A stretch of 64,000 nucleotides of DNA, from positions 672,001 to 736,000 of the forward strand of contig JBMNJT010000002.1 in the NCBI GenBank assembly GCA_050951805.1, read 5' to 3'. This document shows positions 1 to 64,000 of this stretch, in pieces. The first letter of the stretch is position 1. Each line of letters begins with the position of its first letter. The notes under the pieces are model-generated. The model saw nothing but the letters and a program-made list of their open reading frames with translations, made no database searches and was not told where the DNA came from. Both the position numbers and the translations under genes were made by a program. The stretch is from Bacillota bacterium (GTDB lineage: Bacteria; Bacillota; DTU025).

Positions 1-1429
1 CGGCTCGTGAGATGATGAATGGTCGAGTTTTAGGCAGGAGCCTGCGGAATGCTTCCTGTGTAGCCTCGCTCATGAGGTTGCCATAAGCATTATGGACGTA
101 GGCGTGAGCCACCTCCTCTCCTCGAGAGCCGTGGAGAGCATCTTCGTCCATCGTTTTGCTTTCTGTGTCGAAGTTAGACGGTTCATTCATGTCATTCCAT
201 ATGCCCCGCACTCCTGCATCGAAAAGGGCGGAATGGTTCTCGGCCCACCAGGAGCGCACGTCGGCCCGGGCAAAATCGGGGTATGAGACTGTTCCGGGCC
301 ACACTGTTCCCTTGTAATCTTTTCCGTCGGCCTTTTTGACGAAATATCGATTGGCTCGGCCTTTATCGTAAACAGAATAATCGGGATCAACCTTGACTCC
401 GGGATCGACTATGGCGACTACTTTGAAGCCCATGTCGGAAAGCTGAGAAATGAGCTCTTTGGGATCCGGAAAGTCTTCTGGCTCAAAAGTGAATACTCGA
501 AAACCGTCCATGTAATCGATGTCAAAGTATATGGCATCGCAAGGAATATCTGCTTCCCTCAATCGTTTGGCGACCTCCAGAACTTGGCTGTCAGGGCAGT
601 AGCTGAACCTGCACTGGTGGTAGCCTAATGCCCACAGAGGCGGCAACTTCATGTAGCCGGTCAGTGCCGCGTAGCCTCGGACTACGTCTGGTATGCTAGG
701 GCCTGCGAAGAAGTAGTAGTCCAGCTTCTTTTGTGACGTTCCGAACCAGTATTCGCCCTCTGGCACTTCGGGAATACCTGTAGGCTGAGGCGGAATCTTG
801 GAGCTGTTCAACATGGGATGGGGTTTGCCCAGGTTAAATGTGGACCTTGCTGCTGTGTCCATGAACAGGCCGTAGGCGGATTCGCCGGAGAAAGCTATGA
901 AGAATGGGATAGATATGTAAAGTGGGTCTGTGCCCGGCGTGTACGGGCAGTTGTCGGTGTTCCAAAGGGTCATGGCCGTGCCCCGCTTGTCAAGGCCGCC
1001 TGTCCGTTCCCCAAACCCATAGAAGTGAGTATGAGGATGGAAGGACTTGTAGCACCCTGCGCCAAGTTCATCCCAGCCCATTCCTCGGGGGGCGCTGTCG
1101 CTGCAAATCAGTGCTCCGTCCGGGTTGTAAAATGCAATTCTAAGAGGGTCTTTTGAGATGTTGATGATGACTGCAGGCGTCGAAATGGCCATTGATTCGG
1201 GAGTGTCCTCGATGCTCACTTGGGGATTAGGCCATTGTCGCTCTATTACGGAAAAGGATCCTGGAAGCCGGGGATGGGCTGGTTCAAGCAAAGTCATGCT
1301 CACTCGCACGAGGTCGTCGGCGATGACAGATACATCCACGCGCGAATCCAGGGTTTCCATAGAGACTTGATTGTCGCCGATGTGCAGGTTGAGAACCCGG
1401 CCGAGTGGGGTGAAACCTTTGTGTGACAT
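1..1429 (-). CDS. Glycoside hydrolase family 31 (alpha-glucosidase-like), runs off the left edge
   Basis: Not in the ORF track because it is truncated. ATG at 1429 with GGAGGA SD. In-frame motifs: HFYGFGERTGGLDKRG, PLYISIPFF, IVDPGVK, VWPG and catalytic GIWNDMNEP. Confidence 0.93.
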   Translation of the reverse strand, partial: MSHKGFTPLGRVLNLHIGDNQVSMETLDSRVDVSVIADDLVRVSMTLLEPAHPRLPGSFSVIERQWPNPQVSIEDTPESMAISTPAVIINISKDPLRIAFYNPDGALICSDSAPRGMGWDELGAGCYKSFHPHTHFYGFGERTGGLDKRGTAMTLWNTDNCPYTPGTDPLYISIPFFIAFSGESAYGLFMDTAARSTFNLGKPHPMLNSSKIPPQPTGIPEVPEGEYWFGTSQKKLDYYFFAGPSIPDVVRGYAALTGYMKLPPLWALGYHQCRFSYCPDSQVLEVAKRLREADIPCDAIYFDIDYMDGFRVFTFEPEDFPDPKELISQLSDMGFKVVAIVDPGVKVDPDYSVYDKGRANRYFVKKADGKDYKGTVWPGTVSYPDFARADVRSWWAENHSALFDAGVRGIWNDMNEPSNFDTESKTMDEDALHGSRGEEVAHAYVHNAYGNLMSEATQEAFRRLLPKTRPFIISRA

Positions 1430-1695
1430 TTTGTGATCCTCCATGCAAAATCTGTGGCATTAGAGCGTTTTGGCTAATGACATTTGCGTAGTTCTAGACC
1501 GATCTCCAATACCCTCCCGGGTGTGCAAGTGGGCCAGTGTCCAAGTATGGGGTTGATTGGAGCGATGACGGACTACAAGGTAGTGAAGGGGTGTATCAGC
1601 GGCCAAACAGGGAGAGGGCATAGCAGGTAAAGTTGCGCCTTTTAACGGGGCTTTTATTGCCCTCCCTTGCAGCGGAGATCGCATTCGGAATTTGA

Positions 1696-2736
1696 TTAGA
1701 CTATGAGGTCGATCTGCTCCATGGTGCCGACGGTCTTGTTTTGGCGGACATAAAGTCCCATGCGGGCCAACTCTCCTACAGGGCGGTTGGCGCTGTTTTT
1801 CATCTGGAATTGGGCGCCCACGGAACCAAGATATATGGCTCCGATTCCTGCTTCGGCTAAGGATACGAGGGGTTCATCGCCTGGATTGCCTCCAGTCCAG
1901 ATATACAACTGGGTCCAGGCCGGGTCGCGTTCATCGAGCCATCTGTTGCCGTCCGAGTCGAGCTCGGCCAGTTCATTCATGCCGTTTCCGGTCGACGGGC
2001 CGAATAGCTCGGTTCCGTCGTTTACTATACCATCGCCGTTTCTGTCGAGAACGAGGAAACCGCTGCCTCGGCGGAGTCCCGGGATCATCTCTGTCTTGCC
2101 GTCCGCATTCAAATCGAACTCGAACAGTTCATCGGAGAGCTGGGCGGCTTCGCCGTCGAGATTTACGATGATGGGATCGACTTTCCTGCCATTTTGGATA
2201 TGAATCGACGTTGCGCTGTATGCTGATTCTTCGTGGCGCATCGAAAGGCTAAGGGAGAACTTTATTTGCTCGCCGTCCTCAGTGGTTATCCAGCCCTCTG
2301 CTTCGAAGGACATGTACTGGAAATCGTGGTATGAATACTCCCTGTCATACTCAATGCTCCATTCGGGCTCCGGCATGGACTGGGGAGTCTGGGTTTGGCG
2401 GCTTCTTACTACTTCGGAAAGCTCCATTGTCTCAATCTTGATACCTGTTAACAGTTCTATGATCCGCTTAATTGTGCGGATCTTCGGATCGTTGGAGGCT
2501 TCGTCCGTGGGAATCCCTTTCAGCGCCTGCGACTTGTCGGTTGACATGGAGTCGTCTGCTCGAGCCAGAGCGGCGCGGGCACTATCGGATATGCTGACAT
2601 GGTCACGAACCAAACTGGTCGCTGCCGATGGGCGGGTTTCGGGGCCTATCCGCACCCGAACTCTTTCCGACACGCTCTCTTGTCGCATTCGCGCATACCG
2701 GGAAGACATCGATATCGTCGAGTCTCTTACCAACAC
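1696..2736 (-). CDS. Hypothetical protein with C-terminal Ca2+-binding FrpC self-processing-module-like domain (DPIIVNLDG...)
   Basis: Start moved to GTG 2736 (AGGGGG SD, downstream of the sigma-28 promoter). Motifs DPIIVNLDG, FDLNADG, LVLDRNGDGIVNDGTELFG, LAELDSDGN, LYIW. Confidence 0.8.
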   Translation of the reverse strand: MLVRDSTISMSSRYARMRQESVSERVRVRIGPETRPSAATSLVRDHVSISDSARAALARADDSMSTDKSQALKGIPTDEASNDPKIRTIKRIIELLTGIKIETMELSEVVRSRQTQTPQSMPEPEWSIEYDREYSYHDFQYMSFEAEGWITTEDGEQIKFSLSLSMRHEESAYSATSIHIQNGRKVDPIIVNLDGEAAQLSDELFEFDLNADGKTEMIPGLRRGSGFLVLDRNGDGIVNDGTELFGPSTGNGMNELAELDSDGNRWLDERDPAWTQLYIWTGGNPGDEPLVSLAEAGIGAIYLGSVGAQFQMKNSANRPVGELARMGLYVRQNKTVGTMEQIDLIV

Positions 2737-2779
2737 TATGGCACACCCCCTAATGCGCGTGAAAGATATCTTTATCATG

Positions 2780-2807
2780 TTATCGGCATGTTGCGCCGTG
2801 ATCTTAG
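2780..2807 (-). promoter_or_regulatory. Sigma-28 (SigD/FliA) promoter
   Basis: Minus strand reads CTAAG-N15-GCCGATAA, matching the TAAA-N15-GCCGATAA consensus with an exact -10 and exact spacing. Confidence 0.8.
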
Positions 2808-2976
2808 CTCTGTAAAACTTGCAGGCCAAGAGCGCGTTTCGGTTCAGGACAGACACGCGAGGGCATCAATCATTGCTAGTAACCGTCAGGTTTGCTGCTC
2901 TCAGCCTGTTGGGCTGCATGTTCTCTGTTCCGAGGCCGGACTGCAACTAGTCAAATGTGGTCCGTCTTCGAGTGCA

Positions 2977-4688
2977 CAGAAGTTCCGCATGCCGTAGACT
3001 GTGAGGAGTTCGGAAGTACTGCATGATACTGGCCGGGGACGATTACCAGTGTTCTAGGGACTTTCGAAAATGATGTCGTTCAAGTGCTACGATTGCAACT
3101 TATCAGAAGAGCAATATGAGGGGGTAATTCCCTGATTGGAGATAGAAAGAATCTCCGCACCTAAGGTCGAAGTTGTTCGACATTCAACCCAGCAAGTTAA
3201 AACAAAGGTGCGGGGAAGATGAATAGACTAAAGCAATTTGTTGATTACGCAAACAAGGTGTTTGGGCTGCATGAGTTCGCTACGGGATGTCGTGACTCAA
3301 GAGTGAACCCACAGTATCCTTGTGCAACCATTATAGCACTTTTTGTCGCCTCCATTGCAGCTAGAGTGGGCAGTTTGTACCAGATCGAACGCATGGGAAA
3401 GAGCGGCGAGCTCGACAGGTTTATACATACCCGGGAAAAGCCTAGCGCTGATACCTTGGGACGCTGGCTGGCAGTCGCCGACTACAGCGGATTCAGATCC
3501 TATAACGGCAGCATCGTCCAAAAGGCGAGGAGGAACAAGGTTCACGCATATGGGACTATCTGCGGGTGGCGGGTTGCCGCGATAGACGGCACGGAGACCT
3601 TTTGCACCCAGAGCCCGACGGCCGAGGCGCTCAAATGGTCCAAGCGTACGCTGTCAAACGGAGCGGTCGAATATTACGAACGTGCAGCGGTGCTGTCCTA
3701 CGTAGGTGCTCACCCTCACCTGATCTTGGACATTGAGCGCATCGAGCCCGGGGAGGGTGAGGTTACGGCGGCAATTCGGCTCTTGGGGAAGGCTCAGCAT
3801 CGCAACTGGCGATATTGCGACATGATATGCGCGGATGCCCTGTATGCCCAGGCGCCGTTCATAAACGCCGTAAGCGCCCTTGGCAAGTGGATCATCATAA
3901 AGTTGAAACAGGACAACTACCACCTGGTACGCGACATGGATGGGCTCGTGGCCGATCGCTCCCCAGATGTGGAGCTTGTGGGGATAACACCGAAAGGCGA
4001 ACCCATCCCGATCAACCATGGGGTGACCTACAGCGTAGAGATATGGGATGAAGAAGGCTTCACAAGCTGGGATGGCGTAGATCGTCCGCTGCGGTGCCTG
4101 AAGGTCGTTGAAACCAAGATTACGACGTGCCGTGGCGAAGTCGTCAAGGTTGAGCCGACAGTATACCATATCGTAACGACCGCTCCCCAAAGCATTGTGA
4201 ATGCGGCAATCGTCTGGCAGATAATGCACCGTCGCTGGGATATCGAGAACTCGATCTTCAACGACCTCAAGCAGAACTGGGGCTTTGATCACTGCTACAC
4301 GCACGACATTAACGGTATACAGACGATGTATGCCTTGTTCTGCATCGTCTTCAACCTGATGATGCTGTTCGCCTACAGGAACCTGAAAGATGCTCCTGGA
4401 AGAGGCGTAACGCTGAAAGAACTGGCAAGACAGATGCTAGTAGGGATGGAAACGCTATGCCAGCCCATAACTGAGTTGCTCCCGAGAGCCAGCCCTGGTT
4501 GAACAAGCGGCAAGTTGGCGAGGTAGACTGGGAGAACCTATGGAAGACGATCTTCGGTCCCCCATAACAGCGGATTTGGGGGAAAGGGGGATGTATCAGC
4601 GCAATTGGGCCTGGGGTTTATTGCTATACACCATGCGGCATCTGCATGCCGTATCCTGCCAGGCCGAAACGCATATGCGGAATTCCTG
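2977..4688 (+). mobile_element. Intact insertion sequence (DDE_Tnp_1-type, IS4/ISAs1-like; family not resolved), 1712 bp
   Basis: Imperfect 14-bp terminal inverted repeats CAGAAGTTCCGCAT / ATGCGGAATTCCTG (12/14). 9-bp direct repeat TCGAGTGCA at 2968-2976 and 4689-4697. Confidence 0.9.
3219..4502 (+). CDS. DDE transposase
   Basis: Motifs AAIDGT, ICADALY and [14 protein letters not shown]; lies within the TIR/TSD-bounded element. Confidence 0.92.
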
Positions 4689-4705
4689 TCGAGTGCAGGG
4701 CCTAT

Positions 4706-4734
4706 TTGAATATGGCTTTTCTCTGTGCTATACT
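4706..4734 (+). promoter_or_regulatory. SigA promoter of rpmE
   Basis: TTGAAT-N17-TATACT with extended -10 TG. Confidence 0.7.
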
Positions 4735-4782
4735 GAGCTAGTCAAGGACAACTGTGAGGTCTATGCCTCGGAGGTGAAGAGG

Positions 4783-4980
4783 TTGAAGGACAATATCCAT
4801 CCTAAGTTCTATATTACGACTGTGACCTGCGCTTGCGGAGAGAGCTTTGAGACTGGGTCTACCCGCGAGAACATCAGGGTTGATATTTGCTCAAAGTGCC
4901 ATCCGTTTTCCACCGGCGTGCAGAGGGTCGTCGATACCGGCGGTCGGGTTGAGAAGTTCCGCAAGAAGCATAATCTTTAG
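4783..4980 (+). CDS. rpmE: 50S ribosomal protein L31 (zinc-binding type)
   Basis: TTG start after GGAGGTG; MKDNIHP...CACG...CSKCHPF...GGRVEKF. Confidence 0.96.
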
Positions 4981-5039
4981 CCAGTTTTGCTTGGGGGCGG
5001 CTTCAGTATATGGGGCCACCCCCAAGAGGCATGTACAGT

Positions 5040-5066
5040 CGGAGCCCTGCCGGGCTCCGGTTTTTT
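5040..5066 (+). terminator. Intrinsic terminator after rpmE
   Basis: CGGAGCCC-TGCC-GGGCTCCG followed by a T6 tract. Confidence 0.75.
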
Positions 5067-5092
5067 GAGTCTCCCTGCGAGGAGGGTATGCT

Positions 5093-5707
5093 TTGCAAGG
5101 AAGCATGGTGGGTACAGGCTGGATTGAAGTGATATGCGGCTCCATGTTCAGCGGCAAGACTGAAGAGCTAATTCGTAGAGTGAAGCGTGCAAGGATAGCT
5201 AGGCAGAACGTAGTGGCTGTCAAACCCGCTTTGGATATTCGGTTTTCATCGAAAGATGTGGTGTCGCACGATGGCGACAAGATCGGATGCTTGCCTGTTA
5301 AGGATTCTGACGAGGCTGAAGCTATCATCCCCGATGATGTGCAGGTTGTGGCTTTCGACGAGGCGCAGTTTTTCGATTCTGGCATTGTCGATCTATGTGT
5401 GCGACTCGCCGACAGAGGTGTGCGTGTTATCGTAGCGGGGCTAGACTGCGATTTCAGAGGCGAACCCTTCGGCTCCATGCCGGAGCTTCTGGCGCGCGCG
5501 GAGTATGTGACGAAACTTTCAGCAATATGTGTCAAATGCGGTAACCCTGCAACCAGAACTCAGAGGATCATCGACGGCAGGCCTGCGAACTACTCGGATC
5601 CACAGGTGGTCATAGGGGCCAGCGAGATGTATGAGGCAAGGTGCCGCAGGTGTCACCAAGTGCCAGGGAAACCTACTCGGAACCGGACAGGAGGTAACCA
5701 AGGATGA
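5093..5707 (+). CDS. tdk: Thymidine kinase
   Basis: [12 protein letters not shown]-loop, DEAQF, C-terminal zinc Cys pairs. Confidence 0.96.
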
Positions 5708-6591
5708 ATCCTCGTTACCAGTATGGAGGCCAGGCTGTCATCGAGGGCGTGATGATGCGAGGCCGTGACAGCGCGGCGATTGCCGTCCGTCGCCCTGACG
5801 GCGACATATCGGTAAAGATGCGCGATATTGATAGTTCCAAGCGCCCAGCTATACTCAAAGCTCCGTTCATACGCGGAGTAGTGACGCTCATCGAATCCCT
5901 CGTTGTGGGAATGGAGTCACTGATGTACTCGGCCAATGAGTCATCAGAAGAGGAAGAGCAGCTGTCAGGGGGAGAAGTCGTCCTCAGCCTAGTAATGGCG
6001 TTCGGGCTCTTCATCCTTCTTTTCATAGTGCTTCCCAATGTCATTGTCGCTTTTATGCAAAAACACATACCCAGCGTTGTGTTGGTCAACCTGTTAGAAG
6101 GAGTCCTCAGGATTGCGATATTCCTGGTCTATATTGTGGCCATTTCGAAAATGGAGGACATACAGCGTGTTTTTGCATACCATGGCGCAGAGCATAAGAC
6201 TATTGCTGCATGGGAGGCAGGCGAGGAGCTGACTGTGGATAACGCACGGAAGTACAGTACGCTCCATCCGAGGTGTGGGACGAGTTTTCTGCTCATCGTC
6301 ATGGTCTTGTCCATCCTCGTATACAGCTTTCTTGGCGAGCAGACCCTAGGCGAACGAATACTGAGTCGGCTGATTCTCTTGCCAGTGCTTGCGGGACTAT
6401 CATACGAAGTTCTTAAGCTGGCAGGCAGACCCAACCCGTCTGCGTTCGTTAAGTGGTTGTCCGCTCCCGGCTTGGCGTTGCAGAAGTTGACCACTCGCGA
6501 GCCGGACGACTCCATGTTGGAAGTGGCGATAGCTTCGCTAAATGCCGTGATAGAAAAAGATCAGGCCTCAAGTGAGGCGGCGGTGATATAA
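5704..6591 (+). CDS. DUF1385 family membrane protein
   Basis: [27 protein letters not shown]; conserved position before prfA. Confidence 0.92.
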
Positions 6592-6592
6592 G

Positions 6593-7660
6593 ATGATAGG
6601 AAAGCTCGATGAAATAGAGGCGAGATACGTGGAATTGGAGCAGCAGATCGCTGATCCGGCGGTCATTGCTGATCAGATCACGTATCGTAAACTCGCTAAG
6701 GCCCATTCAGATCTCGAGGAGATAGTGGCCAAATACCGAAAACTCAAGGACGTAATGGCGGAGATCGTGTCTGTCAAGGAAATGCTCGACGGGCATTTGG
6801 AACCGGATATGCGCGAGCTCGCCGAGGCGGAGTTGGATGAACTCGAGTCGAGGCGAGGGGCGCTCGAAAGCGAGCTCCGTGTTCTTCTTCTCCCATCTGA
6901 TCCCAGAGACGAAAAAAACGTCATCGTGGAGATACGGGCGGGAACAGGGGGAGACGAGGCAGCGCTCTTTGTTGGCGACCTGTTCCGTATGTACGCAAGG
7001 TATGCTGAGCGCCATGGGTGGGAGTTGGAGAGCATGGCTTCCAGTCCCACCGAACTTGGAGGCTTCAAAGAGATCATATTCATGATTTCCGGGGACAAGG
7101 TCTACAGTCGGCTCAAATACGAAAGTGGCGTCCACAGAGTGCAGCGTGTGCCTGAGACTGAAGCGTCTGGCCGCATACACACTTCTGCGGCCACTGTAGC
7201 GGTTCTGCCGGAGGCCGAGGAAGTCGACGTGGAGATCGATCCGAACGATCTGAGGATCGATGTGTTCAGATCATCGGGGCACGGCGGGCAGAGCGTCAAT
7301 ACTACCGACTCTGCCGTGAGGATTACGCACATTCCCACAGGCATGGTCGTTACATGCCAGGACGAAAAGTCGCAGCATAAGAATAGAGACAAGGCTCTCA
7401 GAGTCTTGAGGGCCAGGCTTCTTGAGCAGCTTACAGAGGAACAAGAGGCCGACATAGCCGAAACGCGCAAAAGTCAGGTAGGGTCGGGAGATAGAAGCGA
7501 ACGGATCAGAACCTACAACTTCCCCCAGAGTAGGGTGACGGACCACAGGATAGGGCTGACAACCCACAGGCTTGCCTATGTTCTCGATGGAGATTTAGAT
7601 GAAATAATCGAGGCACTCATCCTTCATGAGCAGGGCGAGAAGTTGAAAAGGGCGGAATAG
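6593..7660 (+). CDS. prfA: Peptide chain release factor 1
   Basis: GGQ motif and PET (PxT) anticodon loop. Confidence 0.98.
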
Positions 7661-7670
7661 GAGTATCCAG

Positions 7671-8588
7671 ATGGGTGTAACTGGCCGTGAGAGGCAATTG
7701 CTGGCCATATTGAAATTGGCTTCAGAGTATCTGGAAAGACAAGGCGTGGACTCTGCGAGACTGGATGCCGAGGTATTGTTGGCGCATGTCCTGGCAATGG
7801 ACAGGATAGATCTTTACGTGAACTACGACCGCCCAATGGACGATAGAGAATTGGCCGAATACCGGGCTGTTCTCAGAAAGCGTGCCTCTCGCATGCCTGT
7901 AGCCTATATCACTGGATTCAAGGAGTTCATGTCCTTGGAATTTGCCGTTGATGAGCGCGTGCTGATACCCCGCCCTGAAACTGAGATCTTGGTGGAAACG
8001 GTGCGCGATCGCATTACCCGCGCTTCGAAAGAACGGCCGCGGATTGCCGACATAGGCACGGGAAGCGGCGCAATCGCTTGTTCTCTGGCTCTAATGTTGC
8101 CCAGTGCCCGAGTGTTGGCAACTGACGTGTCCTCTGATGCCTTGGGTGTAGCGAAGGCGAACGTGAAAAAGCACGGGCTCGAGGATCGCGTCGTCTGCAG
8201 GCAAGGCGACTTGCTGGAGGGTTTGGGGGCGAGCATGGAGCGGGAGATGGTGGATGCCATAGTTTCCAATCCCCCATATATTCCCTCGTCTGAGTTGGAT
8301 GCTTTGAGCCCGGAAATATCCCAGTATGAGCCGCGTGGTGCGTTGGACGGTGGCCCGGATGGGCTCGATTTTTATAGAAGGCTTGCCCGAGGTTGTGTGG
8401 AGTTTCTCGCCGATGGCGGGTTCCTGGCTCTAGAAATAGGGAACGGACAGGCACCGGATGTAATCGGTCTTCTGACCGAGGCCGGATTTGGCGATGTGGA
8501 AAGCATCGATGATTACTCCGGGACGGCTAGGGTTGTGGTGGCGTCCCGGCCAGCGGGGTGTCGGGTGCTCAAAAACGGTGCAATGTAG
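7671..8588 (+). CDS. prmC: Release factor glutamine methyltransferase
   Basis: LIPRPETE, DIGTGSG, SNPPY. Confidence 0.96.
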   Translation: MGVTGRERQLLAILKLASEYLERQGVDSARLDAEVLLAHVLAMDRIDLYVNYDRPMDDRELAEYRAVLRKRASRMPVAYITGFKEFMSLEFAVDERVLIPRPETEILVETVRDRITRASKERPRIADIGTGSGAIACSLALMLPSARVLATDVSSDALGVAKANVKKHGLEDRVVCRQGDLLEGLGASMEREMVDAIVSNPPYIPSSELDALSPEISQYEPRGALDGGPDGLDFYRRLARGCVEFLADGGFLALEIGNGQAPDVIGLLTEAGFGDVESIDDYSGTARVVVASRPAGCRVLKNGAM

Positions 8589-8618
8589 GGGCAGATGATT
8601 TGGTTGGAGGAGATGTTG

Positions 8619-9785
8619 ATGTCTGATGCTCCCGAGAAACGAGGGAAGCCTACTACTGTGCTGATTGTGGTGGATCCGTCAGGCTCGGCTGAGCGTCTGG
8701 AAGCGGAGCTTGGGGAGGCTGCTCGGGTTCTTAGAGACGGCGGAACGGTTGCGTTTCCTACAGAGACCGTCTATGGGCTGGGAGGAAATGCGCTGGACAG
8801 GCGGGCAGTGGCCCGCATTTTTGCCGCAAAAGGGAGACCACAGGATAATCCTCTCATCGTCCATATAGCGGATATGGGGGCGCTTGGGAGCATCGCCTCG
8901 AGTGTGTCGCCGGGCGCCAGAGCGCTGGCTGATAGGTTTTGGCCTGGACCTCTCACGCTGATTCTCCCCAAGTCTGACGCGATTCCAGATGAGGTCACTG
9001 CGGGATTGGACAGTGTGGCGGTGAGAATGCCATCTCATCCTGTGGCAGCGGCTCTGATCCGCGCTGCAGGGGTTCCTGTGGCGGCGCCGTCCGCAAACAT
9101 ATCGGGGCGCCCGAGTCCGACTTCGGCAGAGCATGTGTGGCATGATATGGCGGGACGGATAGACATGCTTGTCGATGGGGGGTCTGCTGACATTGGTGTG
9201 GAATCGACTGTCATCGATATGACTTGTTCGCCTCCGATGATACTGCGGCCGGGAGGGATCACCCTTGAGGAGATACGTGAGGTCATCCCCGAAACTGTAG
9301 TGTTGACGGGCGGTGAAGGCTTGGATGGGCCTGCAAAGTCTCCAGGCCTGAGGCATAGGCACTACTCGCCGGAGGCACAGATGTGGCTGGTTATAGGCGA
9401 GTGGGATGCGCAGGTGGATGAGATCAAGAGCCGAGCAGCCGCTGGGGTGCGCCTAGGGCGGCGTGTAGGGCTCCTCGTGAGCACGGAGACGGCTGCGAAA
9501 CTTTGCACGTGGATTCGCGATTGTGGTGGGGAAGGGCCGGCGGGTGAGATCATCGTAGCTGAGATCGGGTCGAGGAATGATGCCTCTCAAGTTGCATCGG
9601 GGCTCTTCGATGGAATGAGAAGGCTGGATGCGGCAGAGGTCGATATGATGTTGGCTGAATCGTATGATGCTCGAGGCATGGGGCTTGCGATAATGAACAG
9701 GCTTATGAGGGCGGCTGGCGGGCGGATCATAAGAGTGCAGGGCGAGGCAGGAAATGATCTGATTTCGGAGAAATCCATCGAATAG
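8619..9785 (+). CDS. sua5: Threonylcarbamoyl-AMP synthase (Sua5/YwlC)
   Basis: FPTETVYGLG, KGRPQDNPLIVH, APSANISGRPSPT; C-terminal SUA5 domain. Start chosen by the GGAGG SD. Confidence 0.95.
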   Translation: MSDAPEKRGKPTTVLIVVDPSGSAERLEAELGEAARVLRDGGTVAFPTETVYGLGGNALDRRAVARIFAAKGRPQDNPLIVHIADMGALGSIASSVSPGARALADRFWPGPLTLILPKSDAIPDEVTAGLDSVAVRMPSHPVAAALIRAAGVPVAAPSANISGRPSPTSAEHVWHDMAGRIDMLVDGGSADIGVESTVIDMTCSPPMILRPGGITLEEIREVIPETVVLTGGEGLDGPAKSPGLRHRHYSPEAQMWLVIGEWDAQVDEIKSRAAAGVRLGRRVGLLVSTETAAKLCTWIRDCGGEGPAGEIIVAEIGSRNDASQVASGLFDGMRRLDAAEVDMMLAESYDARGMGLAIMNRLMRAAGGRIIRVQGEAGNDLISEKSIE

Positions 9786-9788
9786 GCG

Positions 9789-10256
9789 GTGAACGCAGTG
9801 CCCCGTAAGATTCTGCTTGTCTGCGGCGGGAACACGTGCCGCAGCCCGATGGCTGAGGCCATCATGCGAAAGGTTATCGAGTCAGAATTTCCTCAAATGG
9901 CGGGCGAGATCGTGGTCGAATCGGCGGGCGTTGCTGCTGTAGAGGGCGATACAGCGTCGGAAAATGCGTTGACGGCGGCCGCAAAGATCGGCCTTGACCT
10001 GTCAGACCATCGTGCCAGAGCGCTCACAGCGAAGCTGATCTCGGAGGCCGACATAATCCTTGCGATGGAGGGTAAGCACATCGCAAGCATTCTGGCGATG
10101 GATCCATCAGCAGCTGGCCGGGTGCATACTCTTGCTGATGCAGATATTGCGGACCCTTTTGGGAGTTCACTTGAGATATATGAACGGACCAGGGACGAGA
10201 TAGAGGCGGCTGTGAGGCGATCCTTGGACGTGATCAATCGAGGTGACGCTGGTTGA
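9789..10256 (+). CDS. Low-molecular-weight protein (arginine/tyrosine) phosphatase, YwlE-like
   Basis: VCGGNTCRSPMAE P-loop and DIADPFG. Confidence 0.92.
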   Translation: MNAVPRKILLVCGGNTCRSPMAEAIMRKVIESEFPQMAGEIVVESAGVAAVEGDTASENALTAAAKIGLDLSDHRARALTAKLISEADIILAMEGKHIASILAMDPSAAGRVHTLADADIADPFGSSLEIYERTRDEIEAAVRRSLDVINRGDAG

Positions 10257-10684
10257 AAGTGGCTATTGGATCGGACCATGCCGGTTACGATGCAAAGGAA
10301 GAGGTTTTGAAGAAGCTTTCAGACGAAGGCCACGATGTCGTGGACTTCGGAACATATTCCCACGAAAGTGTGGACTATCCTGATATTGCCCACGCAGTGG
10401 CTGAGGCAGTCGCCAGTGGCGAGTGTGAGAGGGGCATACTCCTGTGCGGCACCGGGATAGGGATGTCGATTGCGGCGAACAAGGTGCGCGGAGTGAGGGC
10501 TGCGCTCTGCCATGACGACTTCACGGCCAAGATGGCCAGAGAGCACAATGATGCGAACATACTGGCTGTTGGCTCCCGCACTACTGCCATGCACACGATA
10601 ATGCGAATGGTAGACATATTTCTGTCTACGGAATTTGCAGGGGGAAGGCACGCTGACAGGGTAAGCAAGATTGAAAAGGCCTAG
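10253..10684 (+). CDS. rpiB: Ribose-5-phosphate isomerase B
   Basis: GSDHAG, CGTGIG, REHNDAN. Confidence 0.96.
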   Translation: MKVAIGSDHAGYDAKEEVLKKLSDEGHDVVDFGTYSHESVDYPDIAHAVAEAVASGECERGILLCGTGIGMSIAANKVRGVRAALCHDDFTAKMAREHNDANILAVGSRTTAMHTIMRMVDIFLSTEFAGGRHADRVSKIEKA

Positions 10685-10707
10685 TAAGGCTATCGGGGGT
10701 GTACTGA

Positions 10708-11337
<630 letters not shown>

Positions 11338-11359
11338 CGCGCGTCTGCGCAGAGAAGGT

Positions 11360-11824
11360 ATGGCTATGGATGGAGCAGGCCGGGAGAGGCCTTCATGGGA
11401 CGAGTATTTCATGGAGATAGCAAAGGTGGCTGCAAAAAGATCTACGTGTCTTAGACGGCAAGTCGGTGCAGTAGCAGTAAGGGACAAGCAAATCCTGGCG
11501 ACGGGGTATAATGGAGCTCCTGCCGGACTTGCCCATTGCAGTGAAGTCGGGTGTGTGAGGGCGAAGCTCGGTATCCCTTCTGGTGAGCGGCACGAGCTCT
11601 GCCGTGGGCTTCATGCCGAACAGAACCTGATAATCCAGGCAGCTGTGCACGGTGTGGCAATATCAGGGGCTACAGTTTACTGTACGTTCCATCCGTGCGT
11701 TGTATGTTCTAAAATGTTGATCAATGCGGGGATCGCGAGAATCGTATTTGCGGGGGAATATCCGGATCGATTAGCAGACGAGATGCTGCAGGAAGCCGGC
11801 GTAGAACTGACTCGGATTCCTTGA
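11360..11824 (+). CDS. dCMP deaminase family protein
   Basis: [19 protein letters not shown]. Confidence 0.93.
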
Positions 11825-11947
11825 CGTCCGTGTGTACAGACTTCTGCGAGGAAACTGGGGCAAGATCCATCCGCAGTGATCGACACGGATCTAGCCTGGA
11901 TTCGGCGTCATGATTGTTTTATACCGAACCGATGGGAGTGCGACAAC

Positions 11948-12979
11948 TTGAACAGGTATTTGATGTCTTTCCTGTTCACAATTGCATCATCATTTCTACT
12001 CACTCCCCAGATACGGGCATTTGCCCTGAAACGAGGCATAGTCGATCGTCCAAGGGGCAGACATGTCCACAAGGCGCCTGTGCCAATGCTGGGGGGAGTG
12101 GCAATCTATCTGTCATTCGCTGCAGCATGCCTTATATTTACAAAGGTCAACAAAAATGCCATTGGATTGCTTCTTGGGGGCGGTCTCATAGTGGCTTTTG
12201 GGGTGTGGGACGATATTTGCGAGATCAAGCCACGAACCAAGCTTTGTGGGCAAATTGCAGCTGCTGTCGTGTTGGTTCTTTTTGGGGTAAAAATCGAATT
12301 CGTGACTAACCCGCTTGGCGGCATGATCTATCTCGGGTTCATGTCGGTGCCGCTTACAATCATATGGCTTGTGGCGTTCATGAATGTGGTCAACTTCATT
12401 GATGGTCTCGATGGTTTAGCTGCTGGAGTGTCGGCTATAGGCGCCCTTGCAATGGCTTTTGCCGCATTCCAGACTAAGCAGGGTCAGCTCGTTATCATGT
12501 CTATGGCGTTAGCGGGGAGTGCATTGGGTTTCCTATACTACAACTTCAACCCCGCTTCGATATTCATGGGGGATGCTGGGGCAATGTTTCTCGGTTTTGC
12601 CATAGCCGGCATATCTGCCATGGGCGCGCTTAAGACCCCGGCAACACTGGCGTTGGCAGTCCCGGTGCTGGTGATGGGGGTTGCGATACTTGATACGGCT
12701 TTTGCCATCTTCAGGCGTGTTCGCAAAGGGGCGCCAGTTTCTGTCGGCGACAAGGATCACGTTCACCATAGGTTGTTGGCCATGGGAATGACCCAGCGTG
12801 AAGCTGTTCTCACGCTATACGCAGTTAGCGGGCTCCTTGCAGCTGCAGCGTGTGGGATAGTGGTTGTGAACCCTCGAGTTGGCCTAGGCGGCGCGGTCGT
12901 TGCATTTGGTGCTCTAATCATCGTAGGTGAGAAGTCCGGGGTTATGAAGGTCGGGCCACGTCGGAAGATGGACGAATAG
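11948..12979 (+). CDS. wecA: Undecaprenyl-phosphate GlcNAc-1-phosphate transferase (WecA/TagO, MraY family)
   Basis: NFIDGLDGL, FMGDAG, DKDHVHH; multi-TM. TTG start after GGGAG. Confidence 0.9.
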   Translation: MNRYLMSFLFTIASSFLLTPQIRAFALKRGIVDRPRGRHVHKAPVPMLGGVAIYLSFAAACLIFTKVNKNAIGLLLGGGLIVAFGVWDDICEIKPRTKLCGQIAAAVVLVLFGVKIEFVTNPLGGMIYLGFMSVPLTIIWLVAFMNVVNFIDGLDGLAAGVSAIGALAMAFAAFQTKQGQLVIMSMALAGSALGFLYYNFNPASIFMGDAGAMFLGFAIAGISAMGALKTPATLALAVPVLVMGVAILDTAFAIFRRVRKGAPVSVGDKDHVHHRLLAMGMTQREAVLTLYAVSGLLAAAACGIVVVNPRVGLGGAVVAFGALIIVGEKSGVMKVGPRRKMDE

Positions 12980-13029
12980 GGGTCTTGCACGTTTGCGTTG
13001 CTCATTGATGGTATGTCGGAGGTTGTTTC

Positions 13030-14187
13030 ATGGGAAGGATTAAGGTTCTGTCTGTTTTTGGCACAAGGCCAGACACGATAAAACTTGCGCCCGTAGTTGC
13101 CGAGCTTTCGAAGTATCCGGATATGATCAGCTCTGTGACAGTTGGGACCGCGCAGCACCGTGACATGATGGATCAAGTACTTTCAGTGTTTGGCATTTCA
13201 CCCGACTATGATCTTGGCATAATGCAGGATGACCAGACGCTTTTCGACATTGCAGAGAGAGGCCTCCGTGGCCTGGAGGAAGTATTAGTCCGTGAAAAAC
13301 CGGACATTACTCTTGTTCATGGCGATACTTCCACTGCGTTCGTTGGAGCGCTTGCTTCATTCTATTGCAAGACTGCTATTGGTCACGTAGAAGCTGGTTT
13401 GCGCACATATCAGAAGTATGACCCTTTTCCGGAGGAAATGAACCGAAGGCTTGTGGGCTGCCTTGCCGATCTGCACTTTGCGCCCACTGCTGATCATCTG
13501 GAGAATTTGCTTCGGGAGAATTTCCCCCGCGAAAACATCTACGTTACGGGGAACACTGTAGTCGATGCTGTAATGAGGGTTGCCCAGAGTCGTACGGGGT
13601 ACGATGATCCGAAGCTCGCGTCCCTAGATCTCGAGGGCAAGAGGCTAATCTTGGTCACTGCTCATCGGCGTGAGAACATAGGTGAACCTTTGCGGAATAT
13701 CTGCGCGGCTATCCGTGATGTGTTGGCGGACTATCCCGATGTTGTGGTTGTGATGCCTGTTCATCTCAATCCGAGGGTAAGGGAGACCGTAATGGAGGAG
13801 CTTAGCGGGGCTGAAAGGTGTTTTCTTGTTGATCCGGTAAGCTACCCCGACATGGTGGGCCTCATGGAAGCATGCTACATGGTGATGACCGACTCCGGAG
13901 GCCTCCAGGAGGAAGCACCTGCTTTGGGCAAGCCAGTGCTGGTGCTCAGACGGACAACTGAGAGGCCTGAGGGGCTTCGAACCGGAACTTTGCGACTAGT
14001 TGGAGTGGGTAGAGAGCAGATTCGGGAAGAAGCAGGTATTCTTCTTGAGGATGCAGAACAATATCGGAGAATGGCAAGCGCGCCTAACCCTTATGGTGAC
14101 GGAAATGCCGCTCACAGAACAGTTATGGGAATACTCCACCATTATGGGCTCGTTGACGAACGACCTTCCGATTTTATGCCCATATAG
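13030..14187 (+). CDS. wecB: UDP-N-acetylglucosamine 2-epimerase
   Basis: FGTRP, HGDT, HVEAGLR, TDSGGLQEE. Confidence 0.96.
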   Translation: MGRIKVLSVFGTRPDTIKLAPVVAELSKYPDMISSVTVGTAQHRDMMDQVLSVFGISPDYDLGIMQDDQTLFDIAERGLRGLEEVLVREKPDITLVHGDTSTAFVGALASFYCKTAIGHVEAGLRTYQKYDPFPEEMNRRLVGCLADLHFAPTADHLENLLRENFPRENIYVTGNTVVDAVMRVAQSRTGYDDPKLASLDLEGKRLILVTAHRRENIGEPLRNICAAIRDVLADYPDVVVVMPVHLNPRVRETVMEELSGAERCFLVDPVSYPDMVGLMEACYMVMTDSGGLQEEAPALGKPVLVLRRTTERPEGLRTGTLRLVGVGREQIREEAGILLEDAEQYRRMASAPNPYGDGNAAHRTVMGILHHYGLVDERPSDFMPI

Positions 14188-14285
14188 TACCGGGAAGATA
14201 TTCCCGGTTGTGCTCTGGATAGACCCGATGTTAAACTGCGCAAGGGGGCAGAATGCCTGTTTGCTTTGGAATTGGGGGAGGTAAA

Positions 14286-15563
14286 GTGGATTCTTTCGTT
14301 ATCAAAGGTGGTGAGTCCCTACACGGCAGGCTGCGCGTGGGGGGAGCGAAGAACGCCTCTTTGCCTATACTAGCAGCTTCCTTGCTTGCCTGTGGTTCTT
14401 CTACGGTAGAAGATGTTCCTGAATTGCTTGATGTTGAGACTATGTGTGGTGTGCTCACATCTGTCGGCGCTCGTGTATCAAGGTCGAAAAACAAGGTCGT
14501 TGTTGACGCTACCGAGATTTCGTCGTTTGAGCCTCCCTACGATCTGGTGAGGGCGATGCGGGCGTCTTTCTTGGTTATGGGGCCGCTTCTTGCACGCATG
14601 GGCTGTGCCAGGATTGCGCTTCCGGGGGGATGCGCCATAGGATCTCGTCCTATCGATCTTCACCTAAAGGGTTTTGCGGCGCTAGGCGCCACAATAGACA
14701 TGGGATATGGGCAGATAGAGGCCAGGGCGGATCGACTGGAGGGGGCCAGGGTTTATTTGGACTTCCCTAGTGTGGGTGCTACTGAGAATATCATGATGGC
14801 TGCAGTGTTGGCGTCTGGGACGACTATTATAGAAAACGCAGCTCAGGAACCTGAGATTGTTGACCTTGCAAACTTTCTGAACTCGATGGGTGCACGTGTG
14901 AGGGGAGCCGGAACTACCGTTCTGCGGATCGAAGGCGTGCCAGAGCTATCTCCAACGTCTTACATGGTGGTTCCCGACAGAATAGAAGCGGGAACTTTTA
15001 TGATAGCTCCTGCGATTGCCGGTGGGTCGCTCGTTATAGAGAACGTCGTGTCGGAACACTTGAAACCGATCACTGCGAAACTCCGCGAATGCGGTGTCAC
15101 AGTTGAGGAGAACGATGACGGGTCGATGTTCGTGGAGATGAACGATCGTCCAAGAGGCGTGGATATTAAGACAATGCCTTACCCGGGGTTCCCTACCGAT
15201 CTTCAAGCCCAATTCATGGCATTGATGACTATATGCTCGGGATCTTCAGTGATAACGGAGACCGTCTTTGAAAACAGGTTCATGCACGTTGCAGAGCTGA
15301 TGCGGATGGGTGCAAACATCAAGATAGATGGGCGTTCGGCTGTTGTTGAAGGGCAGGACAAGCTCCTTGGTGCACAGGTGAAGTGTACCGATCTCAGGGC
15401 CGGCGCAGCGCTGGTTCTTGCAGGTCTTGCAGCTGAAGGGGATACTGAGGTGGCAGACATATACCATATTGACCGGGGCTATGAGAACTTCGAAGGCAAA
15501 CTGGCGAGCGTTGGCGCGAACATTGTGCGGGTTGCGTCTGCCGAAGCCGAACAGGCAGTATAG
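14286..15563 (+). CDS. murA: UDP-N-acetylglucosamine 1-carboxyvinyltransferase
   Basis: [27 protein letters not shown] start after GGAGG. Confidence 0.97.
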
Positions 15564-15630
15564 CATTGTCACGCTTTCCGTGGCTTGCGAACTGTACCCA
15601 CAACTACCTGGACCTATAGAAGGATATCTG

Positions 15631-15659
15631 AGAACGCCTTGATGCAGGCGTCTTTTTTT
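15631..15659 (+). terminator. Intrinsic terminator after murA
   Basis: ACGCCT-TGATGC-AGGCGT followed by C and a T7 tract. Confidence 0.7.
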
Positions 15660-15810
15660 ATGTGCTGGAGGCCTTGGCCGGCAGAGTTCTGTATGTTATT
15701 AGCAGTCACTATTATGTATTGACCGCGTTATTTCCGAGTCCGGTCCATTTGGTCGAAAAATGGTAAAAGCATGTTGAGGCTTGTGGGATACAACTGGCAT
15801 GCAGAGAGTG

Positions 15811-15977
15811 TCCTCGCAATTGCTCTTCGGATATACTAATCTGATATGTAGCCATTGGTTCTCCTCCTAGTAGATAGTTGGTGCATTCTACTGGAGAACC
15901 AGTGGCCTTTTTATACCCATCCCCATCCACTACAACAGGGCTAAGGCCTTTTTACAGCATTATATCGGACGTAACTC
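15811..15977 (-). mobile_element. Truncated IS256-family left end (terminal repeat plus first ~15 transposase codons)
   Basis: Minus strand begins GAGTTACGTCCGATATAATGCTGTAAAA (IS256-like terminus). AGGAGG SD, then MATYQISISEEQLRG, resembling IS256 transposase N-termini; similarity then stops. Confidence 0.65.
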
Positions 15978-15982
15978 GGCTG

Positions 15983-16010
15983 TTCTACGGTTTCAATGAG
16001 GGCATAGACT
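15983..16010 (+). promoter_or_regulatory. Putative SigE promoter of spoIID
   Basis: -10 CATAGACT with upstream TTCTA; spoIID is a known SigE target. Confidence 0.5.
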
Positions 16011-16042
16011 GTACAGCTTCGTGCGCGGCAGGGGAGGTATGC

Positions 16043-17026
16043 ATGTCTGTGTCCAGATTTGCGTGGTCTTTGGTTTCTATATGCGTCATTGTCATAATTG
16101 TACTGCCTGGCGCCATAGCTCTGTTTGTGCGTCCTAGGACGGCGCCTGGCACTACAGCTTCTCTGTGGGTTGATCTGTGGGACTGTAGGGCCGGCACAGT
16201 TCGGCGAATGCCACTGGCAGACTATCTCGTGGGCGTGGTTGCCGCAGAAATGCCAGCAGCTTTTGATCTCGAAGCATTGAAGGCACAAGCCGTGGCTGCC
16301 CGGACATACACTCTCCGCAAGATGTGGCAGACGCAGGAGACCTCAGCTTCGACAGATGTTCATAAAGGCGCAGTTATCTGCAGTGACCCATCCCATTGCC
16401 AGGCATGGAGTTCCAGGGAGGAACTTCTGAAAAAATGGGGAGTTGCAGGATACCTGGCTAACATAAGAAAGGTCATTGCCGCGGTTGAGGAGACGGAGGG
16501 ACTTGTCATGACATATAACGGTCGTCTCATAGACGCAGTCTACCACTCATGCTGTGGAGGAATGACAGAGGATGCAGCCGCTGTCTGGGGAAGGCGGGTC
16601 CCCTATCTTGTTCCGGTGAGTTGCGGGTGTCAGCAAAAAGCTTTGGAGCTCGGAGAGATGAAGACGCTTGAGGGTGTAGAACTTGTGAAGGCGCTCGGAC
16701 TTGGAAGCAGGTCTATTCCTGCGATGTCTTCAGGGGTTCAGGTAGTGGCTAGAACTGCCACGGCCAGGGCTAGTATGGTGTCGGTTTATGGTGTCCCTGT
16801 ATCCGCTGCGGATCTGCGGAGAGCGCTCTCACTCAAGTCAACGCGCCTGGCGGTTGTGTCTAGTGGTGGTAAGGTTACTATCACGACCACAGGCTATGGG
16901 CACGGCGTAGGGATGTGTCAGTGGGGGGCTGAAAACTTGGCCAGAGCGGGTTTGACTTTTGATGCCATACTCAAGCATTACTACTCGGGCATCGAAATAC
17001 AGAGGCTCGACCCAAGCCGCAAGTAA
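16043..17026 (+). CDS. spoIID: Stage II sporulation protein D
   Basis: YLVGVVAAEMPA.F.LEALKAQAVAARTY and GYGHGVGMCQWGA. ATG after GGGGAGG. Confidence 0.95.
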   Translation: MSVSRFAWSLVSICVIVIIVLPGAIALFVRPRTAPGTTASLWVDLWDCRAGTVRRMPLADYLVGVVAAEMPAAFDLEALKAQAVAARTYTLRKMWQTQETSASTDVHKGAVICSDPSHCQAWSSREELLKKWGVAGYLANIRKVIAAVEETEGLVMTYNGRLIDAVYHSCCGGMTEDAAAVWGRRVPYLVPVSCGCQQKALELGEMKTLEGVELVKALGLGSRSIPAMSSGVQVVARTATARASMVSVYGVPVSAADLRRALSLKSTRLAVVSSGGKVTITTTGYGHGVGMCQWGAENLARAGLTFDAILKHYYSGIEIQRLDPSRK

Positions 17027-17068
17027 TGTGAGCATTATCGAGAGTTCGCGTGCTCTGGAGATCAGCAA

Positions 17069-17098
17069 GCATACTGGATGAGGCCTCGGGGAAGAATT
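17069..17098 (+). promoter_or_regulatory. Putative SigF promoter
   Basis: GCATA-N15-GGGAAGAATT, near the GYATA-N15-GGnnAnAHTR consensus, directly before the spoIIQ-like gene. Confidence 0.6.
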
Positions 17099-17116
17099 AG
17101 AACCCGAGGTGATTTT

Positions 17117-17806
17117 ATGAAATGGCCGTTTGGAAGCAGATCTACGTCGATGATGATCGTGGTTGGGATAGCCGCTTTCTTTCTCGGATTCTCCTTGGCC
17201 ATACTAGTGAGCAACGTTCGCCGGGATACGCCGGCTCAAATCGTAGCCCATACAGACTCGGGCTGTTTTGAAAGCGAGGCCGATGAGGCAATCGCAATCA
17301 AACCTCACGAGGAGTCTGGGGTTGACTCCATTGAGGGGGTGAATGCCATATCCGCGGCCGACTCCGACAGCCTCAGCGAATCGGAGCAGGGCTTAGTCAG
17401 TATGCCCGAGGCCATGACGGCGCCGGTCGATGGCTCAGTGGTTGCGGGCTATGGTTGGCGGCGCGATCCTGTGATGGATGATTGGAGATTCACTGATGGA
17501 ATCGACATATCGTGCCTCCCTGGGACTCAGGTTCGTGCAGCTCTATCAGGAAAAGTCGCGGGCGTGGACAGGGATGAACGTGGGGTCTTGGTTGTAAGAT
17601 TGGAACACGCAGGGGGTGTTGAGACTGTCTACGAGAACCTGAGGATTGCTTGGGTCAAGGCGGGAGACGAAGTTGGCCAGGGCGCTAGTTTGGGAGAGGT
17701 TGGCGCGAGCTCCGCGGCTTCTGATGGCGAATGCATTATCAGATTCATCGTTTTGGAACGGGGAAACGCGATCGACCCTGTCCAGTGCATCGGCAAGCGC
17801 TTCTAG
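17117..17806 (+). CDS. spoIIQ: SpoIIQ-like membrane-anchored M23/LytM-domain protein
   Basis: N-terminal TM plus degenerate LytM domain; lies between spoIID and spoIIID. Confidence 0.8.
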   Translation: MKWPFGSRSTSMMIVVGIAAFFLGFSLAILVSNVRRDTPAQIVAHTDSGCFESEADEAIAIKPHEESGVDSIEGVNAISAADSDSLSESEQGLVSMPEAMTAPVDGSVVAGYGWRRDPVMDDWRFTDGIDISCLPGTQVRAALSGKVAGVDRDERGVLVVRLEHAGGVETVYENLRIAWVKAGDEVGQGASLGEVGASSAASDGECIIRFIVLERGNAIDPVQCIGKRF

Positions 17807-17872
17807 CTAGGCATAATCCACCCCTGAGCGAATATAGATCTAGCAAACGGCAGGGGGGAGGCCGGACGCTAG

Positions 17873-18127
17873 ATGAGGGAATACATCCGCCGGCGTGTTC
17901 TCGAGATAACCGACCACATCCTGGAGACCCAGGCAACAGTGCGACAGACGGCACGCCTGTTTAATGTGAGCAAGAGCACCGTCCACAAGGATGTTACGGA
18001 GAGGCTCCCCTCCATAGACAAGCAGCTTGCGAAAAAAGTAAAGAAGATTCTGGATCAGAACAAGGCGGAAAGACATCTCAGGGGTGGTGAGGCGACCCGG
18101 AGAAAATACAAGTCGGGCAACAAATGA
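17873..18127 (+). CDS. spoIIID: Sporulation transcriptional regulator SpoIIID
   Basis: TVRQTARLFNVSKSTVHKDVTERL...HLRGGEATRRKY. Confidence 0.97.
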   Translation: MREYIRRRVLEITDHILETQATVRQTARLFNVSKSTVHKDVTERLPSIDKQLAKKVKKILDQNKAERHLRGGEATRRKYKSGNK

Positions 18128-18233
18128 CAGGGGTGGGTGGGAATCTGAGAAAGGCTGAGATGCGACCATCGAGAAGACCGGCATAGGCGGGCCCGCGCCG
18201 GTCCTTCCCTTAATCTGCTTTTGGGGGTGCAAC

Positions 18234-19247
18234 ATGTCGTCGTACGGGGCGGACATCGGAATAGACTTCGGTTCTGATAACGTGAGGGTGTACATGCCTG
18301 GAAAAGGAGTTGTTATAGACGAGGCCTCGGTCGTTGTCTTTCACAGGGAGACAGGCGCTATGATTGAGGTCGGCGACCGCGGTCGAGAGCTGCTGCTTGC
18401 GGACCCAGGGTCCTGTGTGCCCGTTAGGCCTTTGGTTTTTGGATCGATCCGTCGACACGACGCGGCGTTGTTGCTAATGAAGCGGATGATATGGCGGGTG
18501 CTGGGAGGACGCGGTTTTACGAAACCCAGGGTGGTTTTGACGGTTCCGTCATGTCCATCAGATGTAGAGATCAGAGTTTGGATGACCATGGCGACTGAAG
18601 CTGGGGCGAGAAGTGTGATGTTGCTGGAAGCGCCAATGGCGGCGGCGATGGGCGCGGATATGAACGTATTCGACGCTCGCGGGCAGATGATGGTAGACGT
18701 GGGTGCAGAAGTGACCGACATAGGGGTGATTGCCGTCGGAGAAATGATAGTCTCCGAACGCGTGAGGACGGGTGGGCGCGCAATGGATGCAGCGATTCAG
18801 AAGCATATCCGCGCCGACAAGGGACTAGTGTTGGGAGACATGGCTGCAGAGGATGTCAAACGCAGAGTCGGTGTGGCCCGAAACGGTTTTGAGCCGAGTT
18901 CTGCCATGGTACATGGTCGGGACTTGGAGACAGGCCTTCCTCGCCAGGAGGCGATTTCCACTGAGGATGTGTTTGAGGCAATCAGCGGGAAAATTGATGA
19001 GATCATAGAGGGAATCCGATGTGTTCTGCAAAAGGTTCCTGTGGAGATCGGATCGGATATTTCTAGCCATAGAATAGTATTGGCTGGAGGAACGTCGCGC
19101 CTGCGAGGGCTTTCTGATGCCATAAGCGAGGGCGTGGGGTTGCCAGTTAGAGTTGCTCGTGATCCCGAATTCTGTAATATAAGGGGGATAGGCAAGTTCA
19201 TTGCAGATATAGATCCCCGGATGACAACAGCCATAAAGAGTGTATGA
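18234..19247 (+). CDS. mbl: MreB/Mbl-family actin homolog, divergent
   Basis: Actin-fold motifs (DIGIDFGS, PMAAAMGA, LAGG); mbl position after spoIIID. Confidence 0.85.
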   Translation: MSSYGADIGIDFGSDNVRVYMPGKGVVIDEASVVVFHRETGAMIEVGDRGRELLLADPGSCVPVRPLVFGSIRRHDAALLLMKRMIWRVLGGRGFTKPRVVLTVPSCPSDVEIRVWMTMATEAGARSVMLLEAPMAAAMGADMNVFDARGQMMVDVGAEVTDIGVIAVGEMIVSERVRTGGRAMDAAIQKHIRADKGLVLGDMAAEDVKRRVGVARNGFEPSSAMVHGRDLETGLPRQEAISTEDVFEAISGKIDEIIEGIRCVLQKVPVEIGSDISSHRIVLAGGTSRLRGLSDAISEGVGLPVRVARDPEFCNIRGIGKFIADIDPRMTTAIKSV

Positions 19248-19259
19248 TAGATAGGAAGG

Positions 19260-21209
19260 TTGGAATTGCATGCTGCAGGAAGGATCAGGAGAGGGGCGTT
19301 GTGTTCGGTGTTCGGAAAAAAGACTATTTTCGTTATTCTGGCCTTAACAGCCTTTATGTGGACAAGCTCTACATTGGTGGACACTCCAATTGAGGCATCC
19401 GTTGCTCTTGCATGTCCGATCATGGAGGTGGGCGATATCGAGCCTGGCATGAAGGGCACAGGAAAGACTGTGTTCCACGGAACGGAGCCGGAAGATTTTG
19501 ATGTAGAGGTAATAGCGGTGCTTAAAGGCGCTGGGAAGCTGAGCGACCTAGTACTCATACGCGCATCGGGTCAGGCGATTGAGGCTGCTGGCGGGATAGC
19601 TGAGGGGATGAGCGGAAGTCCCGTGTATATCGACGGCAGATTGTTGGGCGCTATTTCCTACGTTTTTGCCGGAAGCGATCACTTCATGGGTATGGTCACG
19701 CCTATCTCCGACATGCTGAGAATCTTATCATATCCCGATGCAACCGGCGCTTCCCTCGTCAAGGGGACTGTGGGTATGACGGATCGATTGTGGCTAGACG
19801 GGGCACTGAATGCTGCAGTAACCCCCGTAAGTGTGAGTGGGCTCTCGGGAAGGTCTTTGGAGAGAATCTCGCAATCACTGCAGCAATATGGACTGACGGT
19901 TCGTCCCTCGGTTTCGGTGGGTAGTGCGAAAGGCCGCATATCTGTTGGCTCGAATTCCACGGTGCCTTCAGGGGTTCCAGATAGAGGAATACCCCATATT
20001 GTGCCTGGCTCGACCGTTGGAGTTCAGCTTGCCAAGGGAGATGTCGACATCACTGCGTTTGGGACCGTTACGTATGTAGACGGCGACGCTTTCCTGGCCT
20101 TTGGCCATCCACTGCTGGGCCGGGGAGCTAGCGCATTGTCTGCGTGCTCTGCGTCGGTTCAAGGCATAATCAAATCTGAATCTACGCCATTTAAGGTTCT
20201 TGCTCCCGGAGCTACAGTGGGGGTTATTACTCAGGATCGTCTGAACGGTATTGGCGGGCGGTTGGGCCAGGCAGATGCGTATGTGCCTGTGTCCATAAGG
20301 GTGGTTGACAAAGAGACCGGTCGCAACAGACAAATCTCGACGTTTATTGCTCCGGACGAGTCGCTTATTGCCGACATATTCGGGGCTGCGGCCTTGGCGG
20401 CCATGGACGGCGTTACAGATCGAATGGGACTTGGGACCGCAAATGTTTCTCTTAAGATAAAGATGGCTGGCCATGATCCATATGAGCGGGCGAACATGTT
20501 TTTCAGCCCTTCTGATGTGGCGGGGATGAGTGTAGGTGAGCCCTATGACACACTATGGCTGGTTGCAAACAACGCTGCAGAGAAGGTGGAGATTGAAGGC
20601 ATAGAAATGTACGTTGAAGTCGAGCCCGTGCGTCGGACGGCAATGATCGAGAGCGTGCGAGTTATGGAGCCTACTGTGCGGCCGGGCGAGGCGGTGAACG
20701 TGTCTGTCACTTTACGCCAGCATAGAGGGGGACGTGTGACGAAGATGATGTCCGTCGTGGTCCCTGAGGATGCGCCCGGCGGAGTGCTTTCCATGTGTGT
20801 GCGCGGAGGCAACGTGAGCATTTTCGATGAGGGAGACTATGTCTACGATTCGATGTCCATGGAAGGAGTCCTTTACATGGAAGTCGACGATGTGATGGCG
20901 AAAATTGCCTCGATGCCTCGTGGGAATGAGCTTGTTCTTGAACTCGAACCTTACTTGTTCGAAGAGGAAGAACATGGCTCTGTCGTGTCCCCGAGCCTTG
21001 AATCACATAGAGACGACTTGCGGGACATGGGTGCAAAGGAGAAAGACCAAAAGACGACGGCCTCCACTGGGGCTTATGAGGAATCATCCGACAAGCCTAC
21101 GACTGCGCGCATGGAGACGGATTGGGTCATTGAAGGGATCAAATGGGTGACGATAGAGGTTGAAACTCGAGACGAGGAAATGGAATGGTGTGAAGGATCG
21201 GAGATCTAG
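19260..21209 (+). CDS. SpoIVB peptidase S55-domain protein
   Basis: GKTVFHG, GGIAEGMSGSPVYIDGRLLGA, AFGHP. Start uncertain. Confidence 0.88.
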   Translation: MELHAAGRIRRGALCSVFGKKTIFVILALTAFMWTSSTLVDTPIEASVALACPIMEVGDIEPGMKGTGKTVFHGTEPEDFDVEVIAVLKGAGKLSDLVLIRASGQAIEAAGGIAEGMSGSPVYIDGRLLGAISYVFAGSDHFMGMVTPISDMLRILSYPDATGASLVKGTVGMTDRLWLDGALNAAVTPVSVSGLSGRSLERISQSLQQYGLTVRPSVSVGSAKGRISVGSNSTVPSGVPDRGIPHIVPGSTVGVQLAKGDVDITAFGTVTYVDGDAFLAFGHPLLGRGASALSACSASVQGIIKSESTPFKVLAPGATVGVITQDRLNGIGGRLGQADAYVPVSIRVVDKETGRNRQISTFIAPDESLIADIFGAAALAAMDGVTDRMGLGTANVSLKIKMAGHDPYERANMFFSPSDVAGMSVGEPYDTLWLVANNAAEKVEIEGIEMYVEVEPVRRTAMIESVRVMEPTVRPGEAVNVSVTLRQHRGGRVTKMMSVVVPEDAPGGVLSMCVRGGNVSIFDEGDYVYDSMSMEGVLYMEVDDVMAKIASMPRGNELVLELEPYLFEEEEHGSVVSPSLESHRDDLRDMGAKEKDQKTTASTGAYEESSDKPTTARMETDWVIEGIKWVTIEVETRDEEMEWCEGSEI

Positions 21210-22204
21210 GCTGTTGTCCCCAAACGATTCGACTCTGCCATCCATTTCAGCGTATCTGCAATGGATTCCCGCAATGGCCGGGGTGAATAGCCAAGTTCCT
21301 GACGAGCCTTGGCGCTGCTTATATTAGCGTTGCTAAGAAGCGTCTCAATGGAGTATCTTGTAAGACGCGATTTTTTCCCGGTCACGTTACAGAAAAAGTC
21401 TGAGCAGTTGGCACATGCCTGAACAAGCCACATAGGCACGCGGGGACGCCTCACCGGCTTTTGCCCGCACAGCTCGTCTACTAGGGCTCCCAATGAATTG
21501 ATATCGATGTAATTTCCGGAGAGGATGTATGCTTCTCCGGTTCTTCCTTTTTCGGCGGCAAGGATGAGGCCGCCGGCCACATCTCGGACGTCCACAAAAT
21601 CGTAGCCTCCCTTGGCGGGAAGAACCTTCATGGAGTTGGAGGCCAGATCTCGTATGACCTGCCCCATGATGGAATCGAGGTAGTCATAGGGCCCTATTAC
21701 CCCCGTGGGACAGACAATGACGGCGTCGAGGCCTTGTTCTACCGCATTGAGAACCTCGAGGGATGCTCGGGCCTTGGAACGATCATAATCGCCCCGGGAT
21801 TTGCTAGGATCAAATCCGCAGGACTCATCGATGGGTATTCCCGGTGGCGGTTCCACAATGGCATGGATAGAGCTGCAGTAGACTAGTCGCCGAACGCCCA
21901 TTTTCATGCAAGCCTCGATGACGTTTCGGGTGCCGCCTACATTGACGCTTTCAAGAAGTTCTTCCTGCCCTGGGGCTATGCTGACTAGGCCGGCTAAATG
22001 GTAGACAGTATCGATGCCTTCGAGCGCTCGCTCCAGAGTAATGGGAACCAACACGTTGCCCCATGCTATGTCAACAGGAAGATCTGCTATTGGCCGCTCG
22101 TCATCGGAGGGCATCACCAAGGCTCTTACGCTTTCGCCTTTGGCTATGAGTTCCCGCACAAGGACATTGCCTATATGGCCTGTTGCTCCCGTTACCAATA
22201 TCAT
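21206..22204 (-). CDS. NAD-dependent epimerase/dehydratase (extended SDR, HpnA/dihydroflavonol-reductase-like)
   Basis: MILVTGATGHIG Rossmann motif and YDRSK catalytic motif. ATG at 22204 after AAGGAG. Confidence 0.92.
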   Translation of the reverse strand: MILVTGATGHIGNVLVRELIAKGESVRALVMPSDDERPIADLPVDIAWGNVLVPITLERALEGIDTVYHLAGLVSIAPGQEELLESVNVGGTRNVIEACMKMGVRRLVYCSSIHAIVEPPPGIPIDESCGFDPSKSRGDYDRSKARASLEVLNAVEQGLDAVIVCPTGVIGPYDYLDSIMGQVIRDLASNSMKVLPAKGGYDFVDVRDVAGGLILAAEKGRTGEAYILSGNYIDINSLGALVDELCGQKPVRRPRVPMWLVQACANCSDFFCNVTGKKSRLTRYSIETLLSNANISSAKARQELGYSPRPLRESIADTLKWMAESNRLGTTA

Positions 22205-22263
22205 GTGGAATTGCTCCTTCGGAATGGATTGCGCTAGATGACGCTCGTGTGCAAATGCTGCCA

Positions 22264-22287
22264 CTGACTGACTGAATGGTCAGTCAG
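22264..22287. promoter_or_regulatory. Palindromic operator, TetR-like
   Basis: CTGACTGAC-TGAATG-GTCAGTCAG, a perfect 9-bp inverted repeat over the predicted start site of the SDR gene. Confidence 0.7.
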
Positions 22288-22291
22288 AAAC

Positions 22292-22320
22292 AGTATATGG
22301 CTCAATAGATCTCCTGTCAA
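22292..22320 (-). promoter_or_regulatory. SigA promoter of the SDR gene
   Basis: TTGACA-N17-TATACT on the minus strand. Confidence 0.8.
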
Positions 22321-22834
22321 CATTCGGGCTTCTTCTCAGACTAGCCGGGCAAAACTCCAATGCCCATGAATGGGGCGGCCTCCAAGTCGGCCTCTGAGTT
22401 TGCGGACGCATGCAGCCTGCAACCTCCTAGCTCCCTGCTTCTTGCGGAATGCTGCTGACCCCTTGTGCTTGTTTATGCTGCGTAAGTCCCGTTCGCCAAT
22501 CAAAAAAGTCGTGACACATGACTATTTGGTTGCCTGGAAGACGCCACCTGCAGATGAGCAACGTTTGTTGAAGGCCGACGCGGTTTGTTGCTTCCTTGAA
22601 CGGGTGAACATAGCGATCAAATGTGTTTTCAATCTTCGCCGAGTAGCGCGCCCGACCGGGGCTGCCCTCCATTATGTGTAATGTATGACAGACAAGATGT
22701 GAACTGATGGGGAAACCCCTGGGCGGGTTGAGGTTGGGAATAAGAGAAAACCCTGCATTGTGCCCCGGACTTTCACTGCCTATGAGTCGAAGGGAAGGAT
22801 GAGTCCTTTGTCGAAATCGTCGTTGGTGGTAAAT

Positions 22835-24856
22835 GTGAAGCAAAAGGTTCTAATTGCCATAACAGTGATCGGCGTGATCGTTTCCGGAACGATGTGGGTC
22901 AGGCAGAATTTGGCCGGCATGGCGTCCCAGGCGGTCAGCCTCGGCATCTCACGCGTGTTGGGCCTCTCAGATGTTCGGATAGGGCACGTGACGGCGAGGG
23001 GCATCCGTTCCATAGACCTTGCAGGTGTTTGCATAGGTGACGAGGTCAGTATCGACCATCTTCTTGTTGACTACGACGTATCTGATCTCTTTTTCGGTCG
23101 GGCCGGGTTAATAGAGAGCATTACCGGTGTGCACGCTCGCGGCGTCAGCGTCGACATCGCAGCGCCGTTAGTCCATGAACCTGCAAACCGCGGCCATGTG
23201 GAGAGAAAGAGCGGTGCGCGTTCTGATGGCGGGACGAAGACGGAACTCAGTCGGTTCAGCGCTCCCATCGAGATCTGTGATGTTCTGATTGAGTTTCCAT
23301 CAGAAGACCAGGGTTTCCGCAAGCTCGAGGTTGCGAAGGTGACCGTGGAGAGCACATTGCTGGATGGGTGCGGTGTCTGGAAGGTCGCGCTTTCAAATGC
23401 CACGTACACTGATGGTACGGCGTTTGATATTGAGGGGGCAAAGGCCTTTGTTGATATCCGCGGAGAGACGGTGGAGCTTTCCGACATCGATGCGCAACTC
23501 CTAGGAGGCAGTGTAAGGGGAAGATTGGTCCTGTGTCCAAGCGTAGATGGCCCTTTGTTTCTCACTGGAAGTCTTGACATAGCGGATCTGTGTTGCGGGG
23601 AGTCGACAATCTCCGGTTATGTTAGAATGGACGAAGATGGAGCTGTTGCGGCTCGTGGGAGTGTGAAGCTTCCGCAAGCTGGAATAGATGGGTTTCTTGA
23701 AGCAGAATACGAAGGCTGCCTGCGCGCACCGGGAGTGGAGATAGGAACAAGGAATGAAGCTAGGAGCGATGCGCGGCCTGCTGCCGAGGCAGGCAGTGCA
23801 TACGAAGCCCATGGAGTCCTCCACCTGGTCGACTTGAGTGTCGGAGAGCATCGGGCCAGCGATATAGACCTAGACTTAGATGCAAGCTATGGCGGAGGGA
23901 AAATCAAAGCCGCTATAGGCGGGGAACGCATGTCAATGGAGAGGGTTGGCAAGGCTTTGGGGCGTGCTATTCCAGTTGAAGGATGGGTTGATTGGAAAGC
24001 CGATATCGAATTTGAAGATTCGACGCTGGCCGCTGTGGTGACTATTCGTGATGGCGATCTCAGATCGGAACTATGGCCTCAGGAGTTCACGGACCTAAGC
24101 GGTTCGATAGAGGTTGCTGAGGCTATACCGAATAATGGTGCAGGTTCGCTGGAAGAGGTCAGGGTTCGCACGATTCGAGCTGCAATGGGAGGCGGAACAG
24201 TCGAGCTCTCCGGTGGAGGACAGATGTGGACCATACATGGCTTGAATTTGGAAATCGAGCATCCGCTGTTGTGCGGGTTAGTCGACATAGACGCCACAAT
24301 CCACACCGGAGAGCGGATGAAAGTCGGGGGCATTCTCAGTCTCTGCAACGCGGATGTTGATGTGGTTACTGCTGGATTTTCCAAGGCAGCTGTGATTCCC
24401 GATGCCGACCTTGACATAAAGATCGTTGTTGGTGATGGAGTGAAGGCCGTAAGGGAAGAATCCTGGGCTGAGATCATGCCCTCTGTAGTGCAGATCCAGG
24501 GAAGTGTGAGGCAACCCCGGGCTGTCGGTTATGTACAAGTGGGACCCGGGGAGGTGTATATCTGCGATATTCCTCTGGAGATTCTGTCCGGGAGGGTGGA
24601 ATTTGCGAACACTCCAGATTCAGATATCGATTTTTCTGTCGTTGCGCGTGATTCCTCTGCTGAGTTTCCCATACTGGCCACGATATATGGAAGGCCCGGC
24701 GATGTTCACCTGTCTTTCGAGCCAGCGTCGGGCGTGGAAGAAAACTTTCCGTCGGGGGAGCTTCTCATGAAACTTCTGGACGCCCGGTTGCGTCTGTATA
24801 TTCTGAGCCGGCTTGGCCAACTCGTGGGCGCGCTGCCTCAGGCGAGCCGGGATTGA
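22835..24856 (+). CDS. tamB: TamB/AsmA-like periplasm-spanning protein (short, ~670 aa)
   Basis: N-terminal TM anchor, beta-rich body, C-terminal IQGSVRQP...G.VEF...IYGRP pattern; directly upstream of bamA. Start uncertain. Confidence 0.65.
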   Translation: MKQKVLIAITVIGVIVSGTMWVRQNLAGMASQAVSLGISRVLGLSDVRIGHVTARGIRSIDLAGVCIGDEVSIDHLLVDYDVSDLFFGRAGLIESITGVHARGVSVDIAAPLVHEPANRGHVERKSGARSDGGTKTELSRFSAPIEICDVLIEFPSEDQGFRKLEVAKVTVESTLLDGCGVWKVALSNATYTDGTAFDIEGAKAFVDIRGETVELSDIDAQLLGGSVRGRLVLCPSVDGPLFLTGSLDIADLCCGESTISGYVRMDEDGAVAARGSVKLPQAGIDGFLEAEYEGCLRAPGVEIGTRNEARSDARPAAEAGSAYEAHGVLHLVDLSVGEHRASDIDLDLDASYGGGKIKAAIGGERMSMERVGKALGRAIPVEGWVDWKADIEFEDSTLAAVVTIRDGDLRSELWPQEFTDLSGSIEVAEAIPNNGAGSLEEVRVRTIRAAMGGGTVELSGGGQMWTIHGLNLEIEHPLLCGLVDIDATIHTGERMKVGGILSLCNADVDVVTAGFSKAAVIPDADLDIKIVVGDGVKAVREESWAEIMPSVVQIQGSVRQPRAVGYVQVGPGEVYICDIPLEILSGRVEFANTPDSDIDFSVVARDSSAEFPILATIYGRPGDVHLSFEPASGVEENFPSGELLMKLLDARLRLYILSRLGQLVGALPQASRD

Positions 24857-24992
24857 TTGCCATTCCCGGGCTTTGAGGCGGGAGGAATCGCTAGGCGAGG
24901 GTAGAATACTGAATCCAACTCATCAGTTTATGATGGTGGCCTGAGCGGGCTGCAGTCGTGGCCGAACAGCGCGATTTGGGGAGGCGAGATTT

Positions 24993-26747
24993 TTGAAAGA
25001 TACTAGCACCAAGCGATCCTGTTGCATACTGGCTGCCGCAATGGCGGTCGTGTTTTTGGCATCTTCTTTTACGATGGCTGCGCAATCCAAGTCTCTTGGG
25101 GTGGTCACCGCTATAGAAGTTATTGGCAATAGCAGGATTGACTCTGATATTATTACACAGGCCATAAACATTAAGGTGGGTGATGAGCTCACTGAAAGCG
25201 CCATAAGGGAAAGCTTCACCGCTATCGATGCTCTCGGCTGGTTTGCGGATCTCGGCGCCAACACCGTTCCGTACCTTGGAGGCGTGAAGCTCATCATTGT
25301 AGTGCAAGAATTTCCGGTTTTGAGCAAGATTCTAGTTAGCGGAAACGCACTAATACCTACTGAGGAGCTTCTCGGAATAATGGGGTCGAAGGTTGGCTCT
25401 CAGCTCAATGCCAATCAGCTCAGGAGTGACCTGGAGGCTTTGGGCAGCCACTACCATGACAAAGGCTACTGGGTGAGCATTGAACCATCACTTTCTGAAT
25501 CGGGTGAACTCATACTTCATCTGGTGGAATGGACTGTGTCGGAAGTCAAGTTTGCGGGGAATCAGAAAACTAAGCCGAAAGTTATCCAAAGGTGCATTGA
25601 GACAAAGCCGGGTGACTACATCAATGTCAATAAGATAAACGAGGACCGCAGGCGAATCTACATGCTTGGCGCGTTCGAGAATGTAGAGGCGAAAGTAGAG
25701 CCTGTGCCGGGGAAGTATGAATACGTGGTAACGTACGTCCTAACTGAACGGAAGACGGGCATTGCCAATCTGGCCCTGACATACAGTTCTCAGGACAAGC
25801 TTATGGGTTATATGGAGCTGGGAGATGAGAACTTCCTCGGCAATGCGCAGACGGTCAACATCAAAGCGGAGTTTGGCCGCACGAAAACCAATTATGAACT
25901 TGGCTTCTATGAACCTTGGGTCGGAGCATCCGGCAAGACTTCCATAGGCTTCAACGTCTTCAGCAAGACTTTGTCGAAGAAGTATACGCCATCTGATGAA
26001 AACGAGACTTCTTCCTCAGGGCAAGTCTTAAAGCTCGAGGAGGACCCGACGGCCTCTATCGATTATTCGCAGAAGCGGACGGGTGGAGACGTGACGATCG
26101 GCCGCACGCTTTCGCTCAACACTAAGGCGTTCGTCAAGCTCAAGATGGAAAACGCTGTTAATGACCCTGAACAGAAGCATCCTGATGTGGATTTCCCGGG
26201 CGGCGGTGCTACGCGTTCGCTTACGTTGTCGGCGGTCAATGATACCAGAGATGACCTTTGGAATCCTGCCACAGGTCACAAGTTGTCCAGTTCGCTGGAG
26301 TATGCAGGCGGAATTCTTGGCGGCGACAACAACTTTGCCAAACTTCGGGTTGATGCTTGCCAGTACTATCAGGTCCGTGATGGGCATATTCTGGCAGGTA
26401 GGGTTAGCGCCGGATATGGATTGGACGAGCTGCCTGATGATGAGCGTTTCAGGCTCGGGGGAGCGGAGACTGTCAGGGGCTACAAGTACGGCGACATCGA
26501 GGGTGATCGCATGGCCCTGGCAAACGCGGAATACCGTTTCAACATTACCAAAGGTCTGCAGGGTGTGCTGTTTTGCGATGCGGGGCAGGCGTGGAACGCG
26601 GATGGCTCTTTAGACGTTGGAAGTACTAAGGTCGGTTATGGAGCTGGCGTGAGAATCATGGTTCCGGTGCTGGGCATGATCCGTGTCGATTATGGCATCG
26701 GTGAAAAGGGAGGACAGGCCTACTTCAGCTTTGGGCAGACTTTCTAG
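24993..26747 (+). CDS. bamA: Omp85/BamA outer-membrane assembly factor
   Basis: Signal peptide, ~3 POTRA repeats (GN.RI / GN.LI / GN.KT), TVRGY loop-6 motif, C-terminal FSFGQTF. Confidence 0.93.
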   Translation: MKDTSTKRSCCILAAAMAVVFLASSFTMAAQSKSLGVVTAIEVIGNSRIDSDIITQAINIKVGDELTESAIRESFTAIDALGWFADLGANTVPYLGGVKLIIVVQEFPVLSKILVSGNALIPTEELLGIMGSKVGSQLNANQLRSDLEALGSHYHDKGYWVSIEPSLSESGELILHLVEWTVSEVKFAGNQKTKPKVIQRCIETKPGDYINVNKINEDRRRIYMLGAFENVEAKVEPVPGKYEYVVTYVLTERKTGIANLALTYSSQDKLMGYMELGDENFLGNAQTVNIKAEFGRTKTNYELGFYEPWVGASGKTSIGFNVFSKTLSKKYTPSDENETSSSGQVLKLEEDPTASIDYSQKRTGGDVTIGRTLSLNTKAFVKLKMENAVNDPEQKHPDVDFPGGGATRSLTLSAVNDTRDDLWNPATGHKLSSSLEYAGGILGGDNNFAKLRVDACQYYQVRDGHILAGRVSAGYGLDELPDDERFRLGGAETVRGYKYGDIEGDRMALANAEYRFNITKGLQGVLFCDAGQAWNADGSLDVGSTKVGYGAGVRIMVPVLGMIRVDYGIGEKGGQAYFSFGQTF

Positions 26748-26854
26748 TCTTAAGCTGGCTCATGTAGTATAATTGACGGGGCGCCGCGTCGTCGGCGCTC
26801 CTCGTTATACTGTTCTGATTGCGATTTTTGAGTTGATTGGAAAGGATGACATTA

Positions 26855-27313
26855 ATGTTCAAAAACGTGCCGAAGACTCTCCTGATTGTTTTGGTGTGTG
26901 CCATTTTGGTCGGTGCTGTTGCTGTTGTGGCTAATCTTTCGGCTGTATCGCGGGCCGCTGGCGAGGCCGCTGTCATAGGAAAAGTTGATGGGGTCAGGCT
27001 TGGACAGGAATTCCCTGCGATGCAGAAAGCTGTTGACAACATTCTCAAGCAGAAGGCTGCCTTGGAAAAGGAACTGAACACCAAGGCTGAGGGGCAGGAT
27101 CAGGAGACCCAGAGGACTTTGCTTGACCAGTATAATCTGAAGTACAATGAGTATGCAAAGCAGCAGCTGGAACCTGCGGAGAATGCTCTGAAGAGCGCCA
27201 TAGCGGCAGTCGCCAAGGAGAAGGGCGTTACCGTCGTTCTGGACTCGAGCGTTGTCCACCTTGGTGGAATAGACATGACAGACGCCGTCCTCAAAAAAGG
27301 CGGGGCGAAATAA
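26855..27313 (+). CDS. ompH: OmpH/Skp periplasmic chaperone
   Basis: IGKVD...AI.AVAKEKGVTVVLD...GGIDMTDAV; follows bamA. Confidence 0.88.
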   Translation: MFKNVPKTLLIVLVCAILVGAVAVVANLSAVSRAAGEAAVIGKVDGVRLGQEFPAMQKAVDNILKQKAALEKELNTKAEGQDQETQRTLLDQYNLKYNEYAKQQLEPAENALKSAIAAVAKEKGVTVVLDSSVVHLGGIDMTDAVLKKGGAK

Positions 27314-27341
27314 TAGCAAGTAGCGGCAGTGCATCACACTT

Positions 27342-27370
27342 GGGGAGGCGACATTCGTCTCCCCCTTCTT
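27342..27370 (+). terminator. Terminator after ompH
   Basis: GGGGAGGCGA-CAT-TCGTCTCCCC followed by a pyrimidine tract. Confidence 0.6.
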
Positions 27371-27510
27371 GTCTTGAGGCGCTTTGGCACGCTCTATGCC
27401 CACCGCGGGGGCAGGGCTGTTATGTTGAAATGCATGGGGTTGTGCCAAAGATGCGATTGCGATGCTCAGTTGCGCTCAAGAGGCAGCTGTAGACTGCGAG
27501 GTCACGACTG

Positions 27511-30500
27511 ATGAGGATTCTTGACAGGTATGTAGTCCACGAGTTCATGGGTCCCTTTATTCTATCTATATTGGCGTTCATCGTGATAATGCTGAGTGGG
27601 CAACTCTTCTGGCTTGTAGACCTGATAGTCCAGAAGAAAGTGCCTGTGCTCATTGTTGCTAGGATGCTCCTTTACAGCCTTCCGGGGATCGTGGTTCAGG
27701 TTTTGCCTGTTGCGGTTCTGTTTGGCGTCTTGATCGGCCTTGGCAGGCTGGCTCGCGATTCTGAACTTCAGATTATGCGGGTTTCCGGGATTCCTTTCGC
27801 CAGGATTGCTTTGCCTCTCATCGTTTTGGGGGCGGTTATGAGCGCAGTCGGATTTTGGCTCAATGAGAGCGTGGCGCCGTGGGCAACTCATCAGTCCGAG
27901 ATTATCGTCAGGGAGATGATATTTCAGGAGGCTTTTCCCGATGTCGAAGAGGATGTTTTCTTCAAGGCGCCGGGCAATCGCTATTTCTACGTGGGCAAGG
28001 CTGACCAAAAACGTGGCACGTTTGAACGTGTGATGATATACGAGACGGCTAGGGGCGAGTTTCCGCGCCTTGTCTCTGCCAGGAGTGGTCGGGCTGAGTC
28101 AGGCAAGTGGGTGCTTGAGGATGGCAGTATCCATGAGCTCGATGAGGAAGGGCATGTGCGAATGGCGATTTCCTTTGAGACTCTGGAGATTTCCCTGGAG
28201 CAGTCGCTCGATAGCTTCGCATCGAGCCAGAAGACCCCAGAGGAAATGAGCATGAAGGAACTCAAGTCCAATATCGACCTTTTTGAGAGGAGCGGGATCC
28301 GTGTAGATGCGCTCCGCGTCGATTACTATCTCAAGGTTGCCCATCATGTGGCATCTTTGGTCTTTGCCGTTCTCGGTGCCCCGCTTGTCGTGAAGTCTCC
28401 CCGACGTGGCGGCGGTTACTTCGGGGTCGTGGCGGCAGCCGTTCTCTCCTTTGCCTATTACATCGTGCAGGCTCTGGCGCGATCTGTGGCCATGAGGGGC
28501 GGCCTGTCCCCGCTTTTAGCTGCTTGGTTGCCCAATATTGTCTTTGGAGTGCCAGGTCTTTTCATGTTGTTCGCAGTTGACCGTCCCCGAATGAATTTGG
28601 CTGCAAGAAGGAGGAATTCGGGAGGGGGCGATGGGTCTGCTGGGATCAAGTTTTCCAGAGGCGGCGTTCATATGTGGCTTGGGGTATCGATCTTGACGAC
28701 TCTGTACATTTTCGCAATCTGCTCCCCTCCTGCGGTCGCAAGCAATATTCCTGTCAAGGTAGACGCCGAAAAACTTGTGTACGACGGCGCAATAGGTCTT
28801 TGGGTGATGTCGGGGAATGTGAAGATCGAGTACAAGGATCTCGTGATATCCGGAGATTACGCTGAGTTCAATATGGATCGGAAAGTTGTGGCAGTAAACG
28901 GGTCGGTCAGGGTCGTTTCAGGGCAGGATGCGCTCGCGGGCGAAAGCGCCATTTTCAACGTTTCCACGGGCGAGGTTGTGGTTGATGAGGCCTGGGCTAA
29001 GCTGACAGGCGAAGGCGTTGAAGGATTCCTGTACATGTCTGGAAGCCAGTTGCAAAAGGAAGATGATTATCTTTGGCTTTCCCATGGCTCTGTTACTACT
29101 TGCGATCTTGACAAGCCCCACTACCGTTTGGAAGTAGGGGAGATGGAGGTCTATGTTGATGACAGGATAGTCCTGAAGTCTGTCTCCTATTACGAGGGGG
29201 ATCTGAAGTTGCTGACCTTGCGGCGACTCGTGGTGCCCCTAAAGGAAGACGAGCGGTTCGAGCTTCCCAGGGTGGGATACGGTGCGTATGAGGGCTGGTA
29301 CTTGAAGACCAAGTACAACTACAAGCTGAGTGAAGACGCTTACGGATCCTTATATGCCGACTACTTCCAGCTGTTGGGCCCCGCAGTCGGCATAACTCAA
29401 AACTTGCAGTTAGGTAAGGGCGGCGTGCTCACGGCCTACCTTTACGGGTTGTGGAACACAGGTTCCGGTACCTTCGACACTACGCTCGAACTTTCTCAGG
29501 ACCTGAAGCTGCCATTTGATATAGGTGCAAAGGCCGGTTACAAACAGAGAAACTACGTCAATATTCTCGGGGATGAAATTGCTGAGCGTGCCTACAATCT
29601 CAGTCTGAATAGGCGAGTCGAGGACTCAAGCACCTCCTTTGCCGGCACGTTCAGGGAGACTGACGGAGCCACTTACGCTTCAGTCGCTAATGCAACCTTC
29701 AGGCACTCTTCAACTTTGCTCCATGACATAAAGCTTTCTTCAAATGTAGACTATAAGAAGCAGGTAAAGGACACAGACGTCACCCAGGACGTAGTAAGCT
29801 ACAAGGTGCAAGCTGACCGCGCCTACGGGGACTTCAAGGTGATGGGGCTTGCGCAGGCCCAGGTATACGTGGAAGATCCGAGTGACGTAGAGACTAAGCC
29901 GCCTCCGTGGAAGGCTCTGAAGAAACTTCCGGAGTTTACGGCTACAGCCAGCGGACTTGCTGTCGGCGAGAGTTCTCTCATCCTTGATGTGAAGGGCGTG
30001 TTTGGAAATTACGTTGAGGATGCAATTCGGAGCGGGACACGATCAGAAGTGAGTGCGGCCAAGGGGGAGCTGGATCTGACGCTCAGGACCAAGTCTCGTC
30101 AGCTTTTTCCATGGCTATCAATGGACGGATATGCACGTGGAGTCTTCGATGTCTATCAGGGCTATGGAGACCGGATGGCCGCTGTATGTTCCGTCGGGGC
30201 GTATGTAAAGCCGTTTTCCGGCACTACCCTGAGGCTCACCTATACCGAAACGGGTATCTATGGTTCGTCGCCCTTCAGGTTTGACGAAATCAATGCCGGG
30301 TCAAAGCTGGGCGGGAACCTTACGACATCGCTAGGACCGGCGAAGCTCACTTTATCGACGGGATATGATGTTGTCTCCGAAAGGTATGATCCTTTGAACG
30401 CCGCTTTGCGGCTGGATATCGCTAAAGGGCTGTCGATCGATTTTTCGGGAAGATACGATCTCGAGAGCGGGAATCCGACGTCACTTGTGGGCAAAGTCGT

Positions 30501-30822
30501 GGCCCAGCCGTCGCCTGATATCCAGGTAAAGGCCGGCGGCAGTTATGATTTTGTTCGAGGACAGATCACCAGGGTTGAGTCATCGGGAGATGTCAGGTTC
30601 AGACCCGAATGGCGTCTGCAGTGGACTGGTGTGTATGATTTCTTCAAGGGCGGTCTCGTGCGAGGAGACATAGGGATCACCCGCGATCTGCACTGCAGGG
30701 AAGTGGCTCTCACATACCAGCACACGTCGAGACGGGTGTGGCTCGAGTTCAGGCTGAAGGCATTCCCAGGCACACCTCTCGGGTTTGGCCTGGGCGAAGA
30801 AGGAATACTCTTTCAACAGTGA
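27511..30822 (+). CDS. LptF/LptG permease fused in frame to an LptD-like jellyroll plus beta-barrel
   Basis: N-terminal ~355 aa are YjgP/YjgQ (MRILDRYV, DSELQIMRVSGI, LAAWLPN). C-terminal part has LptD motifs VTTCD..PHY, LPRVGY..EGW and RDLHC. Confidence 0.88.
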   Translation: MRILDRYVVHEFMGPFILSILAFIVIMLSGQLFWLVDLIVQKKVPVLIVARMLLYSLPGIVVQVLPVAVLFGVLIGLGRLARDSELQIMRVSGIPFARIALPLIVLGAVMSAVGFWLNESVAPWATHQSEIIVREMIFQEAFPDVEEDVFFKAPGNRYFYVGKADQKRGTFERVMIYETARGEFPRLVSARSGRAESGKWVLEDGSIHELDEEGHVRMAISFETLEISLEQSLDSFASSQKTPEEMSMKELKSNIDLFERSGIRVDALRVDYYLKVAHHVASLVFAVLGAPLVVKSPRRGGGYFGVVAAAVLSFAYYIVQALARSVAMRGGLSPLLAAWLPNIVFGVPGLFMLFAVDRPRMNLAARRRNSGGGDGSAGIKFSRGGVHMWLGVSILTTLYIFAICSPPAVASNIPVKVDAEKLVYDGAIGLWVMSGNVKIEYKDLVISGDYAEFNMDRKVVAVNGSVRVVSGQDALAGESAIFNVSTGEVVVDEAWAKLTGEGVEGFLYMSGSQLQKEDDYLWLSHGSVTTCDLDKPHYRLEVGEMEVYVDDRIVLKSVSYYEGDLKLLTLRRLVVPLKEDERFELPRVGYGAYEGWYLKTKYNYKLSEDAYGSLYADYFQLLGPAVGITQNLQLGKGGVLTAYLYGLWNTGSGTFDTTLELSQDLKLPFDIGAKAGYKQRNYVNILGDEIAERAYNLSLNRRVEDSSTSFAGTFRETDGATYASVANATFRHSSTLLHDIKLSSNVDYKKQVKDTDVTQDVVSYKVQADRAYGDFKVMGLAQAQVYVEDPSDVETKPPPWKALKKLPEFTATASGLAVGESSLILDVKGVFGNYVEDAIRSGTRSEVSAAKGELDLTLRTKSRQLFPWLSMDGYARGVFDVYQGYGDRMAAVCSVGAYVKPFSGTTLRLTYTETGIYGSSPFRFDEINAGSKLGGNLTTSLGPAKLTLSTGYDVVSERYDPLNAALRLDIAKGLSIDFSGRYDLESGNPTSLVGKVVAQPSPDIQVKAGGSYDFVRGQITRVESSGDVRFRPEWRLQWTGVYDFFKGGLVRGDIGITRDLHCREVALTYQHTSRRVWLEFRLKAFPGTPLGFGLGEEGILFQQ

Positions 30823-30890
30823 GGTTGCGACATGAACACTCCGGTGTAACCTTTGGCCGTGCTGAGGGCTTGTCAGGAGGCGTGATGCTG

Positions 30891-31562
30891 ATGGACCCGA
30901 GGATTGTCAGGATAGTCAGTGTTGCCATATTGCTGGTTCTTGGTTGCCTGTACGTTTACGCTTTCGTGCTCAACAAGCCGGCCGATGAAGATCGAAGTTT
31001 TGACCCGGATCCGGACCGCGCCTCCAGTGATCTCACGTTTGGCGGCGTCAGTATCGAGGGTCGGGAAAACGGCGAGAGGGTGTGGAAGATTTCCGCGGCC
31101 AATGTGGATCTGCGAGATGGCGACGGCCATGTGGAGATGAGCGAGATTGGGCACGGCGAGATATACAGGGATGGCGAACCCTATGTCTCATTCAGAGCAT
31201 GCAAAGGCGTTTTTGATACAAAGACGGGCCAGCTGTCGCTCTCAGGAGGTGTCGATGTTTTCTCAGGAGGGCGGAAGCTGTTGAGAACGGATGAAGTGGC
31301 ATGGAAGCCCGATGACTCTAGGATTGTCATTCCAGGGCAGGCAGAGATAATTACCGAACAGGGGGTGGTCTCTGCTGCTTCTCTTCGGGTGGACGTGGCC
31401 TCCGACAAGATTTATGCCAGCGGTGACTTGACGATTCGCGAGGGGTTCGGTGGTCGAGACGTTGTCGTAAAAAGCGGAGAGATTTGTTTCGACCCTGCGG
31501 AGAACTCCTTCGAAGCATGGGGCGGGACTGAGATTGAGTTTGAGATTGGCGACGACGATTGA
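30891..31562 (+). CDS. lptC: LptC-like protein
   Basis: Single N-terminal TM plus beta-jellyroll (G...WKISA, LRTDEVAW); adjacent to lptA. Confidence 0.75.
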   Translation: MDPRIVRIVSVAILLVLGCLYVYAFVLNKPADEDRSFDPDPDRASSDLTFGGVSIEGRENGERVWKISAANVDLRDGDGHVEMSEIGHGEIYRDGEPYVSFRACKGVFDTKTGQLSLSGGVDVFSGGRKLLRTDEVAWKPDDSRIVIPGQAEIITEQGVVSAASLRVDVASDKIYASGDLTIREGFGGRDVVVKSGEICFDPAENSFEAWGGTEIEFEIGDDD

Positions 31563-31575
31563 GGGGGAGAGCGGA

Positions 31576-32256
31576 ATGAAGGGGCAGGCGCGAAGAAGAG
31601 CGATGTCTCTTGTGGTTTTGGCGGTGCTTCTGGTTTCAGCGGCCATTGTTGCGGAGGCCGCCGCGAAAAAGGTGAACCTGCAAGTTCATGGCAAGGTACG
31701 TTATGAGGGTTCCAAGGGCAGAACTATTGTAGAGGGCGGCCTGACCATACGGTATGACGACACTGTGATTACTGCGACGAACGCGGTTATAGACAATGCG
31801 GCTGAGACTGCCAAACTGACTGGCGGCGTTCTTTTAACGCAGAAGGATGTTGTACTCAATGCTGATGAGATGGATGTGGATCTCAAGAATGATACTGCTG
31901 TAGTGAAGGGAAATGTGAGGCTGGAAAAACGCGAGGAACAGGCGGAAAAGGACGAGTCCGGAAAGGCGAAGGTCTCTGTTGTGAAGATGACATGCAACAT
32001 TCTGGAGATCTCAACCAAGACTCAGGATTTTATCGCCCAGGGATCGGTCTTGATGACCAAGGATAAACAGAAAGCCCAGGCGGAAAAGGCGAATTACGAT
32101 AACGCCGGCAAAACTCTGATTTTGCAGGGTTCTGTTGCCATCGAGGACGAGGGGAACAAGACCATAAAATGTGACAGGGCGATCCTCTATACTGATAAGG
32201 AACTGGTGGAAGCGGAAGGCAAGCCTGTAGAGATCACCTTTGAGATCGAGGAGTAA
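31576..32256 (+). CDS. lptA: LptA/OstA-like periplasmic protein
   Basis: Signal peptide plus repeated jellyroll strands (LNADEM, KGNVRL, AEKANY, LILQGSV). Confidence 0.8.
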   Translation: MKGQARRRAMSLVVLAVLLVSAAIVAEAAAKKVNLQVHGKVRYEGSKGRTIVEGGLTIRYDDTVITATNAVIDNAAETAKLTGGVLLTQKDVVLNADEMDVDLKNDTAVVKGNVRLEKREEQAEKDESGKAKVSVVKMTCNILEISTKTQDFIAQGSVLMTKDKQKAQAEKANYDNAGKTLILQGSVAIEDEGNKTIKCDRAILYTDKELVEAEGKPVEITFEIEE

Positions 32257-32393
32257 CGCATGTGGCTGGTCGTTGTTCCTGACCAAGATCGATGCTGGGT
32301 TTTTTAGGGGACCAAAAAAAGAATGGAAGGCGTGACGCCACTCGTCCCTTTCCATGTGAAGGTGTAGTCAGTAGTCGAGTGAAGATCGGGTAT

Positions 32394-32430
32394 GAAGGAG
32401 GGCCGCAAAGCGGCCCTCCTTCCCGCGTTT
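32394..32430 (+). terminator. Strong hairpin, probable terminator
   Basis: 13-bp perfect stem GAAGGAGGGCCGC-AAA-GCGGCCCTCCTTC; T tract is displaced by a few bases. Confidence 0.5.
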
Positions 32431-32845
32431 TCGCCCGGCATATTTGTTGATCAAAGAAGTCCTGGATTGCCCGTACCCAAAGATGTTTACGTGTGAACAT
32501 AGCGAAATCGAACCGGGATTGGCTTGTCAGCTGGATAACCTGGGAGGTTGGTGGGACTGCTTTTAGGGAGTGAGGTCTAAAAGTAGAGCCGTGTACGAGG
32601 TCGGTACGCACGGTTCTGTGAGAGGGTGATGCTCCCGATTATCCCTATCGAGCTCGCCAAAAGCTGCTGTAGAATCCACAGGTTACTGATGAACGCCCCT
32701 GAAGCGGGATTCACTGGAGCTTTCAGTGCCCGTAGTTCAGCTGGCTATGTCATTTGCGGCCACATGGAAGACATTACATGGCAAAAGAGAGGTGCAAAGT
32801 GGGCACACATGCTATAATGTCGAGTGAATGGGGGGGGGTAGCTGC

Positions 32846-35257
32846 ATGTACGCCCTTGTGCGCGGTGGGTTCATACTGGACGTTGCCGCGGTGCTTCTAG
32901 TCACAATCATACTAGGATCGTTTGTAGCGGCAGGAATTGCGTCCGCTGCCGATGATTTCTTTGTTCATACAGTATCAGATGTAGTAGGCGAATACGGCGA
33001 ATACGATCTGATTGTCCACGTGAGGACTGAGTCCAGACGCGAGGCTTTGCGCGCGCTCAGGGCGACACTGCGCGCGAAGCTCCCGGGGGCCCGAGTCAAA
33101 GAGAGCGCCACCGTCTTGTCGGTGTCGAACTTCCTTGTGTCGTTGGCGAAAAAGGACGAGGAATCAGTGACAGCTTTGGTGCAGGGGGTGTCCGGCATTC
33201 CGGGGTTTGCCGGGTATACGTTCTTGCTCGAGCCTAAGGTGACCGTGAGTGGTGTCGGTTCGAAGACAGCGCCGATTGTTCAGGATAAGTTGACGCGGCT
33301 GGATGGAGTGGAGTTTGCTTTGCGCGACGGCGGAGATATTCATCTCATATGTGAGTCGCCGGAGAGTGTGAAATCTGTGGCGCAGGCGGCCGAGGCAATC
33401 CTCGGGCGCTACCAGGTGGTCGATATTAGGTTTGCGCCGAGCGCACTGGCTTCGGAAGGTGCTTTCCGGGGCCGACTTGTGCAACGCGTAGCTGCCGGGT
33501 TGGCAGGCGGGGATGTGAAGGGCCAGGTTGTGCGCGACGTGACGCCGCGGGGACAGGCCGACGAGGCCCAGGTGTTGGCTGGGGCTATGGTGAAGATGAA
33601 AGCATTCCTGGAGGCCTGGGCGCCGCAAGCTTCTATACGACTGGACGAGGGAAAGGTCAACCCTGTGCACACTGGGGCGGATACGGGGTTTTCAGGCCTG
33701 GATACAGGAGATTCTGTTGTCTTGTCTGTGGAGGATAAGCCCGTTGGATCGTTGCCGGCGCCTGAAGATATGGTGGTGTCTGTGACTGATGTCGACGGAG
33801 ATAAGGCTCGCGGAATAATAGTCGATGGGGCAAAAGAGCCCAAAGACCAGTCGTCGCAGGTTCTTTCAGCATATCTGCTGGAAGACGGTGTTGTTTCAGG
33901 CCGTGTGGGAAGCGCTACTACAAGTCGGCCCCAGGAGGACCTGTCCCGTTCACTATCGGAGGCGGAAGAGGCACTGGCACAGTACGATGCAGGGATTGCG
34001 GATGCTATGAGGGCCGCGAAGATTGGAGAGGAAGCTTTGGAATCATACGAGCGGGCCATAGACTCTCTCATTTATCTCCAAAGGGCCTTGGAGAGCATTG
34101 GCGTGGATGGCGAAGCGGACATAATGCCCATCGACGATGAGGCGGTGAGCGCGCTGCTCCATCTGACTGAAGAGGCGTTGGAGGCGATAGAAGCTCTGCG
34201 CTCCACGGCTGACGTTGTTGTAATGTTCTCAGGAAGTTATGACTCGCTCCTTGCCGATCTCGAGCTGTGGCAGGCCAGGCTAAAGTCGTTCGCTCAGAAA
34301 CTGGAGACGATACAGTCGGCTGCAACCGGCGCGGGCCAGGTGGCGGAGATGCTCAGAGATATGTCGTCTGCGGCGTCAGGAATCCTATCTACTTTGCATC
34401 AGCTGGATCCTGCCTCTTTGCGCGAGAACATCGAAGCTGCGAAAGTAAAGCTTGCTCAGATGTCGGAGGTGGATGTGGACGGCATTGCAGAGCAGGTAAG
34501 GGAGGTGAAATCCGCGCTTCCCAAGTTCGATGGGGATGAGATCGTCAGTTCTATCGGGGCCATCAACAAGCTTGTCGGGGATCAACAGGGCTCTTCCGAC
34601 AAGGTTCAACTGCTGATTGAGTCGGGGCTGACTCCTGATAAGCTAGCAACAGCCGTTGAGGAGGTGGCCGGGAAGGATGTGCTGGCAGTTTACACTATAC
34701 CTGCGGGGATAGTTCAACCAGGGGTGCGCAGTGAGGTTCAGAACCTGCTGAGGTCAGTAAAGAGCACCATATCCGGGTTGGCTGCCTGCGGAATCGTTGC
34801 TGTCTCGCTCATGGTGGACCATTCTACTGTGATTGCGGGCGCTATCGGTCTCGAAAGGAGAAGGCAGGGCGTGCTGCGTCCGGGTTTTGAGGAGTATCTT
34901 TACGGGGCTTTGGCGGGAGCGATCAGCCTTTATGCTATTGGCACAATTACCGGGTCAACGCTGGGGTCTGCAGGGGGCCCGCTATTTGCCGCGATCGGAG
35001 GCCTCTTGGGACTTGTGGGCGCCGGAGTTTCGCTCAAAATGTCGCCGGTCGACCTCGATGAGGTCGAGGCCTCTATTGCGTTTGGTATGACGGGAACGCA
35101 GATCATGAGGGAGATAATTATACCCTCCGGAAAGCCCGGGATTCTGTCCTTCATCAACCGGCCTCACGTGGTCTTCGACGGCATTGATCATGTGTCTGCC
35201 GATAGAAAAGATCGTCGGGAAGGAGGTTCAACTAGGTGCTCGCAATGCGCGATGTGA
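32846..35257 (+). CDS. Uncharacterised membrane protein: N-terminal TM, ~600-aa extracytoplasmic region with long helical segment, C-terminal TMs and EAA loop (ABC permease-like)
   Basis: C-terminal EVEASIAFGMTGTQIMREIIIPSGKPG fits the EAA-x3-G-x9-I-x-P coupling motif; overlaps the ATPase gene. Confidence 0.75.
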   Translation: MYALVRGGFILDVAAVLLVTIILGSFVAAGIASAADDFFVHTVSDVVGEYGEYDLIVHVRTESRREALRALRATLRAKLPGARVKESATVLSVSNFLVSLAKKDEESVTALVQGVSGIPGFAGYTFLLEPKVTVSGVGSKTAPIVQDKLTRLDGVEFALRDGGDIHLICESPESVKSVAQAAEAILGRYQVVDIRFAPSALASEGAFRGRLVQRVAAGLAGGDVKGQVVRDVTPRGQADEAQVLAGAMVKMKAFLEAWAPQASIRLDEGKVNPVHTGADTGFSGLDTGDSVVLSVEDKPVGSLPAPEDMVVSVTDVDGDKARGIIVDGAKEPKDQSSQVLSAYLLEDGVVSGRVGSATTSRPQEDLSRSLSEAEEALAQYDAGIADAMRAAKIGEEALESYERAIDSLIYLQRALESIGVDGEADIMPIDDEAVSALLHLTEEALEAIEALRSTADVVVMFSGSYDSLLADLELWQARLKSFAQKLETIQSAATGAGQVAEMLRDMSSAASGILSTLHQLDPASLRENIEAAKVKLAQMSEVDVDGIAEQVREVKSALPKFDGDEIVSSIGAINKLVGDQQGSSDKVQLLIESGLTPDKLATAVEEVAGKDVLAVYTIPAGIVQPGVRSEVQNLLRSVKSTISGLAACGIVAVSLMVDHSTVIAGAIGLERRRQGVLRPGFEEYLYGALAGAISLYAIGTITGSTLGSAGGPLFAAIGGLLGLVGAGVSLKMSPVDLDEVEASIAFGMTGTQIMREIIIPSGKPGILSFINRPHVVFDGIDHVSADRKDRREGGSTRCSQCAM

Positions 35258-36000
35258 AAAAGGCGTACGGATCGCGCCAGGCGCTTTCAGGGTTCGATCT
35301 CGACGTACACGAGGGCGAGACTGTAGTTATCATGGGGCCGTCGGGATGCGGCAAGTCTACAGCCCTACGGTGCATTATCAGGCTGACAGAGCCCGACTCC
35401 GGGTCAATACTGTGGCGGGGCCGGTCGGTTTTGGGTATGTCTTCTGATGAGCTGAGATCGTACAGACGCAGGACAGGCTTTGTGTTCCAGCGTTCGAATC
35501 TCGTGTCGCGCCTGAGCGTCCTCGAAAATGCCATGCTGCCCGGTGTAATGGCAGGGGTCTCCATTGATGAGGCTAAACGGCTTGCATACGGCGCTTTGGA
35601 GAAGGTGGGGATTGAGCGTCTGGCGGCAGCATATCCACCGAATCTGTCAGGCGGTGAGATGCAAAGGGCAGCGATAGCTCGCGCCATTGCCCAAGAGCCT
35701 GAACTCCTGCTTTGGGATGAGCCTACGGCCTCGCTCGACCCTATCCTCGTGGTGGACGTGCTCAAGCTGATAGAGTCACTTGCCCGTTCGCTCGGATCCA
35801 CCATGATAATAGTCACTCACGAGGTCCAGTTCGCCCTGCGCGTTGCGGACAAAGTTGTGCTCGTGTCCGATGGAGCGGTCGTGGACGAAGGTAAACCTGA
35901 GGATGTGTTGCTCACGCCGGGCTCGGATTTGGCCCGTCAGTATTCGGAGTCTTTGTCATATTTCGCAGGCCATCGGGAGGAGAAGGAGGTGGGCCTGTAG
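35236..36000 (+). CDS. ABC transporter ATP-binding protein (GlnQ/MetN-like)
   Basis: GPSGCGKS, LSGGEMQR, WDEPTASLD, VTH. Confidence 0.95.
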   Translation: MLAMRDVKKAYGSRQALSGFDLDVHEGETVVIMGPSGCGKSTALRCIIRLTEPDSGSILWRGRSVLGMSSDELRSYRRRTGFVFQRSNLVSRLSVLENAMLPGVMAGVSIDEAKRLAYGALEKVGIERLAAAYPPNLSGGEMQRAAIARAIAQEPELLLWDEPTASLDPILVVDVLKLIESLARSLGSTMIIVTHEVQFALRVADKVVLVSDGAVVDEGKPEDVLLTPGSDLARQYSESLSYFAGHREEKEVGL

Positions 36001-36064
36001 AAACCCGATATGCTCAGTAGACACTTGACGAGCAGCATTTCTGCTGCAAGTGGGGTGGTTAAAT

Positions 36065-37330
36065 TTGGACATAGTGCTGGTCTCCAGCTCTCCAGAGGAA
36101 GTTCATGGGCTTGCGAGGCCCGTCGCTGAAAAGGCTCTGTCAATGCTGCCGGCGGCTGATATATGGATGTTTGTCTCCCCGGGAGGCTATGCCAGTGGAC
36201 GAGAGGCTAAAGTCGCTTCTACCTACCCAGGAGTGAGGAGGGCGGTGTCTGTCCGCGAGTTCCTTGCCTTTCTGGCATTTGGCAAGAGACCATCGGGTTT
36301 TGCCAGTTCGGGATCGGGCATTGTGATTCATTTGGGCGGGAATCTTTGGTGCTCGGTTCTCCTAAGCCGACGATTGCGTTACCCACTTGTTGTATATACA
36401 GACAGGACGGTCTTGGGCGCCAAGACTGTTTCTGCATTTCTTGTAGAGGACGAGAGGATTCAGGCCTCGCTGATTGCGAAAGGTGTCCCCGCCGAGCGCG
36501 TCAGACTTATCGGAAACCTCATGGTGGACGGCGTTCGCGCCGGAATGGACCGTGACCAGGCAAGGGCGTATCTGGGGGTTGCGAACGGCGAGAGGTTAGT
36601 GCTGCTGTTCCCTGGAACTAGGGTTCAGGAGGCTGCGGTAATGGCCCCGTTTCTATTTCGCGCAGTGGAGCTCCTTGCCAGGGTGGAGCGGGACTTGAAA
36701 TTCGTCCTCTGTCTTTCTCCTTTCATCGGCACTGCTTCTTTGGATTCAATCTTCTCCTATTCCAAGCACAGGGGCAAGATAGATGGCTCAAGCGCTATCC
36801 TCCAGAAGAGCGCAGGGCCCCTCGAGGCTGTTACCGCTGGGGGAGTGCATGTACGAATAGAGACTATGAAGCGGTACGAGGCCATGATGGCGGCTGATAT
36901 CGCGATATGCACTCCTGGTCCTATCTGTTCGGAGCTGGCATTCTTGGGTATTCCTTATGTGGCTGCGGTGCCGCTCAATGTGCCTACTGCTGTGCCTTTT
37001 CCCGGTGTTTCCCCATTTCTCTGCTCACTTCCGTTCGTTGGGGAGCTCTTCCGAAAGCGCGCTGTGGAACAGGTGGAGGAATCCGGTAGGTTCCTGTCTG
37101 TCCCTAATGCCAGGGCAGAAAAGCTGGTAGCGCCGGAGGTTGTTGGACACTTGCGCGCGGAGGACGTGGTAATCCCGTGTGTCGAGCTTTTGGGTGACAC
37201 TGCCCGTCGCGACAGAATATCTCGGGAGTTGCGCGAAGCCATGGGAGTGGCGGGAGCTGCGGAGATGGTCGTCAGGACAGCTATCGCGGCGAACAGGGGG
37301 ACGCTTCAGGCTATTGAGAAGGGGCAATAA
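36065..37330 (+). CDS. LpxB-related GT-B glycosyltransferase (lipid-A-disaccharide synthase-like)
   Basis: LIGNLMVD, LLFPGTRVQE, ELAFLGIPYV, SVPNARAEKLVAPEV resemble LpxB (GSR..E, SLPN..A...PE), but divergent. Confidence 0.7.
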   Translation: MDIVLVSSSPEEVHGLARPVAEKALSMLPAADIWMFVSPGGYASGREAKVASTYPGVRRAVSVREFLAFLAFGKRPSGFASSGSGIVIHLGGNLWCSVLLSRRLRYPLVVYTDRTVLGAKTVSAFLVEDERIQASLIAKGVPAERVRLIGNLMVDGVRAGMDRDQARAYLGVANGERLVLLFPGTRVQEAAVMAPFLFRAVELLARVERDLKFVLCLSPFIGTASLDSIFSYSKHRGKIDGSSAILQKSAGPLEAVTAGGVHVRIETMKRYEAMMAADIAICTPGPICSELAFLGIPYVAAVPLNVPTAVPFPGVSPFLCSLPFVGELFRKRAVEQVEESGRFLSVPNARAEKLVAPEVVGHLRAEDVVIPCVELLGDTARRDRISRELREAMGVAGAAEMVVRTAIAANRGTLQAIEKGQ

Positions 37331-37601
37331 GAAAGCCTTTCGTAGCGGTCCACCGCTTTTAGTTAGCTGTCCATGTTTTTGGCGAATGCCTTCAGCGGCT
37401 CCTGCAGTGGCTTTCATCTGCATACCAGCAATACCCGTCAAGGATACAACCTTTCTTGTGCAGGTAGAAATGACGTCTGTGTCGAAAAAGACTATCAAGT
37501 GTAGTCGTGCATGTTTTCATGTTTGGGGCCGAATATTGGAACAAGTGGGTGCTTGCTGTCGTCTATAATAGGTGGTGCCTGGCAAGATTGTATTTGCTTA
37601 G

Positions 37602-38339
37602 ATGAGGAGTGAGTTCTTGTTGGGTGTGCGGGCCACCGACCTAGTAAAGAGCTTCCAGGGAAGACGAGTGGTAGACGGAGCCAGTTTGGAGCTCGAACGT
37701 GGCGAGGTTGTGGGCCTGTTGGGCCCAAATGGAGCGGGAAAGACCACTACCTTCTATATAATGGTCGGGCTTGAATCGTCTGATTCGGGTTGTGTTACCA
37801 TCGACGGCGTGGATGTTGTGCGAAGACCTGTGTGGCAGCGGGCTCGGTTGGGGTTGGGCTATCTTGCGCAAGAGCCGTCCATATTCCGGAAGCTTACTGT
37901 AGAACAGAACATCATGGCTGTGTTGCAGATTTCCACGGGTAGTTCCGGTGAGCGGACAGAGCGCCTGGAAAGTCTTCTTGAGCAGTTCGATTTAGTCGGT
38001 TTGCGTCGACAGATGGGGTTCACATTGTCAGGCGGAGAGCGCAGGCGAGTGGAGATAGCGCGCGCGCTTGCGGCAGAGCCTCGGTACATATTACTGGACG
38101 AACCCTTCACCGGAGTCGATCCAATAGCCGTAGGAGAGTTGCAGCGCATAGTGGAGAATCTGAAGGAAGCAGGCCTTGGGGTGCTCATTACTGACCACAA
38201 TGTAAGAGATACTCTGGCCATTGTGGATCGGGCCTACATCATGCATGAAGGCCGCACGATTGTGTCAGGGACCGCGCGGGAGGTTTCGGAGGACGCTTTT
38301 GCAAGGCGTTTCTACTTAGGAGAGCGGTTCACCCTCTAA
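37602..38339 (+). CDS. lptB: Lpt ABC transporter ATPase
   Basis: GPNGAGKTT, YLAQEPSIFRKL, LSGGERRRVEIAR, ITDHNVRDTL, YLGERF. Confidence 0.96.
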   Translation: MRSEFLLGVRATDLVKSFQGRRVVDGASLELERGEVVGLLGPNGAGKTTTFYIMVGLESSDSGCVTIDGVDVVRRPVWQRARLGLGYLAQEPSIFRKLTVEQNIMAVLQISTGSSGERTERLESLLEQFDLVGLRRQMGFTLSGGERRRVEIARALAAEPRYILLDEPFTGVDPIAVGELQRIVENLKEAGLGVLITDHNVRDTLAIVDRAYIMHEGRTIVSGTAREVSEDAFARRFYLGERFTL

Positions 38340-38364
38340 GCCTTGTTCTTGCCGGGAGGGATAC

Positions 38365-39690
38365 GTGATGGGCGGAGTCGTACTGATAATCGTCCTAACA
38401 ATAGCCGGAGGCGTGATTGCCTATGTTGGCGATCGCATCGGCATGAAGGTGGGCCGAAAACGCCTTTCAATCTTTGGGCTGAGGCCCAAGTACACTTCTA
38501 TGGTGATTACCATCATCACTGGCGTGATCATTGCCGGATGCACTCTTTTGGTTCTTTCTCTGGCTTCTGAGAATGTAAGAATCGCCCTCTTCGAAATCCG
38601 TGAACTCCAGGATTCGCTCGCTACTGCCAACAATGACCTCGAAGCCAAGAGGGCTGAGGTTGATGTCTTATCCGCTCGAGTTAGGGAGGTAGCCGACGAA
38701 TACGATGCTCTGGAATCGAAGTTTGAAGCGGCTAATCGAGAACTGGATCGAGTGTCGCATGAACGGTCGCGGGCTTTGCAGGAGCTTGCCAAAGTAGAGT
38801 CCAAACTGCGTGATTCCGAAAGCCGACTGAAAGAGACCGAGACTAGATACAAGCAAGCAGGCGCAGATCTTGCTCGCGCCAGCGGCGAGCTTGAGAGGGC
38901 GCGCGATGAAATAGCGTCGCTCGAAAGCGAAAAGATGTTGCTGGAGCAGAACGTATCTTCTCTGTCTGCGGCGCAGGCCAGCCTCGAAAAGAGCCTGGAG
39001 CAGATGAAGCTCGACATGACAGCTCAGGCGGCCACAAGCGCCCTCATAATGGCGGAAGCGGAGAAATCGTCGTGGTACGGAGAGGTTGTTTTCCGAGCCA
39101 AAGAGGTGATTCTCGGCGAAGTGGTGGATTGCTCGCGGCCAAGGACAGAGGTGAACAACCAGGTAACGGAGATTCTGCTAAAAGTGAATGCGATAGCCTC
39201 CAAGAGGGGGGCCCGTTCCAGCAGGGATGATGATCCATTTGTCCTTCTGTTCGATGAAGGCAACTACCTTGCTGCCATAAAGGACTTGCATGAGGCTGAA
39301 GGAAAGATGATCTTTAGGGTGCTGTCGTACAAGAATTCCTGGTATGGAGATCCGCTCGTTGTAGAAGTGGAGGTATTTCCCGATGCCAAGATCTACTCAG
39401 CAGGGGATGTTATCGTCTCCAGGACGATTAATGGTGCCGCCGGCGGAGCGGAGGTCCAAAAAGAGCTTTTGGCGCTCATGGAAGACGTCAACGCAGCCTG
39501 CATCGGAAAGGGAATGACCAGCGATGAGGAAGGCCGGATCGGGACCATCATGACAATCTCCGATTTTACTTCTGCGATAGTTGAGATTGTAAAGAGCAAT
39601 GCCAATGTAAAAGTGGAGGCCGTGGCGCGTCGAGACATATGGCGGTCGCACAAGTCTCCCCCAGTTGAACTGGTGATGCAGGGCATTTAG
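38365..39690 (+). CDS. DUF3084 coiled-coil membrane protein
   Basis: GGVIAYVGDRIGMKVGRKRLSIFGLRPKYT signature, then a long coiled coil. Confidence 0.9.
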   Translation: MMGGVVLIIVLTIAGGVIAYVGDRIGMKVGRKRLSIFGLRPKYTSMVITIITGVIIAGCTLLVLSLASENVRIALFEIRELQDSLATANNDLEAKRAEVDVLSARVREVADEYDALESKFEAANRELDRVSHERSRALQELAKVESKLRDSESRLKETETRYKQAGADLARASGELERARDEIASLESEKMLLEQNVSSLSAAQASLEKSLEQMKLDMTAQAATSALIMAEAEKSSWYGEVVFRAKEVILGEVVDCSRPRTEVNNQVTEILLKVNAIASKRGARSSRDDDPFVLLFDEGNYLAAIKDLHEAEGKMIFRVLSYKNSWYGDPLVVEVEVFPDAKIYSAGDVIVSRTINGAAGGAEVQKELLALMEDVNAACIGKGMTSDEEGRIGTIMTISDFTSAIVEIVKSNANVKVEAVARRDIWRSHKSPPVELVMQGI

Positions 39691-39978
39691 CCTGTGGGCG
39701 GCTGGTGGAGTATTCAAAAATCTTCTGATTCATGAAGGAGTTGACCAGTGTTTGGAGAATATGAAATTGCAGGTATACTCTTGGTCATACCTATGTTCTG
39801 ATCGGCCCTAACAACGGCAGGAGAAAGCTGTGGTTGTTTGGCCGTATTGTACGCAAAAGGGCTCGTCCCCGTTTTGGTTGCAGGGCGAGGAAACATGAGC
39901 ACTCGTCCTGGTCACCTCTATCGGCATTGAGTTCTTAGCGTCTAGTTGATCAGGATCAATTTGAGGGGGGAAGGACTA

Positions 39979-42900
39979 ATGAAGAAACTCCTGGCCGTTC
40001 TCGTTGCCACCGCGATGATTGGCATCATTGCCATCCCGGTGTTGGCGAGTCCCTTCTCCGATTTGCCGGAGGAGTCGCACTGGGCACTTGACGCACTGAC
40101 GATGCTAGCAGCGTTGGGGATCGTCGAGGGCTACCCTGATGGATCATTCAAGGGAACACAGCCTGCGACAAGGTACGAAGTGGCCTTGATAGTGGCTAGG
40201 GCACTGGAATACCTCGACAAAGACATCAGGCAGATGTCCGAGAAAATGTTTGACCTTGAAGGCAGATTGGATGCTGGGGTTGTTCAGCAGGAAGCGAAAC
40301 CTGTTGTGGAACCAGAACCTGAAGCGGAACCTGTCTTGCAGCCTTCCGCGTCGCCCGATGCAACCATCCTAGAGCAGGTGATCTATGAGAAGATCGCTGC
40401 TATGTCTGATGAGCAGTGGGTGAATTTTGAGGAGAAGCTTTATGAGCTAGTTGCGCGGGTTGATGACCTCAGCGAGGATAACAAGGCTGAACATGCTAAG
40501 CTTTGGGAAGCTGTTGAGGCTCTTGAGGCTCTTAAAGAGGCGCGCACTACCACAGTGGTTGTGAGCGAGGGTGCCGATATCGGATTGGCTTTGGATAGTC
40601 AGAAAGCCGAAATTATGAAGGCGCTTAGCGATGCTGTCAATGCGGAGAAAGACGAACGCCAGAAGGCGATTGATGTCCTAGGCGCGTCGATGGATGCCGC
40701 CCTATCCGAGCAGAAGGGCGAGATCATGATGGCGTTGTATGATTCGCTCGAAGCTGCTAAGGATGAAGGAAGTCGTGAGATGGCAGAGCTGGAGGCCAAA
40801 CTCCAACTAGCTCTTGATGAGCAGAATGCCGCTTTGACTATGGCCTTCTATGATTCCCTTAAAGCTGCGGCTGAAGGCGATGAACAGGCGCTTCAGGGTC
40901 TGAGCGGTGCTTGGCAGCTGGCTCTGGATGAATATAACGCCGAGCTTACTATGGCCTTCTATGATTCTTTGAAGGCTTCCAAAGAAGAAACTGATCGCGC
41001 CATAGAGGATGTCCTGGCAAAGCTGGACGTGGCGCTCGCGGAGCAAAACGCCGAGCTCACCATGGCTTTCTATGATTCCATAGAGGCCGCCAAAGATGAG
41101 CAAGACCGCAAAATGGCTGCTATGGAGGCCGAGTTGCAGTTGGCTCTCGACGAGCAGAACGCCGAGCTCATGATGGCCTTCTACGATTCGATCCGCGCTG
41201 CACAGAATGACAACGCGGCTGATCTCGAGGCCTTGAAGGCCGAGTTGCAGTTGGCTCTCGACGAGCAGAACGCCGAGCTCATGATGGCTTTCTATGATTC
41301 CATAGAGGCCGCCAAAGATGAGCAAGACCGCAAAATGGCTGCTATGGAGGCCGAGTGGCAGTTGGCTCTCGACGAGCGGAACGCCGAGCTCATGATGGCC
41401 TTCTATGATTCGATCCGCGCTGCACAGAATGACAACGCGGCTGATCTCGAGGCCTTGAAGGCCGAGTGGCAGTTGGCTCTCGACGAGCAGAACGCCGAGC
41501 TCATGATGGCCTTCTATGATTCCATCCAAGCTCAACGAGAAGACATAATGGCCATGTTTGAGGATACGGAGTCCAGATTTGAGCTCGCGCTCGATGAACT
41601 CAGGGCCGAGCTGATGATGGCTTTCTATGATTCGGTTGAAGCTGAAGCCGATGAGAGAGCAAGAGCCATTGATGAGTTGGCAGAGGATTTCGATCTCAAG
41701 CTCATGGAGCTCCATGCCGAAGTCGCCATGGAGACCTATGATTCGGTCTTTGCGGCTCGAGAAGAGTGTCTGGCAGCGGTCGACGCCGTTGTGGCAACCA
41801 TCGATGCTCTGCAGGCTGAGTTCAGCCGGGAACTGGCTGCTCTTAACCTTCGCGTAGACGCGGTGGAGCGGGAATTGGCTGTAGTCCGCGGCATGGCTGA
41901 CCAGAACGCGAAGGATATTGCCGAAACATATCACAGGATAAAGACTGAAGACATAGCTCCGCTCGAGGAGCGCGTCGCCAAGCTTGAAGGCAAGGCGGCA
42001 GAGCATGATGAGAAGATCTCAGGGATCTGGGATGACCTGAACAGGTTCAGGTTTACTGGAACCAACACGGCGCAGTTCACAGATATTGATCTGCGCGGCG
42101 AAGGGTTCTATCAGGATCCCTGGAACCCGGCTGGCAAGACGTATGCTCCTACATCAGTTCTCCAGAACAAGCTCGAACTCGAGCTGAACATAGTTCCGGA
42201 AAAGGGCGTAAGCATTGATGTAGGGCTCAGCGCTGTAACTGACATTTTTGGCAAAGATGACAGTGAGGTTGGCCTCTTCGATGGGGGTCTCAATCTCGAT
42301 GTGACCACGCCGAGCGGCAATGCCAAGGTGCTCGCAGGCGATTTGGCCAGACCGAGGAACTTCACTAAGTATCAGATCAGCCGGAAGGTATTTGGGGATG
42401 CTGGTGTAGAGGGTCTCAGCCTCGATCTGACCACCGGGCCTTTTGTCACTACAGGAATGATTGCGAAGATCGAACCTGCTGAGTATGAGATGCAGTATGT
42501 GCTGGGCGGCGGAGCCAGCTACACATTGGGAAGCCTCAAGGTGGATGGCAGGCTGCTCAAGATAACTGATGATCCGGAGTCGGGGCTCGAAGCCGTTACG
42601 CCCAACGAGAGTGTTGCTGGCACAGGGTTTGCGCTGAAGCTCGGCGAAGGCTGGAAGCTTGACGGAGAGATCTCTTCTTGGAACAAGGATAACGAGGCCA
42701 CGGGCCTCTTGGCTCGCAACCTGCATGCAGCAGGCAAGGCTGGGGTTTTGAACCTCACAGGCTACTTCGAACAGGTTGACGATGGCTATGCTCCGAAGTA
42801 TTTGGGCACGGCCAGCAACGATCCTGACAGAGTGGTCGCCGACACGCGCAAAGCAGGCTTCGAAGTTAAGACTGACTCGCTCAACGGTCTCACCATCACC

Positions 42901-43644
42901 GGCAGTATCGATCGCGCAGGTGATGCGTGGTACGCCAGCAAGGATGTAGTGACTTACGCAACCGATGCCGAGTATGAAATGGAGCTTGGACCTATCGACG
43001 TCACCCTCAGGGGCGGGGTCGCTAAGGACCATAATGGCTATCCCACGGTGAATAACCCCAGGTTCGCCACTACGACTGATCTTGGGTTCGATGTGGCATT
43101 CAGCCCTCTGAAGGCAGGGTTCACCTGGGAACATGAAGTGGAAGCCAATGCAACTTCGTACATTGGCTATGCGGACTTGAACATGCCGCTTGCAGCTGAT
43201 ACGTTGGCCCTCAAGGGTAACTGGAAGCAGAGCTTCGGCAGCAATGAGTACTACACCTATGGCTTGGGCATTGATATGAAGATGCCGATCACCGAGAATG
43301 TCTCGACAATGGGCGGAACCATGTCTTATGGGAAGAGCAGTGGCATGGCCAGGGATAAGGATAACTACGCGAGATTCCTGGTGGGCGCAGACCTCGAATG
43401 GAAACTGCGGCCGGCGACTACCTTTACAGGGAAAGCCTCCTACGAGCTGCGCGACTACGAAAAGGATACGCAGCCTTCAGGCGAGTATCTACAGTACGGG
43501 TTGGCGCTCTCGCATGAGATCTACAAGTCCACTACGCTCAAGATGAACTACGACTTCAAGGACGTCTACTATTCGCCAAGGAACAACGAATTGACGAATT
43601 ACTCCGCGAGGATCATAGGCCTATCCTTGAAGACGGTATTCTAA
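39979..43644 (+). CDS. ompM: OmpM-like outer-membrane tether: signal peptide, SLH domain, very long coiled-coil stalk, C-terminal beta-barrel (1221 aa)
   Basis: PFSDLP..HWA...GIVEGYPDGSFKG..PATRYE SLH motif; amphipathic beta strands from ~aa 689; terminal Phe. Confidence 0.85.
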   Translation: MKKLLAVLVATAMIGIIAIPVLASPFSDLPEESHWALDALTMLAALGIVEGYPDGSFKGTQPATRYEVALIVARALEYLDKDIRQMSEKMFDLEGRLDAGVVQQEAKPVVEPEPEAEPVLQPSASPDATILEQVIYEKIAAMSDEQWVNFEEKLYELVARVDDLSEDNKAEHAKLWEAVEALEALKEARTTTVVVSEGADIGLALDSQKAEIMKALSDAVNAEKDERQKAIDVLGASMDAALSEQKGEIMMALYDSLEAAKDEGSREMAELEAKLQLALDEQNAALTMAFYDSLKAAAEGDEQALQGLSGAWQLALDEYNAELTMAFYDSLKASKEETDRAIEDVLAKLDVALAEQNAELTMAFYDSIEAAKDEQDRKMAAMEAELQLALDEQNAELMMAFYDSIRAAQNDNAADLEALKAELQLALDEQNAELMMAFYDSIEAAKDEQDRKMAAMEAEWQLALDERNAELMMAFYDSIRAAQNDNAADLEALKAEWQLALDEQNAELMMAFYDSIQAQREDIMAMFEDTESRFELALDELRAELMMAFYDSVEAEADERARAIDELAEDFDLKLMELHAEVAMETYDSVFAAREECLAAVDAVVATIDALQAEFSRELAALNLRVDAVERELAVVRGMADQNAKDIAETYHRIKTEDIAPLEERVAKLEGKAAEHDEKISGIWDDLNRFRFTGTNTAQFTDIDLRGEGFYQDPWNPAGKTYAPTSVLQNKLELELNIVPEKGVSIDVGLSAVTDIFGKDDSEVGLFDGGLNLDVTTPSGNAKVLAGDLARPRNFTKYQISRKVFGDAGVEGLSLDLTTGPFVTTGMIAKIEPAEYEMQYVLGGGASYTLGSLKVDGRLLKITDDPESGLEAVTPNESVAGTGFALKLGEGWKLDGEISSWNKDNEATGLLARNLHAAGKAGVLNLTGYFEQVDDGYAPKYLGTASNDPDRVVADTRKAGFEVKTDSLNGLTITGSIDRAGDAWYASKDVVTYATDAEYEMELGPIDVTLRGGVAKDHNGYPTVNNPRFATTTDLGFDVAFSPLKAGFTWEHEVEANATSYIGYADLNMPLAADTLALKGNWKQSFGSNEYYTYGLGIDMKMPITENVSTMGGTMSYGKSSGMARDKDNYARFLVGADLEWKLRPATTFTGKASYELRDYEKDTQPSGEYLQYGLALSHEIYKSTTLKMNYDFKDVYYSPRNNELTNYSARIIGLSLKTVF
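40585..41805 (+). repeat. Eleven tandem 111-bp (37-aa) coding repeats including a near-identical 222-bp duplication
   Basis: TTGGCTCTCGACGAG recurs at 41140, 41251, 41362 and 41473. Consensus core LALDEQNAELMMAFYDS. Confidence 0.95.
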
Positions 43645-43657
43645 GAATAGCCGTTGG

Positions 43658-43692
43658 ATGCCCCGGGGAGCGTATGTCCCCCGGGGCATTTT
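43658..43692 (+). terminator. Terminator after ompM-like gene
   Basis: ATGCCCCGGGG...CCCCGGGGCAT followed by TTT. Confidence 0.75.
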
Positions 43693-43710
43693 CATAGGAG
43701 GTGATGTGCT

Positions 43711-44112
43711 GTGGACGAGATAGTGCTTGCTGTAGACCCAGGGCGGGAGAAAGCAGGAATTGCAGTAGTATCACGGGAACGTGGGACGATGCATAAATGC
43801 GTGATAGAGGCGTCGGAATGTGTGGAGCAAGTGTGCGAGTTGGCCGAAAAACATGGCGTTGCGAGGATCGTGATTGGGGACAGGACTGGATCGAGTGAAA
43901 TAATAGAGGCGTTAGGACATGTTTGCGACCTGGAAATTATCGCCGTCGACGAGCACATGTCCTCTATGGAGGCGCGGGAACGCTATCTTCGAGAGAATCC
44001 TGGAAAGGGAATCGCTCGCTTTTTGCCGATCGGGCTGAGGACCCCGAAAGAACCTTATGACGATTATGTAGCCGAGATCCTTGCGGCTCGATATTTTGAC
44101 AGTGTATCATAG
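43711..44112 (+). CDS. YqgF/RuvX-like RNase H-fold nuclease
   Basis: VLAVDPGREKAGIA, IVIGDRTGS, VDEHMSS.EAR.RY. Confidence 0.88.
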   Translation: MDEIVLAVDPGREKAGIAVVSRERGTMHKCVIEASECVEQVCELAEKHGVARIVIGDRTGSSEIIEALGHVCDLEIIAVDEHMSSMEARERYLRENPGKGIARFLPIGLRTPKEPYDDYVAEILAARYFDSVS

Positions 44113-44194
44113 GAGAGGAATCGTAGGATTTGTGAAGAATATAGTACAAACTGCGGAGGATAGCGCAGTGTAGAGCAGAGGGGGCGAAAGAAGT

Positions 44195-45646
44195 ATGAGC
44201 AATCATTGTCGGGCTGGGAAGATACAGTGCTCTGCCTGTTTCATCCTTGCTTTATCCGTCTTCATTCTTGCGTTTTCTGCTCATACGATCGCCTCGTCGC
44301 CCCTGGTTCCTTCTGAGGACTGGAGATACAGAGCCCTTGCGGAACTGGGGCGCGGGGGGCTTCTGTACGAAGATGACGCTGCCCGATATGCGAGCGGTAT
44401 TCCCGTCACCGAAAAAGAGCTGTCTGCCAGTGTTGAAAGGACCATTTACCGGCTGAACCAGGCTAATGGCGATTCCACATCGGTAGTGGGCGCTACAGCT
44501 GGGCCTTTGAAACTTTCAGGCGGCCCGTCGGATACGCTGAGGCTATCAGCCAGGCAGATCTGTCTTGTTGCAGATCTCGTGGCGGAATTCGGATCGAGCT
44601 TCTCGGACCCGTCCCTGACGAGGCTTCCAGGAAGCCTTCCACTAGACTACGAGGACGGGCTGGCGCTCACGCTTCGCCACGCTACGCACGGAAATGCTGA
44701 GCTGCATGATATTCTCAAGCTAACGGCGAACACAGGCAGTGTTGGCTATCCTATCAGAACCATAGAAGCGGTCACAACGTTGGATAGCCTGGAGGCTATG
44801 CTTAAGCAGGCGGTTGCACATCAGGAGCCTCAGGCTCAAGCCAAGATGGAGATGGGAGTCAACAGCCCGATTGGAATGTTGGCGATCGGGCTGTCGAGTG
44901 AGGCCGCTCAACGTTCGACTGTGCCGGCCCGGGACTACTCCGAGCCCGCGACTGCTCAGGGTTTTGATTTGTCTACCAGCGTGCAGTTATCCGATATCCT
45001 TCGATTCACCGCAAGCTTTGCGACGGACGACAAGGCTGTTGAGAGGCCTACATCCACAGCGGTAGGAGTCTCCATAGGAGAGCAGGAGGGGTCCGGGGTG
45101 AGCGTTGGTCATAGGGTAACGGATCTTGCCGGCCCTGCCCCGAATAGTTTGCGCGAGACTATCACATCGGTAGATGTGAAGTATTCGCTTCCCGATGCCG
45201 GCGGGAAGGCTTCAGGGCCTGATTCTTTGACCGTGAGGGCTGGCTACGAGCTCTATGGCAGAGAGCCTATCACGCTTGATGGTGAGAAGAATAGCTTGCA
45301 GGCGACTACTTCTTTGGCCATCGATTACAGGCTGCTTTTCGGGGAGGCTGCATCACTACAGGCAGCGTACAGGTACGAACATGTTCGCGACCTTGTTGCA
45401 TCCGGAGCAGTGTGGGCGAGAGATGGCCTGTACGAGACGAGTCTGTATGGTTGGCCTAGTGAAGGCTCATTGAAGCTTGTTGAGGGTTCTGACGCCGTAA
45501 CTCGCACTGTGGCGTCGATCGACTTCAGCTATAGGTTGATGAATGACGCTTCGGTCATGTTAGGCTACAAGCTGATCGATTTTACTGAGATAAATGCCCT
45601 CGATCCCAAGAACATGGCGACGGCCGAAGTCACCATCAGATTCTAA
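44195..45646 (+). CDS. Putative outer-membrane beta-barrel with degenerate SLH-like N-terminus
   Basis: Signal peptide; VPSEDWRYRALAELGRGGLL; C-terminal alternating strands ending AEVTIRF. Confidence 0.65.
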   Translation: MSNHCRAGKIQCSACFILALSVFILAFSAHTIASSPLVPSEDWRYRALAELGRGGLLYEDDAARYASGIPVTEKELSASVERTIYRLNQANGDSTSVVGATAGPLKLSGGPSDTLRLSARQICLVADLVAEFGSSFSDPSLTRLPGSLPLDYEDGLALTLRHATHGNAELHDILKLTANTGSVGYPIRTIEAVTTLDSLEAMLKQAVAHQEPQAQAKMEMGVNSPIGMLAIGLSSEAAQRSTVPARDYSEPATAQGFDLSTSVQLSDILRFTASFATDDKAVERPTSTAVGVSIGEQEGSGVSVGHRVTDLAGPAPNSLRETITSVDVKYSLPDAGGKASGPDSLTVRAGYELYGREPITLDGEKNSLQATTSLAIDYRLLFGEAASLQAAYRYEHVRDLVASGAVWARDGLYETSLYGWPSEGSLKLVEGSDAVTRTVASIDFSYRLMNDASVMLGYKLIDFTEINALDPKNMATAEVTIRF

Positions 45647-45683
45647 AGAGTCTTTCATCGTACCAGTAAGGGGAGGTAGCTCA

Positions 45684-46616
45684 ATGAGAATGTCGAAGGC
45701 TCAAGTCGTAACCATGATTGTATTATGTGTGGTGCTATGTCTTGGCGGGGGTTATGCCGTAGGCAATTCAAGTCCTGTGGAGCGCCTTATCGGCATGGAA
45801 CGGCTCCTATACGGCGGGCCTCAAGAGGGGCCTGTGGTTGCGCGCCTTGAGTCCATCGAACGTGCGATATTTGGAGAGGTTGGCCCTGGGACGCTTCCGG
45901 AAAGGCTGGACAGGTGCTGGAATTTCGTGCAAGGCGACCGAGCAGGCAGCATGAACTTGAAGTTCAAGTTGAAGGCCGTGCAGTGGACGATGTACGGACG
46001 GATTACTGATGGCGCGATAGTGCCCATGCTAGAAAACATAGAATCGAACCTCATCGGGCAGCCGCAAACAGGATCTATAGGAAGCCGGCTTGATTCGCTT
46101 ATGCAGCTTACGATTCCTTCCGGAAGGCCGAATGTGGATTATGCGCTGTTGCCCAAGGGATCTCTTGTGAAGACAAAGCTTGTGACGGCGATCAGCTCTG
46201 TCAAGTCGAGGCCGGGAGATGTGGTCAGATTTGAGGTAGTCGACGATGTAATATTCGAGGGCAGACTTCTGATGCCGGCAGGCTCATTGCTCGATGCTAT
46301 AATCGTCGAGACCGTGCGTCCAACGAAGATAGGCGTAAGGGCCAGGGTAGATATGGAGCTCTACCCCGCTGAGGGAATGGACTGTTCTCCTGTCACTCTT
46401 GGAGTGGACCAAGCGGCGATAGGCGCTAACTCCAACATGACTGTGGTTGCGGGAGACGGATTGCGCAGGTTCTCGGTGGTGGGCAAAGAAGGCGCGCTGG
46501 GCGGAGTCTTGAGTCAAAACCCTGAACTTGAGTTGCCTGTAGGTGCAGAGTGTTTCTTCTCTGTGATGCAGACAGCTAAGATTCTGGGGCTGGCTGTTCC
46601 AGATGCCAGGAGATAA
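45684..46616 (+). CDS. Conserved hypothetical exported protein
   Basis: Signal peptide, repeated RL..E..LYG/IFG helical motif, C-terminal beta domain. ATG after GGGAGG. Confidence 0.75.
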   Translation: MRMSKAQVVTMIVLCVVLCLGGGYAVGNSSPVERLIGMERLLYGGPQEGPVVARLESIERAIFGEVGPGTLPERLDRCWNFVQGDRAGSMNLKFKLKAVQWTMYGRITDGAIVPMLENIESNLIGQPQTGSIGSRLDSLMQLTIPSGRPNVDYALLPKGSLVKTKLVTAISSVKSRPGDVVRFEVVDDVIFEGRLLMPAGSLLDAIIVETVRPTKIGVRARVDMELYPAEGMDCSPVTLGVDQAAIGANSNMTVVAGDGLRRFSVVGKEGALGGVLSQNPELELPVGAECFFSVMQTAKILGLAVPDARR

Positions 46617-46639
46617 GGCCAAAGGCTGATGGTATAATG

Positions 46640-46688
46640 AGGCTGGAGTTCCTATGCTGAGGCATGCAGACCGGGAACTCCAGCCTTT
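46640..46688 (+). terminator. Hairpin ending the envelope cluster
   Basis: 13-bp perfect stem AGGCTGGAGTTCC...GGAACTCCAGCCT followed by TT. Confidence 0.5.
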
Positions 46689-46714
46689 AGAATGACTTGC
46701 GAAAAGGATGGAGA

Positions 46715-48478
46715 GATGGTGTAACTTTAGAGTAGGACGGGGAGAGGGAACGGGTTAGCGACGAAGAAGAGAGACCACAAAGTCCTGGAAGACGTTCCTG
46801 AGCGGGACGTCGCGGTGAAGTAATCCACCATCCAGCGCCCAGAAAGGTGGTCTCTCTATGGAAGAGTTTATTCGTCGTGTTATGGATGCATTCCTGCAAG
46901 GGGTAGAGGATGTTGTAGCCGCTTTGTGTAAGGGGATGTCTGCTCCGGAGGCGGAAATGATGATCAAGGAACGTTGCGACAACCTTGCGGCAGTAATGTA
47001 TTCGGAATACCTGGAAGAAGTGGACAGGCAGGTGCGTAAGGACTTAGAGAACCGTAAGGGCTGGGTTGTGAACAAAAGAAGAGACAGCCGTTCAATCTTG
47101 AGCATCATGGGAAACGTTGAATATGAACGAACTTACTACCACAACGAAGGGACAGGCGAGTACCGGCACTTGTCAGATGATGTATGCGGGATAACGCCCC
47201 ATGCACGCATTACGCCACTCTTCAGAGCGAACCTTGTGGAGAACTCATGTGATATGTCGTATGGAAAGGCGGGCGAACTCACGGGAAGGTGCGCAGTAAG
47301 CGATCAAACTGTTATGAATTCGCTGAAGAAGCTCAAATTGGATCTGCCGACAAGTAATGACGGTGCACCAGCCCAAGAGAAGCGGAAGGTTAAGAAGCTG
47401 TATATCGAGGCCGACGAAGATCATCTCAGCGGGAATAGGAATAAGCGAATGCGGTTAGAACCGAAGCTTGTATACGTTCATGAGGGCCGAAAGAGGGTTG
47501 GACGTGGCCGCACCGAGCTGGTGCACGCGAAATACTTTGGAGGAATGTACAAGGACCCTGAGGAGCTCTGGTGGGAAGTATACTGGTACATAGAGCAGAC
47601 TTATGATATCGACTCCATAGAGATAATCTTCGTCACTGGGGATGGAGCCAACTGGATAACGTTTGGGGCCGAATTCATGGTGAATGGGGTGCGCTTGCCT
47701 GACCTGTTCCATCTACGCAAATACATTGTAGCTGCTTGTCATGGCGATAAAAAACTGATGAGCAAGCTATGGAAGGCAGTAGATTCAGCAGAGCGCAGCA
47801 AAACCTTCGAGATTCTGGATGAAGCGGGATCCACCACGGTAACTAAGGGTCAGGCAAAATCCGTTGAGAGATGCCGCACTTACATATCGAACATGTGGGG
47901 CGCAATCGAAAACCGGCGGAGGTATTACCAGGAAGCAGTAGGTTGCAGCGCAGAAGGCCATGTAAGCCACATCTATTCGGATCGCATGTCCAGCCGCCCG
48001 ATGTCATGGTCCGAGGAAGGGGCCAACATCATGGCCAAGCTGCGAGTGAAAAAGGCCAACGGCGAATCTGTAAGTGCCTACGCCTTACCCAGCACAGCTC
48101 CCCGATTTGGGAGTATTAAGATCGACCAGGGTAAAGCTCAACAGCTATGCTCGGAGGCAAAGGCTATGGTTAGAACTAGCGGGAAGTGTCTGTGCAACCA
48201 GTTGGGCAATGTGCCAGTCCTAAAGGGCAACGCCAGCTTTACTGCGCGGGTATTCAGGGAACTTCGGGATTCTATAGCCATATGATATGGGTCCGTTGTT
48301 GACGGCCATTGTGATTTTCCCGAGGGGGAATACGCTACTTCGCATCACTCATATGCAACCAGCATCAAACAATAGCGCTGGATAAAACAAGCTTATACGG
48401 TTCTAATGACAGAGTCGGCATACCGGGATTAGCCAATGGTCTCTTAGCTGTTCTTTCCTACAGTAGGTTGACGCCGTC
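46715..48478 (+). mobile_element. Intact ISLre2-family insertion sequence, 1764 bp
   Basis: 9-bp direct repeat GGATGGAGA at 46706-46714 and 48479-48487; imperfect 23-bp terminal inverted repeats (15/23). Confidence 0.9.
46858..48285 (+). CDS. ISLre2-family (UPF0236) transposase
   Basis: LYIEADEDH, GDGANWI, DLFHL, GCSAEGHVSH...RMSSRPMSWS. Confidence 0.93.
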   Translation: MEEFIRRVMDAFLQGVEDVVAALCKGMSAPEAEMMIKERCDNLAAVMYSEYLEEVDRQVRKDLENRKGWVVNKRRDSRSILSIMGNVEYERTYYHNEGTGEYRHLSDDVCGITPHARITPLFRANLVENSCDMSYGKAGELTGRCAVSDQTVMNSLKKLKLDLPTSNDGAPAQEKRKVKKLYIEADEDHLSGNRNKRMRLEPKLVYVHEGRKRVGRGRTELVHAKYFGGMYKDPEELWWEVYWYIEQTYDIDSIEIIFVTGDGANWITFGAEFMVNGVRLPDLFHLRKYIVAACHGDKKLMSKLWKAVDSAERSKTFEILDEAGSTTVTKGQAKSVERCRTYISNMWGAIENRRRYYQEAVGCSAEGHVSHIYSDRMSSRPMSWSEEGANIMAKLRVKKANGESVSAYALPSTAPRFGSIKIDQGKAQQLCSEAKAMVRTSGKCLCNQLGNVPVLKGNASFTARVFRELRDSIAI

Positions 48479-48597
48479 GGATGGAGAAGCGTCAGTTTCC
48501 TTGCTAGGCTAAAGTATGGTAAGATGCTGTAGGGCCGGTCAGCGTCATGCCAGCGTTTGCGCTACCTGGCCATGCATCATTGTTGGAGGGTTTGCTG

Positions 48598-49797
48598 GTG
48601 AGCGAGAAACGTCTTTTTACATCAGAATCAGTTACTGAAGGCCACCCGGATAAGGTTTGCGACCAGATCGCTGATGCTGTTCTCGACGCTATCCTCGAGA
48701 AGGATCCCTGGGCCAGAGTGGCCTGCGAGGTATGCGCTACCACAGGTCTTGTATTGGTTATGGGCGAGATAAGTTGCCACTGCTACGTGGAGATACCCGA
48801 GATTACACGGGAAACGATACGCGATATCGGGTACACCAGAGCAAAATTCGGATTTGACGGTGATACGTGTGCGGTCATTACGTCCATAGACCAGCAATCG
48901 CCGGATATCAGTCTTGGTGTTGACAGGGCGCTCGAGGTTAGAAGCTCGTGTGGGGGCGGCACACGAGGTGCGGATGAATGCGACCTAATTGGCGCTGGGG
49001 ACCAGGGTATGGTCTTCGGTTATGCCTCGCGCGAAACTGACGAGCTCATGCCTCTTCCCATAACTTTGTCGCACAACCTTGCCAGGCGGCTTGCTGAGAT
49101 CAGAAAGACCGGTGTAGTTGATTACCTAAGGCCGGATGGAAAAACACAGGTTACTGTGGAATACGAAAACGGGAGGCCGGTTCGGATCGATACGATCATA
49201 GTATCGGCTCAGCATGATGATGAGGTTTCCCAGGAAACGCTGACTTCCGGAATTATTGAATATGTTATAAAGCCCGTAATCCCAAGTGACCTGATGGATG
49301 CCGATACCCGGATCTTAGTAAATCCTACAGGCCGGTTCGAAAAGGGAGGACCATCTGCTGACTCGGGTCTCACTGGAAGGAAATTGATTGTTGATACGTA
49401 TGGCGGCATGGCAAGGCATGGGGGAGGCGCTCTGTCAGGCAAGGACCCCACCAAGGTGGACAGGTCTGCAGCTTATGCCGCGAGGCATGTGGCAAAGAAC
49501 CTCGTTGCCGCGGGTGTGGCCGACAAATGTGAGGTTCAGATTGCCTATGCGATAGGAGTCGCCCGCCCTGTATCGATTTCGGTGGACACTTATGGAACGG
49601 GTGCTATCCCAGATGAAAGGATAACCAGGATAGTGCGTGAGGTCTTTGACCTTCGACCTGAGGCGATAATACGCAAATTCGATCTGCGTCGCCCTATATA
49701 CAGGCAGGTTTCCGTATATGGCCACTTCGGAAGGCCCGACCTCGATCTGCCTTGGGAGGCGTTGGACATGGTTGAAGAGGTGCGTAAGCGCATGTAA
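48598..49797 (+). CDS. metK: S-adenosylmethionine synthetase
   Basis: [31 protein letters not shown] start after GGAGG. Confidence 0.98.
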
Positions 49798-49883
49798 GGC
49801 ATGCGCCTGCAATATTCGGTCACGACTGGGGGGCATGAGCGCTCCCCAGTCGTGGTATTGGCACCGTGGTGAGGTGAACGAAG

Positions 49884-52052
49884 CTGGATCTTGTAGAGGG
49901 AATCATCGACAGGGTGACCTTCCGCGACGAGGATACTCTTTATACTGTGGCCCGCATTAGCACGGATAGCGGAATCATGACGGCCGTCGGTCCATTCAGC
50001 TCAGCCACGCCTGGCCAAGCTGTGAAGTTGACTGGAGACTGGGTTGTTCACAGGTCATATGGGCGCCAGTTCCGAGTCGCGAAGATGGAAGTAGTTGCGC
50101 CGGCTACTGTTGAGGGGATAGAGAAATATCTTGGCTCCGGGTTGATCCCCGGCATAGGACCTGTAACCGCGAAGAGAATCGTAGAGCATTTTGCCATGGA
50201 GACGTTAGAAGTCATCCAGTCCTGTCCTGACGCCCTGTTGAAAGTGCCGGGTATTGGCCCGAAACGTGCAGCGCAGATTGTGAAAGCCGTGGAAGAGCAT
50301 AAGTCTATTGAGAAAGTGATGGTCTTCCTACAGTCGCACGGGGTGAGCCCCACGTATGCTGCGAAGATTTACAAGCGTTACGGAGACGATGCTGTAGCGA
50401 TTGTTAGCAGAAACCCTTATCAACTTGCCGATGACATTTACGGGATAGGTTTTAAGACCGCCGATAAGATAGCGAGGGAGGTCGGGGTCGACAAGGATTC
50501 ACCATACCGCGTCAACTCGGGAATCAAGTACTGGCTGGCCAAGGCGGCAGATGATGGCCATTGCTACTCGGTGGCGGAGGATGTTATACGTGAGGTCGCA
50601 GCCGAGCTGGACGTTTCGGAGGACTTGGTTAAGCAGGGCCTTGGGGCCCTGGAGGAATCGGGCGAGGTATTCTGCGAGCGCGAATCGTCGGTATGGCTGG
50701 GCCCATTCTATCATTCTGAGCGTGGTGTTGCGAAACGCCTTTGGGAACTGAATCATGGCAGGATGTGGCAGTTAGATGCGCTATCCGATGAAGAACTCGG
50801 TCGGGCTCAGGCTGAGGCGGGATTAACCCTTGGAGCACAGCAAAAGCAGGCAATAGTCCGGGCTTTTCAATGCGGAGTCATGGTTCTTACCGGGGGCCCT
50901 GGAACCGGAAAGACTACTACCCTAAAGCTGATGATTGACCTTTTCGAAGGTAGGGGACTCCGTGTGATGCTGGCGGCGCCTACTGGAAGGGCTGCGAAGA
51001 GGCTTTCGGAAGCGAGCGGGAGACAGGCGAAGACTATACATAGGCTTTTGGAGTTTGAACCCGGCGAGGAGGGATGGCGTTTTGCACGGGGGGTATCGAG
51101 CCCGCTCGAGTGTGATGTGCTGATTGTGGATGAAATGTCTATGGTGGATATTCTTCTCATGAACAACATGCTGAAGGCTGTTAAACCTGGAACTAGGCTG
51201 ATTCTCGTTGGCGATGTCGATCAGCTTCCATCTGTGGGCCCTGGAAACGTGTTGCGAGACATCATTGCCTCCGGCGTGGTGGAGGTCGTCGTCTTGGATG
51301 AGGTTTTCAGGCAAGCTCCAGGAAGCATGATCGTTTCAAATGCGCACCGAATAAACCGGGGCGAATTTCCCCACCTCAGAGGCGCACGGGACTTCTTCTT
51401 TGTGGACAAGGAAGATCCTGAAGAGGTGGCTCAGGCCGTCGTTGATACGGTTAAATCGAGGCTTCCCAGGTATCTCAAGTGTAACCCTGTTGATGACATT
51501 CAGGTCCTCTCGCCTATGCGGCGAAGCGTCACCGGCGTCGACAATCTAAATGTACTCCTGCGAGATGCTCTGAACCCTGCGAGGCAAGGGGTATCCGAGC
51601 TAAGATACGGGGCTACGGTTTTCAGGCGTGGTGACAAGGTAATGCAGATTCGCAACAACTATGAGCGAAGGGTGTATAACGGTGATATGGGCCGGATCGT
51701 GTGGATCGATCCGGAGGAAGGCGAGGTTGTAGTCAGATATCCTGAAGCTGAAGGCGACCGTAATGTCACGTATCTCCAAGATGACCTGGACGAACTAGTC
51801 CTTTCCTACTGCGTGTCAGTGCACAAGAGTCAGGGGAGCGAATACACGGCGGTGGTCATTCCTGTCACCACTCAGCACTACGTTATGCTGCAACGGAATC
51901 TCATCTATACTGCGGTCACCAGAGCGAAGGAAGCTGTGGTTATGATAGGAACCAAGAGGGCGCTTGCAATCGGCATAAAGAATGCATCCCTGCTAAAAAG
52001 AAGGACAATGCTGGCTGAGAGACTTAGAGATCTGGCAGAGTCTACAGTATGA
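49884..52052 (+). CDS. recD2: ATP-dependent RecD2-like helicase (probable CTG start)
   Basis: HhH repeats (GIGPVTA, GIGPKRA), GGPGTGKTT, VDEMSM, HKSQGSE. Confidence 0.93.
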   Translation: MDLVEGIIDRVTFRDEDTLYTVARISTDSGIMTAVGPFSSATPGQAVKLTGDWVVHRSYGRQFRVAKMEVVAPATVEGIEKYLGSGLIPGIGPVTAKRIVEHFAMETLEVIQSCPDALLKVPGIGPKRAAQIVKAVEEHKSIEKVMVFLQSHGVSPTYAAKIYKRYGDDAVAIVSRNPYQLADDIYGIGFKTADKIAREVGVDKDSPYRVNSGIKYWLAKAADDGHCYSVAEDVIREVAAELDVSEDLVKQGLGALEESGEVFCERESSVWLGPFYHSERGVAKRLWELNHGRMWQLDALSDEELGRAQAEAGLTLGAQQKQAIVRAFQCGVMVLTGGPGTGKTTTLKLMIDLFEGRGLRVMLAAPTGRAAKRLSEASGRQAKTIHRLLEFEPGEEGWRFARGVSSPLECDVLIVDEMSMVDILLMNNMLKAVKPGTRLILVGDVDQLPSVGPGNVLRDIIASGVVEVVVLDEVFRQAPGSMIVSNAHRINRGEFPHLRGARDFFFVDKEDPEEVAQAVVDTVKSRLPRYLKCNPVDDIQVLSPMRRSVTGVDNLNVLLRDALNPARQGVSELRYGATVFRRGDKVMQIRNNYERRVYNGDMGRIVWIDPEEGEVVVRYPEAEGDRNVTYLQDDLDELVLSYCVSVHKSQGSEYTAVVIPVTTQHYVMLQRNLIYTAVTRAKEAVVMIGTKRALAIGIKNASLLKRRTMLAERLRDLAESTV

Positions 52053-52115
52053 GAAGGAGACATGCTAGCAACAGATGGTGTTAGCCAGGATGATTTTGCC
52101 GCTTAATGGAGGACA

Positions 52116-53948
52116 ATGGTGGCCTATGCAGAAGCTAAATGGCATCATGATCTCCAGAGGTGGGCCGACGCCATGTTCCATTCTTACCTGATATTCTCCG
52201 AGCCCAAGGTTTGGGCTGGATTCGGGCCTTCGCCCGAGTTCGAATGGATGTTCTTGAACACGCGATCCCCGACCGACCTAGTAGTTCTCACGCCTCCCCT
52301 GCCTGTAGCCATTGCAGAGCTTGTGGCGCGCGAGCTGAATGCATCGATTCCCATTGATGCCCCGCCCGAGCGGGCATTGAAACGTGGGCGCCGCATAGTC
52401 AAGTCTGTTCTATCAGCTGTCGGATACGGCGGTCGGTCTCGTCTTCCGCGGCCGATGCTCCTGTCGGCGTCTTCATTTGATTCGTCTGTTCATGGATTAG
52501 ACTTGCCGCCGTCTGATGTCTTGAAGGCATGCATAGACGAACTGGGAGGCCGTGCGCTTTTAGACGAGGAGGCCAAACGGGCTCTGGCTGATGCAGGTCT
52601 GTGCGGTCTGGACCGTGCGGACCATCTGCTGGGTGCCATGGTTTTGGACGGCAATGCCACAATCCTCCCAGGAGTGGGCATAACCAGCATCGGCGGCTTC
52701 AAATGCAACAGATGCGGTTCCAGAGGGCCCTTTCTTCAACTTCCATGTGCCAGATGCGGCAGAGACATTTGTGCAGTCTGTTCGGAGTGCAGGAATATGG
52801 GAATTGTTAGAGAGTGTACGCCTATCTATCTTGTCAACCCGCCTTACGTTGGCACCTCAATCATCGGGTCAGTTGCCGACAAGGCGAATATGGTAATGCC
52901 GCACGCGCTTACTCCTGCTCAGGTAGATGCTGCTCGGGCCCTTGTGGAATGGTACGAGACGGACGAATCCCTTGAGGCTATTGTGTGGGCAGTATGTGGC
53001 GCAGGAAAAACCGAAGTCTCGTACGGCCTAATCGCTGCTGCCCTGCAGGCAGGCAAGCGTGTGGCATACGCGGCGCCGCGCAGAGACGTAGTGGCAGAGC
53101 TGTCTCCGCGCATACAGTCGGCCTTTCCAGCGGCTCGGTGCGGCGTCTTCTATGGAGGCTCTTCAGAACGGTATTTCGGAGCCGACATAACTCTTCTCAC
53201 CACCCACCAGGCGATGCGATTTTACGGAGTTTTCGACCTAGTGATAATAGATGAAGCGGATGCGTTCCCATATTACGGCTCTGAAGCGCTTGCCGCTTCG
53301 GTCGACAGGTCATTGGCCTTTGGCGGACGTACGGTGGTGCTCACGGCCACGCCGTCTTTAGGGCACATAGCCAGAATAAAGGCGGGTACTCTGCCCTGTT
53401 TCAAGATATCGGCGCGTCATCATGGTCATCCTCTGCCAATGCCTGTGGTGATCGAGATGGGGGACAAGCCCCAGGAACCTGTCGTTGCCGAACTTGCTAC
53501 AGCTAGTCTCGAACGAGGATGCCCGGTCTTGGTTTTCGTTCCCACACGCCATCGTGCCCCAGAAGTGGCGGAATATCTATCTCAAACTGTGCCAGATGCG
53601 AGGACAAAGTGGGTCCATTCAGGCGATGCAATGCGCGACAGCAAAAGGAGAATGTTGGCAGAAGGTGAATGTGAAGTTCTGGTTAGCACATCGGTGATGG
53701 AAAGGGGCATTACAGTAGACGGGGTCGATGTAATAGTGGCTGACGCGGATTGGGAGACTGTCTTCGACTGCAGGGCGCTTGTGCAGATGGCTGGGCGGGT
53801 AGGGAGGACGGCATCGAATCCGACAGGGAGTGTGTGGTTCACGTGCTCAAGGGAGAACAGGCAGATTCAGGCTGCGCGGGAGATGATTGACGAAATGAAC
53901 CGGGATGCGGCGTCCCGGGGCTTCTTAAATGCTGGGAGTGAGGTATGA
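52116..53948 (+). CDS. comFA: ComFA-like DEAD/DEAH helicase with zinc finger
   Basis: CNRC/CARC/CSEC, WAVCGAGKTE, DEADAFPY, QMAGRVGR; upstream of comFC. Confidence 0.88.
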   Translation: MVAYAEAKWHHDLQRWADAMFHSYLIFSEPKVWAGFGPSPEFEWMFLNTRSPTDLVVLTPPLPVAIAELVARELNASIPIDAPPERALKRGRRIVKSVLSAVGYGGRSRLPRPMLLSASSFDSSVHGLDLPPSDVLKACIDELGGRALLDEEAKRALADAGLCGLDRADHLLGAMVLDGNATILPGVGITSIGGFKCNRCGSRGPFLQLPCARCGRDICAVCSECRNMGIVRECTPIYLVNPPYVGTSIIGSVADKANMVMPHALTPAQVDAARALVEWYETDESLEAIVWAVCGAGKTEVSYGLIAAALQAGKRVAYAAPRRDVVAELSPRIQSAFPAARCGVFYGGSSERYFGADITLLTTHQAMRFYGVFDLVIIDEADAFPYYGSEALAASVDRSLAFGGRTVVLTATPSLGHIARIKAGTLPCFKISARHHGHPLPMPVVIEMGDKPQEPVVAELATASLERGCPVLVFVPTRHRAPEVAEYLSQTVPDARTKWVHSGDAMRDSKRRMLAEGECEVLVSTSVMERGITVDGVDVIVADADWETVFDCRALVQMAGRVGRTASNPTGSVWFTCSRENRQIQAAREMIDEMNRDAASRGFLNAGSEV

Positions 53949-53951
53949 AGC

Positions 53952-54755
53952 ATGATTCAGCTGTCACGCTTTCGGGATTTTGTGGACACAGTGCTGTTCG
54001 GAAGGGAGCTTCGTTGCGCGTCTTGTGGGCGGATAGCTGATAGAAGTGGAATGTGCAGCCAGTGCAAGGAAAGGATCGCTTATGTCCTTCCCCCCATCTG
54101 TTCGCTATGTGGTACTCCCCTCAGGCTGCTGGGGCCAAAAACACGAGGCGAACCTGCTTCAAACCCGGAGAATCAGGTATGTTCGGGATGTGCGATGACT
54201 CGGCACTACTTCGAGCGCGCAAGGGCTGTTGCAGTATATAATGGCGCGGCGCGGGATCACATTCATGAGCTGAAATACAGGGCGCGAACGGAACTCGTTG
54301 CGCCGCTTGCCCGAATGATGGCGGAGGTGGCTATCGGCGACGGGATGGCCGGGGAATGCCAGTGTGTAGTTCCGGTTCCGCTTCACCCCGAGAAGGCGGC
54401 TAGGCGCGGTTTCAACCAGGCTCAGCTGCTTGCAGAAGATGTGGGACGGCTCTTGGGGATTCCGTTGGAGGCCAAAGCCCTCCAACGTCAGCGAAGCGCG
54501 GGCAGCCAGACATTTTTGGATAGGCGTGATCGCCGAGCAAACGTGATACAGGCTTTCTTGTGCCCTTTTCCAGCTCTCGTTTCCCAACGCAATGTGCTTC
54601 TCGTAGATGACGTTCTGACTTCTGGCGCCACTGCTGACGGGTGTTCCAGGGCTCTCCTGATGGCCGGGGCGGCGAAAGTATACGTTCTGACATTTGGCGT
54701 GTCAGTGGCGGATGAGAGGGATTGGTTTGAGGCTCCGGGAAGCAGCCGAGCATGA
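53952..54755 (+). CDS. comFC: ComFC family protein (double zinc ribbon plus PRTase)
   Basis: CxxC pairs, VPVPLH..RRGFNQA, LLVDDVLTSGAT. Confidence 0.92.
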   Translation: MIQLSRFRDFVDTVLFGRELRCASCGRIADRSGMCSQCKERIAYVLPPICSLCGTPLRLLGPKTRGEPASNPENQVCSGCAMTRHYFERARAVAVYNGAARDHIHELKYRARTELVAPLARMMAEVAIGDGMAGECQCVVPVPLHPEKAARRGFNQAQLLAEDVGRLLGIPLEAKALQRQRSAGSQTFLDRRDRRANVIQAFLCPFPALVSQRNVLLVDDVLTSGATADGCSRALLMAGAAKVYVLTFGVSVADERDWFEAPGSSRA

Positions 54756-54989
54756 GGGTTACAGGCCTTACTTTCGAGTCCCTCTTTGAGGGGCACGGAG
54801 ATTAGGTCTTAGCAGTTCATCATGTCGAAGCGCAACTCAGATCGGAAAATGAACTGTGGGCGGTATTCTCTTTCCAGTATCAGATGGCTCCTGTCAATGC
54901 GGCCTTTTGCGATCGGCCCGAGCCTGGAGATCATAGCTGGTCTATCAGCGGCTAGCGGTGGCCAGTACTGGTTTTGGTTAAGACATTGG

Positions 54990-55019
54990 TTGCGCACAGG
55001 ACTTCTCAGGATATATAAT
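54990..55019 (+). promoter_or_regulatory. SigA promoter for the P-type ATPase leader
   Basis: TTGCGC-N18-TATAAT about 210 nt upstream of the start codon. Confidence 0.55.
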
Positions 55020-55108
55020 TAACTCCAAATCCAGCCGTGAGCGCGCGTATGGCGCGCAGATTGCTTTTGAACGCAGGCATCATCATGGTATTGGCAATTT
55101 CGGCATGA

Positions 55109-55195
55109 GGGTTTGTTGATCCAGTCAGGATGAGCGAGCCCGTCAACTCCGTTGCCATCAGTTTTTCTCAAGAGACGGTTGGCGCGGTGGCGGGC
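55109..55195 (+). ncRNA. Riboswitch-like leader with two overlapping alternative hairpins
   Basis: Hairpin 1 (GGGTTTGTT..ATCC-AGTCA-GGAT..AGCGAGCCC) shares GCCC with hairpin 2 (GCCCGTCA...TGGCGGGC). Confidence 0.5.
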
Positions 55196-55233
55196 ATAAT
55201 GTTATCTATAGACATGGTTATATGGAGGTATGA

Positions 55234-58017
55234 TTGTTGACACCGGATACGGCAAAACCGTGGCACGCAGTTGTTTATGGGGAAGCTCTCGTAGAACTAA
55301 GAACCTCGCGGCAAAGTGGGCTTTCGGATGAGGAGGTTAGGGCCAGGCTTGAAGAGTATGGCCCAAACATGTTGGCAGAGCCGCCGCGACGGACGATTTT
55401 CCAACAGTTCTTGGCGCAGTTCAAAGATTTCTTGGTGATTCTTCTCCTAATATCGGCTGGTGTGTCCGGAGTTGTGGGCGAAGTCGAGGATGCTTTAGTT
55501 ATCATTGCAATAGCCATAGTAAACGCCGTCATCGGGGTAATTCAGGAACAACGAGCGGAGAATGCGCTTGAAGCGCTGAAAAAGATGGCATCACCTAAGG
55601 CCAGAGTCATTAGGTCAGGTGAGCCGAGGGTTATTGACGCGTCGACTCTGGTTCCGGGCGACATAATCCTTATCGAGGCTGGTGACAGCGTTCCTGCAGA
55701 CGCGAGGCTCATCGAGTCCGGCATGTTGAAGGTGGATGAGTCGTCGCTTACGGGGGAGTCGGAACCTGTTGAGCTTTGTGCATCGGCGGTGTTGGGCGAA
55801 GATGCTCCGCTAGGCGACAGGGTGAACATGGTTTACATGGGCAGTTCTGTGTCGTACGGAAGAGGCGTTGCAGTCGTAGTGTCCACTGGAATGTCTACTG
55901 AGATGGGGAAGATCGCTGCCCTTCTGCAGGAAGGCAAGGACGAGCCCACCCCTCTCCAAGTCAAACTTGAAGCGGTTGGGAAGAAGCTGGGAATCGCAGC
56001 TGTTCTGTTGTGCGTTGGGGTTTTTGCCGCTGGTGTTTTCCGAGGAGAGGCCGCTTTCGAAATGTTTCTGACAGCAGTGAGCCTGGCAGTTGCTGCCATA
56101 CCTGAGGGCCTTCCTGCTATAGTAACAATAGTGCTTTCCATAGGAGTTCAAAGAATGGCGGCTAAGAACGCAATTATAAGACATCTTCCTGCAGTAGAGA
56201 CATTGGGAAGCGCCGATGTAATCTGCTCTGACAAGACGGGGACATTGACCACCAATCAGATGACGGTTAGGAGGGTCTACGTGCCCGGCAGGGTTCTGGA
56301 GGTCAGCGGGGATGGATATTCCGCTGAGGGAGCATTCATAGAATCAGGCACAGAGATAGATGTTTCTGAGGATCCCTCAATCACGCGGATGCTTGCGAGC
56401 GCGGTGTTGTGCAATGATGCTAGGGTGAGATCTGTCGAGATAGAAACTTTTGGGAGTGAGGAAAGTCTTGATGACTCGCCCGTTAGGCTGGAGATGATCG
56501 GCGATCCCACAGAGGGGGCGATAGTCGTTGCGGGCCTCAAAGCCGGAGTCGACAAAGTTAACCTGACCCAGTGGGCGCCTAGGATAGAGGAGCTGCCATT
56601 TGAATCTGAAAGGAAACGGATGACCACCATTCATCGACTTCCCGAAGCCTATCTCAGTTGTACTAAGGGTGCGCCTGATGAACTACTTAAAGTTTGCTCT
56701 TCAGTATATGATGGGACGGAGATAATCCCGCTTACTGAGGCTTTGCGTGAGGAGATCCGTAGAGTCAACGCCGAGATGGCCTCATCTGCCCTTCGGGTGT
56801 TAGCGGTGGCTCAAAGAGAATTCGACGAGCTGCCCCCAAAGATCAGCGTAGACACTATCGAGAATGGCCTCGTTTTTCTTGGCTTAATTGGCATGCAGGA
56901 TCCGCCTCGGGCTGAAGCAAAAACCGCTGTTCAAGAATGCTTTGATGCCGGGATAACGCCGGTCATGATCACCGGGGATCATAAGGTGACGGCAGTTGCG
57001 GTGGCAAGAGACGTGGGGATCATGACGCCTGACACAATCGCTATCACCGGCGCCGAGCTTTCGCAGATGTCTAATGAGGAATTAGACGATGCCGTAGACC
57101 GAGTCAGGGTTTACGCCAGGGTTGCGCCTGAACACAAGGTTCGCATTGTTGACGCATGGAAACGCAAGGGACATATCGTAGCGATGACCGGTGACGGAGT
57201 CAATGACGCTCCAGCCTTGAAACGTGCCGATATTGGCGTGGCTATGGGTATTACAGGCACAGATGTCGCAAAGAGCGCGGCTGACATGATAATCACAGAC
57301 GACAACTTCGCCACGATAGTGACTGCGGTTCGCGAGGGTCGGGTGGTCTTTGATAACATAAAAAAGTCGGTGCAGTATCTGGTATCGTGCAACGTGGGAG
57401 AGATTATAGTAATATTTGCAGCTATCATGCTCGGGCTTCCCAGGCCACTGTTGCCTATTCAGATACTCTGGCTCAACTTGGTGACAGACGGTCTGCCAGC
57501 GCTGGCTCTTGGAGTTGATCCTCCGGCTCCTGATTTGATGAGGAGAAAGCCTCGCAGAGGAAACGATGATGTTTTGGGGCATGCGGCCGTCAGCAGGCTA
57601 GTTGTGTATGGGATATCAGTAGCGTTGCTGGGCCTGTCGTCGTTTGCCATGGGGCTTGGATGGCCCGGACCGCTCGATACGTCTGCGGCAAGTCTCGCGG
57701 AGGCTCGGACTATGTGTCTTCTTACTATGAGTTTCTGTCAGCTAGTTCACGCCTTCAATTTCAGATCGGAGCTTGATTCGTTGTTCAAGGTGGGGATGTT
57801 TGCCAACAGACGGCTAGTCATGGCTTTTGTTGCATCAGCCATACTACAGTTGGCAGTCGTGTACATGACGCCCATCCGCGGCTTCTTTGATCTTGTGGAT
57901 GTGCACGGGGAAAAGCTCGTTAACTCTCTGGCATTGGCTTTGATCATGCTAGTAGTTGGGGAGGTTACCAAATTCGTTTCCCGAGAAGTGAGCTGGCGAC
58001 GCGGCCACGAGGCGTGA
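55234..58017 (+). CDS. Cation-transporting P-type ATPase (type II, Ca2+-ATPase-like)
   Basis: TGES, IPEGLP, DKTGTLT, TGDGVNDAPAL. Confidence 0.95.
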   Translation: MLTPDTAKPWHAVVYGEALVELRTSRQSGLSDEEVRARLEEYGPNMLAEPPRRTIFQQFLAQFKDFLVILLLISAGVSGVVGEVEDALVIIAIAIVNAVIGVIQEQRAENALEALKKMASPKARVIRSGEPRVIDASTLVPGDIILIEAGDSVPADARLIESGMLKVDESSLTGESEPVELCASAVLGEDAPLGDRVNMVYMGSSVSYGRGVAVVVSTGMSTEMGKIAALLQEGKDEPTPLQVKLEAVGKKLGIAAVLLCVGVFAAGVFRGEAAFEMFLTAVSLAVAAIPEGLPAIVTIVLSIGVQRMAAKNAIIRHLPAVETLGSADVICSDKTGTLTTNQMTVRRVYVPGRVLEVSGDGYSAEGAFIESGTEIDVSEDPSITRMLASAVLCNDARVRSVEIETFGSEESLDDSPVRLEMIGDPTEGAIVVAGLKAGVDKVNLTQWAPRIEELPFESERKRMTTIHRLPEAYLSCTKGAPDELLKVCSSVYDGTEIIPLTEALREEIRRVNAEMASSALRVLAVAQREFDELPPKISVDTIENGLVFLGLIGMQDPPRAEAKTAVQECFDAGITPVMITGDHKVTAVAVARDVGIMTPDTIAITGAELSQMSNEELDDAVDRVRVYARVAPEHKVRIVDAWKRKGHIVAMTGDGVNDAPALKRADIGVAMGITGTDVAKSAADMIITDDNFATIVTAVREGRVVFDNIKKSVQYLVSCNVGEIIVIFAAIMLGLPRPLLPIQILWLNLVTDGLPALALGVDPPAPDLMRRKPRRGNDDVLGHAAVSRLVVYGISVALLGLSSFAMGLGWPGPLDTSAASLAEARTMCLLTMSFCQLVHAFNFRSELDSLFKVGMFANRRLVMAFVASAILQLAVVYMTPIRGFFDLVDVHGEKLVNSLALALIMLVVGEVTKFVSREVSWRRGHEA

Positions 58018-58158
58018 GAGCTTCGAGTGCTGTCACGGCTGAACGTCTGCATTGGAAGGACACGCATTTTTCCGACTGCCGCAGGATTTTTCCCACAAAG
58101 GGTGAAGTACTGAAGCAGCCGATGTGCGCCACAACTAGTTCGGAAGGGGCTGGTATGA

Positions 58159-58704
58159 ATGGAGATCACAGTTGTAGGTCGCAATATTGCTGTCACAGAT
58201 GCTCTACGGGCCTATGCTGAGAAGAAGGTTGATAAGCTCCAGAAGTACTTCGAGCGCGAGATTGTGGATGCTCAGGTTACCATGGCAGTTGAACGAGGCA
58301 TTCACACAGCGGACGTAACGATTCAAGTCGATGGTCTGCTGCTCCGTGGTGAAGAACGAACCGGTGACATGTATGCATCGATTGATGGCGCTGTGGACAA
58401 GATTGAAAGGCAGATAAGAAAGCACAAGACTAGAATAAACAGGAAGCTAAGGCAGGATGGCAATAGGCTGGTGGAATCCGCTGTCGGTCATGGGGCTGCT
58501 GCGGATGCGTCTGAACCCTCCGAGCTCAAAGTAGTCAGGGTTAAGAGATTTGCGATGAAACCCATGTCGGTTGAAGAGGCCATTATGCAGATGGAACTCT
58601 TGGGGCACGACTTTTTCGTTTTCATGGATGACTCCACTGAAGATGTGAATGTGGTCTACAAGCGCAAAGACGGGAACTATGGTTTGATAGAACCCGAATT
58701 CTAA
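58159..58704 (+). CDS. hpf: Ribosome hibernation promoting factor (long form)
   Basis: DMYASID...ERQIRKHK; C-terminal KPMSVEEAIMQMELLGHDFFVF. Confidence 0.96.
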   Translation: MEITVVGRNIAVTDALRAYAEKKVDKLQKYFEREIVDAQVTMAVERGIHTADVTIQVDGLLLRGEERTGDMYASIDGAVDKIERQIRKHKTRINRKLRQDGNRLVESAVGHGAAADASEPSELKVVRVKRFAMKPMSVEEAIMQMELLGHDFFVFMDDSTEDVNVVYKRKDGNYGLIEPEF

Positions 58705-58796
58705 ACCGCGCGGGGATTCTGCGTAGCGGGGCGGTGCATATTGCATCGCCCCCGATATATTTGGAAGTCATTTGGCGTGTGACGGGGGTGGTCATC

Positions 58797-59933
58797 GTGG
58801 ACGGACTGGTGGCACTGGTTTTCGAAGGCGGGAGGCGGCAGGGCGAAATCAGCGGATGGGTTGAGCGGGTCAGAGAGGAGCTGGCGATATCTCTCTGCAG
58901 AAAATTGGCGTCGTCGGGGGTATTCGATGATGTCGTGTTGATAACTGACGGACCTGCGCTTGCCGACCGAGCTGGTGCTATCGACGGAGTATCTGTTGAG
59001 CTCGACCGTTGCTGTGACAACTACCATTTCGGAGCAAGGCTTGTGCAGGCGTTGCAGGCCCGGGCCGCCATGGGATTTGTCTACATGGGTGGAGGTTCGG
59101 GCTTCTTCATGACTGTCCCGGAAATTGTGAGCTTTGCGGAAATGGTCAAGAATAACCCTGAGGCCATTGTGGCCAACAACCTCTTCTCAGCCGACATGTT
59201 CGGAACCGCTAGTTCAGATGCTATTGCTCGCCTAAATCTTCCGTCGAATGACAATTCTGTGCCTATGATTGCCGGTGCCGCCGGAATGGATCTGGTGGCG
59301 TTGCCGCCTTCAGTCGGATCGGTTTTCGACGTGGACACGCCCTCGGATTTGCTGGTGTTAGCGTCGGTCATCCCTCAGCTTGCCCCCGAAGAGGCGGCTG
59401 TACTCGATGCAATACGCTCAGGCCCGATAGAGCCTGCCATGAGTCGTCTTGCCGAGGCCAGGGAGGTGTTAGGCAGAGATTTTGCCGAGGTTGGCCTCTT
59501 CGGACGAGTCTCCCCGGCTACGACAATGGACCTGAATACTTGCACCCGTTGCAGGCTGAGAGTGTTTTCTGAGGAGCGCAACATGAGAGCTCTTGGCCGG
59601 GACGTGCCTGGGGGCGCGCGGAGCCTCATCGGCAAGCACATAGAAGCAGTTGGACCGGAGGCTTTCTTCGCTGATCTTGCATGGTGCTGTGACGCAGCAT
59701 TCATCGATACGCGAGTTCTTTTCTTCCACATGCGGGCGGACTTGTCGCAGGAGGAGAGATTCGCGTCCGATCTTTTCCTCTATGATAGGTTGGCGGATAA
59801 TGGCGTTGCGCGGTTCGTGAAGGCGGCTGCTGAGGCCGGGCTGCCGGTGACACTTGGAGGCCACTCCCTTGTCTCTGGCGGAGTCAGACTGCTTGCTGCA
59901 GCAGAACATGGCGGGAGATGTGATGTGGTATAA
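58797..59933 (+). CDS. Hypothetical protein, CofC/nucleotidyltransferase (GT-A)-like N-terminal half
   Basis: FDVDTPSDL, GGGSG and NNLFSAD motifs. Start uncertain. Confidence 0.6.
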   Translation: MDGLVALVFEGGRRQGEISGWVERVREELAISLCRKLASSGVFDDVVLITDGPALADRAGAIDGVSVELDRCCDNYHFGARLVQALQARAAMGFVYMGGGSGFFMTVPEIVSFAEMVKNNPEAIVANNLFSADMFGTASSDAIARLNLPSNDNSVPMIAGAAGMDLVALPPSVGSVFDVDTPSDLLVLASVIPQLAPEEAAVLDAIRSGPIEPAMSRLAEAREVLGRDFAEVGLFGRVSPATTMDLNTCTRCRLRVFSEERNMRALGRDVPGGARSLIGKHIEAVGPEAFFADLAWCCDAAFIDTRVLFFHMRADLSQEERFASDLFLYDRLADNGVARFVKAAAEAGLPVTLGGHSLVSGGVRLLAAAEHGGRCDVV

Positions 59934-59971
59934 TTGCTTAGTCGGCAAAGACACAAGCGAGGTGGCCATGG

Positions 59972-62533
<2,562 letters not shown>

Positions 62534-62555
62534 ATCAGATAAGGGTGATGAGTAT

Positions 62556-63678
62556 ATGCGAGCTGAGCTTGAACAACCCATAGAGCTGCTTAGCGAGAGA
62601 ATCGATGAAATGAGGACCTATCTTTGACATACCTGGTAAGTTGGAGCGCCTTGCTCAATGCGAGGCTCGAGCTGCTGAGCCGGGGGTGTGGGAAGATCGT
62701 GATTCAGCGCAGTCGCTGATGCAGAAGATATCGAGATTGCAGGCGGAAATTGCCTCTTATGATTCGATCGTTTCAAGATTTGAAGACCTGAAGATACTGG
62801 CTGAACTTGCAGATGAAGAAGATGACGAGGACGCGATAGGGGAGTGCTTTGAGGAGATCGAAGCTCTTGAGTCAGCAGTGGACAAGGTGGAGATTTCCCA
62901 TCTGCTTTCAGGGCCTCATGATTCTGCAAATGCCATCATGTCGATACATCCGGGCGCTGGGGGCACTGAGAGCCAGGACTGGGCCGAAATGCTTATGCGA
63001 ATGTATGCAAGGTGGGCTGAACGCAATGGCTATACCGTTGAGGTAGCCGATCTGCTGCCAGGCGAGGAGGCCGGCATAAAGAGTGCAACATTGATCATGC
63101 ATGGACACAACGCCTATGGATACCTGAAGAATGAAAAAGGAGTCCACAGGCTGGTGCGGATATCTCCGTTCGATGCTTCTGCACGTAGGCATACATCCTT
63201 TGCCTCAGTCGACGTAGTGCCTGAAATGGCTGAAGAGGACGTAGAGATCGACACGGCAGACCTCAAGATAGATACGTATCGTTCAGGAGGAGCTGGTGGG
63301 CAGCACGTCAACAAGACAGACAGTGCTGTGAGGATTACGCACCTTCCCACAGGCATTGTCGTTCAGTGCCAGAACGAACGGTCGCAGCACAGCAACAAGG
63401 AGACTGCAATGAGGGTGCTCAGGGCTCGACTGGCGGAGCTTCAGAGGGAGGAGAAGGAGAAGGAATTGTCCGCCATGCGTGGCGAACAGCACGAGATAGC
63501 CTGGGGAAGCCAGATCAGGTCATATGTGTTCCAGCCCTATACCATGGTCAAGGATCACAGGACAGAGTTGGAAACTGGAAATGTGGACGCCGTTATGGAT
63601 GGAGAAATCGACGAGTTCATCGAGGCGCAACTGAGATTGAGCGCTGCCTCTGCTAACCGAGACGCAGGGAGTGAGTAG
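62556..63678 (+). CDS. prfB: Peptide chain release factor 2, +1 programmed frameshift: join(62556..62624,62626..63678)
   Basis: Short ORF MRAELEQ...MRTYL ends at CTT TGA C; the +1 frame continues to SPF and GGQ motifs. Confidence 0.97.
62612..62628 (+). promoter_or_regulatory. prfB ribosomal frameshift site
   Basis: GAGGACC-TAT-CTTTGAC: internal SD plus slippery CTT-TGA-C. Confidence 0.9.
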
Positions 63679-63679
63679 C

Positions 63680-64000
63680 ATGGCTCGTCGCGTCAGCCCC
63701 CGGAGAATCCCGCGGATCGCCATCATCATGCTTCTTTTGGTGGCCGCCACAGAGGTGGCAGTGCCTTTCTATGTCGAGAAAAAGGTGGAATCCGCAGTAA
63801 GAAGCGGTTTTGCTTCTGCCGAATCGATTTCTGTGGCGGCACGAGCGATGCCTGCTCTGAAACTCTTATATGGACACTTTGACAGGCTTTCAATTGATAT
63901 TGAAGAAGCTGTGTCCTCGGGCTTTGTGATCAGGCGAATTTCGCTTGACTCGTCCGATGCTCGAATCCCTCTGGGAAGATTCGAACCGGGATCTAGCCGC
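63680..64000 (+). CDS. DUF2993/LmeA-like protein, runs off the right edge
   Basis: MARRVSPRR, a TM segment, then ISVAARAMPALKLLYGHFDRLSID. Confidence 0.65.
   Translation, partial: MARRVSPRRIPRIAIIMLLLVAATEVAVPFYVEKKVESAVRSGFASAESISVAARAMPALKLLYGHFDRLSIDIEEAVSSGFVIRRISLDSSDARIPLGRFEPGSSR

Follow-up and report, generated by a model that had tools for sequence, protein, structure and literature searches.

The minus strand of the window (the whole 64,000-nucleotide stretch of DNA analysed here) encodes a protein of 346 residues at positions 1699-2736. The open frame spans 1696..2856, and a near-identical public record begins at 2856, 40 codons upstream of an in-frame GTG codon at 2736. We placed the start at this GTG because the conserved N-termini of the homologues, which have the form M-K/R-I-x-x-S, coincide with it, making 346 residues the correct length. 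Including its TAA stop codon (1698-1696), the coding sequence covers 1696..2736 (-). A ribosome-binding site, AGGGGG (2745..2750, -), lies 8 nt 5' of the GTG, and GGAGG- or GGGGG-type equivalents occupy the same position in 20 relatives. A sigma-28-type promoter is located further upstream. On one side of the gene lies a gene for a GH31 glycosidase and on the other one for a DDE transposase; it is not part of any flagellar cluster.

[quoted passage not shown] RTX repeats, a signal peptide and hydrophobic segments are all absent: a motif search of the sequence found no GG.G.D nonapeptide, hydropathy over 19 residues peaks at 1.47, and residues 1-40 are hydrophilic. A check of the sequence also found no cysteine. 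These results bear out a sequence-only reading of this DNA, which had described a stand-alone protein without signal peptide or RTX repeats; the C-terminal motifs that it quoted are all present in the translation, and the Asp187-Pro188 pair lies where it had been placed, with GAT at 2178-2176 and CCC at 2175-2173. Searched locally against NCBIfam and a Pfam copy without PF26745 and PF28292, the protein matched nothing above cut-off. We rejected an identity as a VCBS/FG-GAP repeat protein, as FG-GAP_3 matched with E 2.8 and 9.1 bits against a cut-off of 26.9. Of the 29 homologues, 7 matched the same profile at E <= 1, the best with E 0.035; these weak matches fall on the EF-hand-like loops. The public annotation is corrected here both in its start codon and in its name, 'VCBS repeat-containing protein'.

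Residues 188-346, which end the protein (1699..2175, -), are a FrpC-type SPM. In a phmmer search against the PDB, the matches to 6sjw_A (E 6.2e-9) and 6sjx_A (E 2.4e-8) were both to chains of the FrpC SPM, while the remaining six of the eight matches had E values of at least 0.2. The predicted model, whose pLDDT across the module is mostly between 80 and 95, retrieved 6sjx with Foldseek (E 1.5e-10, TM 0.72 by target length) and nothing else below 1e-3. Alignment of residues 188..346 of the model with the FrpC SPM by VIA-align gave a Z-score of 19.4 with an rmsd of 2.4 Å over 146 of 159 residues; the SPM fold itself has been described as unique among structures solved so far. In addition, the Pfam 38.1 family PF26745, 'SPM', is precomputed on the near-identical record and on 120 of the 120 homologues listed. 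The FrpC-like module proposed in the sequence-only reading is therefore recovered both by sequence and by predicted fold.

The predicted scissile bond, Asp187-Pro188 (2173..2178, -), sits exactly on the N-terminal edge of the SPM, where it aligns with Asp414-Pro415 of FrpC at residue 1 of the 6sjw chain. All 29 aligned homologues keep the Asp-Pro pair, and so do all 67 loci for which a start is defined, in sequences that elsewhere reach an identity of only 33-40%. At 60 of 63 loci, the segment after the Asp measures 158-160 residues and ends the protein.

Two EF-hand-like calcium loops are found within the SPM. Loop 1, Asp231-Glu243 (D-x-N-x-D-G-x5-E; 2008..2046, -), aligns with FrpC D462-E474 and is conserved at D231 and E243 (29/29 each), N233 and G236 (28/29 each) and D235 (26/29). 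Loop 2, Asp260-Asp271 (1924..1959, -), aligns with FrpC D499-D511; its residues D260, D262, W266, D268 and D271 are each present in all 29 homologues, and N264 in 28 of them. For FrpC itself, the published account (PMC7078468) gives four calcium sites, at D419/D421/D423/G424 with D456, at D462-E474, at D499-D511 and at D521-E532, as well as a transient site formed by D414/D478/D579. FrpC D419, D421, D423, G424 and D456 correspond to N192, D194, E196, A197 and S225 of the 346-residue protein, and the third EF loop is shortened, with a Gly in place of its first Asp. The position of FrpC D478 is taken by Pro247; among the 29 homologues it is Pro in 22 and Ala in 5, and never Asp. Asp343 (1708..1710, -) is the probable counterpart of FrpC Asp579, as judged from a two-residue shift past the end of the phmmer alignment, and this position is Asp in 28 of 29 homologues and Asn in one. 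Because some of the FrpC calcium ligands are lost, full FrpC-like chemistry is uncertain.

The N-terminal domain spans residues 1-187 (2176..2736, -). AlphaFold2 predicts three long β-strands of about 27 residues each (3-30, 126-152 and 157-181), together with helices at 51-60, 84-97 and 106-111 and flexible linkers; modelled alone, the domain has a mean pLDDT of 79.9, with 92-98 in the strands. A domain profile found 2624 cluster representatives, in every one of which the domain begins at residue 1, and DUF8379 of Pfam 38.1 is precomputed on some family members. Fold searches with the whole model and with the domain alone against 48,161 chains returned no solved fold that matches the N-terminal domain. 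The best Z-scores, 5.3 and 5.9, were to the long pore hairpins of C8, gasdermin, perforin and PlyB, and were set aside because the tool's stated noise covers all Z below 8. Midway along the strands both faces are polar, a poor fit for membrane hairpins. A homodimer prediction for the domain gave a median score of 0.26 against a mark of 0.42 and is evidence neither way. We leave the domain without a fold assignment and make no claim of fold novelty.

The promoter has the form TAAG-N15-GCCGATAA. Its -35 element, TAAG (2803..2806, -; CTAAG from 2807), stands in the GCTAA[AG] context of the genome's own flagellin and flgM promoters, and its -10 element, GCCGATAA (2780..2787, -), follows 15 nt past the -35. 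The whole resembles in form the flagellin and flgM promoters, and compared with a consensus of the TAAA-N15-GCCGATAA type it carries TAAG, not TAAA, at -35. A sigma-28 promoter had been noted about 45 nt upstream of the gene by the sequence-only reading; the -10 box lies 43 nt from the GTG, and the match is more than chance. The narrower pattern CTAA[AG]-N15-16-GCCGATA, composed after the three promoters had been seen, has three matches in the 2.75-Mb genome (the -10 box of this gene being in one of them, the others at flgM and flagellin), and shuffled genomes contain a mean of 1.35, so that the count proves little by itself. GCCGATA[AT] on its own occurs 297 times in the genome. The weight for the promoter is carried by the positions of the matches and by conservation in the homologues.

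To describe this conservation, the 120 nt upstream of homologues were scanned for a sigma-28-type motif scored out of 12; the scoring also accepts the variants TCAA or TTAA and GCCGTTAA, which entered the consensus once the data had been seen, and it was identical for the controls. Of the 67 homologue loci, which come from several phyla, 33 reached a score of at least 11. Among the controls, 9 of 1340 random windows did so, as did 8 of the 676 regions taken from upstream of other ORFs; this is about 1% of controls, and the frequency at the homologue loci is about 50-fold higher. With a score of at least 10, the counts were 47/67, 68/1340 and 34/676, respectively. Among 20 further relatives from the same phylum, 16 scored at least 10 and 10 scored at least 11. 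The distance from motif to start is the same across homologues of several phyla. The promoter that was to be expected in homologues is thus enriched there, and by its form and its conservation in orthologues the gene would belong to the sigma-28 (FliA/SigD) regulon. RNA-library contigs from three studies span parts of the gene. In one of these studies, two contigs pass into adapter sequence at 2730 and 2759, which puts their ends 21-50 nt past the -10 box; since such libraries can contain DNA, these contig ends are a weak hint only. Contigs of four RNA-library runs leave 2760-2975 uncovered, a gap that carries no evidential weight.

In keeping with the flagellar link drawn by the sequence-only reading, the genome contains flagellin, FlhA, FliA and FlgM, and the family co-occurs with flagellar genes elsewhere. 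Among 401 genomes of its own phylum, FlhA was present in 43 of 43 carriers, compared with 305 of 401 genomes (76%) overall, and 0 of 96 FlhA-negative genomes carried the family. Similarly, in 251 genomes of one proteobacterial order, FlhA was found in 41 of 41 carriers versus 169 of 251 genomes (67%) overall, and none of the 82 FlhA-negative genomes was a carrier. All 84 carriers in the two samples are FlhA-positive, as are five of five further carriers. Of the tests that the sequence-only reading had set for its own refutation, the two on the promoter of the homologues and on the presence of flagellar genes were thus passed. Naive hypergeometric probabilities, which are inflated by kinship, amount to 3.6e-6 for the own phylum and 1.4e-8 for the proteobacterial order. 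As FlhA is common in both samples and FHIPEP also matches the injectisome protein SctV, the co-occurrence is suggestive and not exclusive.

The nearest ORFs on either side, taken from 58 and 59 homologue loci, include no recurrent flagellar structural gene. These neighbours encode an MCP signalling domain in 11 cases, FliW in one and MotA in one, and otherwise ferrochelatase, thioredoxin and others. Synteny therefore gives no flagellar link, and it is the promoter and the co-occurrence that carry it. The family matches 1640 or more clusters (50% identity) at E <= 1e-10, and its range includes Bacillota, Pseudomonadota, Nitrospirota, Desulfobacterota and other groups. Aromatoleum toluolicum T, Hydrogenophaga defluvii, an Undibacterium species and Desulfosediminicola flagellatus are among its cultured carriers. 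In the literature, we found no experiment on any family member, no work on DUF8379 and none joining clip-and-link activity with sigma-28. Searches for the self-processing module together with flagellar terms returned only an RTX review and unrelated FliA papers, and supplements (SPM panel, PMC12538545) may list non-RTX homologues.

On balance, we favour an explanation in which the 346-residue protein is a two-part product of the late flagellar regulon, driven by sigma-28, exported by the flagellum and cleaved upon binding of calcium. What the analysis itself shows is that the C-terminal part is homologous to the SPM and is predicted to have its fold, that the Asp-Pro never varies, that the two-domain architecture is fixed, that the promoter is present and conserved, and that the family co-occurs with flagella. 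Beyond this, we infer a dependence on sigma-28 in vivo, the route of export, the triggering of cleavage by calcium and the target of cross-linking. RNA polymerase with sigma-28 (FliA/SigD) would transcribe the single gene from TAAG-N15-GCCGATAA after completion of the hook-basal body, and in the low-calcium cytoplasm the C-terminal SPM would be unfolded. According to two published accounts (PMC7846742, PMC7078468), the SPM without calcium is largely disordered and folds on binding it; such disorder would suit passage through a narrow export channel. Lacking any signal for Sec, Tat or type I secretion, the protein would most likely be exported late, as a substrate of the flagellar type III apparatus. 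No other export machine is shared by monoderm and diderm carriers alike and found in all carriers examined (FlhA in 43/43, 41/41 and 5/5). Outside the cell, calcium would fill both of the conserved EF-hand loops; folding of the SPM would then strain the Asp187-Pro188 bond, which would break via a cyclic anhydride on Asp187. The β-rich N-terminal fragment of 187 residues would then be set free with a reactive C-terminal Asp, whose anhydride may form an isopeptide link to a nearby lysine of a docking partner or be hydrolysed.

A different and rather unlikely course of events keeps the control by sigma-28 and the self-cleavage but not the export by the flagellar type III system. The protein would then act within the cell as a motility-tied calcium switch that sheds its N-terminal domain when calcium rises, or exit through lysis, vesicles or an unrecognised route. 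Many sigma-28 genes, among them those for MCPs and for motor and chemotaxis proteins, encode products that are not exported, and an MCP is the commonest recurrent neighbour of the family (11 of 59 downstream ORFs). Moreover, a flagellar export signal, which has no sequence consensus, is neither recognisable in the protein sequence nor demonstrable from it. On the other hand, a permanently unfolded domain of 159 residues would be purposeless in the cell, a reactive anhydride chemistry better fits an extracellular role, and the flagellar export gate is present in all carriers examined. The FrpC SPM also needs calcium at levels far above those of the cytosol, with <100 nM inside versus >100 µM outside according to PMC7078468.

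It is more improbable still that the SPM fold has been kept while cleavage has been lost, which would leave a calcium-binding structural or adhesive domain with an Asp-Pro retained for folding. Such a loss would agree with the differences from FrpC in the third EF loop, at the position of Asp478 and in the fourth calcium site, and with the fact that cleavage has been shown experimentally only in SPMs of RTX proteins from Neisseria and relatives. According to PMC7078468, cleavage of FrpC is strongly lowered by D478A, but D478N still cleaves, so that the carboxylate of Asp478 is non-essential. Cleavage is likewise abolished by D579A and not by D579N, a tolerance that the probable Asp579 counterpart, with its 28 Asp and one Asn, reproduces. 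The persistence of Asp-Pro at the domain edge in every aligned homologue and at every locus, despite the low identity elsewhere, also argues for retained cleavage. A chance match to the promoter in a gene unconnected with flagella is highly improbable. The glycosidase and transposase neighbours, the frequency of GCCGATA[AT] and the matches in shuffled genomes would permit it; the enrichment of the motif over controls at one and the same distance from the start in several phyla, and FlhA in all carriers of the two samples, speak against it.

Within the favoured explanation of a flagellum-exported, calcium-cleaved protein, one further step is tentative and itself doubtful: the protein may be an unrecognised flagellar accessory, which passes out through the flagellar channel, forms its aspartic anhydride on contact with external calcium and has its long β-sheet N-terminal domain bound covalently to a lysine of the filament, the filament cap, the own cell surface or a substrate. 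If true, it would be the first flagellar protein to 'glue itself' by an isopeptide bond, and monoderm as well as diderm bacteria would have a natural clip-and-link system outside the RTX toxins. The calcium-triggered clip-and-link module, which underlies the NeissLock protein-coupling technology, has so far been regarded as a speciality of giant RTX proteins in a few Gram-negative pathogens. Here, it closes compact proteins of about 350 residues that form a large family, and every sampled genome that carries it is flagellated. Should this be confirmed, the late flagellar regulon would gain a member of new chemistry, the flagellum would provide another case of a secretion route, and many short natural SPM variants would be on hand for protein engineering.

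Among known systems, FlgM, the anti-sigma-28 factor that leaves the cell through the flagellum, is transcribed in the same genome from a sigma-28 promoter of the same form. Like the 346-residue protein, it is small, partly disordered and without signal peptide, and the two have in common an N-terminal M-K-I and a short D-x-V-x-I-S-x-x-A/G motif, which is retained as a lead. In contrast, its sigma-28-binding C-terminal helices are not recognisable in the 346-residue protein, and membership in the FlgM family was rejected, with hhalign aligning 14 columns only at a probability of 39.8%. FlgM (PF04316) had no match on the protein at E <= 10, in the 29 homologues at E <= 1, or at the gene in a genome scan.

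The FlaC, Cia and Fed proteins of Campylobacter and YplA of Yersinia are non-flagellar proteins that are co-expressed with the flagellar apparatus and exported by it. None of them is known to have a self-cleaving, anhydride-forming module, and a sequence relationship is not expected. The likeness is one of concept, in that all would combine a sigma-28-class gene away from flagellar clusters, the lack of a classical signal and the flagellum as route.

With the FrpC SPM, the module described here shares about 30% identity over its whole length, the fold, the Asp-Pro at the N-terminal edge, the two canonical EF-hand loops, the 'port' residues L-F-G and G (FrpC G491) and the Asp near the C-terminus. 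It differs in the fourth calcium site, in Asp478 and in the third EF loop. The clip-and-link RTX class of FrpC and ApxIVA is characterised by GGXGXDXXX repeats and a C-terminal type I signal, both absent here, and membership in this class was rejected for a protein of 346 residues that lacks GG.G.D and ends with the last SPM strand. The FrpC module is embedded in a protein that exceeds 1000 residues; here it ends the protein, its N-terminal cargo is a distinct conserved domain of 187 residues, and the carriers include monoderm Bacillota. Finally, FrpC is iron-regulated, whereas the gene described here stands behind a sigma-28 promoter.

The 346-aa protein is compact: a conserved N-terminal domain is followed by a clearly homologous, diverged self-processing module (SPM) with a predicted scissile Asp-Pro, which ends the chain. 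Its gene lies in a single open frame on the minus strand (window 1696-2856). P0002, a public record with 99% identity (386 aa, 'hypothetical protein', Bacillota bacterium MAG), starts at the GTG at 2856. A ribosome-binding site, AGGGGG (2750-2745, minus strand), precedes an in-frame GTG at 2736, whose 346-aa product has an N-terminus that lines up with the conserved M-K/R-I-x-x-S-x-x-x-M-x-S of its homologues. Because the extension annotated in P0002 (2737-2856, minus strand) contains both this site and a sigma-28-type promoter, and the homologues start where GTG 2736 lies, the true start is probably 40 codons downstream of the annotated one. The shorter product is thus the one proposed by the sequence-only reading, which had also correctly placed the Asp187-Pro188 codons at 2178-2173 (minus strand). 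GG.G.D repeats, Cys residues and hydrophobic stretches are all absent from the protein (top 19-residue hydropathy 1.47), and its N-terminus is hydrophilic, in agreement with the proposed lack of RTX repeats and of a signal peptide. The name 'VCBS repeat-containing protein', found in some public records, is unsupported.

A phmmer search against all PDB chains returned 8 matches at E ≤ 10. The best were the two FrpC SPM chains, 6sjw (6.2e-9) and 6sjx (2.4e-8), over residues 189-340 of the 346-aa protein, while all other matches had E ≥ 0.2. The AlphaFold2 model, built with 29 homologues, showed pLDDT values mostly of 80-95 across residues 188-346. In a Foldseek search of the PDB with this model, only 6sjx (E 1.5e-10, TM 0.72 by target length) and 6sjw (E 4.5e-10) fell below 1e-3. 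When the model was compared with 48,161 representative chains by VIA-align, 6sjw ranked first with a Z of 19.4 (rmsd 2.4 Å, 146 residues aligned, model range 188..346), the second-ranked row having a Z of 5.3. Since 6sjw and 6sjx were both released in 2020, after the training cut-off of the AlphaFold2 weights used here, AlphaFold2 training should not have shaped the fold match. PF26745, named 'SPM' in Pfam 38.1 (Atlas look-up), was precomputed on 120/120 homologues among the matches listed, and PF28292 ('DUF8379') additionally on 16 of these 120. The resemblance to the FrpC clip-and-link module suggested from the sequence is borne out by these searches, including the structural comparison proposed for it, and it belongs to the SPM family as defined in Pfam 38.1. 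The SPM also occurs in other, longer architectures in the same phylum, since in genome G128 the SPM part of the profile alone matches at C44:933-1412 and C38:3608-3985, within ORFs of 693 and 1303 aa.

Calcium-free SPM is largely disordered, and calcium binding makes it fold (PMC7078468, PMC7846742). Folding strains the Asp-Pro bond, which breaks via an aspartic anhydride, and lysine amines or water then react (PMC7078468). Every SPM homologue tested in the panel of PMC12538545 cleaved. We aligned 29 homologues (33-76% identity to the query) and used the phmmer alignment to the FrpC SPM to find the counterparts of the FrpC residues that Kuban et al. 2020 (PMC7078468) name. Asp187 and Pro188 are invariant in this alignment. 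Asp-Pro is also present in 67/67 loci with a recognisable start (63 by pattern, 4 by eye), and in 60 of the 63 the stretch after the Asp, which ends the protein, has 158-160 residues. The FrpC EF loop D462-E474 corresponds to D231-E243 (D 29/29, N 28/29, D 26/29, G 28/29, E 29/29), the loop D499-D511 to D260-D271 (five positions 29/29, one 28/29), and the port residues L475, F476, G477 and G491 to L244, F245, G246 and G252 (28-29 of 29). FrpC D579 is most likely D343 here (D in 28 homologues, N in 1); in FrpC, D579A is dead and D579N active (PMC7078468). The incomplete FrpC site D419/D421/D423/G424 with D456 is not kept as such (N192/D194/E196/A197 and S225), D478 is replaced by Pro247 (P in 22 of the 29, A in 5, never D), and the third EF loop is shortened, its first Asp being Gly in the 346-aa protein. 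As some calcium-site residues of FrpC are kept and others changed, the module reads as a diverged SPM. That Asp-Pro at the module edge is conserved without exception argues for retained cleavage, but calcium dependence may differ in detail from that of FrpC.

A basic residue often lies at most three positions ahead of Asp-Pro in the homologue loci. Across loci L012-L091, Lys/Arg is frequent just ahead of the scissile Asp in the pattern G-D-A-x-K-x-D-P, with Lys185 at this place here. Placed two residues away from the anhydride, such a lysine could act as a competing internal nucleophile or tune the reactivity.

The N-terminal part (residues 1-187) is a conserved domain, invariably found from residue 1 onwards. 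A profile of 43 such domains, searched against 1.84 billion cluster representatives, matched 2624 proteins at E ≤ 1e-3, 1640 at ≤ 1e-10 and 567 at ≤ 1e-30. Among the best 150 matches, 121 are 335-404 aa long, corresponding to the domain plus about 159 residues; the remaining 29 (187-317 aa) look like truncations at contig ends because their lengths spread continuously. Modelled alone (mean pLDDT 79.9), the domain is predicted to comprise strands of 25-28 residues (3-30, 126-152 and 157-181; pLDDT 92-98) and helices (51-60, 84-97 and 106-111), with flexible linkers between these elements. In this model, the strands show alternating hydrophobic and polar residues at their ends, whereas their central parts carry polar residues on both faces. 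Comparison of the domain with solved structures gave no match above noise (best Z 5.9). A motif conserved across the family, D-x-V-x-I-S-x-x-A (residues 44-57, window 2566-2607), resembles the start of the FlgM domain in the source genome's own FlgM. The hhalign alignment with FlgM, 14 columns at a probability of 39.8%, is too weak for homology, and the likeness is confined to the N-terminal M-K-I and the D-x-V-x-I-S motif. The motif could be an export or chaperone-recognition element common with FlgM.

The promoter consists of TAAG (2806-2803), 15 nt and GCCGATAA (2787-2780) on the minus strand, inside the over-long annotated frame. The source genome (2.75 Mb in 8 contigs, completeness 97%) has genes for flagellin, FlhA, FlgM and a FliA that exceeds the TIGR02479 cut-off, and thus the flagellar genes that the sequence-only reading presupposed. 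Upstream of flagellin and flgM stands GCTAAA-N16-GCCGATA(G/C), and upstream of the gene studied GCTAAG-N15-GCCGATAA. CTAA[AG]-N15-16-GCCGATA has exactly three matches in the genome, at these three genes; this count alone is weak evidence for a shared promoter, as the pattern was written after seeing the sites and shuffles average 1.35 matches.

Conservation upstream of homologues is a stronger test. A search for related loci confirmed 510 relatives in 600 candidate stretches and listed 80 loci; the 67 of these with a recognisable start were scored (out of 12) for the best match to T[ACT]AA-N14-16-GCCG[AT]TAA in the 120 nt upstream. Random windows from the same loci (1340) and upstream regions of other ORFs of at least 150 aa (676) served as controls; after an initial inspection we extended the pattern to the -35 variants TCAA and TTAA and the -10 variant GCCGTTAA, and the controls were scored identically. 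Scores of at least 11 were found in 33/67 homologue loci, compared to 9/1340 random windows and 8/676 other upstream regions. The corresponding counts were 47/67, 68/1340 and 34/676 for at least 10, and 19/67, 5/1340 and 1/676 for a score of 12. The motif usually ends 30-45 nt ahead of the start codon. Twenty further relatives from the same phylum, fetched separately, scored at least 10 in 16 cases and at least 11 in 10, the three closest having perfect TAAA or TTAA ... GCCGATAA motifs. These data show that the gene has the sigma-28-type promoter proposed for it, which is conserved across phyla and like those of flagellin and flgM in form.

Genome G000 holds two identical TAAACGCAATCCCGGGCGACCCGATAA copies 6 kb apart (C3:23047 and C3:29041, plus strand), each preceding a near-identical ORF of 303 or 312 aa, which looks like a duplicated element. 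At C3:118168 (plus strand), a perfect TAAA-N15-GCCGATAA lies 63 nt ahead of a 619-aa ORF with a hydrophobic N-terminus, which may encode a chemoreceptor as part of the same regulon.

Part of the stretch is contained in 22 public runs, 12 of them recorded as RNA. Four RNA-library runs from three studies, compared over window 1200-3400, all have contigs on the gene. Contigs from two runs of one study, X3 (749 letters, on 2033-2759) and X2 (on 1200-2730), continue into adapter letters at points 21 and 50 nt, respectively, past the -10 box. Since contigs reveal neither strand nor expression level nor genuine ends, and DNA can be present in RNA libraries, these ends hint only weakly at transcripts starting close to the promoter. 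An X2 contig bridges the gene and the downstream GH31 glycosidase gene (2-1444, minus strand). Between them, 45 nt past the stop codon, a terminator-like hairpin with a T run (1637-1651) is oriented on the plus strand; no T run follows the same stem on the minus strand.

The sampled carriers of the family are flagellated. In an even sample of 401 genomes from the same phylum, the family occurred in 43 (33/277 genera) and FlhA, scored by the FHIPEP model that picks up injectisome SctV too, in 305. FlhA was present in 43/43 carriers, and 0/96 FlhA-negative genomes carried the family. The order around Aromatoleum toluolicum, searched with the N-terminal-domain profile in 251 genomes (including the unpublished non-carrier G610), gave 41 carriers and 169 genomes with FlhA; again, FlhA was present in 41/41 carriers and the family in 0/82 FlhA-negative genomes. 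Five further carriers from other groups also have FlhA (5/5). The naive hypergeometric probabilities, 3.6e-6 (401 genomes) and 1.4e-8 (251 genomes), are too small because the genomes are related.

A simple flagellar role is nevertheless argued against by the neighbourhood, as the gene never lies inside a flagellar cluster among the loci examined. Ferrochelatase (8) and thioredoxin (7) are commonest among the 58 nearest upstream ORFs, and the MCP signalling domain (11) among the 59 downstream, where FliW, MotA and DUF6470 occur once each. Late-class genes such as MCP genes are, however, usually scattered, in single-gene positions. In the window, a DDE transposase gene (3219-4502, plus strand; PF01609, E 5e-10) lies 480 nt upstream on the opposite strand, and beyond it are rpmE, tdk, a DUF1385 gene, prfA and prmC. 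Given the adjoining transposase gene, and the lack of any family match in a congeneric genome (G360, 97% complete) that does encode FlhA and FlgM, the gene may be patchily distributed or mobile.

We propose that the protein would be made late in flagellar assembly and would stay unfolded in the cytoplasm. It would exit through the flagellar type III apparatus, the only export system that monoderm and diderm carriers share and that every carrier examined has, because it lacks a Sec signal and could not accommodate a type I signal at its C-terminus. Outside the cell, calcium would drive folding, and the protein would cut itself at Asp187-Pro188, releasing an activated N-terminal domain. That domain may then become covalently attached to flagellin, the cap, the cell surface or a substrate, or may simply go free. 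The earlier interpretation of a flagellum-exported, self-cleaving protein stands in part, namely for the module, the promoter and the flagellar association.

The SPM assignment itself is not new, as databases already label some members 'SPM domain-containing protein'. Our literature search, supplementary files aside, found no paper linking the SPM with sigma-28 or flagella and no mention of DUF8379. Clip-and-link RTX proteins exceed 1000 aa and carry repeats and a type I signal. In contrast, the protein described here has 346 aa with neither repeats nor such a signal and occurs in monoderms, and is therefore not a member of that group.

What the first reader, a model, noticed from the sequence alone, without database searches (positions are those of the whole stretch)
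27511..30822. LptF/G-LptD polyprotein with an internal signal peptide: inner- and outer-membrane ends of the bridge in one ORF
Seen: one 1103-aa frame with no stop joins a complete LptF/G permease to an LptD-like domain. The linker is basic/Gly-rich (AARRRNSGGGDG...), then hydrophobic (MWLGVSILTTLYIFAICSPP), ending in AVA|S at aa 410/411 (nt 28740/28741), a typical signal peptidase I site. It is the only lptF/G gene in the window. Inference: either SPase I releases LptD for Bam insertion and fixes the F:D stoichiometry, or the protein stays tethered across the periplasm. Internal initiation at ATG 28672 (weak GAGG SD) is a third option. I recall unusually long YjgP/YjgQ proteins in Thermotogota, so the fusion itself may not be unique.
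Basis: partly seen in the sequence, partly recalled or inferred. Interest (0 to 1): 0.85.

Follow-up and report, generated by a model that had tools for sequence, protein, structure and literature searches.

The report
LptF/G permease fused to LptD
One gene in an uncultured two-membraned Bacillota bacterium encodes both the inner-membrane pump subunit and the outer-membrane pore of a lipid-export bridge, joined by what looks like a retained secretion signal; a similar fusion is already described in Thermotoga.

Summary
Window 27511-30822 (+) is one 1103-aa frame. It holds a complete LptF/G permease (aa 1-358), a basic linker, a hydrophobic segment ending in AVA|S (aa 410/411), and a full LptD-type jellyroll plus barrel (aa 411-1103). 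The fusion is real. It is open in 16 of 20 genomes of the same order; three others are cut by contig ends and one has frameshifts inside the barrel. Independent DNA assemblies are identical, and a variant contig from an RNA library keeps the frame open. It is the only LptF/G and the only LptD-like gene in a 97%-complete genome.

More distant relatives carry the two genes adjacent but separate. There the LptD-like protein has an ordinary N-terminal signal peptide exactly where the fused proteins have their internal hydrophobic segment. The fusion therefore looks like loss of a stop codon with the signal peptide retained. Cleavage by signal peptidase I into a 7-helix LptF/G and a free outer-membrane LptD is the best-supported mechanism, but it is inferred, not shown.

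Internal initiation is not conserved. LpxC, LpxK and WaaA were not found, so the cargo is probably not LPS. A tree needs at least three gains or losses of fusion. An LptF/G-LptA-LptD fusion was published for Thermotoga maritima in 2023, so this is a new member of a known kind.

The parts
27511..30822 (+). Whole fused ORF, 1103 aa plus stop: LptF/G :: internal signal peptide :: LptD-like protein
   Evidence: ORF. (family hits). (AlphaFold2 model, mean pLDDT 89.1).
27511..28584 (+). LptF/G permease domain, aa 1-358. Six TM helices with a periplasmic beta-jellyroll (strands at aa 149-228) between TM3 and TM4.
   Evidence: PF03739 E 2.4e-94. DSSP of the model. VIA-align Z 28.7 to LptG chain 6mjp_G, 340 residues aligned.
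28585..28659 (+). Basic, Gly-rich linker, aa 359-383 (7 Arg/Lys). It corresponds to the n-region of the former LptD signal peptide and is predicted to be cytoplasmic.
   Evidence: Sequence. pLDDT below 50 over aa 361-385. It is the most variable part of the family in length and sequence.
28660..28740 (+). Hydrophobic segment plus c-region, aa 384-410 (GGVHMWLGVSILTTLYIFAICSPPAVA). This is a seventh TM helix or internal signal peptide. The predicted SPase I site lies after A410, between nt 28740 and 28741.
   Evidence: Helix at aa 384-403 and disordered aa 403-411 in the model. The same pattern occurs in all 21 distinct fused sequences of the clade. It sits at the same place as the N-terminal signal peptide of split orthologues.
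28741..29250 (+). OstA/LptD_N-type beta-jellyroll, aa 411-580. Contains the invariant TTC(D/E)L..PH motif; Cys531 is at nt 29101-29103.
   Evidence: NCBIfam LptD PRK03761 at aa 418-553, E 0.0011, far below its cut-off. LptA chain 2r1a_C, Z 14.8, rmsd 1.8 A over aa 412-532. Invariant columns.
29251..30822 (+). Large LptD-type beta-barrel, aa 581-1103. About 26-31 DSSP strands between aa 587 and 1082. Contains the conserved DLHCRE motif; Cys1062 is at nt 30694-30696.
   Evidence: Profile alignment to the LptD barrel.
24993..26747 (+). BamA (Omp85 domain with POTRA repeats), the likely insertase for the released LptD-like barrel
   Evidence: Pfam Omp85 E 1e-49 and POTRA E 4.5e-30.
26837..27313 (+). 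Skp/OmpH-like periplasmic chaperone
   Evidence: PF03938 E 4e-11.
30738..31562 (+). LptC-like protein. The start codon is uncertain; the listed GTG overlaps the end of the fused ORF.
   Evidence: PF06835 E 2.3e-5. TIGR04409 E 4.8e-8, 32.7 bits, below its cut-off of 38.
31534..32256 (+). LptA-like periplasmic OstA protein
   Evidence: PF03968 E 1.7e-9. TIGR03002 E 1e-8, below cut-off.
37602..38339 (+). LptB, the ATPase of the transporter
   Evidence: TIGR04406 at 336.9 bits against a cut-off of 240.

Best explanation
The gene is a natural polyprotein of an Lpt-type trans-envelope lipid exporter in an uncultured diderm Bacillota lineage found in anaerobic digester, sludge and landfill metagenomes.

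Shown: one frame encodes the organism's only LptF/G permease and its only LptD homologue. This fusion is fixed across the whole order. More distant relatives have lptF/G immediately followed by a separate lptD-like gene, whose product starts with a normal Sec signal peptide. In several of those relatives the two genes are in the same frame with one stop codon between them.

Inferred origin: the stop codon was lost, and the LptD signal peptide became an internal segment.

Inferred mechanism:
1. The six LptF/G helices insert into the inner membrane, leaving the C-terminus and the Arg-rich linker in the cytoplasm.
2. The former signal peptide inserts N-in/C-out as a seventh helix and starts Sec/SecA export of the roughly 690-aa LptD part.
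3. Signal peptidase I (two S26 genes are in the genome) cuts after AVA410.
4. The released protein is handed to the neighbouring Skp and BamA and folds into the outer membrane.
5. LptF/G keeps the signal peptide as a C-terminal seventh helix and pairs as a homodimer with LptB.
6. LptC and LptA, encoded directly downstream, bridge to the LptD jellyroll.

The fusion would fix a 1:1 ratio of permease to pore, which suits a symmetric homodimer with two bridges. The cargo is probably a lipid other than LPS, because no LpxC, LpxK or WaaA was found.
For: Domain identity.

Single copy.

Order-wide fusion.

Real DNA, also present in RNA libraries.

Adjacency elsewhere. Of the loci that hold both domains, 35 have separate genes less than 1.5 kb apart, in Bacillota/Limnochordia, Halobacteroidaceae, Atribacterota and Armatimonadota. 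In 9 of those 35 the genes are in the same frame. Six loci have the genes 1.5-3.3 kb apart.

Signal-peptide homology. Split orthologues begin with a basic n-region, about 20 hydrophobic residues and a small-x-small site, 0-5 residues before the conserved jellyroll start. An example is L018, MRRTW...GNAEA|QD. All 21 distinct fused sequences of this clade have the same pattern at the same place. Ala is at -1 in 21 of 21. Position -3 is A in 14, V in 4, and S, I and L in one each. Position -2 is free, and a Pro or Gly usually sits at -4 to -7. The surrounding linker varies freely in length and sequence. The sites were picked by my own script, which prefers Ala.

Other fused lineages. The linkers of the 23 other fused cluster representatives show a basic-then-hydrophobic pattern, most ending in a small-x-small site (not in P0090 or P0037, and P0092 is partial); the Thermotogae ORFs L050-L052 show it too.

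Topology. The model has six helices before the linker, then a helix at aa 384-403, a disordered stretch at aa 403-411, and the first jellyroll strand at aa 416. That leaves only about 12 residues between membrane and jellyroll.

Genomic context. LptC, LptA, LptB, Skp and BamA are all encoded nearby. SPase I is present.

Published parallel. The T. maritima fusion protein was reported as significantly enriched in the toga fraction (PMC10160955, passages). That is what a released LptD part would give.

Cargo. LpxC, LpxK and WaaA were not found in the genome. LpxC was found in 0 of 21 genomes of the order and in 5 of 5 same-phylum genomes that have separate LptF/G.
Against: No experiment or proteomic datum shows cleavage. 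I had no signal-peptide predictor.

My loose (-3,-1) rule is not discriminating. It is met by 35 of 47 linker segments, but also by 165 of 268 ordinary hydrophobic runs inside the LptF/G domains.

The uncharged stretch is long, 17-36 residues and typically 26. That is the length of a stable membrane anchor, although the closest split orthologues have similar lengths (21-42).

The only published view of such a fusion draws it as one envelope-spanning polypeptide. Its main text contains neither 'cleav' nor 'signal peptide'.

Pfam LptD (PF04453) does not hit the protein or the genome, and no LptE was found. It is therefore a divergent LptD relative.

Profile A3 used against the PDB includes sequences that carry PF04453.

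The link between fusion and absence of LpxC is not general. G093 has a fused gene, two separate LptF/G genes and LpxC.
Confidence: 0.6

Rival explanations
1. Uncleaved tether. The 1103-aa chain stays whole, with the helical LptF/G part in the inner membrane and the barrel in the outer membrane. It would form a covalent envelope-spanning transporter, as drawn for the Thermotoga maritima protein.
For: [quoted passage not shown] The hydrophobic segment is long enough for a stable anchor. Nothing here demonstrates cleavage.
Against: Only about 12 residues separate the end of helix 7 (aa 403) from the first jellyroll strand (aa 416). From recalled LptD structures, the jellyroll is a few nanometres long and its N-terminal edge points away from the barrel. 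A barrel sitting in the outer membrane could then hardly remain tied to the inner membrane across a periplasm. Separate LptC and LptA genes are retained next to the fusion. The small-x-small site with Ala at -1 is kept in a linker that otherwise drifts freely, and it matches the cleavable signal peptides of the split orthologues.
Confidence: 0.2
2. Internal translation start. The LptD part is made mainly from its own start codon inside the long ORF (ATG 28672 or ATG at aa 361), so the fusion protein is a minor or irrelevant product.
For: In this window, ATG 28672 has GAGG 10 nt upstream. A Met also occurs at aa 361 (RPRM), where some relatives have Met too.
Against: No in-frame ATG/GTG/TTG with a Shine-Dalgarno motif is conserved in the linkers of the 11 fused loci of the clade. 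L008 has no start codon at all between the end of helix 6 and the predicted site. The nearest relatives lack the Met388 equivalent. A protein starting at Met388 would have no basic n-region. The frame is kept open across the junction throughout the order, which would be unnecessary if the two parts were translated separately.
Confidence: 0.07
3. Artefact or decaying gene. A lost stop codon from sequencing or assembly error, or a pseudogene.
For: One relative, G018, has two frameshifts inside the barrel region.
Against: The frame is open in 16 of 20 same-order genomes, at 42-78% identity over the LptD part among database proteins. The sequence is identical in contigs of two DNA runs of different studies. 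A variant contig from an RNA library differs mostly at third codon positions. The AlphaFold2 model is confident for both domains.
Confidence: 0.01

Closest known systems
Thermotoga maritima 'pABC permease' G4FGC1 (Sexton et al. 2023, PNAS, PMC10160955; passages read, supplements not seen)
   Same: One ORF of about 1100 aa with LptF/G first, then an LptA/OstA-type jellyroll, then an LptD-type barrel. The organism has no LPS synthesis genes. The Thermotogae ORFs fetched here (L050-L052, 1110-1127 aa) also have a basic-hydrophobic-small-x-small linker, for example ...VTSFA|SD in L051.
   Different: The phylum differs. My C-domain HMM aligns only to the jellyroll part of the Thermotogae proteins (profile positions 4-203), so they were left out of the tree and common origin is untested. 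The paper proposes an uncleaved envelope-spanning protein and does not discuss an internal signal peptide.
Canonical LptB2FGC-LptA-LptDE machine of Proteobacteria (for example PDB 6mjp, 9kn3, 4q35)
   Same: The folds of both halves match: Z 28.7 to LptG and Z 19-20 to LptD over the whole mature chain. LptB, LptC-like and LptA-like genes are present. A Cys in the jellyroll (TTC, C531) and one near the C-terminus (DLHC, C1062) align with the Cys positions of solved LptD.
   Different: There is one LptF/G gene instead of an F and G pair. LptD is fused to it. No LptE, LpxC, LpxK or WaaA was found. Pfam PF04453 does not match.
Lpt system of diderm Firmicutes (Negativicutes and Halanaerobiales; Antunes et al. 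2016, PMC5007114; Acetonema longum study 2026, PMC13018214; passages read)
   Same: A single LptF/G, proposed to act as a homodimer. No LptE. The lpt genes sit in an outer-membrane gene cluster with BamA and Skp, in a sporulating lineage.
   Different: Those organisms make LPS and have LptD, where identified, as a separate protein. In A. longum it is a 480-aa, 16-strand form. Here the LptD part is full-size and fused.
Bacterial membrane polyproteins split at an internal signal peptide, such as Bradyrhizobium FbcH (cytochrome b-c1). Recalled from memory; not found in my literature search.
   Same: A polytopic inner-membrane protein followed by an internal signal sequence and an exported partner of the same complex.
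   Different: The exported partner there stays at the inner membrane. Here it would travel to the outer membrane.

Membership tests
LptF/LptG permease (PF03739) | Match to the family HMM above its curated cut-off | tested here: met
   316.7 bits against a cut-off of 27.9, aa 6-353 on profile positions 1-351 of 353.
LptF/LptG permease (PF03739) | Six TM helices with a periplasmic beta-jellyroll between TM3 and TM4 | tested here: met
   DSSP of the AlphaFold2 model. Z 28.7 with 340 of 354 residues of LptG chain 6mjp_G aligned.
LptF/LptG permease (PF03739) | Assignable to LptF or to LptG, with a second paralogue for a heterodimer | tested here: not met
   TIGR04408 LptG scores 218.9 against a cut-off of 240. 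TIGR04407 LptF scores 197.9 against 230. There is one copy in the genome. It is an undifferentiated LptF/G, presumably a homodimer.
LptF/LptG permease (PF03739) | Cognate LptB ATPase | tested here: met
   TIGR04406 at 336.9 bits against a cut-off of 240, at 37602-38339.
LptD (LPS-assembly outer-membrane protein) | Match to Pfam LptD (PF04453) or to the NCBIfam LptD equivalog above cut-off | tested here: not met
   No PF04453 hit on the protein or in the genome. PRK03761 scores only 17.3 bits against a cut-off of 683. DUF3769 scores 17.3 against 20.5.
LptD (LPS-assembly outer-membrane protein) | Profile-level homology to solved LptD over jellyroll and barrel | tested here: met
   Profile A3 against the PDB: 8h1r_A E 2.1e-34; 5iv9_A E 8.3e-33 over profile positions 2-646 of 670. 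Caveat: A3 contains PF04453-bearing sequences, and the single sequence alone found nothing.
LptD (LPS-assembly outer-membrane protein) | Fold: N-terminal OstA jellyroll joined to a very large (26-strand) barrel | tested here: met
   The top 15 Foldseek hits are all LptD, best E 6.7e-27. VIA-align gives Z 20.3 to 9kn3_A, aa 411-1102 against residues 45-783. I could not count strands exactly; there are 26-31 DSSP strands after aa 587.
LptD (LPS-assembly outer-membrane protein) | Cysteines linking jellyroll and barrel C-terminus | tested here: inconclusive
   C531 and C1062 are invariant in A1. In A3, C531 is invariant and C1062 is at least 90% conserved. They align with the TRC and SCC positions of chain 8h1r. 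Whether a disulfide forms cannot be tested here.
LptD (LPS-assembly outer-membrane protein) | LptE plug partner and LPS as substrate | tested here: not met
   No PF04390 LptE. No LpxC, LpxK or WaaA in a 97%-complete genome. LpxC was found in 0 of 21 genomes of the order.
LptF/G-LptD fusion of the Thermotoga type | Single ORF ordered LptF/G, then jellyroll, then barrel, in an organism without LPS genes | tested here: met
LptF/G-LptD fusion of the Thermotoga type | Common descent of the fusion event with the Thermotogae genes | not tested
   The Thermotogae C-terminal parts align only over the jellyroll with my HMM and were left out of the trees.
Sec/SPase I-cleaved signal peptide (internal) | Basic n-region, hydrophobic h-region, and small residues at -3 and -1 after a helix breaker | tested here: met
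   The pattern alone is weak: 165 of 268 ordinary hydrophobic runs also pass my loose rule.
Sec/SPase I-cleaved signal peptide (internal) | Actual cleavage | not testable with these tools
   This needs proteomics or biochemistry.

The most novel reading that the evidence does not exclude
The chain is not cut. A single polypeptide would be embedded as helices in the inner membrane and as a beta-barrel in the outer membrane, forming a covalent contact site between the two membranes through which a non-LPS lipid is pumped. The fused lineages, including Thermotogae, would then have a locally collapsed periplasm at these sites.
Probability: 0.15. Interest if true: 0.85.

Novelty: new member of a known kind. 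Interest (0 to 1): 0.55.

Why it matters
Three points follow if the reading holds.

First, LptD-like genes sit next to lptF/G, or are fused to it, in diderm Bacillota, Halanaerobiales relatives, Atribacterota, Armatimonadota and Thermotogae. Two comparative studies did not find LptD in such 'atypical diderms' (Antunes 2016, PMC5007114; Léonard 2022, PMC8871954; passages). Public annotations name these proteins only as permeases. This bears on whether the ancestral outer membrane already had a complete Lpt bridge.

Second, the state fused versus separate changed at least three times on the trees, and every fused form examined has a signal-peptide-like joint. This gives a simple, testable model: a polyprotein processed by signal peptidase I that supplies the inner- and outer-membrane ends of one machine in a 1:1 ratio. 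It also offers a different reading of the Thermotoga protein than the published one.

Third, the system works in a lineage without detectable lipid A genes. It is therefore a candidate for studying what Lpt-type bridges carry when LPS is absent.

Tried and rejected
1. A single-sequence phmmer search of aa 411-1103 against PDB sequences gave only three chance-level hits, E 0.17-0.79. The profile search was needed.

2. I tried a crude cleavage-site statistic: does a hydrophobic, uncharged run end in a small residue at -1 and a permitted residue at -3? It gave 35 of 47 for the linkers and 165 of 268 for ordinary hydrophobic runs inside the LptF/G domains. It does not discriminate. Several 'NO' rows arose only because the run continued past the site. 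I do not use it as support.

3. I considered that fusion goes with loss of LPS. It holds for the window's order (LpxC in 0 of 21) and for the one Thermosipho genome. It fails in two ways. Four genomes with split genes also lack LpxC (those of L018, L025, L033 and L044). G093 has a fused 1056-aa gene together with two separate LptF/G genes and LpxC.

4. Internal initiation as a family-wide mechanism is rejected. An AGGAGG at 28608-28613 in the linker codons is followed by no in-frame start.

5. A lipoprotein signal is not supported. The Cys in ...FAIC|SPP is not conserved in relatives.

6. RNA run X16 covers only 20 of 30 bins, and no X16 contig crosses the junction. These are contigs, so the gaps say nothing.

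7. I could not establish the taxonomy of the two other fused clades.

8. Literature searches for the fusion and readings found it only in Sexton et al. 2023. None of the 15 papers listed held 'Limnochordia'. A search for a bacterial precedent of an internal signal peptide in a polyprotein returned viral and unrelated papers. The peptide coverage of G4FGC1 in the supplements of PMC10160955 could bear directly on cleavage.

Full report
**1. Observation**

Window 27511-30822 (+) is a single 1103-aa ORF with an ATG start. Residues 6-353 match Pfam LptF_LptG end to end, E 2.4e-94. The junction reads ...AVDRPRMNLAARRRNSGGGDGSAGIKFSRGGVHMWLGVSILTTLYIFAICSPPAVA|SNIPVKVD..., with A410 ending at nt 28740. 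These include the in-frame ATG at 28672 and the GAGG 10 nt upstream of it.

**2. The C-terminal part is an LptD homologue**

Sequence libraries give only faint signals:
- NCBIfam LptD PRK03761, E 0.0011 over aa 418-553.
- DUF3769, below its cut-off.
- No PF04453 hit on the protein or anywhere in the genome.
- A single-sequence search of PDB sequences found nothing meaningful.

Deeper searches are clear. A database search with aa 411-1103 found three groups:
- 16 fused proteins at 42-100% identity.
- Stand-alone proteins of 726-758 aa at 24-25% identity over 96-99% of the query.
- More distant proteins, four of which carry PF04453.

A profile of 57 such C-domains (A3) hits solved LptD chains at E 2.1e-34 (8h1r) and E 8.3e-33 (5iv9, profile positions 2-646 of 670). 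LptA chains score about 1e-8 on the jellyroll. The profile includes PF04453-bearing rows, which helps it.

An AlphaFold2 model of the full protein, built on a 95-row alignment, has mean pLDDT 89.1. Its top 15 Foldseek PDB hits are all LptD, best E 6.7e-27, followed by LptG and LptF chains. VIA-align gives the following:
- Z 28.7 to LptG chain 6mjp_G over aa 1-357.
- Z 20.3 to E. coli LptD chain 9kn3_A, aa 411-1102 against residues 45-783.
- Z 14.8, rmsd 1.8 A, to LptA over aa 412-532.

Residues 411-1103 therefore correspond to an entire mature LptD, jellyroll plus large barrel. Two cysteines, C531 in TTCDL and C1062 in DLHCRE, are invariant or nearly so. They align with cysteines of solved LptD.

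**3. The fusion is real and fixed in the lineage**

The genome is 2.75 Mb in 8 contigs and 97% complete. It has one PF03739 match. My own HMMs find no second LptF/G or LptD-like frame among 7920 open frames.

All 20 other genomes of the same order have a single above-threshold LptF/G:
- In 16 of them the open frame is 1018-1142 aa.
- G002 and G007 are cut by contig ends after the junction.
- G011 is cut inside the permease.
- G018 has an intact junction but two frameshifts in the barrel.

Fourteen DNA runs from six studies (landfill, sludge and anaerobic digester metagenomes) hold all sampled words of the stretch. Six RNA-library runs from four studies hold part of it. Contigs of X2 and X9 are identical to the window. 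Either may be the source sample, so this is not independent support. A 1424-nt contig of RNA run X15 crosses the junction with 14 substitutions, 12 of them at third codon positions, and no gaps. Contigs from an RNA library do not prove transcription.

**4. Context**

The gene lies in an outer-membrane cluster. In order it contains:
- BamA.
- Skp.
- The fusion.
- An LptC-like gene.
- An LptA-like gene.
- An unassigned 809-aa ORF.
- An ABC ATPase.
- A weak LpxB-related glycosyltransferase.
- LptB (TIGR04406, 336.9 bits against a cut-off of 240).

Sporulation genes (SpoIID, an M23 peptidase, a SpoIVB-like peptidase) and MreB lie upstream.

No LptE, LpxC, LpxK or WaaA was found. LpxC was found in 0 of 21 genomes of the order. 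It was found in all 5 same-phylum genomes that have separate LptF/G genes of about 365-420 aa. The lineage thus looks like a diderm without lipid A, as Thermotogae are reported to be (PMC10160955).

**5. Relatives and origin**

A scan of one genome per species returned 80 loci. I classified them with HMMs of the two halves and read the junctions:
- A single ORF occurs only in the window's clade (uncultured 'Bacillota bacterium' and 'Clostridia bacterium DTU025' records) and in three Thermotogae records. The Thermotogae ORFs are 1110-1127 aa and only their jellyroll aligns.
- In 35 loci of other Bacillota/Limnochordia, Halobacteroidaceae, Atribacterota and Armatimonadota, lptF/G is followed within 1.5 kb by a separate lptD-like gene. 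Six more have it 1.5-3.3 kb away.
- In 9 of the 35 the two genes share a frame. In L018 the sequence reads ...ADRPK*RQERNTLMRRTW..., so one point change would join them.
- The separate LptD-like proteins start with ordinary signal peptides. Examples are L018 MRRTWLTTVFVLAILWGLAVGGNAEA|QD, L025 ...NGSAA|EE and L033 ...AAVLA|EP, ending 0-5 residues before the conserved jellyroll start.

The fused proteins carry the same three-part element at the same place. I infer that the fusion arose by loss of the lptF/G stop codon and that the LptD signal peptide was retained.

**6. How widespread, and how many times**

An exhaustive HMMER search of 1.84 billion cluster representatives gave 1102 hits at E below 1e-30. 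I classified 149 of the best 150:
- 23 have LptF/G followed by the LptD-like domain.
- 41 are tandem LptF/G-LptF/G forms.
- 63 are single permeases.
- 22 are stand-alone LptD-like proteins.

A FastTree of 126 C-domains puts the fused rows in three well-supported groups. There are 20 rows with the window, 8 rows near Halanaerobiales sequences, and 7 rows of unknown origin. The tree needs at least three changes of state. A 42-row IQ-TREE gives the same count. An AU test rejects holding all fused rows together, p 0.0004. I named that group after seeing the first tree, and the simpler model was used. A tree cannot tell gains from losses.

One genome of the second group, G093, has the fused gene (1056 aa, linker ...STPGVQA|EK), two separate LptF/G genes and LpxC. 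Fusion is therefore not tied to LPS loss.

**7. Mechanism**

LptF/G has six helices, so its C-terminus is cytoplasmic (model; topology of solved LptFG recalled). The linker holds seven Arg/Lys. A helix is predicted at aa 384-403, a disordered stretch at aa 403-411, and the first jellyroll strand at aa 416.

The best reading is that this segment acts as an internal, N-in/C-out signal sequence and starts export of the LptD part. Signal peptidase I, with two S26 genes in the genome, would then cut after AVA410. The mature protein would go through Skp to BamA.

Arguments for cleavage:
- The segment is positionally homologous to cleavable signal peptides of the split orthologues.
- Ala is at -1 in 21 of 21 distinct fused sequences of the clade, with A/V/S/I/L at -3 and a free -2, usually after a Pro or Gly. 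The rest of the linker varies from about 10 to 40 residues. My script favours Ala when choosing the site.
- Most linkers in the other fused clades (not P0090 or P0037) and those of Thermotogae show the same anatomy.
- A 12-residue tether cannot plausibly let a barrel sit in the outer membrane while its jellyroll tip is held at the inner membrane. This is geometric inference.
- LptC and LptA are retained.
- The T. maritima protein was found enriched in the toga fraction.

Arguments against:
- No direct evidence exists.
- My loose site rule is also met by 62% of ordinary hydrophobic runs.
- The hydrophobic stretch is long.

I put cleavage at about 0.6, an uncleaved tether at about 0.2, and internal initiation as the main route at about 0.07. 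The remainder covers mixed or other outcomes. Internal initiation ranks low because no start codon with a Shine-Dalgarno motif is conserved.

**8. Comparison with the literature and verdict**

The closest known case is the T. maritima 'pABC permease' G4FGC1, described as a fusion of LptF/G, LptA and LptD domains in an LPS-free organism and drawn as an envelope-spanning protein (PMC10160955; passages read; neither 'cleav' nor 'signal peptide' occurs in its main text). I found no other mention of such a fusion in five searches.

Antunes et al. 2016 reported a single LptF/G and no clear LptD or LptE in diderm Firmicutes. Léonard et al. [quoted passage not shown] A 2026 study of Acetonema longum describes an LptF/G homodimer, a 16-strand LptD and no LptE.

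The present gene is therefore a new member of a known kind. New here are four points:
- The fusion occurs and is fixed in a Bacillota order.
- The two genes are widely adjacent in Terrabacteria-type diderms.
- The state fused versus separate changed at least three times.
- Every fused form examined has a signal-peptide-like joint, which predicts processing.

Interest is moderate, 0.55.

Noticed in passing
window 32828-35257 and 35236-36000 (+): An 809-aa ORF has no Pfam or NCBIfam match. It overlaps by 22 nt a generic ABC ATPase whose best matches are GlnQ- and LolD-like and below cut-offs. The pair sits between the LptA-like gene and the LpxB-related gene. It may be a second transporter of the envelope cluster.
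   Followed up: partly
window 22760-24856 (+): A 698-aa ORF directly upstream of BamA has no Pfam or NCBIfam match.
   Followed up: partly
window 36050-37330 (+): A glycosyltransferase weakly related to LpxB (TIGR00215 E 3e-11, TIGR03492 E 9e-9, both far below cut-off) in a genome where LpxC, LpxK and WaaA were not found. It may make a different glycolipid.
   Followed up: partly
window 15878-21209 (+): SpoIID, an M23 peptidase, MreB and a SpoIVB-like S55 peptidase lie just upstream of the outer-membrane cluster. This suggests a sporulating diderm lineage.
   Followed up: no
window 39946-43644 (+): A 1232-aa protein with an N-terminal SLH domain, preceded by a DUF3084 coiled-coil protein at 38365-39690.
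   Followed up: no
window 3219-4502 and 46858-48285 (+): Two transposase-type genes, DDE_Tnp_1 and UPF0236.
   Followed up: no
window 28608-28613: A perfect AGGAGG lies within the Arg codons of the linker. The next ATG (28631) is out of frame, so the motif is probably only a by-product of AGG/AGA Arg codons.
   Followed up: yes
L093 1162-4332 (-), genome G093: A fused LptF/G-LptD-like gene (1056 aa) coexists with two separate LptF/G genes and LpxC. This genome may run two Lpt-type systems. An LptA-like gene lies directly downstream.
   Followed up: partly
L099 (G018:C10:442500-447500): The fused gene has an intact junction, but its barrel part is spread over three frames (two frameshifts) in a 10-contig assembly. 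This is either indel errors or a decaying gene.
   Followed up: partly
L022: The record is titled 'Betaproteobacteria bacterium', but its lptF/G and lptD-like pair groups tightly with Bacillota MAGs (L017, L021, L023). The bin label or the contig assignment is probably wrong.
   Followed up: no
L039, L043, L044, L049, L053, L057, L059 (Atribacterota): The LptD-like proteins of one Atribacterota group are about 990-1030 aa. They carry an extra acidic N-terminal region of about 330 aa before the jellyroll.
   Followed up: no
P0088, P0091, P0093 and about 38 other representatives: Tandem LptF/G-LptF/G fusions of about 760-830 aa are common: 41 of the 149 best representatives. Some sources name them LptG/LptF.
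   Followed up: no

Follow-up and report, generated by a model that had tools for sequence, protein, structure and literature searches.

The locus described here raises the question of whether a giant protein resembling the SlpA/OmpM tethers, which are thought to represent an ancestral hold on the outer membrane and whose role in envelope geometry is known from few species, sets the distance between peptidoglycan and outer membrane. The window, by which we mean the whole 64,000-nucleotide stretch of DNA analysed, lies on a 1.56 Mb contig of an uncultured sporulating Bacillota genome in 8 contigs, and carries BamA, Skp, LptFG/C/A/B and LpxB-like genes upstream of the tether gene (Table 1). A diderm host of the Terrabacteria equipped for outer-membrane biogenesis is the setting of the SlpA/OmpM superfamily, and OmpM of diderm Firmicutes is described as encoded in an outer-membrane gene cluster in the available parts of the reports (PMC10628300, PMC5007114). 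The open reading frame spans 39946..43644, and its likely start is the ATG at 39979, which is preceded by the ribosome-binding site GAGGGGGGAAGG. A pyruvyl-transferase gene of the CsaB type, one of two PS_pyruv_trans genes in the genome, lies 2.5 kb past the window end. These genes bear indirectly on a possible binding of the SLH domain to a pyruvylated secondary cell-wall polymer, which besides peptidoglycan is a ligand of such domains in the superfamily. The tether gene was present in 20 sequencing runs, of which 6 were RNA libraries, drawn from 10 digester and sludge studies. Side matches of the DUF3084 protein encoded directly upstream were weak and of the coiled-coil type.

Table 1. Features of the tether gene and its surroundings in the window.
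Feature	Position	Strand	Basis
Whole gene, giant OmpM/SlpA-type tether, 1221 aa + stop	39979..43644	+	ORF reading, RBS upstream
Signal peptide, aa 1-23 (MKKLLAVLVATAMIGIIAIPVLA / S)	39979..40047	+	Sequence reading; putative cleavage site
Single SLH domain, aa 25-69	40051..40185	+	Pfam PF00395, E 1.4e-10
Pro/Glu-rich linker, aa ~100-127	40276..40359	+	No predicted secondary structure
Conserved motif PDATILEQVIYEKI, aa 126-139, stalk base	40354..40395	+	Orthologue alignment
First stalk helix, aa 144-191	40408..40551	+	AlphaFold2 secondary structure, low confidence
Eleven 37-aa repeats, aa 200-606, consensus ELQLALDEQNAELMMAFYDSIEAAKDERDRAIEALEA	40576..41796	+	Anchors, repeat HMM, TRF
Repeats 5-8, duplicated two-repeat 222-nt block	41020..41463	+	DNA identity, TRF
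Distal stalk and neck helix, aa 607-687, periodicity ~3.6	41797..42039	+	AlphaFold2, Fourier
Predicted outer-membrane beta-barrel, aa 689-1221, 28 predicted strands, C-terminal Phe	42043..43641	+	AlphaFold2, pLDDT 86.8
Outer-membrane biogenesis cluster, upstream of tether gene	24993..37330	+	Pfam
BamA	24993-26747	+	Pfam
Skp	26837-27313	+	Pfam
LptF/G	27511-30822	+	Pfam
LptC-like	30738-31562	+	Pfam
LptA-like	31534-32256	+	Pfam
809-aa ORF, no assigned function	32828-35257	+	Inside biogenesis cluster
LptB	35236-36000	+	Pfam
LpxB-like	36050-37330	+	Pfam
DUF3084 coiled-coil protein, directly upstream of tether gene (context only)	38365..39690	+	Pfam PF11283, E 4e-31

The encoded protein is ordered as a signal peptide, one SLH domain, a helical stalk of ~560 residues and a C-terminal barrel. 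SLH domain, stalk and barrel make up the architecture put forward in the initial annotation, and all of it was recovered, the SLH domain by Pfam and the stalk helices and barrel by AlphaFold2. The SLH domain scored 41.4 bits against a Pfam cut-off of 20.8 and found its best profile match in Veillonella parvula OmpM1 (8bys, E 1.5e-27), with Deinococcus radiodurans SlpA also matched (7zgx, E 1e-23); members of the SlpA/OmpM superfamily likewise begin with a signal peptide and one SLH domain. One strain variant lacks 6 aa of the linker that follows. Within the motif at the stalk base, L131, E132 and K138 were invariant among 14 orthologues, and D127, I135 and I139 were conserved in at least 90%.

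The barrel was modelled over ~533 aa as 28 beta-strands behind a neck helix (mean pLDDT 86.8), and its C-terminal Phe was invariant (14/14 orthologues). By this predicted model, the protein shares the even strand number and aromatic C-terminal beta-signal of the superfamily. Structural comparison of the barrel with VIA-align returned SlpA chains as the top three entries (Z 17.2, 16.9 and 16.4, with 474-504 residues aligned), followed by FimD (Z 15.3), while Foldseek returned MtrB and SlpA (E ~1e-10) and a protein-atlas feature search ranked an SLH+SlpA_C cluster first (score 0.95). The query had no match to the Pfam family SlpA_C (PF21620) at E <= 1 and so lies outside that family as its profile defines it; weak matches occurred in 2/25 relatives (best E 1.6e-4).

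Using the barrel as query, we found orthologues of 1050-1330 aa in 19/21 genomes of the class. Barrel length was constant (527-614 aa) and stalk length variable (240-709 aa). The initial annotation had held that OmpM proteins are usually far shorter; this is true of Veillonella OmpM1 and Deinococcus SlpA as portrayed in the available parts of the reports (PMC10628300, PMC9388160), but not within this class, where 1050-1330 aa is the rule. One genome, G026, gave no OmpM-like match with the tether query; it encodes three paralogues of the Omp-alpha-like type, whose rods measure 182, 219 and 331 residues.

Much of the stalk consists of tandem repeats. YDS/SDA anchors recurred at a spacing of 37 residues ten times in succession, without indels, and a repeat HMM identified 11 contiguous units (i-Evalue 1e-18 to 1e-22 each). 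The initial annotation had counted the eleven repeats correctly, but its bounds of 203-609 were out of register by 3 residues. Tandem Repeats Finder reported periods of 111 and 222 nt in the DNA, period 222 at 95%. As only repeats 5 and 7 (90%) and 6 and 8 (97%) are near-identical in DNA, other pairs sharing 46-77%, the array is old and has recently undergone a single duplication, that of a unit of two repeats. The protein P0003, 98.7% identical to the tether, has nine repeats rather than 11, with exactly 74 aa missing at repeats 5-8, and counts among 41 family proteins ranged from 0 to 11. Such variation would also be expected if the length and the eleven-fold count were products of neutral repeat drift or of assembly, and short-read contigs do end within the array, at 41091-41493. 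The contig and genome assembly described above speak for an authentic array, however, and the outer repeats, being only ~50% identical in DNA, cannot collapse in assembly.

The arithmetic of the initial annotation held up: 407 repeat residues at 0.15 nm each give ~61 nm, and 560-611 residues give ~84-92 nm. The coiled-coil periodicity analysis that it had suggested placed the Fourier peak of the array at 3.70 (hydrophobic power 176.8 at 37/10, 3.3 at 37/9 and 23.2 at 37/11), and core positions read 4-4-3, 4-4-3, 4-4-3-4, as its 11+11+15 pattern had implied. Peak power for the whole stalk, which is amphipathic as well as helical in prediction, was 105.4, against 79.9 at the 99th percentile of shuffles. 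The value of 3.70 is partly forced, since in an exact 37-residue repeat only 37/10 can dominate the helical band, and it is therefore by itself no proof of a continuous right-handed coiled coil; a right-handed supercoil would fit, handedness being a property that cannot be read from sequence alone. Array harmonics were also strong at 18.5 residues (power 124.7) and 9.25 residues (238.4). The 37-mer also has hydrophobic residues on the side facing away from the core stripe, namely the conserved L4 and M15 along with M14 and Y18, and these are not accounted for by a simple coiled coil with a single stripe.

Thirty-seven residues is a typical repeat length for two-helix solenoids, and the units could instead fold as a compact alpha-solenoid or folded-back helical bundle within a periplasm of ordinary width. 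Each unit would then be a pair of short helices built around its hydrophobic clusters (positions 32-6 and 13-21), and the stalk would therefore fall far below 60-90 nm. The polar stretches between these two clusters, the 18.5-residue harmonic and the presence of hydrophobics on two helix faces suit such a fold, and D19-S20 and N10 might act as helix caps, yet the polar stretches are rich in the helix formers E, A, K, R and Q, and the 407 repeat residues include no Pro and 7 scattered Gly, with neither conserved at any repeat position. AlphaFold2 applied to aa 24-705 predicted helices at 144-191, 200-393 and 397-687, the last two unbroken over 194 and 291 residues, with a single break at aa 394-396 and no turn per repeat; the low confidence of this monomer model (pLDDT 58.7, pTM 0.20) leaves room for compaction. 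The V. parvula OmpM1 stalk crystallised in a compact form, according to the available part of that report (PMC10628300).

New here is a second SLH-rod-TM protein in the same genomes, whose length tracks that of the tether stalk. In the tether's own genome (G000:C2:1204088-1206475), it combines an SLH domain above cut-off (32.6 bits) with a rod of ~680 aa and a C-terminal TM helix within the hydrophobic tail GSAGAIVAVLGVIAAVAAIAIGSGGK, and has no barrel. This layout, which is that of Omp-alpha-type proteins, was repeated in 16 relatives. The partner rods have a periodicity of 3.56-3.64, versus 3.70 for the tether array, and contain no 37-mers. We infer that the second tether is anchored in the outer membrane, although its TM helix might sit in the inner membrane instead.

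Both lengths were counted from the HWA motif of the SLH domain, up to the barrel in the tether and up to the TM helix in its partner, and then compared. Of 41 genomes, 16 were usable (15 measured, G016 estimated), the close kin among them not being independent, and the tree behind the phylogenetic contrasts was itself derived from the tether's barrel. Across lengths from ~180 to 800-880 residues, the two rods co-varied in the 15 measured genomes with r = 0.967 and a slope of 1.08 (contrasts r = 0.85, same sign in 12/14), and in all 16 with r = 0.972 and a slope of ~1.07 (contrasts same sign in 14/15). Between the sister genomes G015 and G016, both lengths shift the same way, by +324 and +211 residues; G015 is an outlier of the series (481 v 669). 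The control, a TonB-like protein adjoining the second tether, had r = -0.32 with stalk length (n=9). Most of the genomes are fragmented assemblies, in which repeat collapse could shorten both genes together, and co-variation might also come from assembly quality or shared ancestry. Set against this are the unrelated stalk sequences and periodicities of the two families, the consistent sign of the contrasts, a reading frame that is intact in every full-length orthologue and the lack of trend in the non-repeat control; we judge drift or artefact to be a very improbable source of these lengths.

The same data bear on how the repeats fold. By regression, each 37-mer residue corresponded to 1.03 +/- 0.08 partner-rod residues and every other stalk residue to 1.09 +/- 0.08, where a solenoid would be expected to contribute ~0.2. 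The alpha/M length ratio was 1.05-1.16 in 13/16 genomes (the exceptions being G030 at 0.99, G021 at 1.33 and G015 at 1.39), and it held whether 37-mers made up 0% or 66% of the stalk. Residues of the 37-mers thus count like other stalk residues, which favours a spacer of ~80 nm over compact repeats. A compact stalk, which would leave no more than an ordinary tether with an unusual repeat, is accordingly quite unlikely in our assessment.

Extended rods need not set a distance. They could form a tilted or membrane-parallel skeleton, or the stalk and the Omp-alpha-like rod could be bundled lengthwise, for which a slope of ~1 is as suitable as for a shared gap. The second hydrophobic face (L4, M14, M15, Y18) suggests lateral contacts beyond a trimer core, and the TonB-like protein of the operon stays constant at 258-329 aa while the rods vary four-fold. 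The differing periodicities and the absence of 37-mers from the partner are nevertheless awkward for an in-register hetero-bundle, and both proteins pair a terminal SLH domain, presumed to bind peptidoglycan, with a membrane anchor at the opposite end, a geometry known for spanning tethers from the available accounts of SlpA and Omp-alpha (PMC9388160, PMC10160955). We hold a role that sets no distance to be unlikely.

Since its length co-varies with that of an unrelated second rod, the stalk probably holds wall and outer membrane unusually far apart. The molecular ruler of the initial annotation thus finds support in the second protein over 16 genomes, with the gap width itself deduced from rod length. 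Our preferred reading, which we consider probable, is that of a SlpA/OmpM-class tether with an extended stalk of ~80 nm as spacer, length-matched to the second tether. After export, the 28-stranded C-terminal barrel would insert into the outer membrane, and the single SLH domain, presumably joined with two more in a homotrimer by analogy with OmpM1 and SlpA, would bind a peptidoglycan-linked polymer. The ~560-residue stalk runs from a short helix through the eleven 37-residue units, their core patterned 11+11+15, to a neck of ~80 residues. It would form a coiled-coil rod, extended and almost straight, of ~80 nm, and its length would be tuned by gain and loss of repeats. The second protein, with its SLH domain, ~680-residue rod and TM helix, would also cross the gap, its length evolving with the stalk.

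More tentatively, two co-evolving rulers may hold peptidoglycan and outer membrane apart by ~27 nm to >110 nm among relatives (~80-100 nm here), in a toga-like Firmicutes envelope. The second tether gene is the last of a conserved cluster encoding ExbB/TolQ-like, ExbD/TolR-like and TonB/TolA-like proteins, a 674-aa secreted protein and the rod. Because this cluster occurs with no TonB-dependent receptor detectable in the tether's genome, the pair could be an energised, Tol-Pal-like tether of Terrabacteria, an equally tentative suggestion.

The lineage offers a natural length series of two independent rods over a four-fold range, in places between sister genomes, and the spacer idea is therefore directly testable by cryo-ET. 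If true, it would give the Firmicutes an equivalent of the Thermotoga toga, with a bearing on models of the diderm-monoderm transition. In the available parts of the literature compared, the stalk is the longest described for its class. We found no regular 37-residue (11+11+15) super-repeat in an OmpM/SlpA stalk in literature on hendecads, SLH domains and the outer membrane, and a regular non-heptad unit of this length is of interest to structural biology. Right-handed non-heptad coiled coils, such as Staphylothermus tetrabrachion and adhesin stalks, have periodicities >3.63 and hendecad or pentadecad units, and the tether core resembles them in its 11- and 15-residue units.

Among known tethers, length-swap experiments with Lpp reportedly bear on the spacer role. 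This Braun's lipoprotein of E. coli, a coiled-coil tether whose length contributes to spatial constraints on the periplasm according to the available part of PMC8824477, is an unrelated small lipoprotein linked covalently to peptidoglycan; its spacer role comes from experiment, that of our tether from natural length co-variation. Veillonella parvula OmpM1 (PDB 8BYS, 8BYM, 8BZ2), the best sequence match of the SLH region, is a trimeric porin-tether with SLH domain, coiled coil and barrel. It has ~430 aa, a 16-stranded barrel and a coiled coil at ~residues 64-113 in the available part of its description (PMC10628300), whereas the present tether has a ~10x longer stalk and 28 predicted strands; the OmpM1 ligand is polyaminated peptidoglycan, while the tether's genome carries the CsaB-type gene.

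The SlpA proteins of Deinococcus (PDB 7ZGX, 8AE1, 8AGD) and Thermus share an SLH domain, a long coiled-coil stalk and a very large single-chain barrel, and Deinococcus SlpA is the top structural match of the tether barrel. SlpA of D. radiodurans connects and spaces outer membrane and peptidoglycan, its 28-nm coiled coil matching a measured gap of 30 nm, and SlpA barrels have 28 or 30 strands, as given in the available part of PMC9388160. The tether differs in a ~3x longer stalk (~560 helical residues versus the 28-nm segment) built largely of 37-residue non-heptad repeats rather than heptads with beta-layers, in a 533-aa barrel without the large insertions of the D. radiodurans barrel (residues 254-1167 there), in its lack of a Pfam SlpA_C match and in its host, a sporulating member of the Bacillota and not of the Deinococcota. 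Omp-alpha of the Thermotoga maritima Omp-alpha/Omp-beta system is an SLH-anchored coiled-coil rod of 45-50 nm in a periplasm of ~70 nm laterally, under the toga (available part of PMC10160955). By layout (SLH domain, rod, C-terminal TM helix) it has the architecture of the second tether, whose rods are longer, at ~680 aa in this genome and up to ~830 in relatives. Thermotogae are reported, in the available part of the same source (PMC10160955), to lack the fused SlpA/OmpM form, whereas in this Bacillota lineage that form occurs alongside an Omp-alpha-like protein.

The longest + strand reading frame over the site has its probable start at an ATG with GAGGGGGGAAGG just 5' of it, giving a product of 1221 residues, referred to here as the tether, that opens with a signal peptide of the typical kind and carries a single SLH domain at residues 25–69 (Pfam, E = 1.4e-10, over the cut-off). 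When a profile of 14 orthologues was compared with all solved structures, the top match was the SLH region of Veillonella parvula OmpM1 (8bys, E = 1.5e-27), and the SLH region of Deinococcus radiodurans SlpA (7zgx, E = 1e-23) was also among the best. Transcript contigs over the gene were confined to 39915–43587 in one RNA run and extended upstream in a second, and a promoter and terminator scan returned counts at chance level. A DUF3084 protein of 441 residues with a long coiled-coil-like region is encoded next to the 5' end of the gene, across a gap of 288 nt.

Coordinates of the features discussed; window positions unless a contig (C2) of the host genome (G000) or a locus (L) is named
Feature	Position	Strand
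DDE transposase, close to window start	3219-4502	+
698-aa ORF, directly 5' of BamA	22760-24856	+
1103-aa ORF, LptF_LptG match	27511-30822	+
809-aa ORF, between LptA-like gene and LptB	32828-35257	+
DUF3084 protein	38365-39690	+
Tether, longest ORF	39946-43644	+
Tether, probable start to end	39979-43644	+
Array of 37-residue units (aa 200-606)	40576-41796	+
UPF0236-family transposase-like gene, close to tether gene	46858-48285	+
Five-gene alpha-like cluster	G000:C2:1199985-1206475 (L121:1486-7976)	+
Alpha-like protein	G000:C2:1204088-1206475	+
Third SLH protein	G000:C2:1525717-1526961 (L027:1360-2604)	

The initial annotation had described an eleven-fold array of 37 residues in the stalk, and this was borne out by a repeat HMM, which found eleven contiguous units, by an anchor motif spaced by exactly 37 residues 10 consecutive times, and by Tandem Repeats Finder periods of 111 and 222 nt. 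Most pairs of units share 46–77% DNA identity; since units 5 and 7 stand at 90% and units 6 and 8 at 97%, a two-unit block is indicated to have been duplicated recently. A public library protein 98.7% identical to the tether (P0003) has exactly 74 residues fewer at this block, giving nine units, and a contig from one RNA library carries its two other small indels (18 and 9 nt). Short-read contigs of the array break at 41091–41493, with no joints seen; the nine-unit count may be genuine or may reflect repeats collapsed during assembly. The number of units ranges from 0 to 11 among 41 family proteins. The repeats are limited to the family of the host, and other families have similarly long stalks with a heptad-like periodicity of 3.51–3.55. 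A profile match of the repeats to apolipoprotein A-IV (E = 7.7e-5) was taken as a common 11-mer amphipathic periodicity, and homology was rejected.

In line with the proposed periodicity of 37 residues per 10 turns, the array has a hydrophobic Fourier peak at 3.70 (power 176.8 for 37/10, versus 3.3 for 37/9 and 23.2 for 37/11), a value that is partly forced, as an exact 37-residue repeat lets only 37/10 win in the helical band. The peak for the whole stalk lay above the 99th percentile of shuffles. Core positions 2, 6, 9/10, 13, 17, 20/21, 24, 28, 32 and 35 of the unit follow an 11+11+15 pattern, and the array is also strong in 18.5- and 9.25-residue power. Conserved hydrophobic residues Leu4, Met14, Met15 and Tyr18 point away from this core stripe, on the far face of the helix, making a second interaction face possible, either between trimers or toward the rod of the alpha-like protein described below. 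An AlphaFold2 model of residues 24–705 (13 aligned sequences), of low confidence (pLDDT 58.7), placed helices at 144–191, 200–393 and 397–687 with no turn per repeat; the array contains no proline and seven scattered glycines. Predicting a trimer from three copies of six repeats (residues 311–532) gave a score of 0.00 and a fold pLDDT below 50, too low to speak for or against a trimer. The stalk may be trimeric, with a right-handed supercoil.

The C-terminal region (residues 650–1221) was modeled by AlphaFold2 from 25 aligned sequences as 28 strands preceded by a neck helix (mean pLDDT 86.8). Foldseek matched this model best to MtrB and SlpA (E ~1e-10), and the top three VIA-align matches were SlpA entries (Z = 17.2, 16.9 and 16.4 over 474–504 aligned residues), followed by FimD (Z = 15.3). 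The query fell short of Pfam SlpA_C, which 2 of 25 relatives matched weakly. The barrel family is rare, with 18 representatives among 1.84 billion at E <= 0.001, and 34 clusters among 5.8 billion matched the whole protein at E <= 1e-20. Within the genome collection, which holds only 21 genomes of the host's class, the barrel query matched in 19 of these, and the whole protein had some match in 36 of 41 related genomes. Barrels of the 14 full-length orthologues span 527–614 residues and their stalks 240–709. Searches of genome contigs found no relatives when started from the single tether protein, and mostly SLH-only matches when started from the tether alignment.

Three SLH proteins are encoded in the host genome. 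The second, referred to as the alpha-like protein, comprises 795 residues with an SLH domain, a rod of ~680 residues and, at the C terminus, a hydrophobic helix; its architecture is that of Thermotoga Omp-alpha, and it may be anchored in the outer membrane. The third is a 414-residue protein with three SLH-like repeats and neither barrel nor rod, and relatives carry a 420-residue ORF resembling it. The alpha-like gene stands at the end of a run of five co-oriented genes, encoding in order an ExbB/TolQ-like protein, an ExbD/TolR-like protein, a TonB/TolA-like protein of 327 residues with an SxxxH transmembrane motif and a Pro-rich spacer, a secreted protein of 674 residues with an NPCBM_assoc domain, and the SLH-rod-TM protein itself. 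Of the 12 relatives checked, 11 keep the genes 5' of the rod (G013 is the exception), and these 11 extend to three further families within the phylum. The host genome contains no Plug-domain matches and only two MotA_ExbB genes, which hints at a Tol-Pal-like role more than a TonB-receptor role.

Spans, in residues, between the HWA motif of the SLH domain and either the barrel of the tether (M) or the TM helix of the alpha-like protein (alpha) in the host genome (G000) and compared genomes
Genome	M	alpha
G030	184	182
G021	289	383
G023	408	461
G019	470	494
G015	481	669
G020	534	565
G013	538	589
G014	543	579
G009	581	620
G003	582	624
G001	613	659
G000	660	729
G007	661	736
G004	731	803
G012	758	878
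G016	~805 (estimated, gene cut at both ends)	880

The lengths of the two proteins vary together. Across the 15 measured genomes, in which kin are not independent and whose fragmented assemblies could shorten both genes through repeat collapse, alpha followed M with r = 0.967 and a slope of 1.08. Independent contrasts gave r = 0.85, with the same sign in 12 of 14, on a tree built from the barrel of the same tether protein. Including the estimated G016 (n = 16) gave r = 0.972, with 14 of 15 contrasts of one sign. Between the sisters G015 and G016, both spans shift the same way, M by +324 and alpha by +211 residues. Genomes were excluded when genes were fragmented or masked (G002, G005, G008, G010, G011) or broken (G018), when the alpha-like match (G006) or the OmpM-like match (G017) was lacking, or when only the alpha-like protein was present (G038); the rest of the phylum-level genomes had no alpha-like match at E <= 1e-10. 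Also excluded was G026, from another family, whose three alpha-like paralogues (L117–L119) differ in rod length (182, 219 and 331 residues) and in which the tether query found no OmpM-like protein; these paralogues are at odds with a single-ruler picture. The TonB-like protein beside the alpha-like gene was considered as a third ruler and rejected, its length (258–329 residues throughout) not scaling to the stalk (r = -0.32, n = 9). It was kept as a control, and as it shows no trend, the relation between M and alpha is not general to envelope genes or assemblies. When alpha was regressed on stalk residues (n = 16), coefficients were 1.09 ± 0.08 outside the 37-residue units and 1.03 ± 0.08 inside them. 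A unit folded into a compact pair of helices should give a coefficient of ~0.2, an expectation valid only if both proteins span one gap.

On the same strand 5' of the tether lie genes for BamA, Skp, an LptF/G fusion, LptC-like and LptA-like proteins, LptB and an LpxB-like protein, with SpoIID, SpoIVB and MreB farther 5' and a CsaB-type pyruvyl transferase gene 2.5 kb outside the window. Ten studies of anaerobic digesters and sludge account for the 20 runs that contain the tether gene, and 6 of these runs are RNA libraries. The host thus belongs to the Bacillota, as a diderm spore former that is still uncultured. Neighboring ORFs of 809, 698, 483 and 340 residues had zero NCBIfam or Pfam matches; the first two, both within the outer-membrane cluster, may encode divergent proteins of the LptD or TamB type. 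The 1103-residue ORF, with one full LptF_LptG match in residues 1–353, resembles an LptF/G permease that has been fused or extended.

At ~0.15 nm per residue, the array computes to ~60 nm, the helical stalk (residues 128–687) to ~84 nm and the alpha-like rod to ~100 nm. A spacer role for the stalk is the best supported reading, now based on natural co-variation in length and no longer on length alone; on this reading the stalk would set the width of the envelope. No description of the tether, its 37-residue repeat stalk or the co-variation appeared in the literature covered; Figure 5 and the supplements of PMC9388160, which treat stalk lengths in many phyla, may contain related proteins with long stalks. 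For Omp-alpha, PMC10160955 gives a length of 45–50 nm and a lateral periplasm of ~70 nm, and it reports Thermotogae to be without the fused form. By architecture, the tether belongs to the SlpA/OmpM kind. The coiled coil of SlpA is 28 nm long in a gap measured at 30 nm (PMC9388160), and that of OmpM1 covers approximately residues 64–113 (PMC10628300); compared with this kind, the stalk of the tether is exceptionally long and partly non-heptad.
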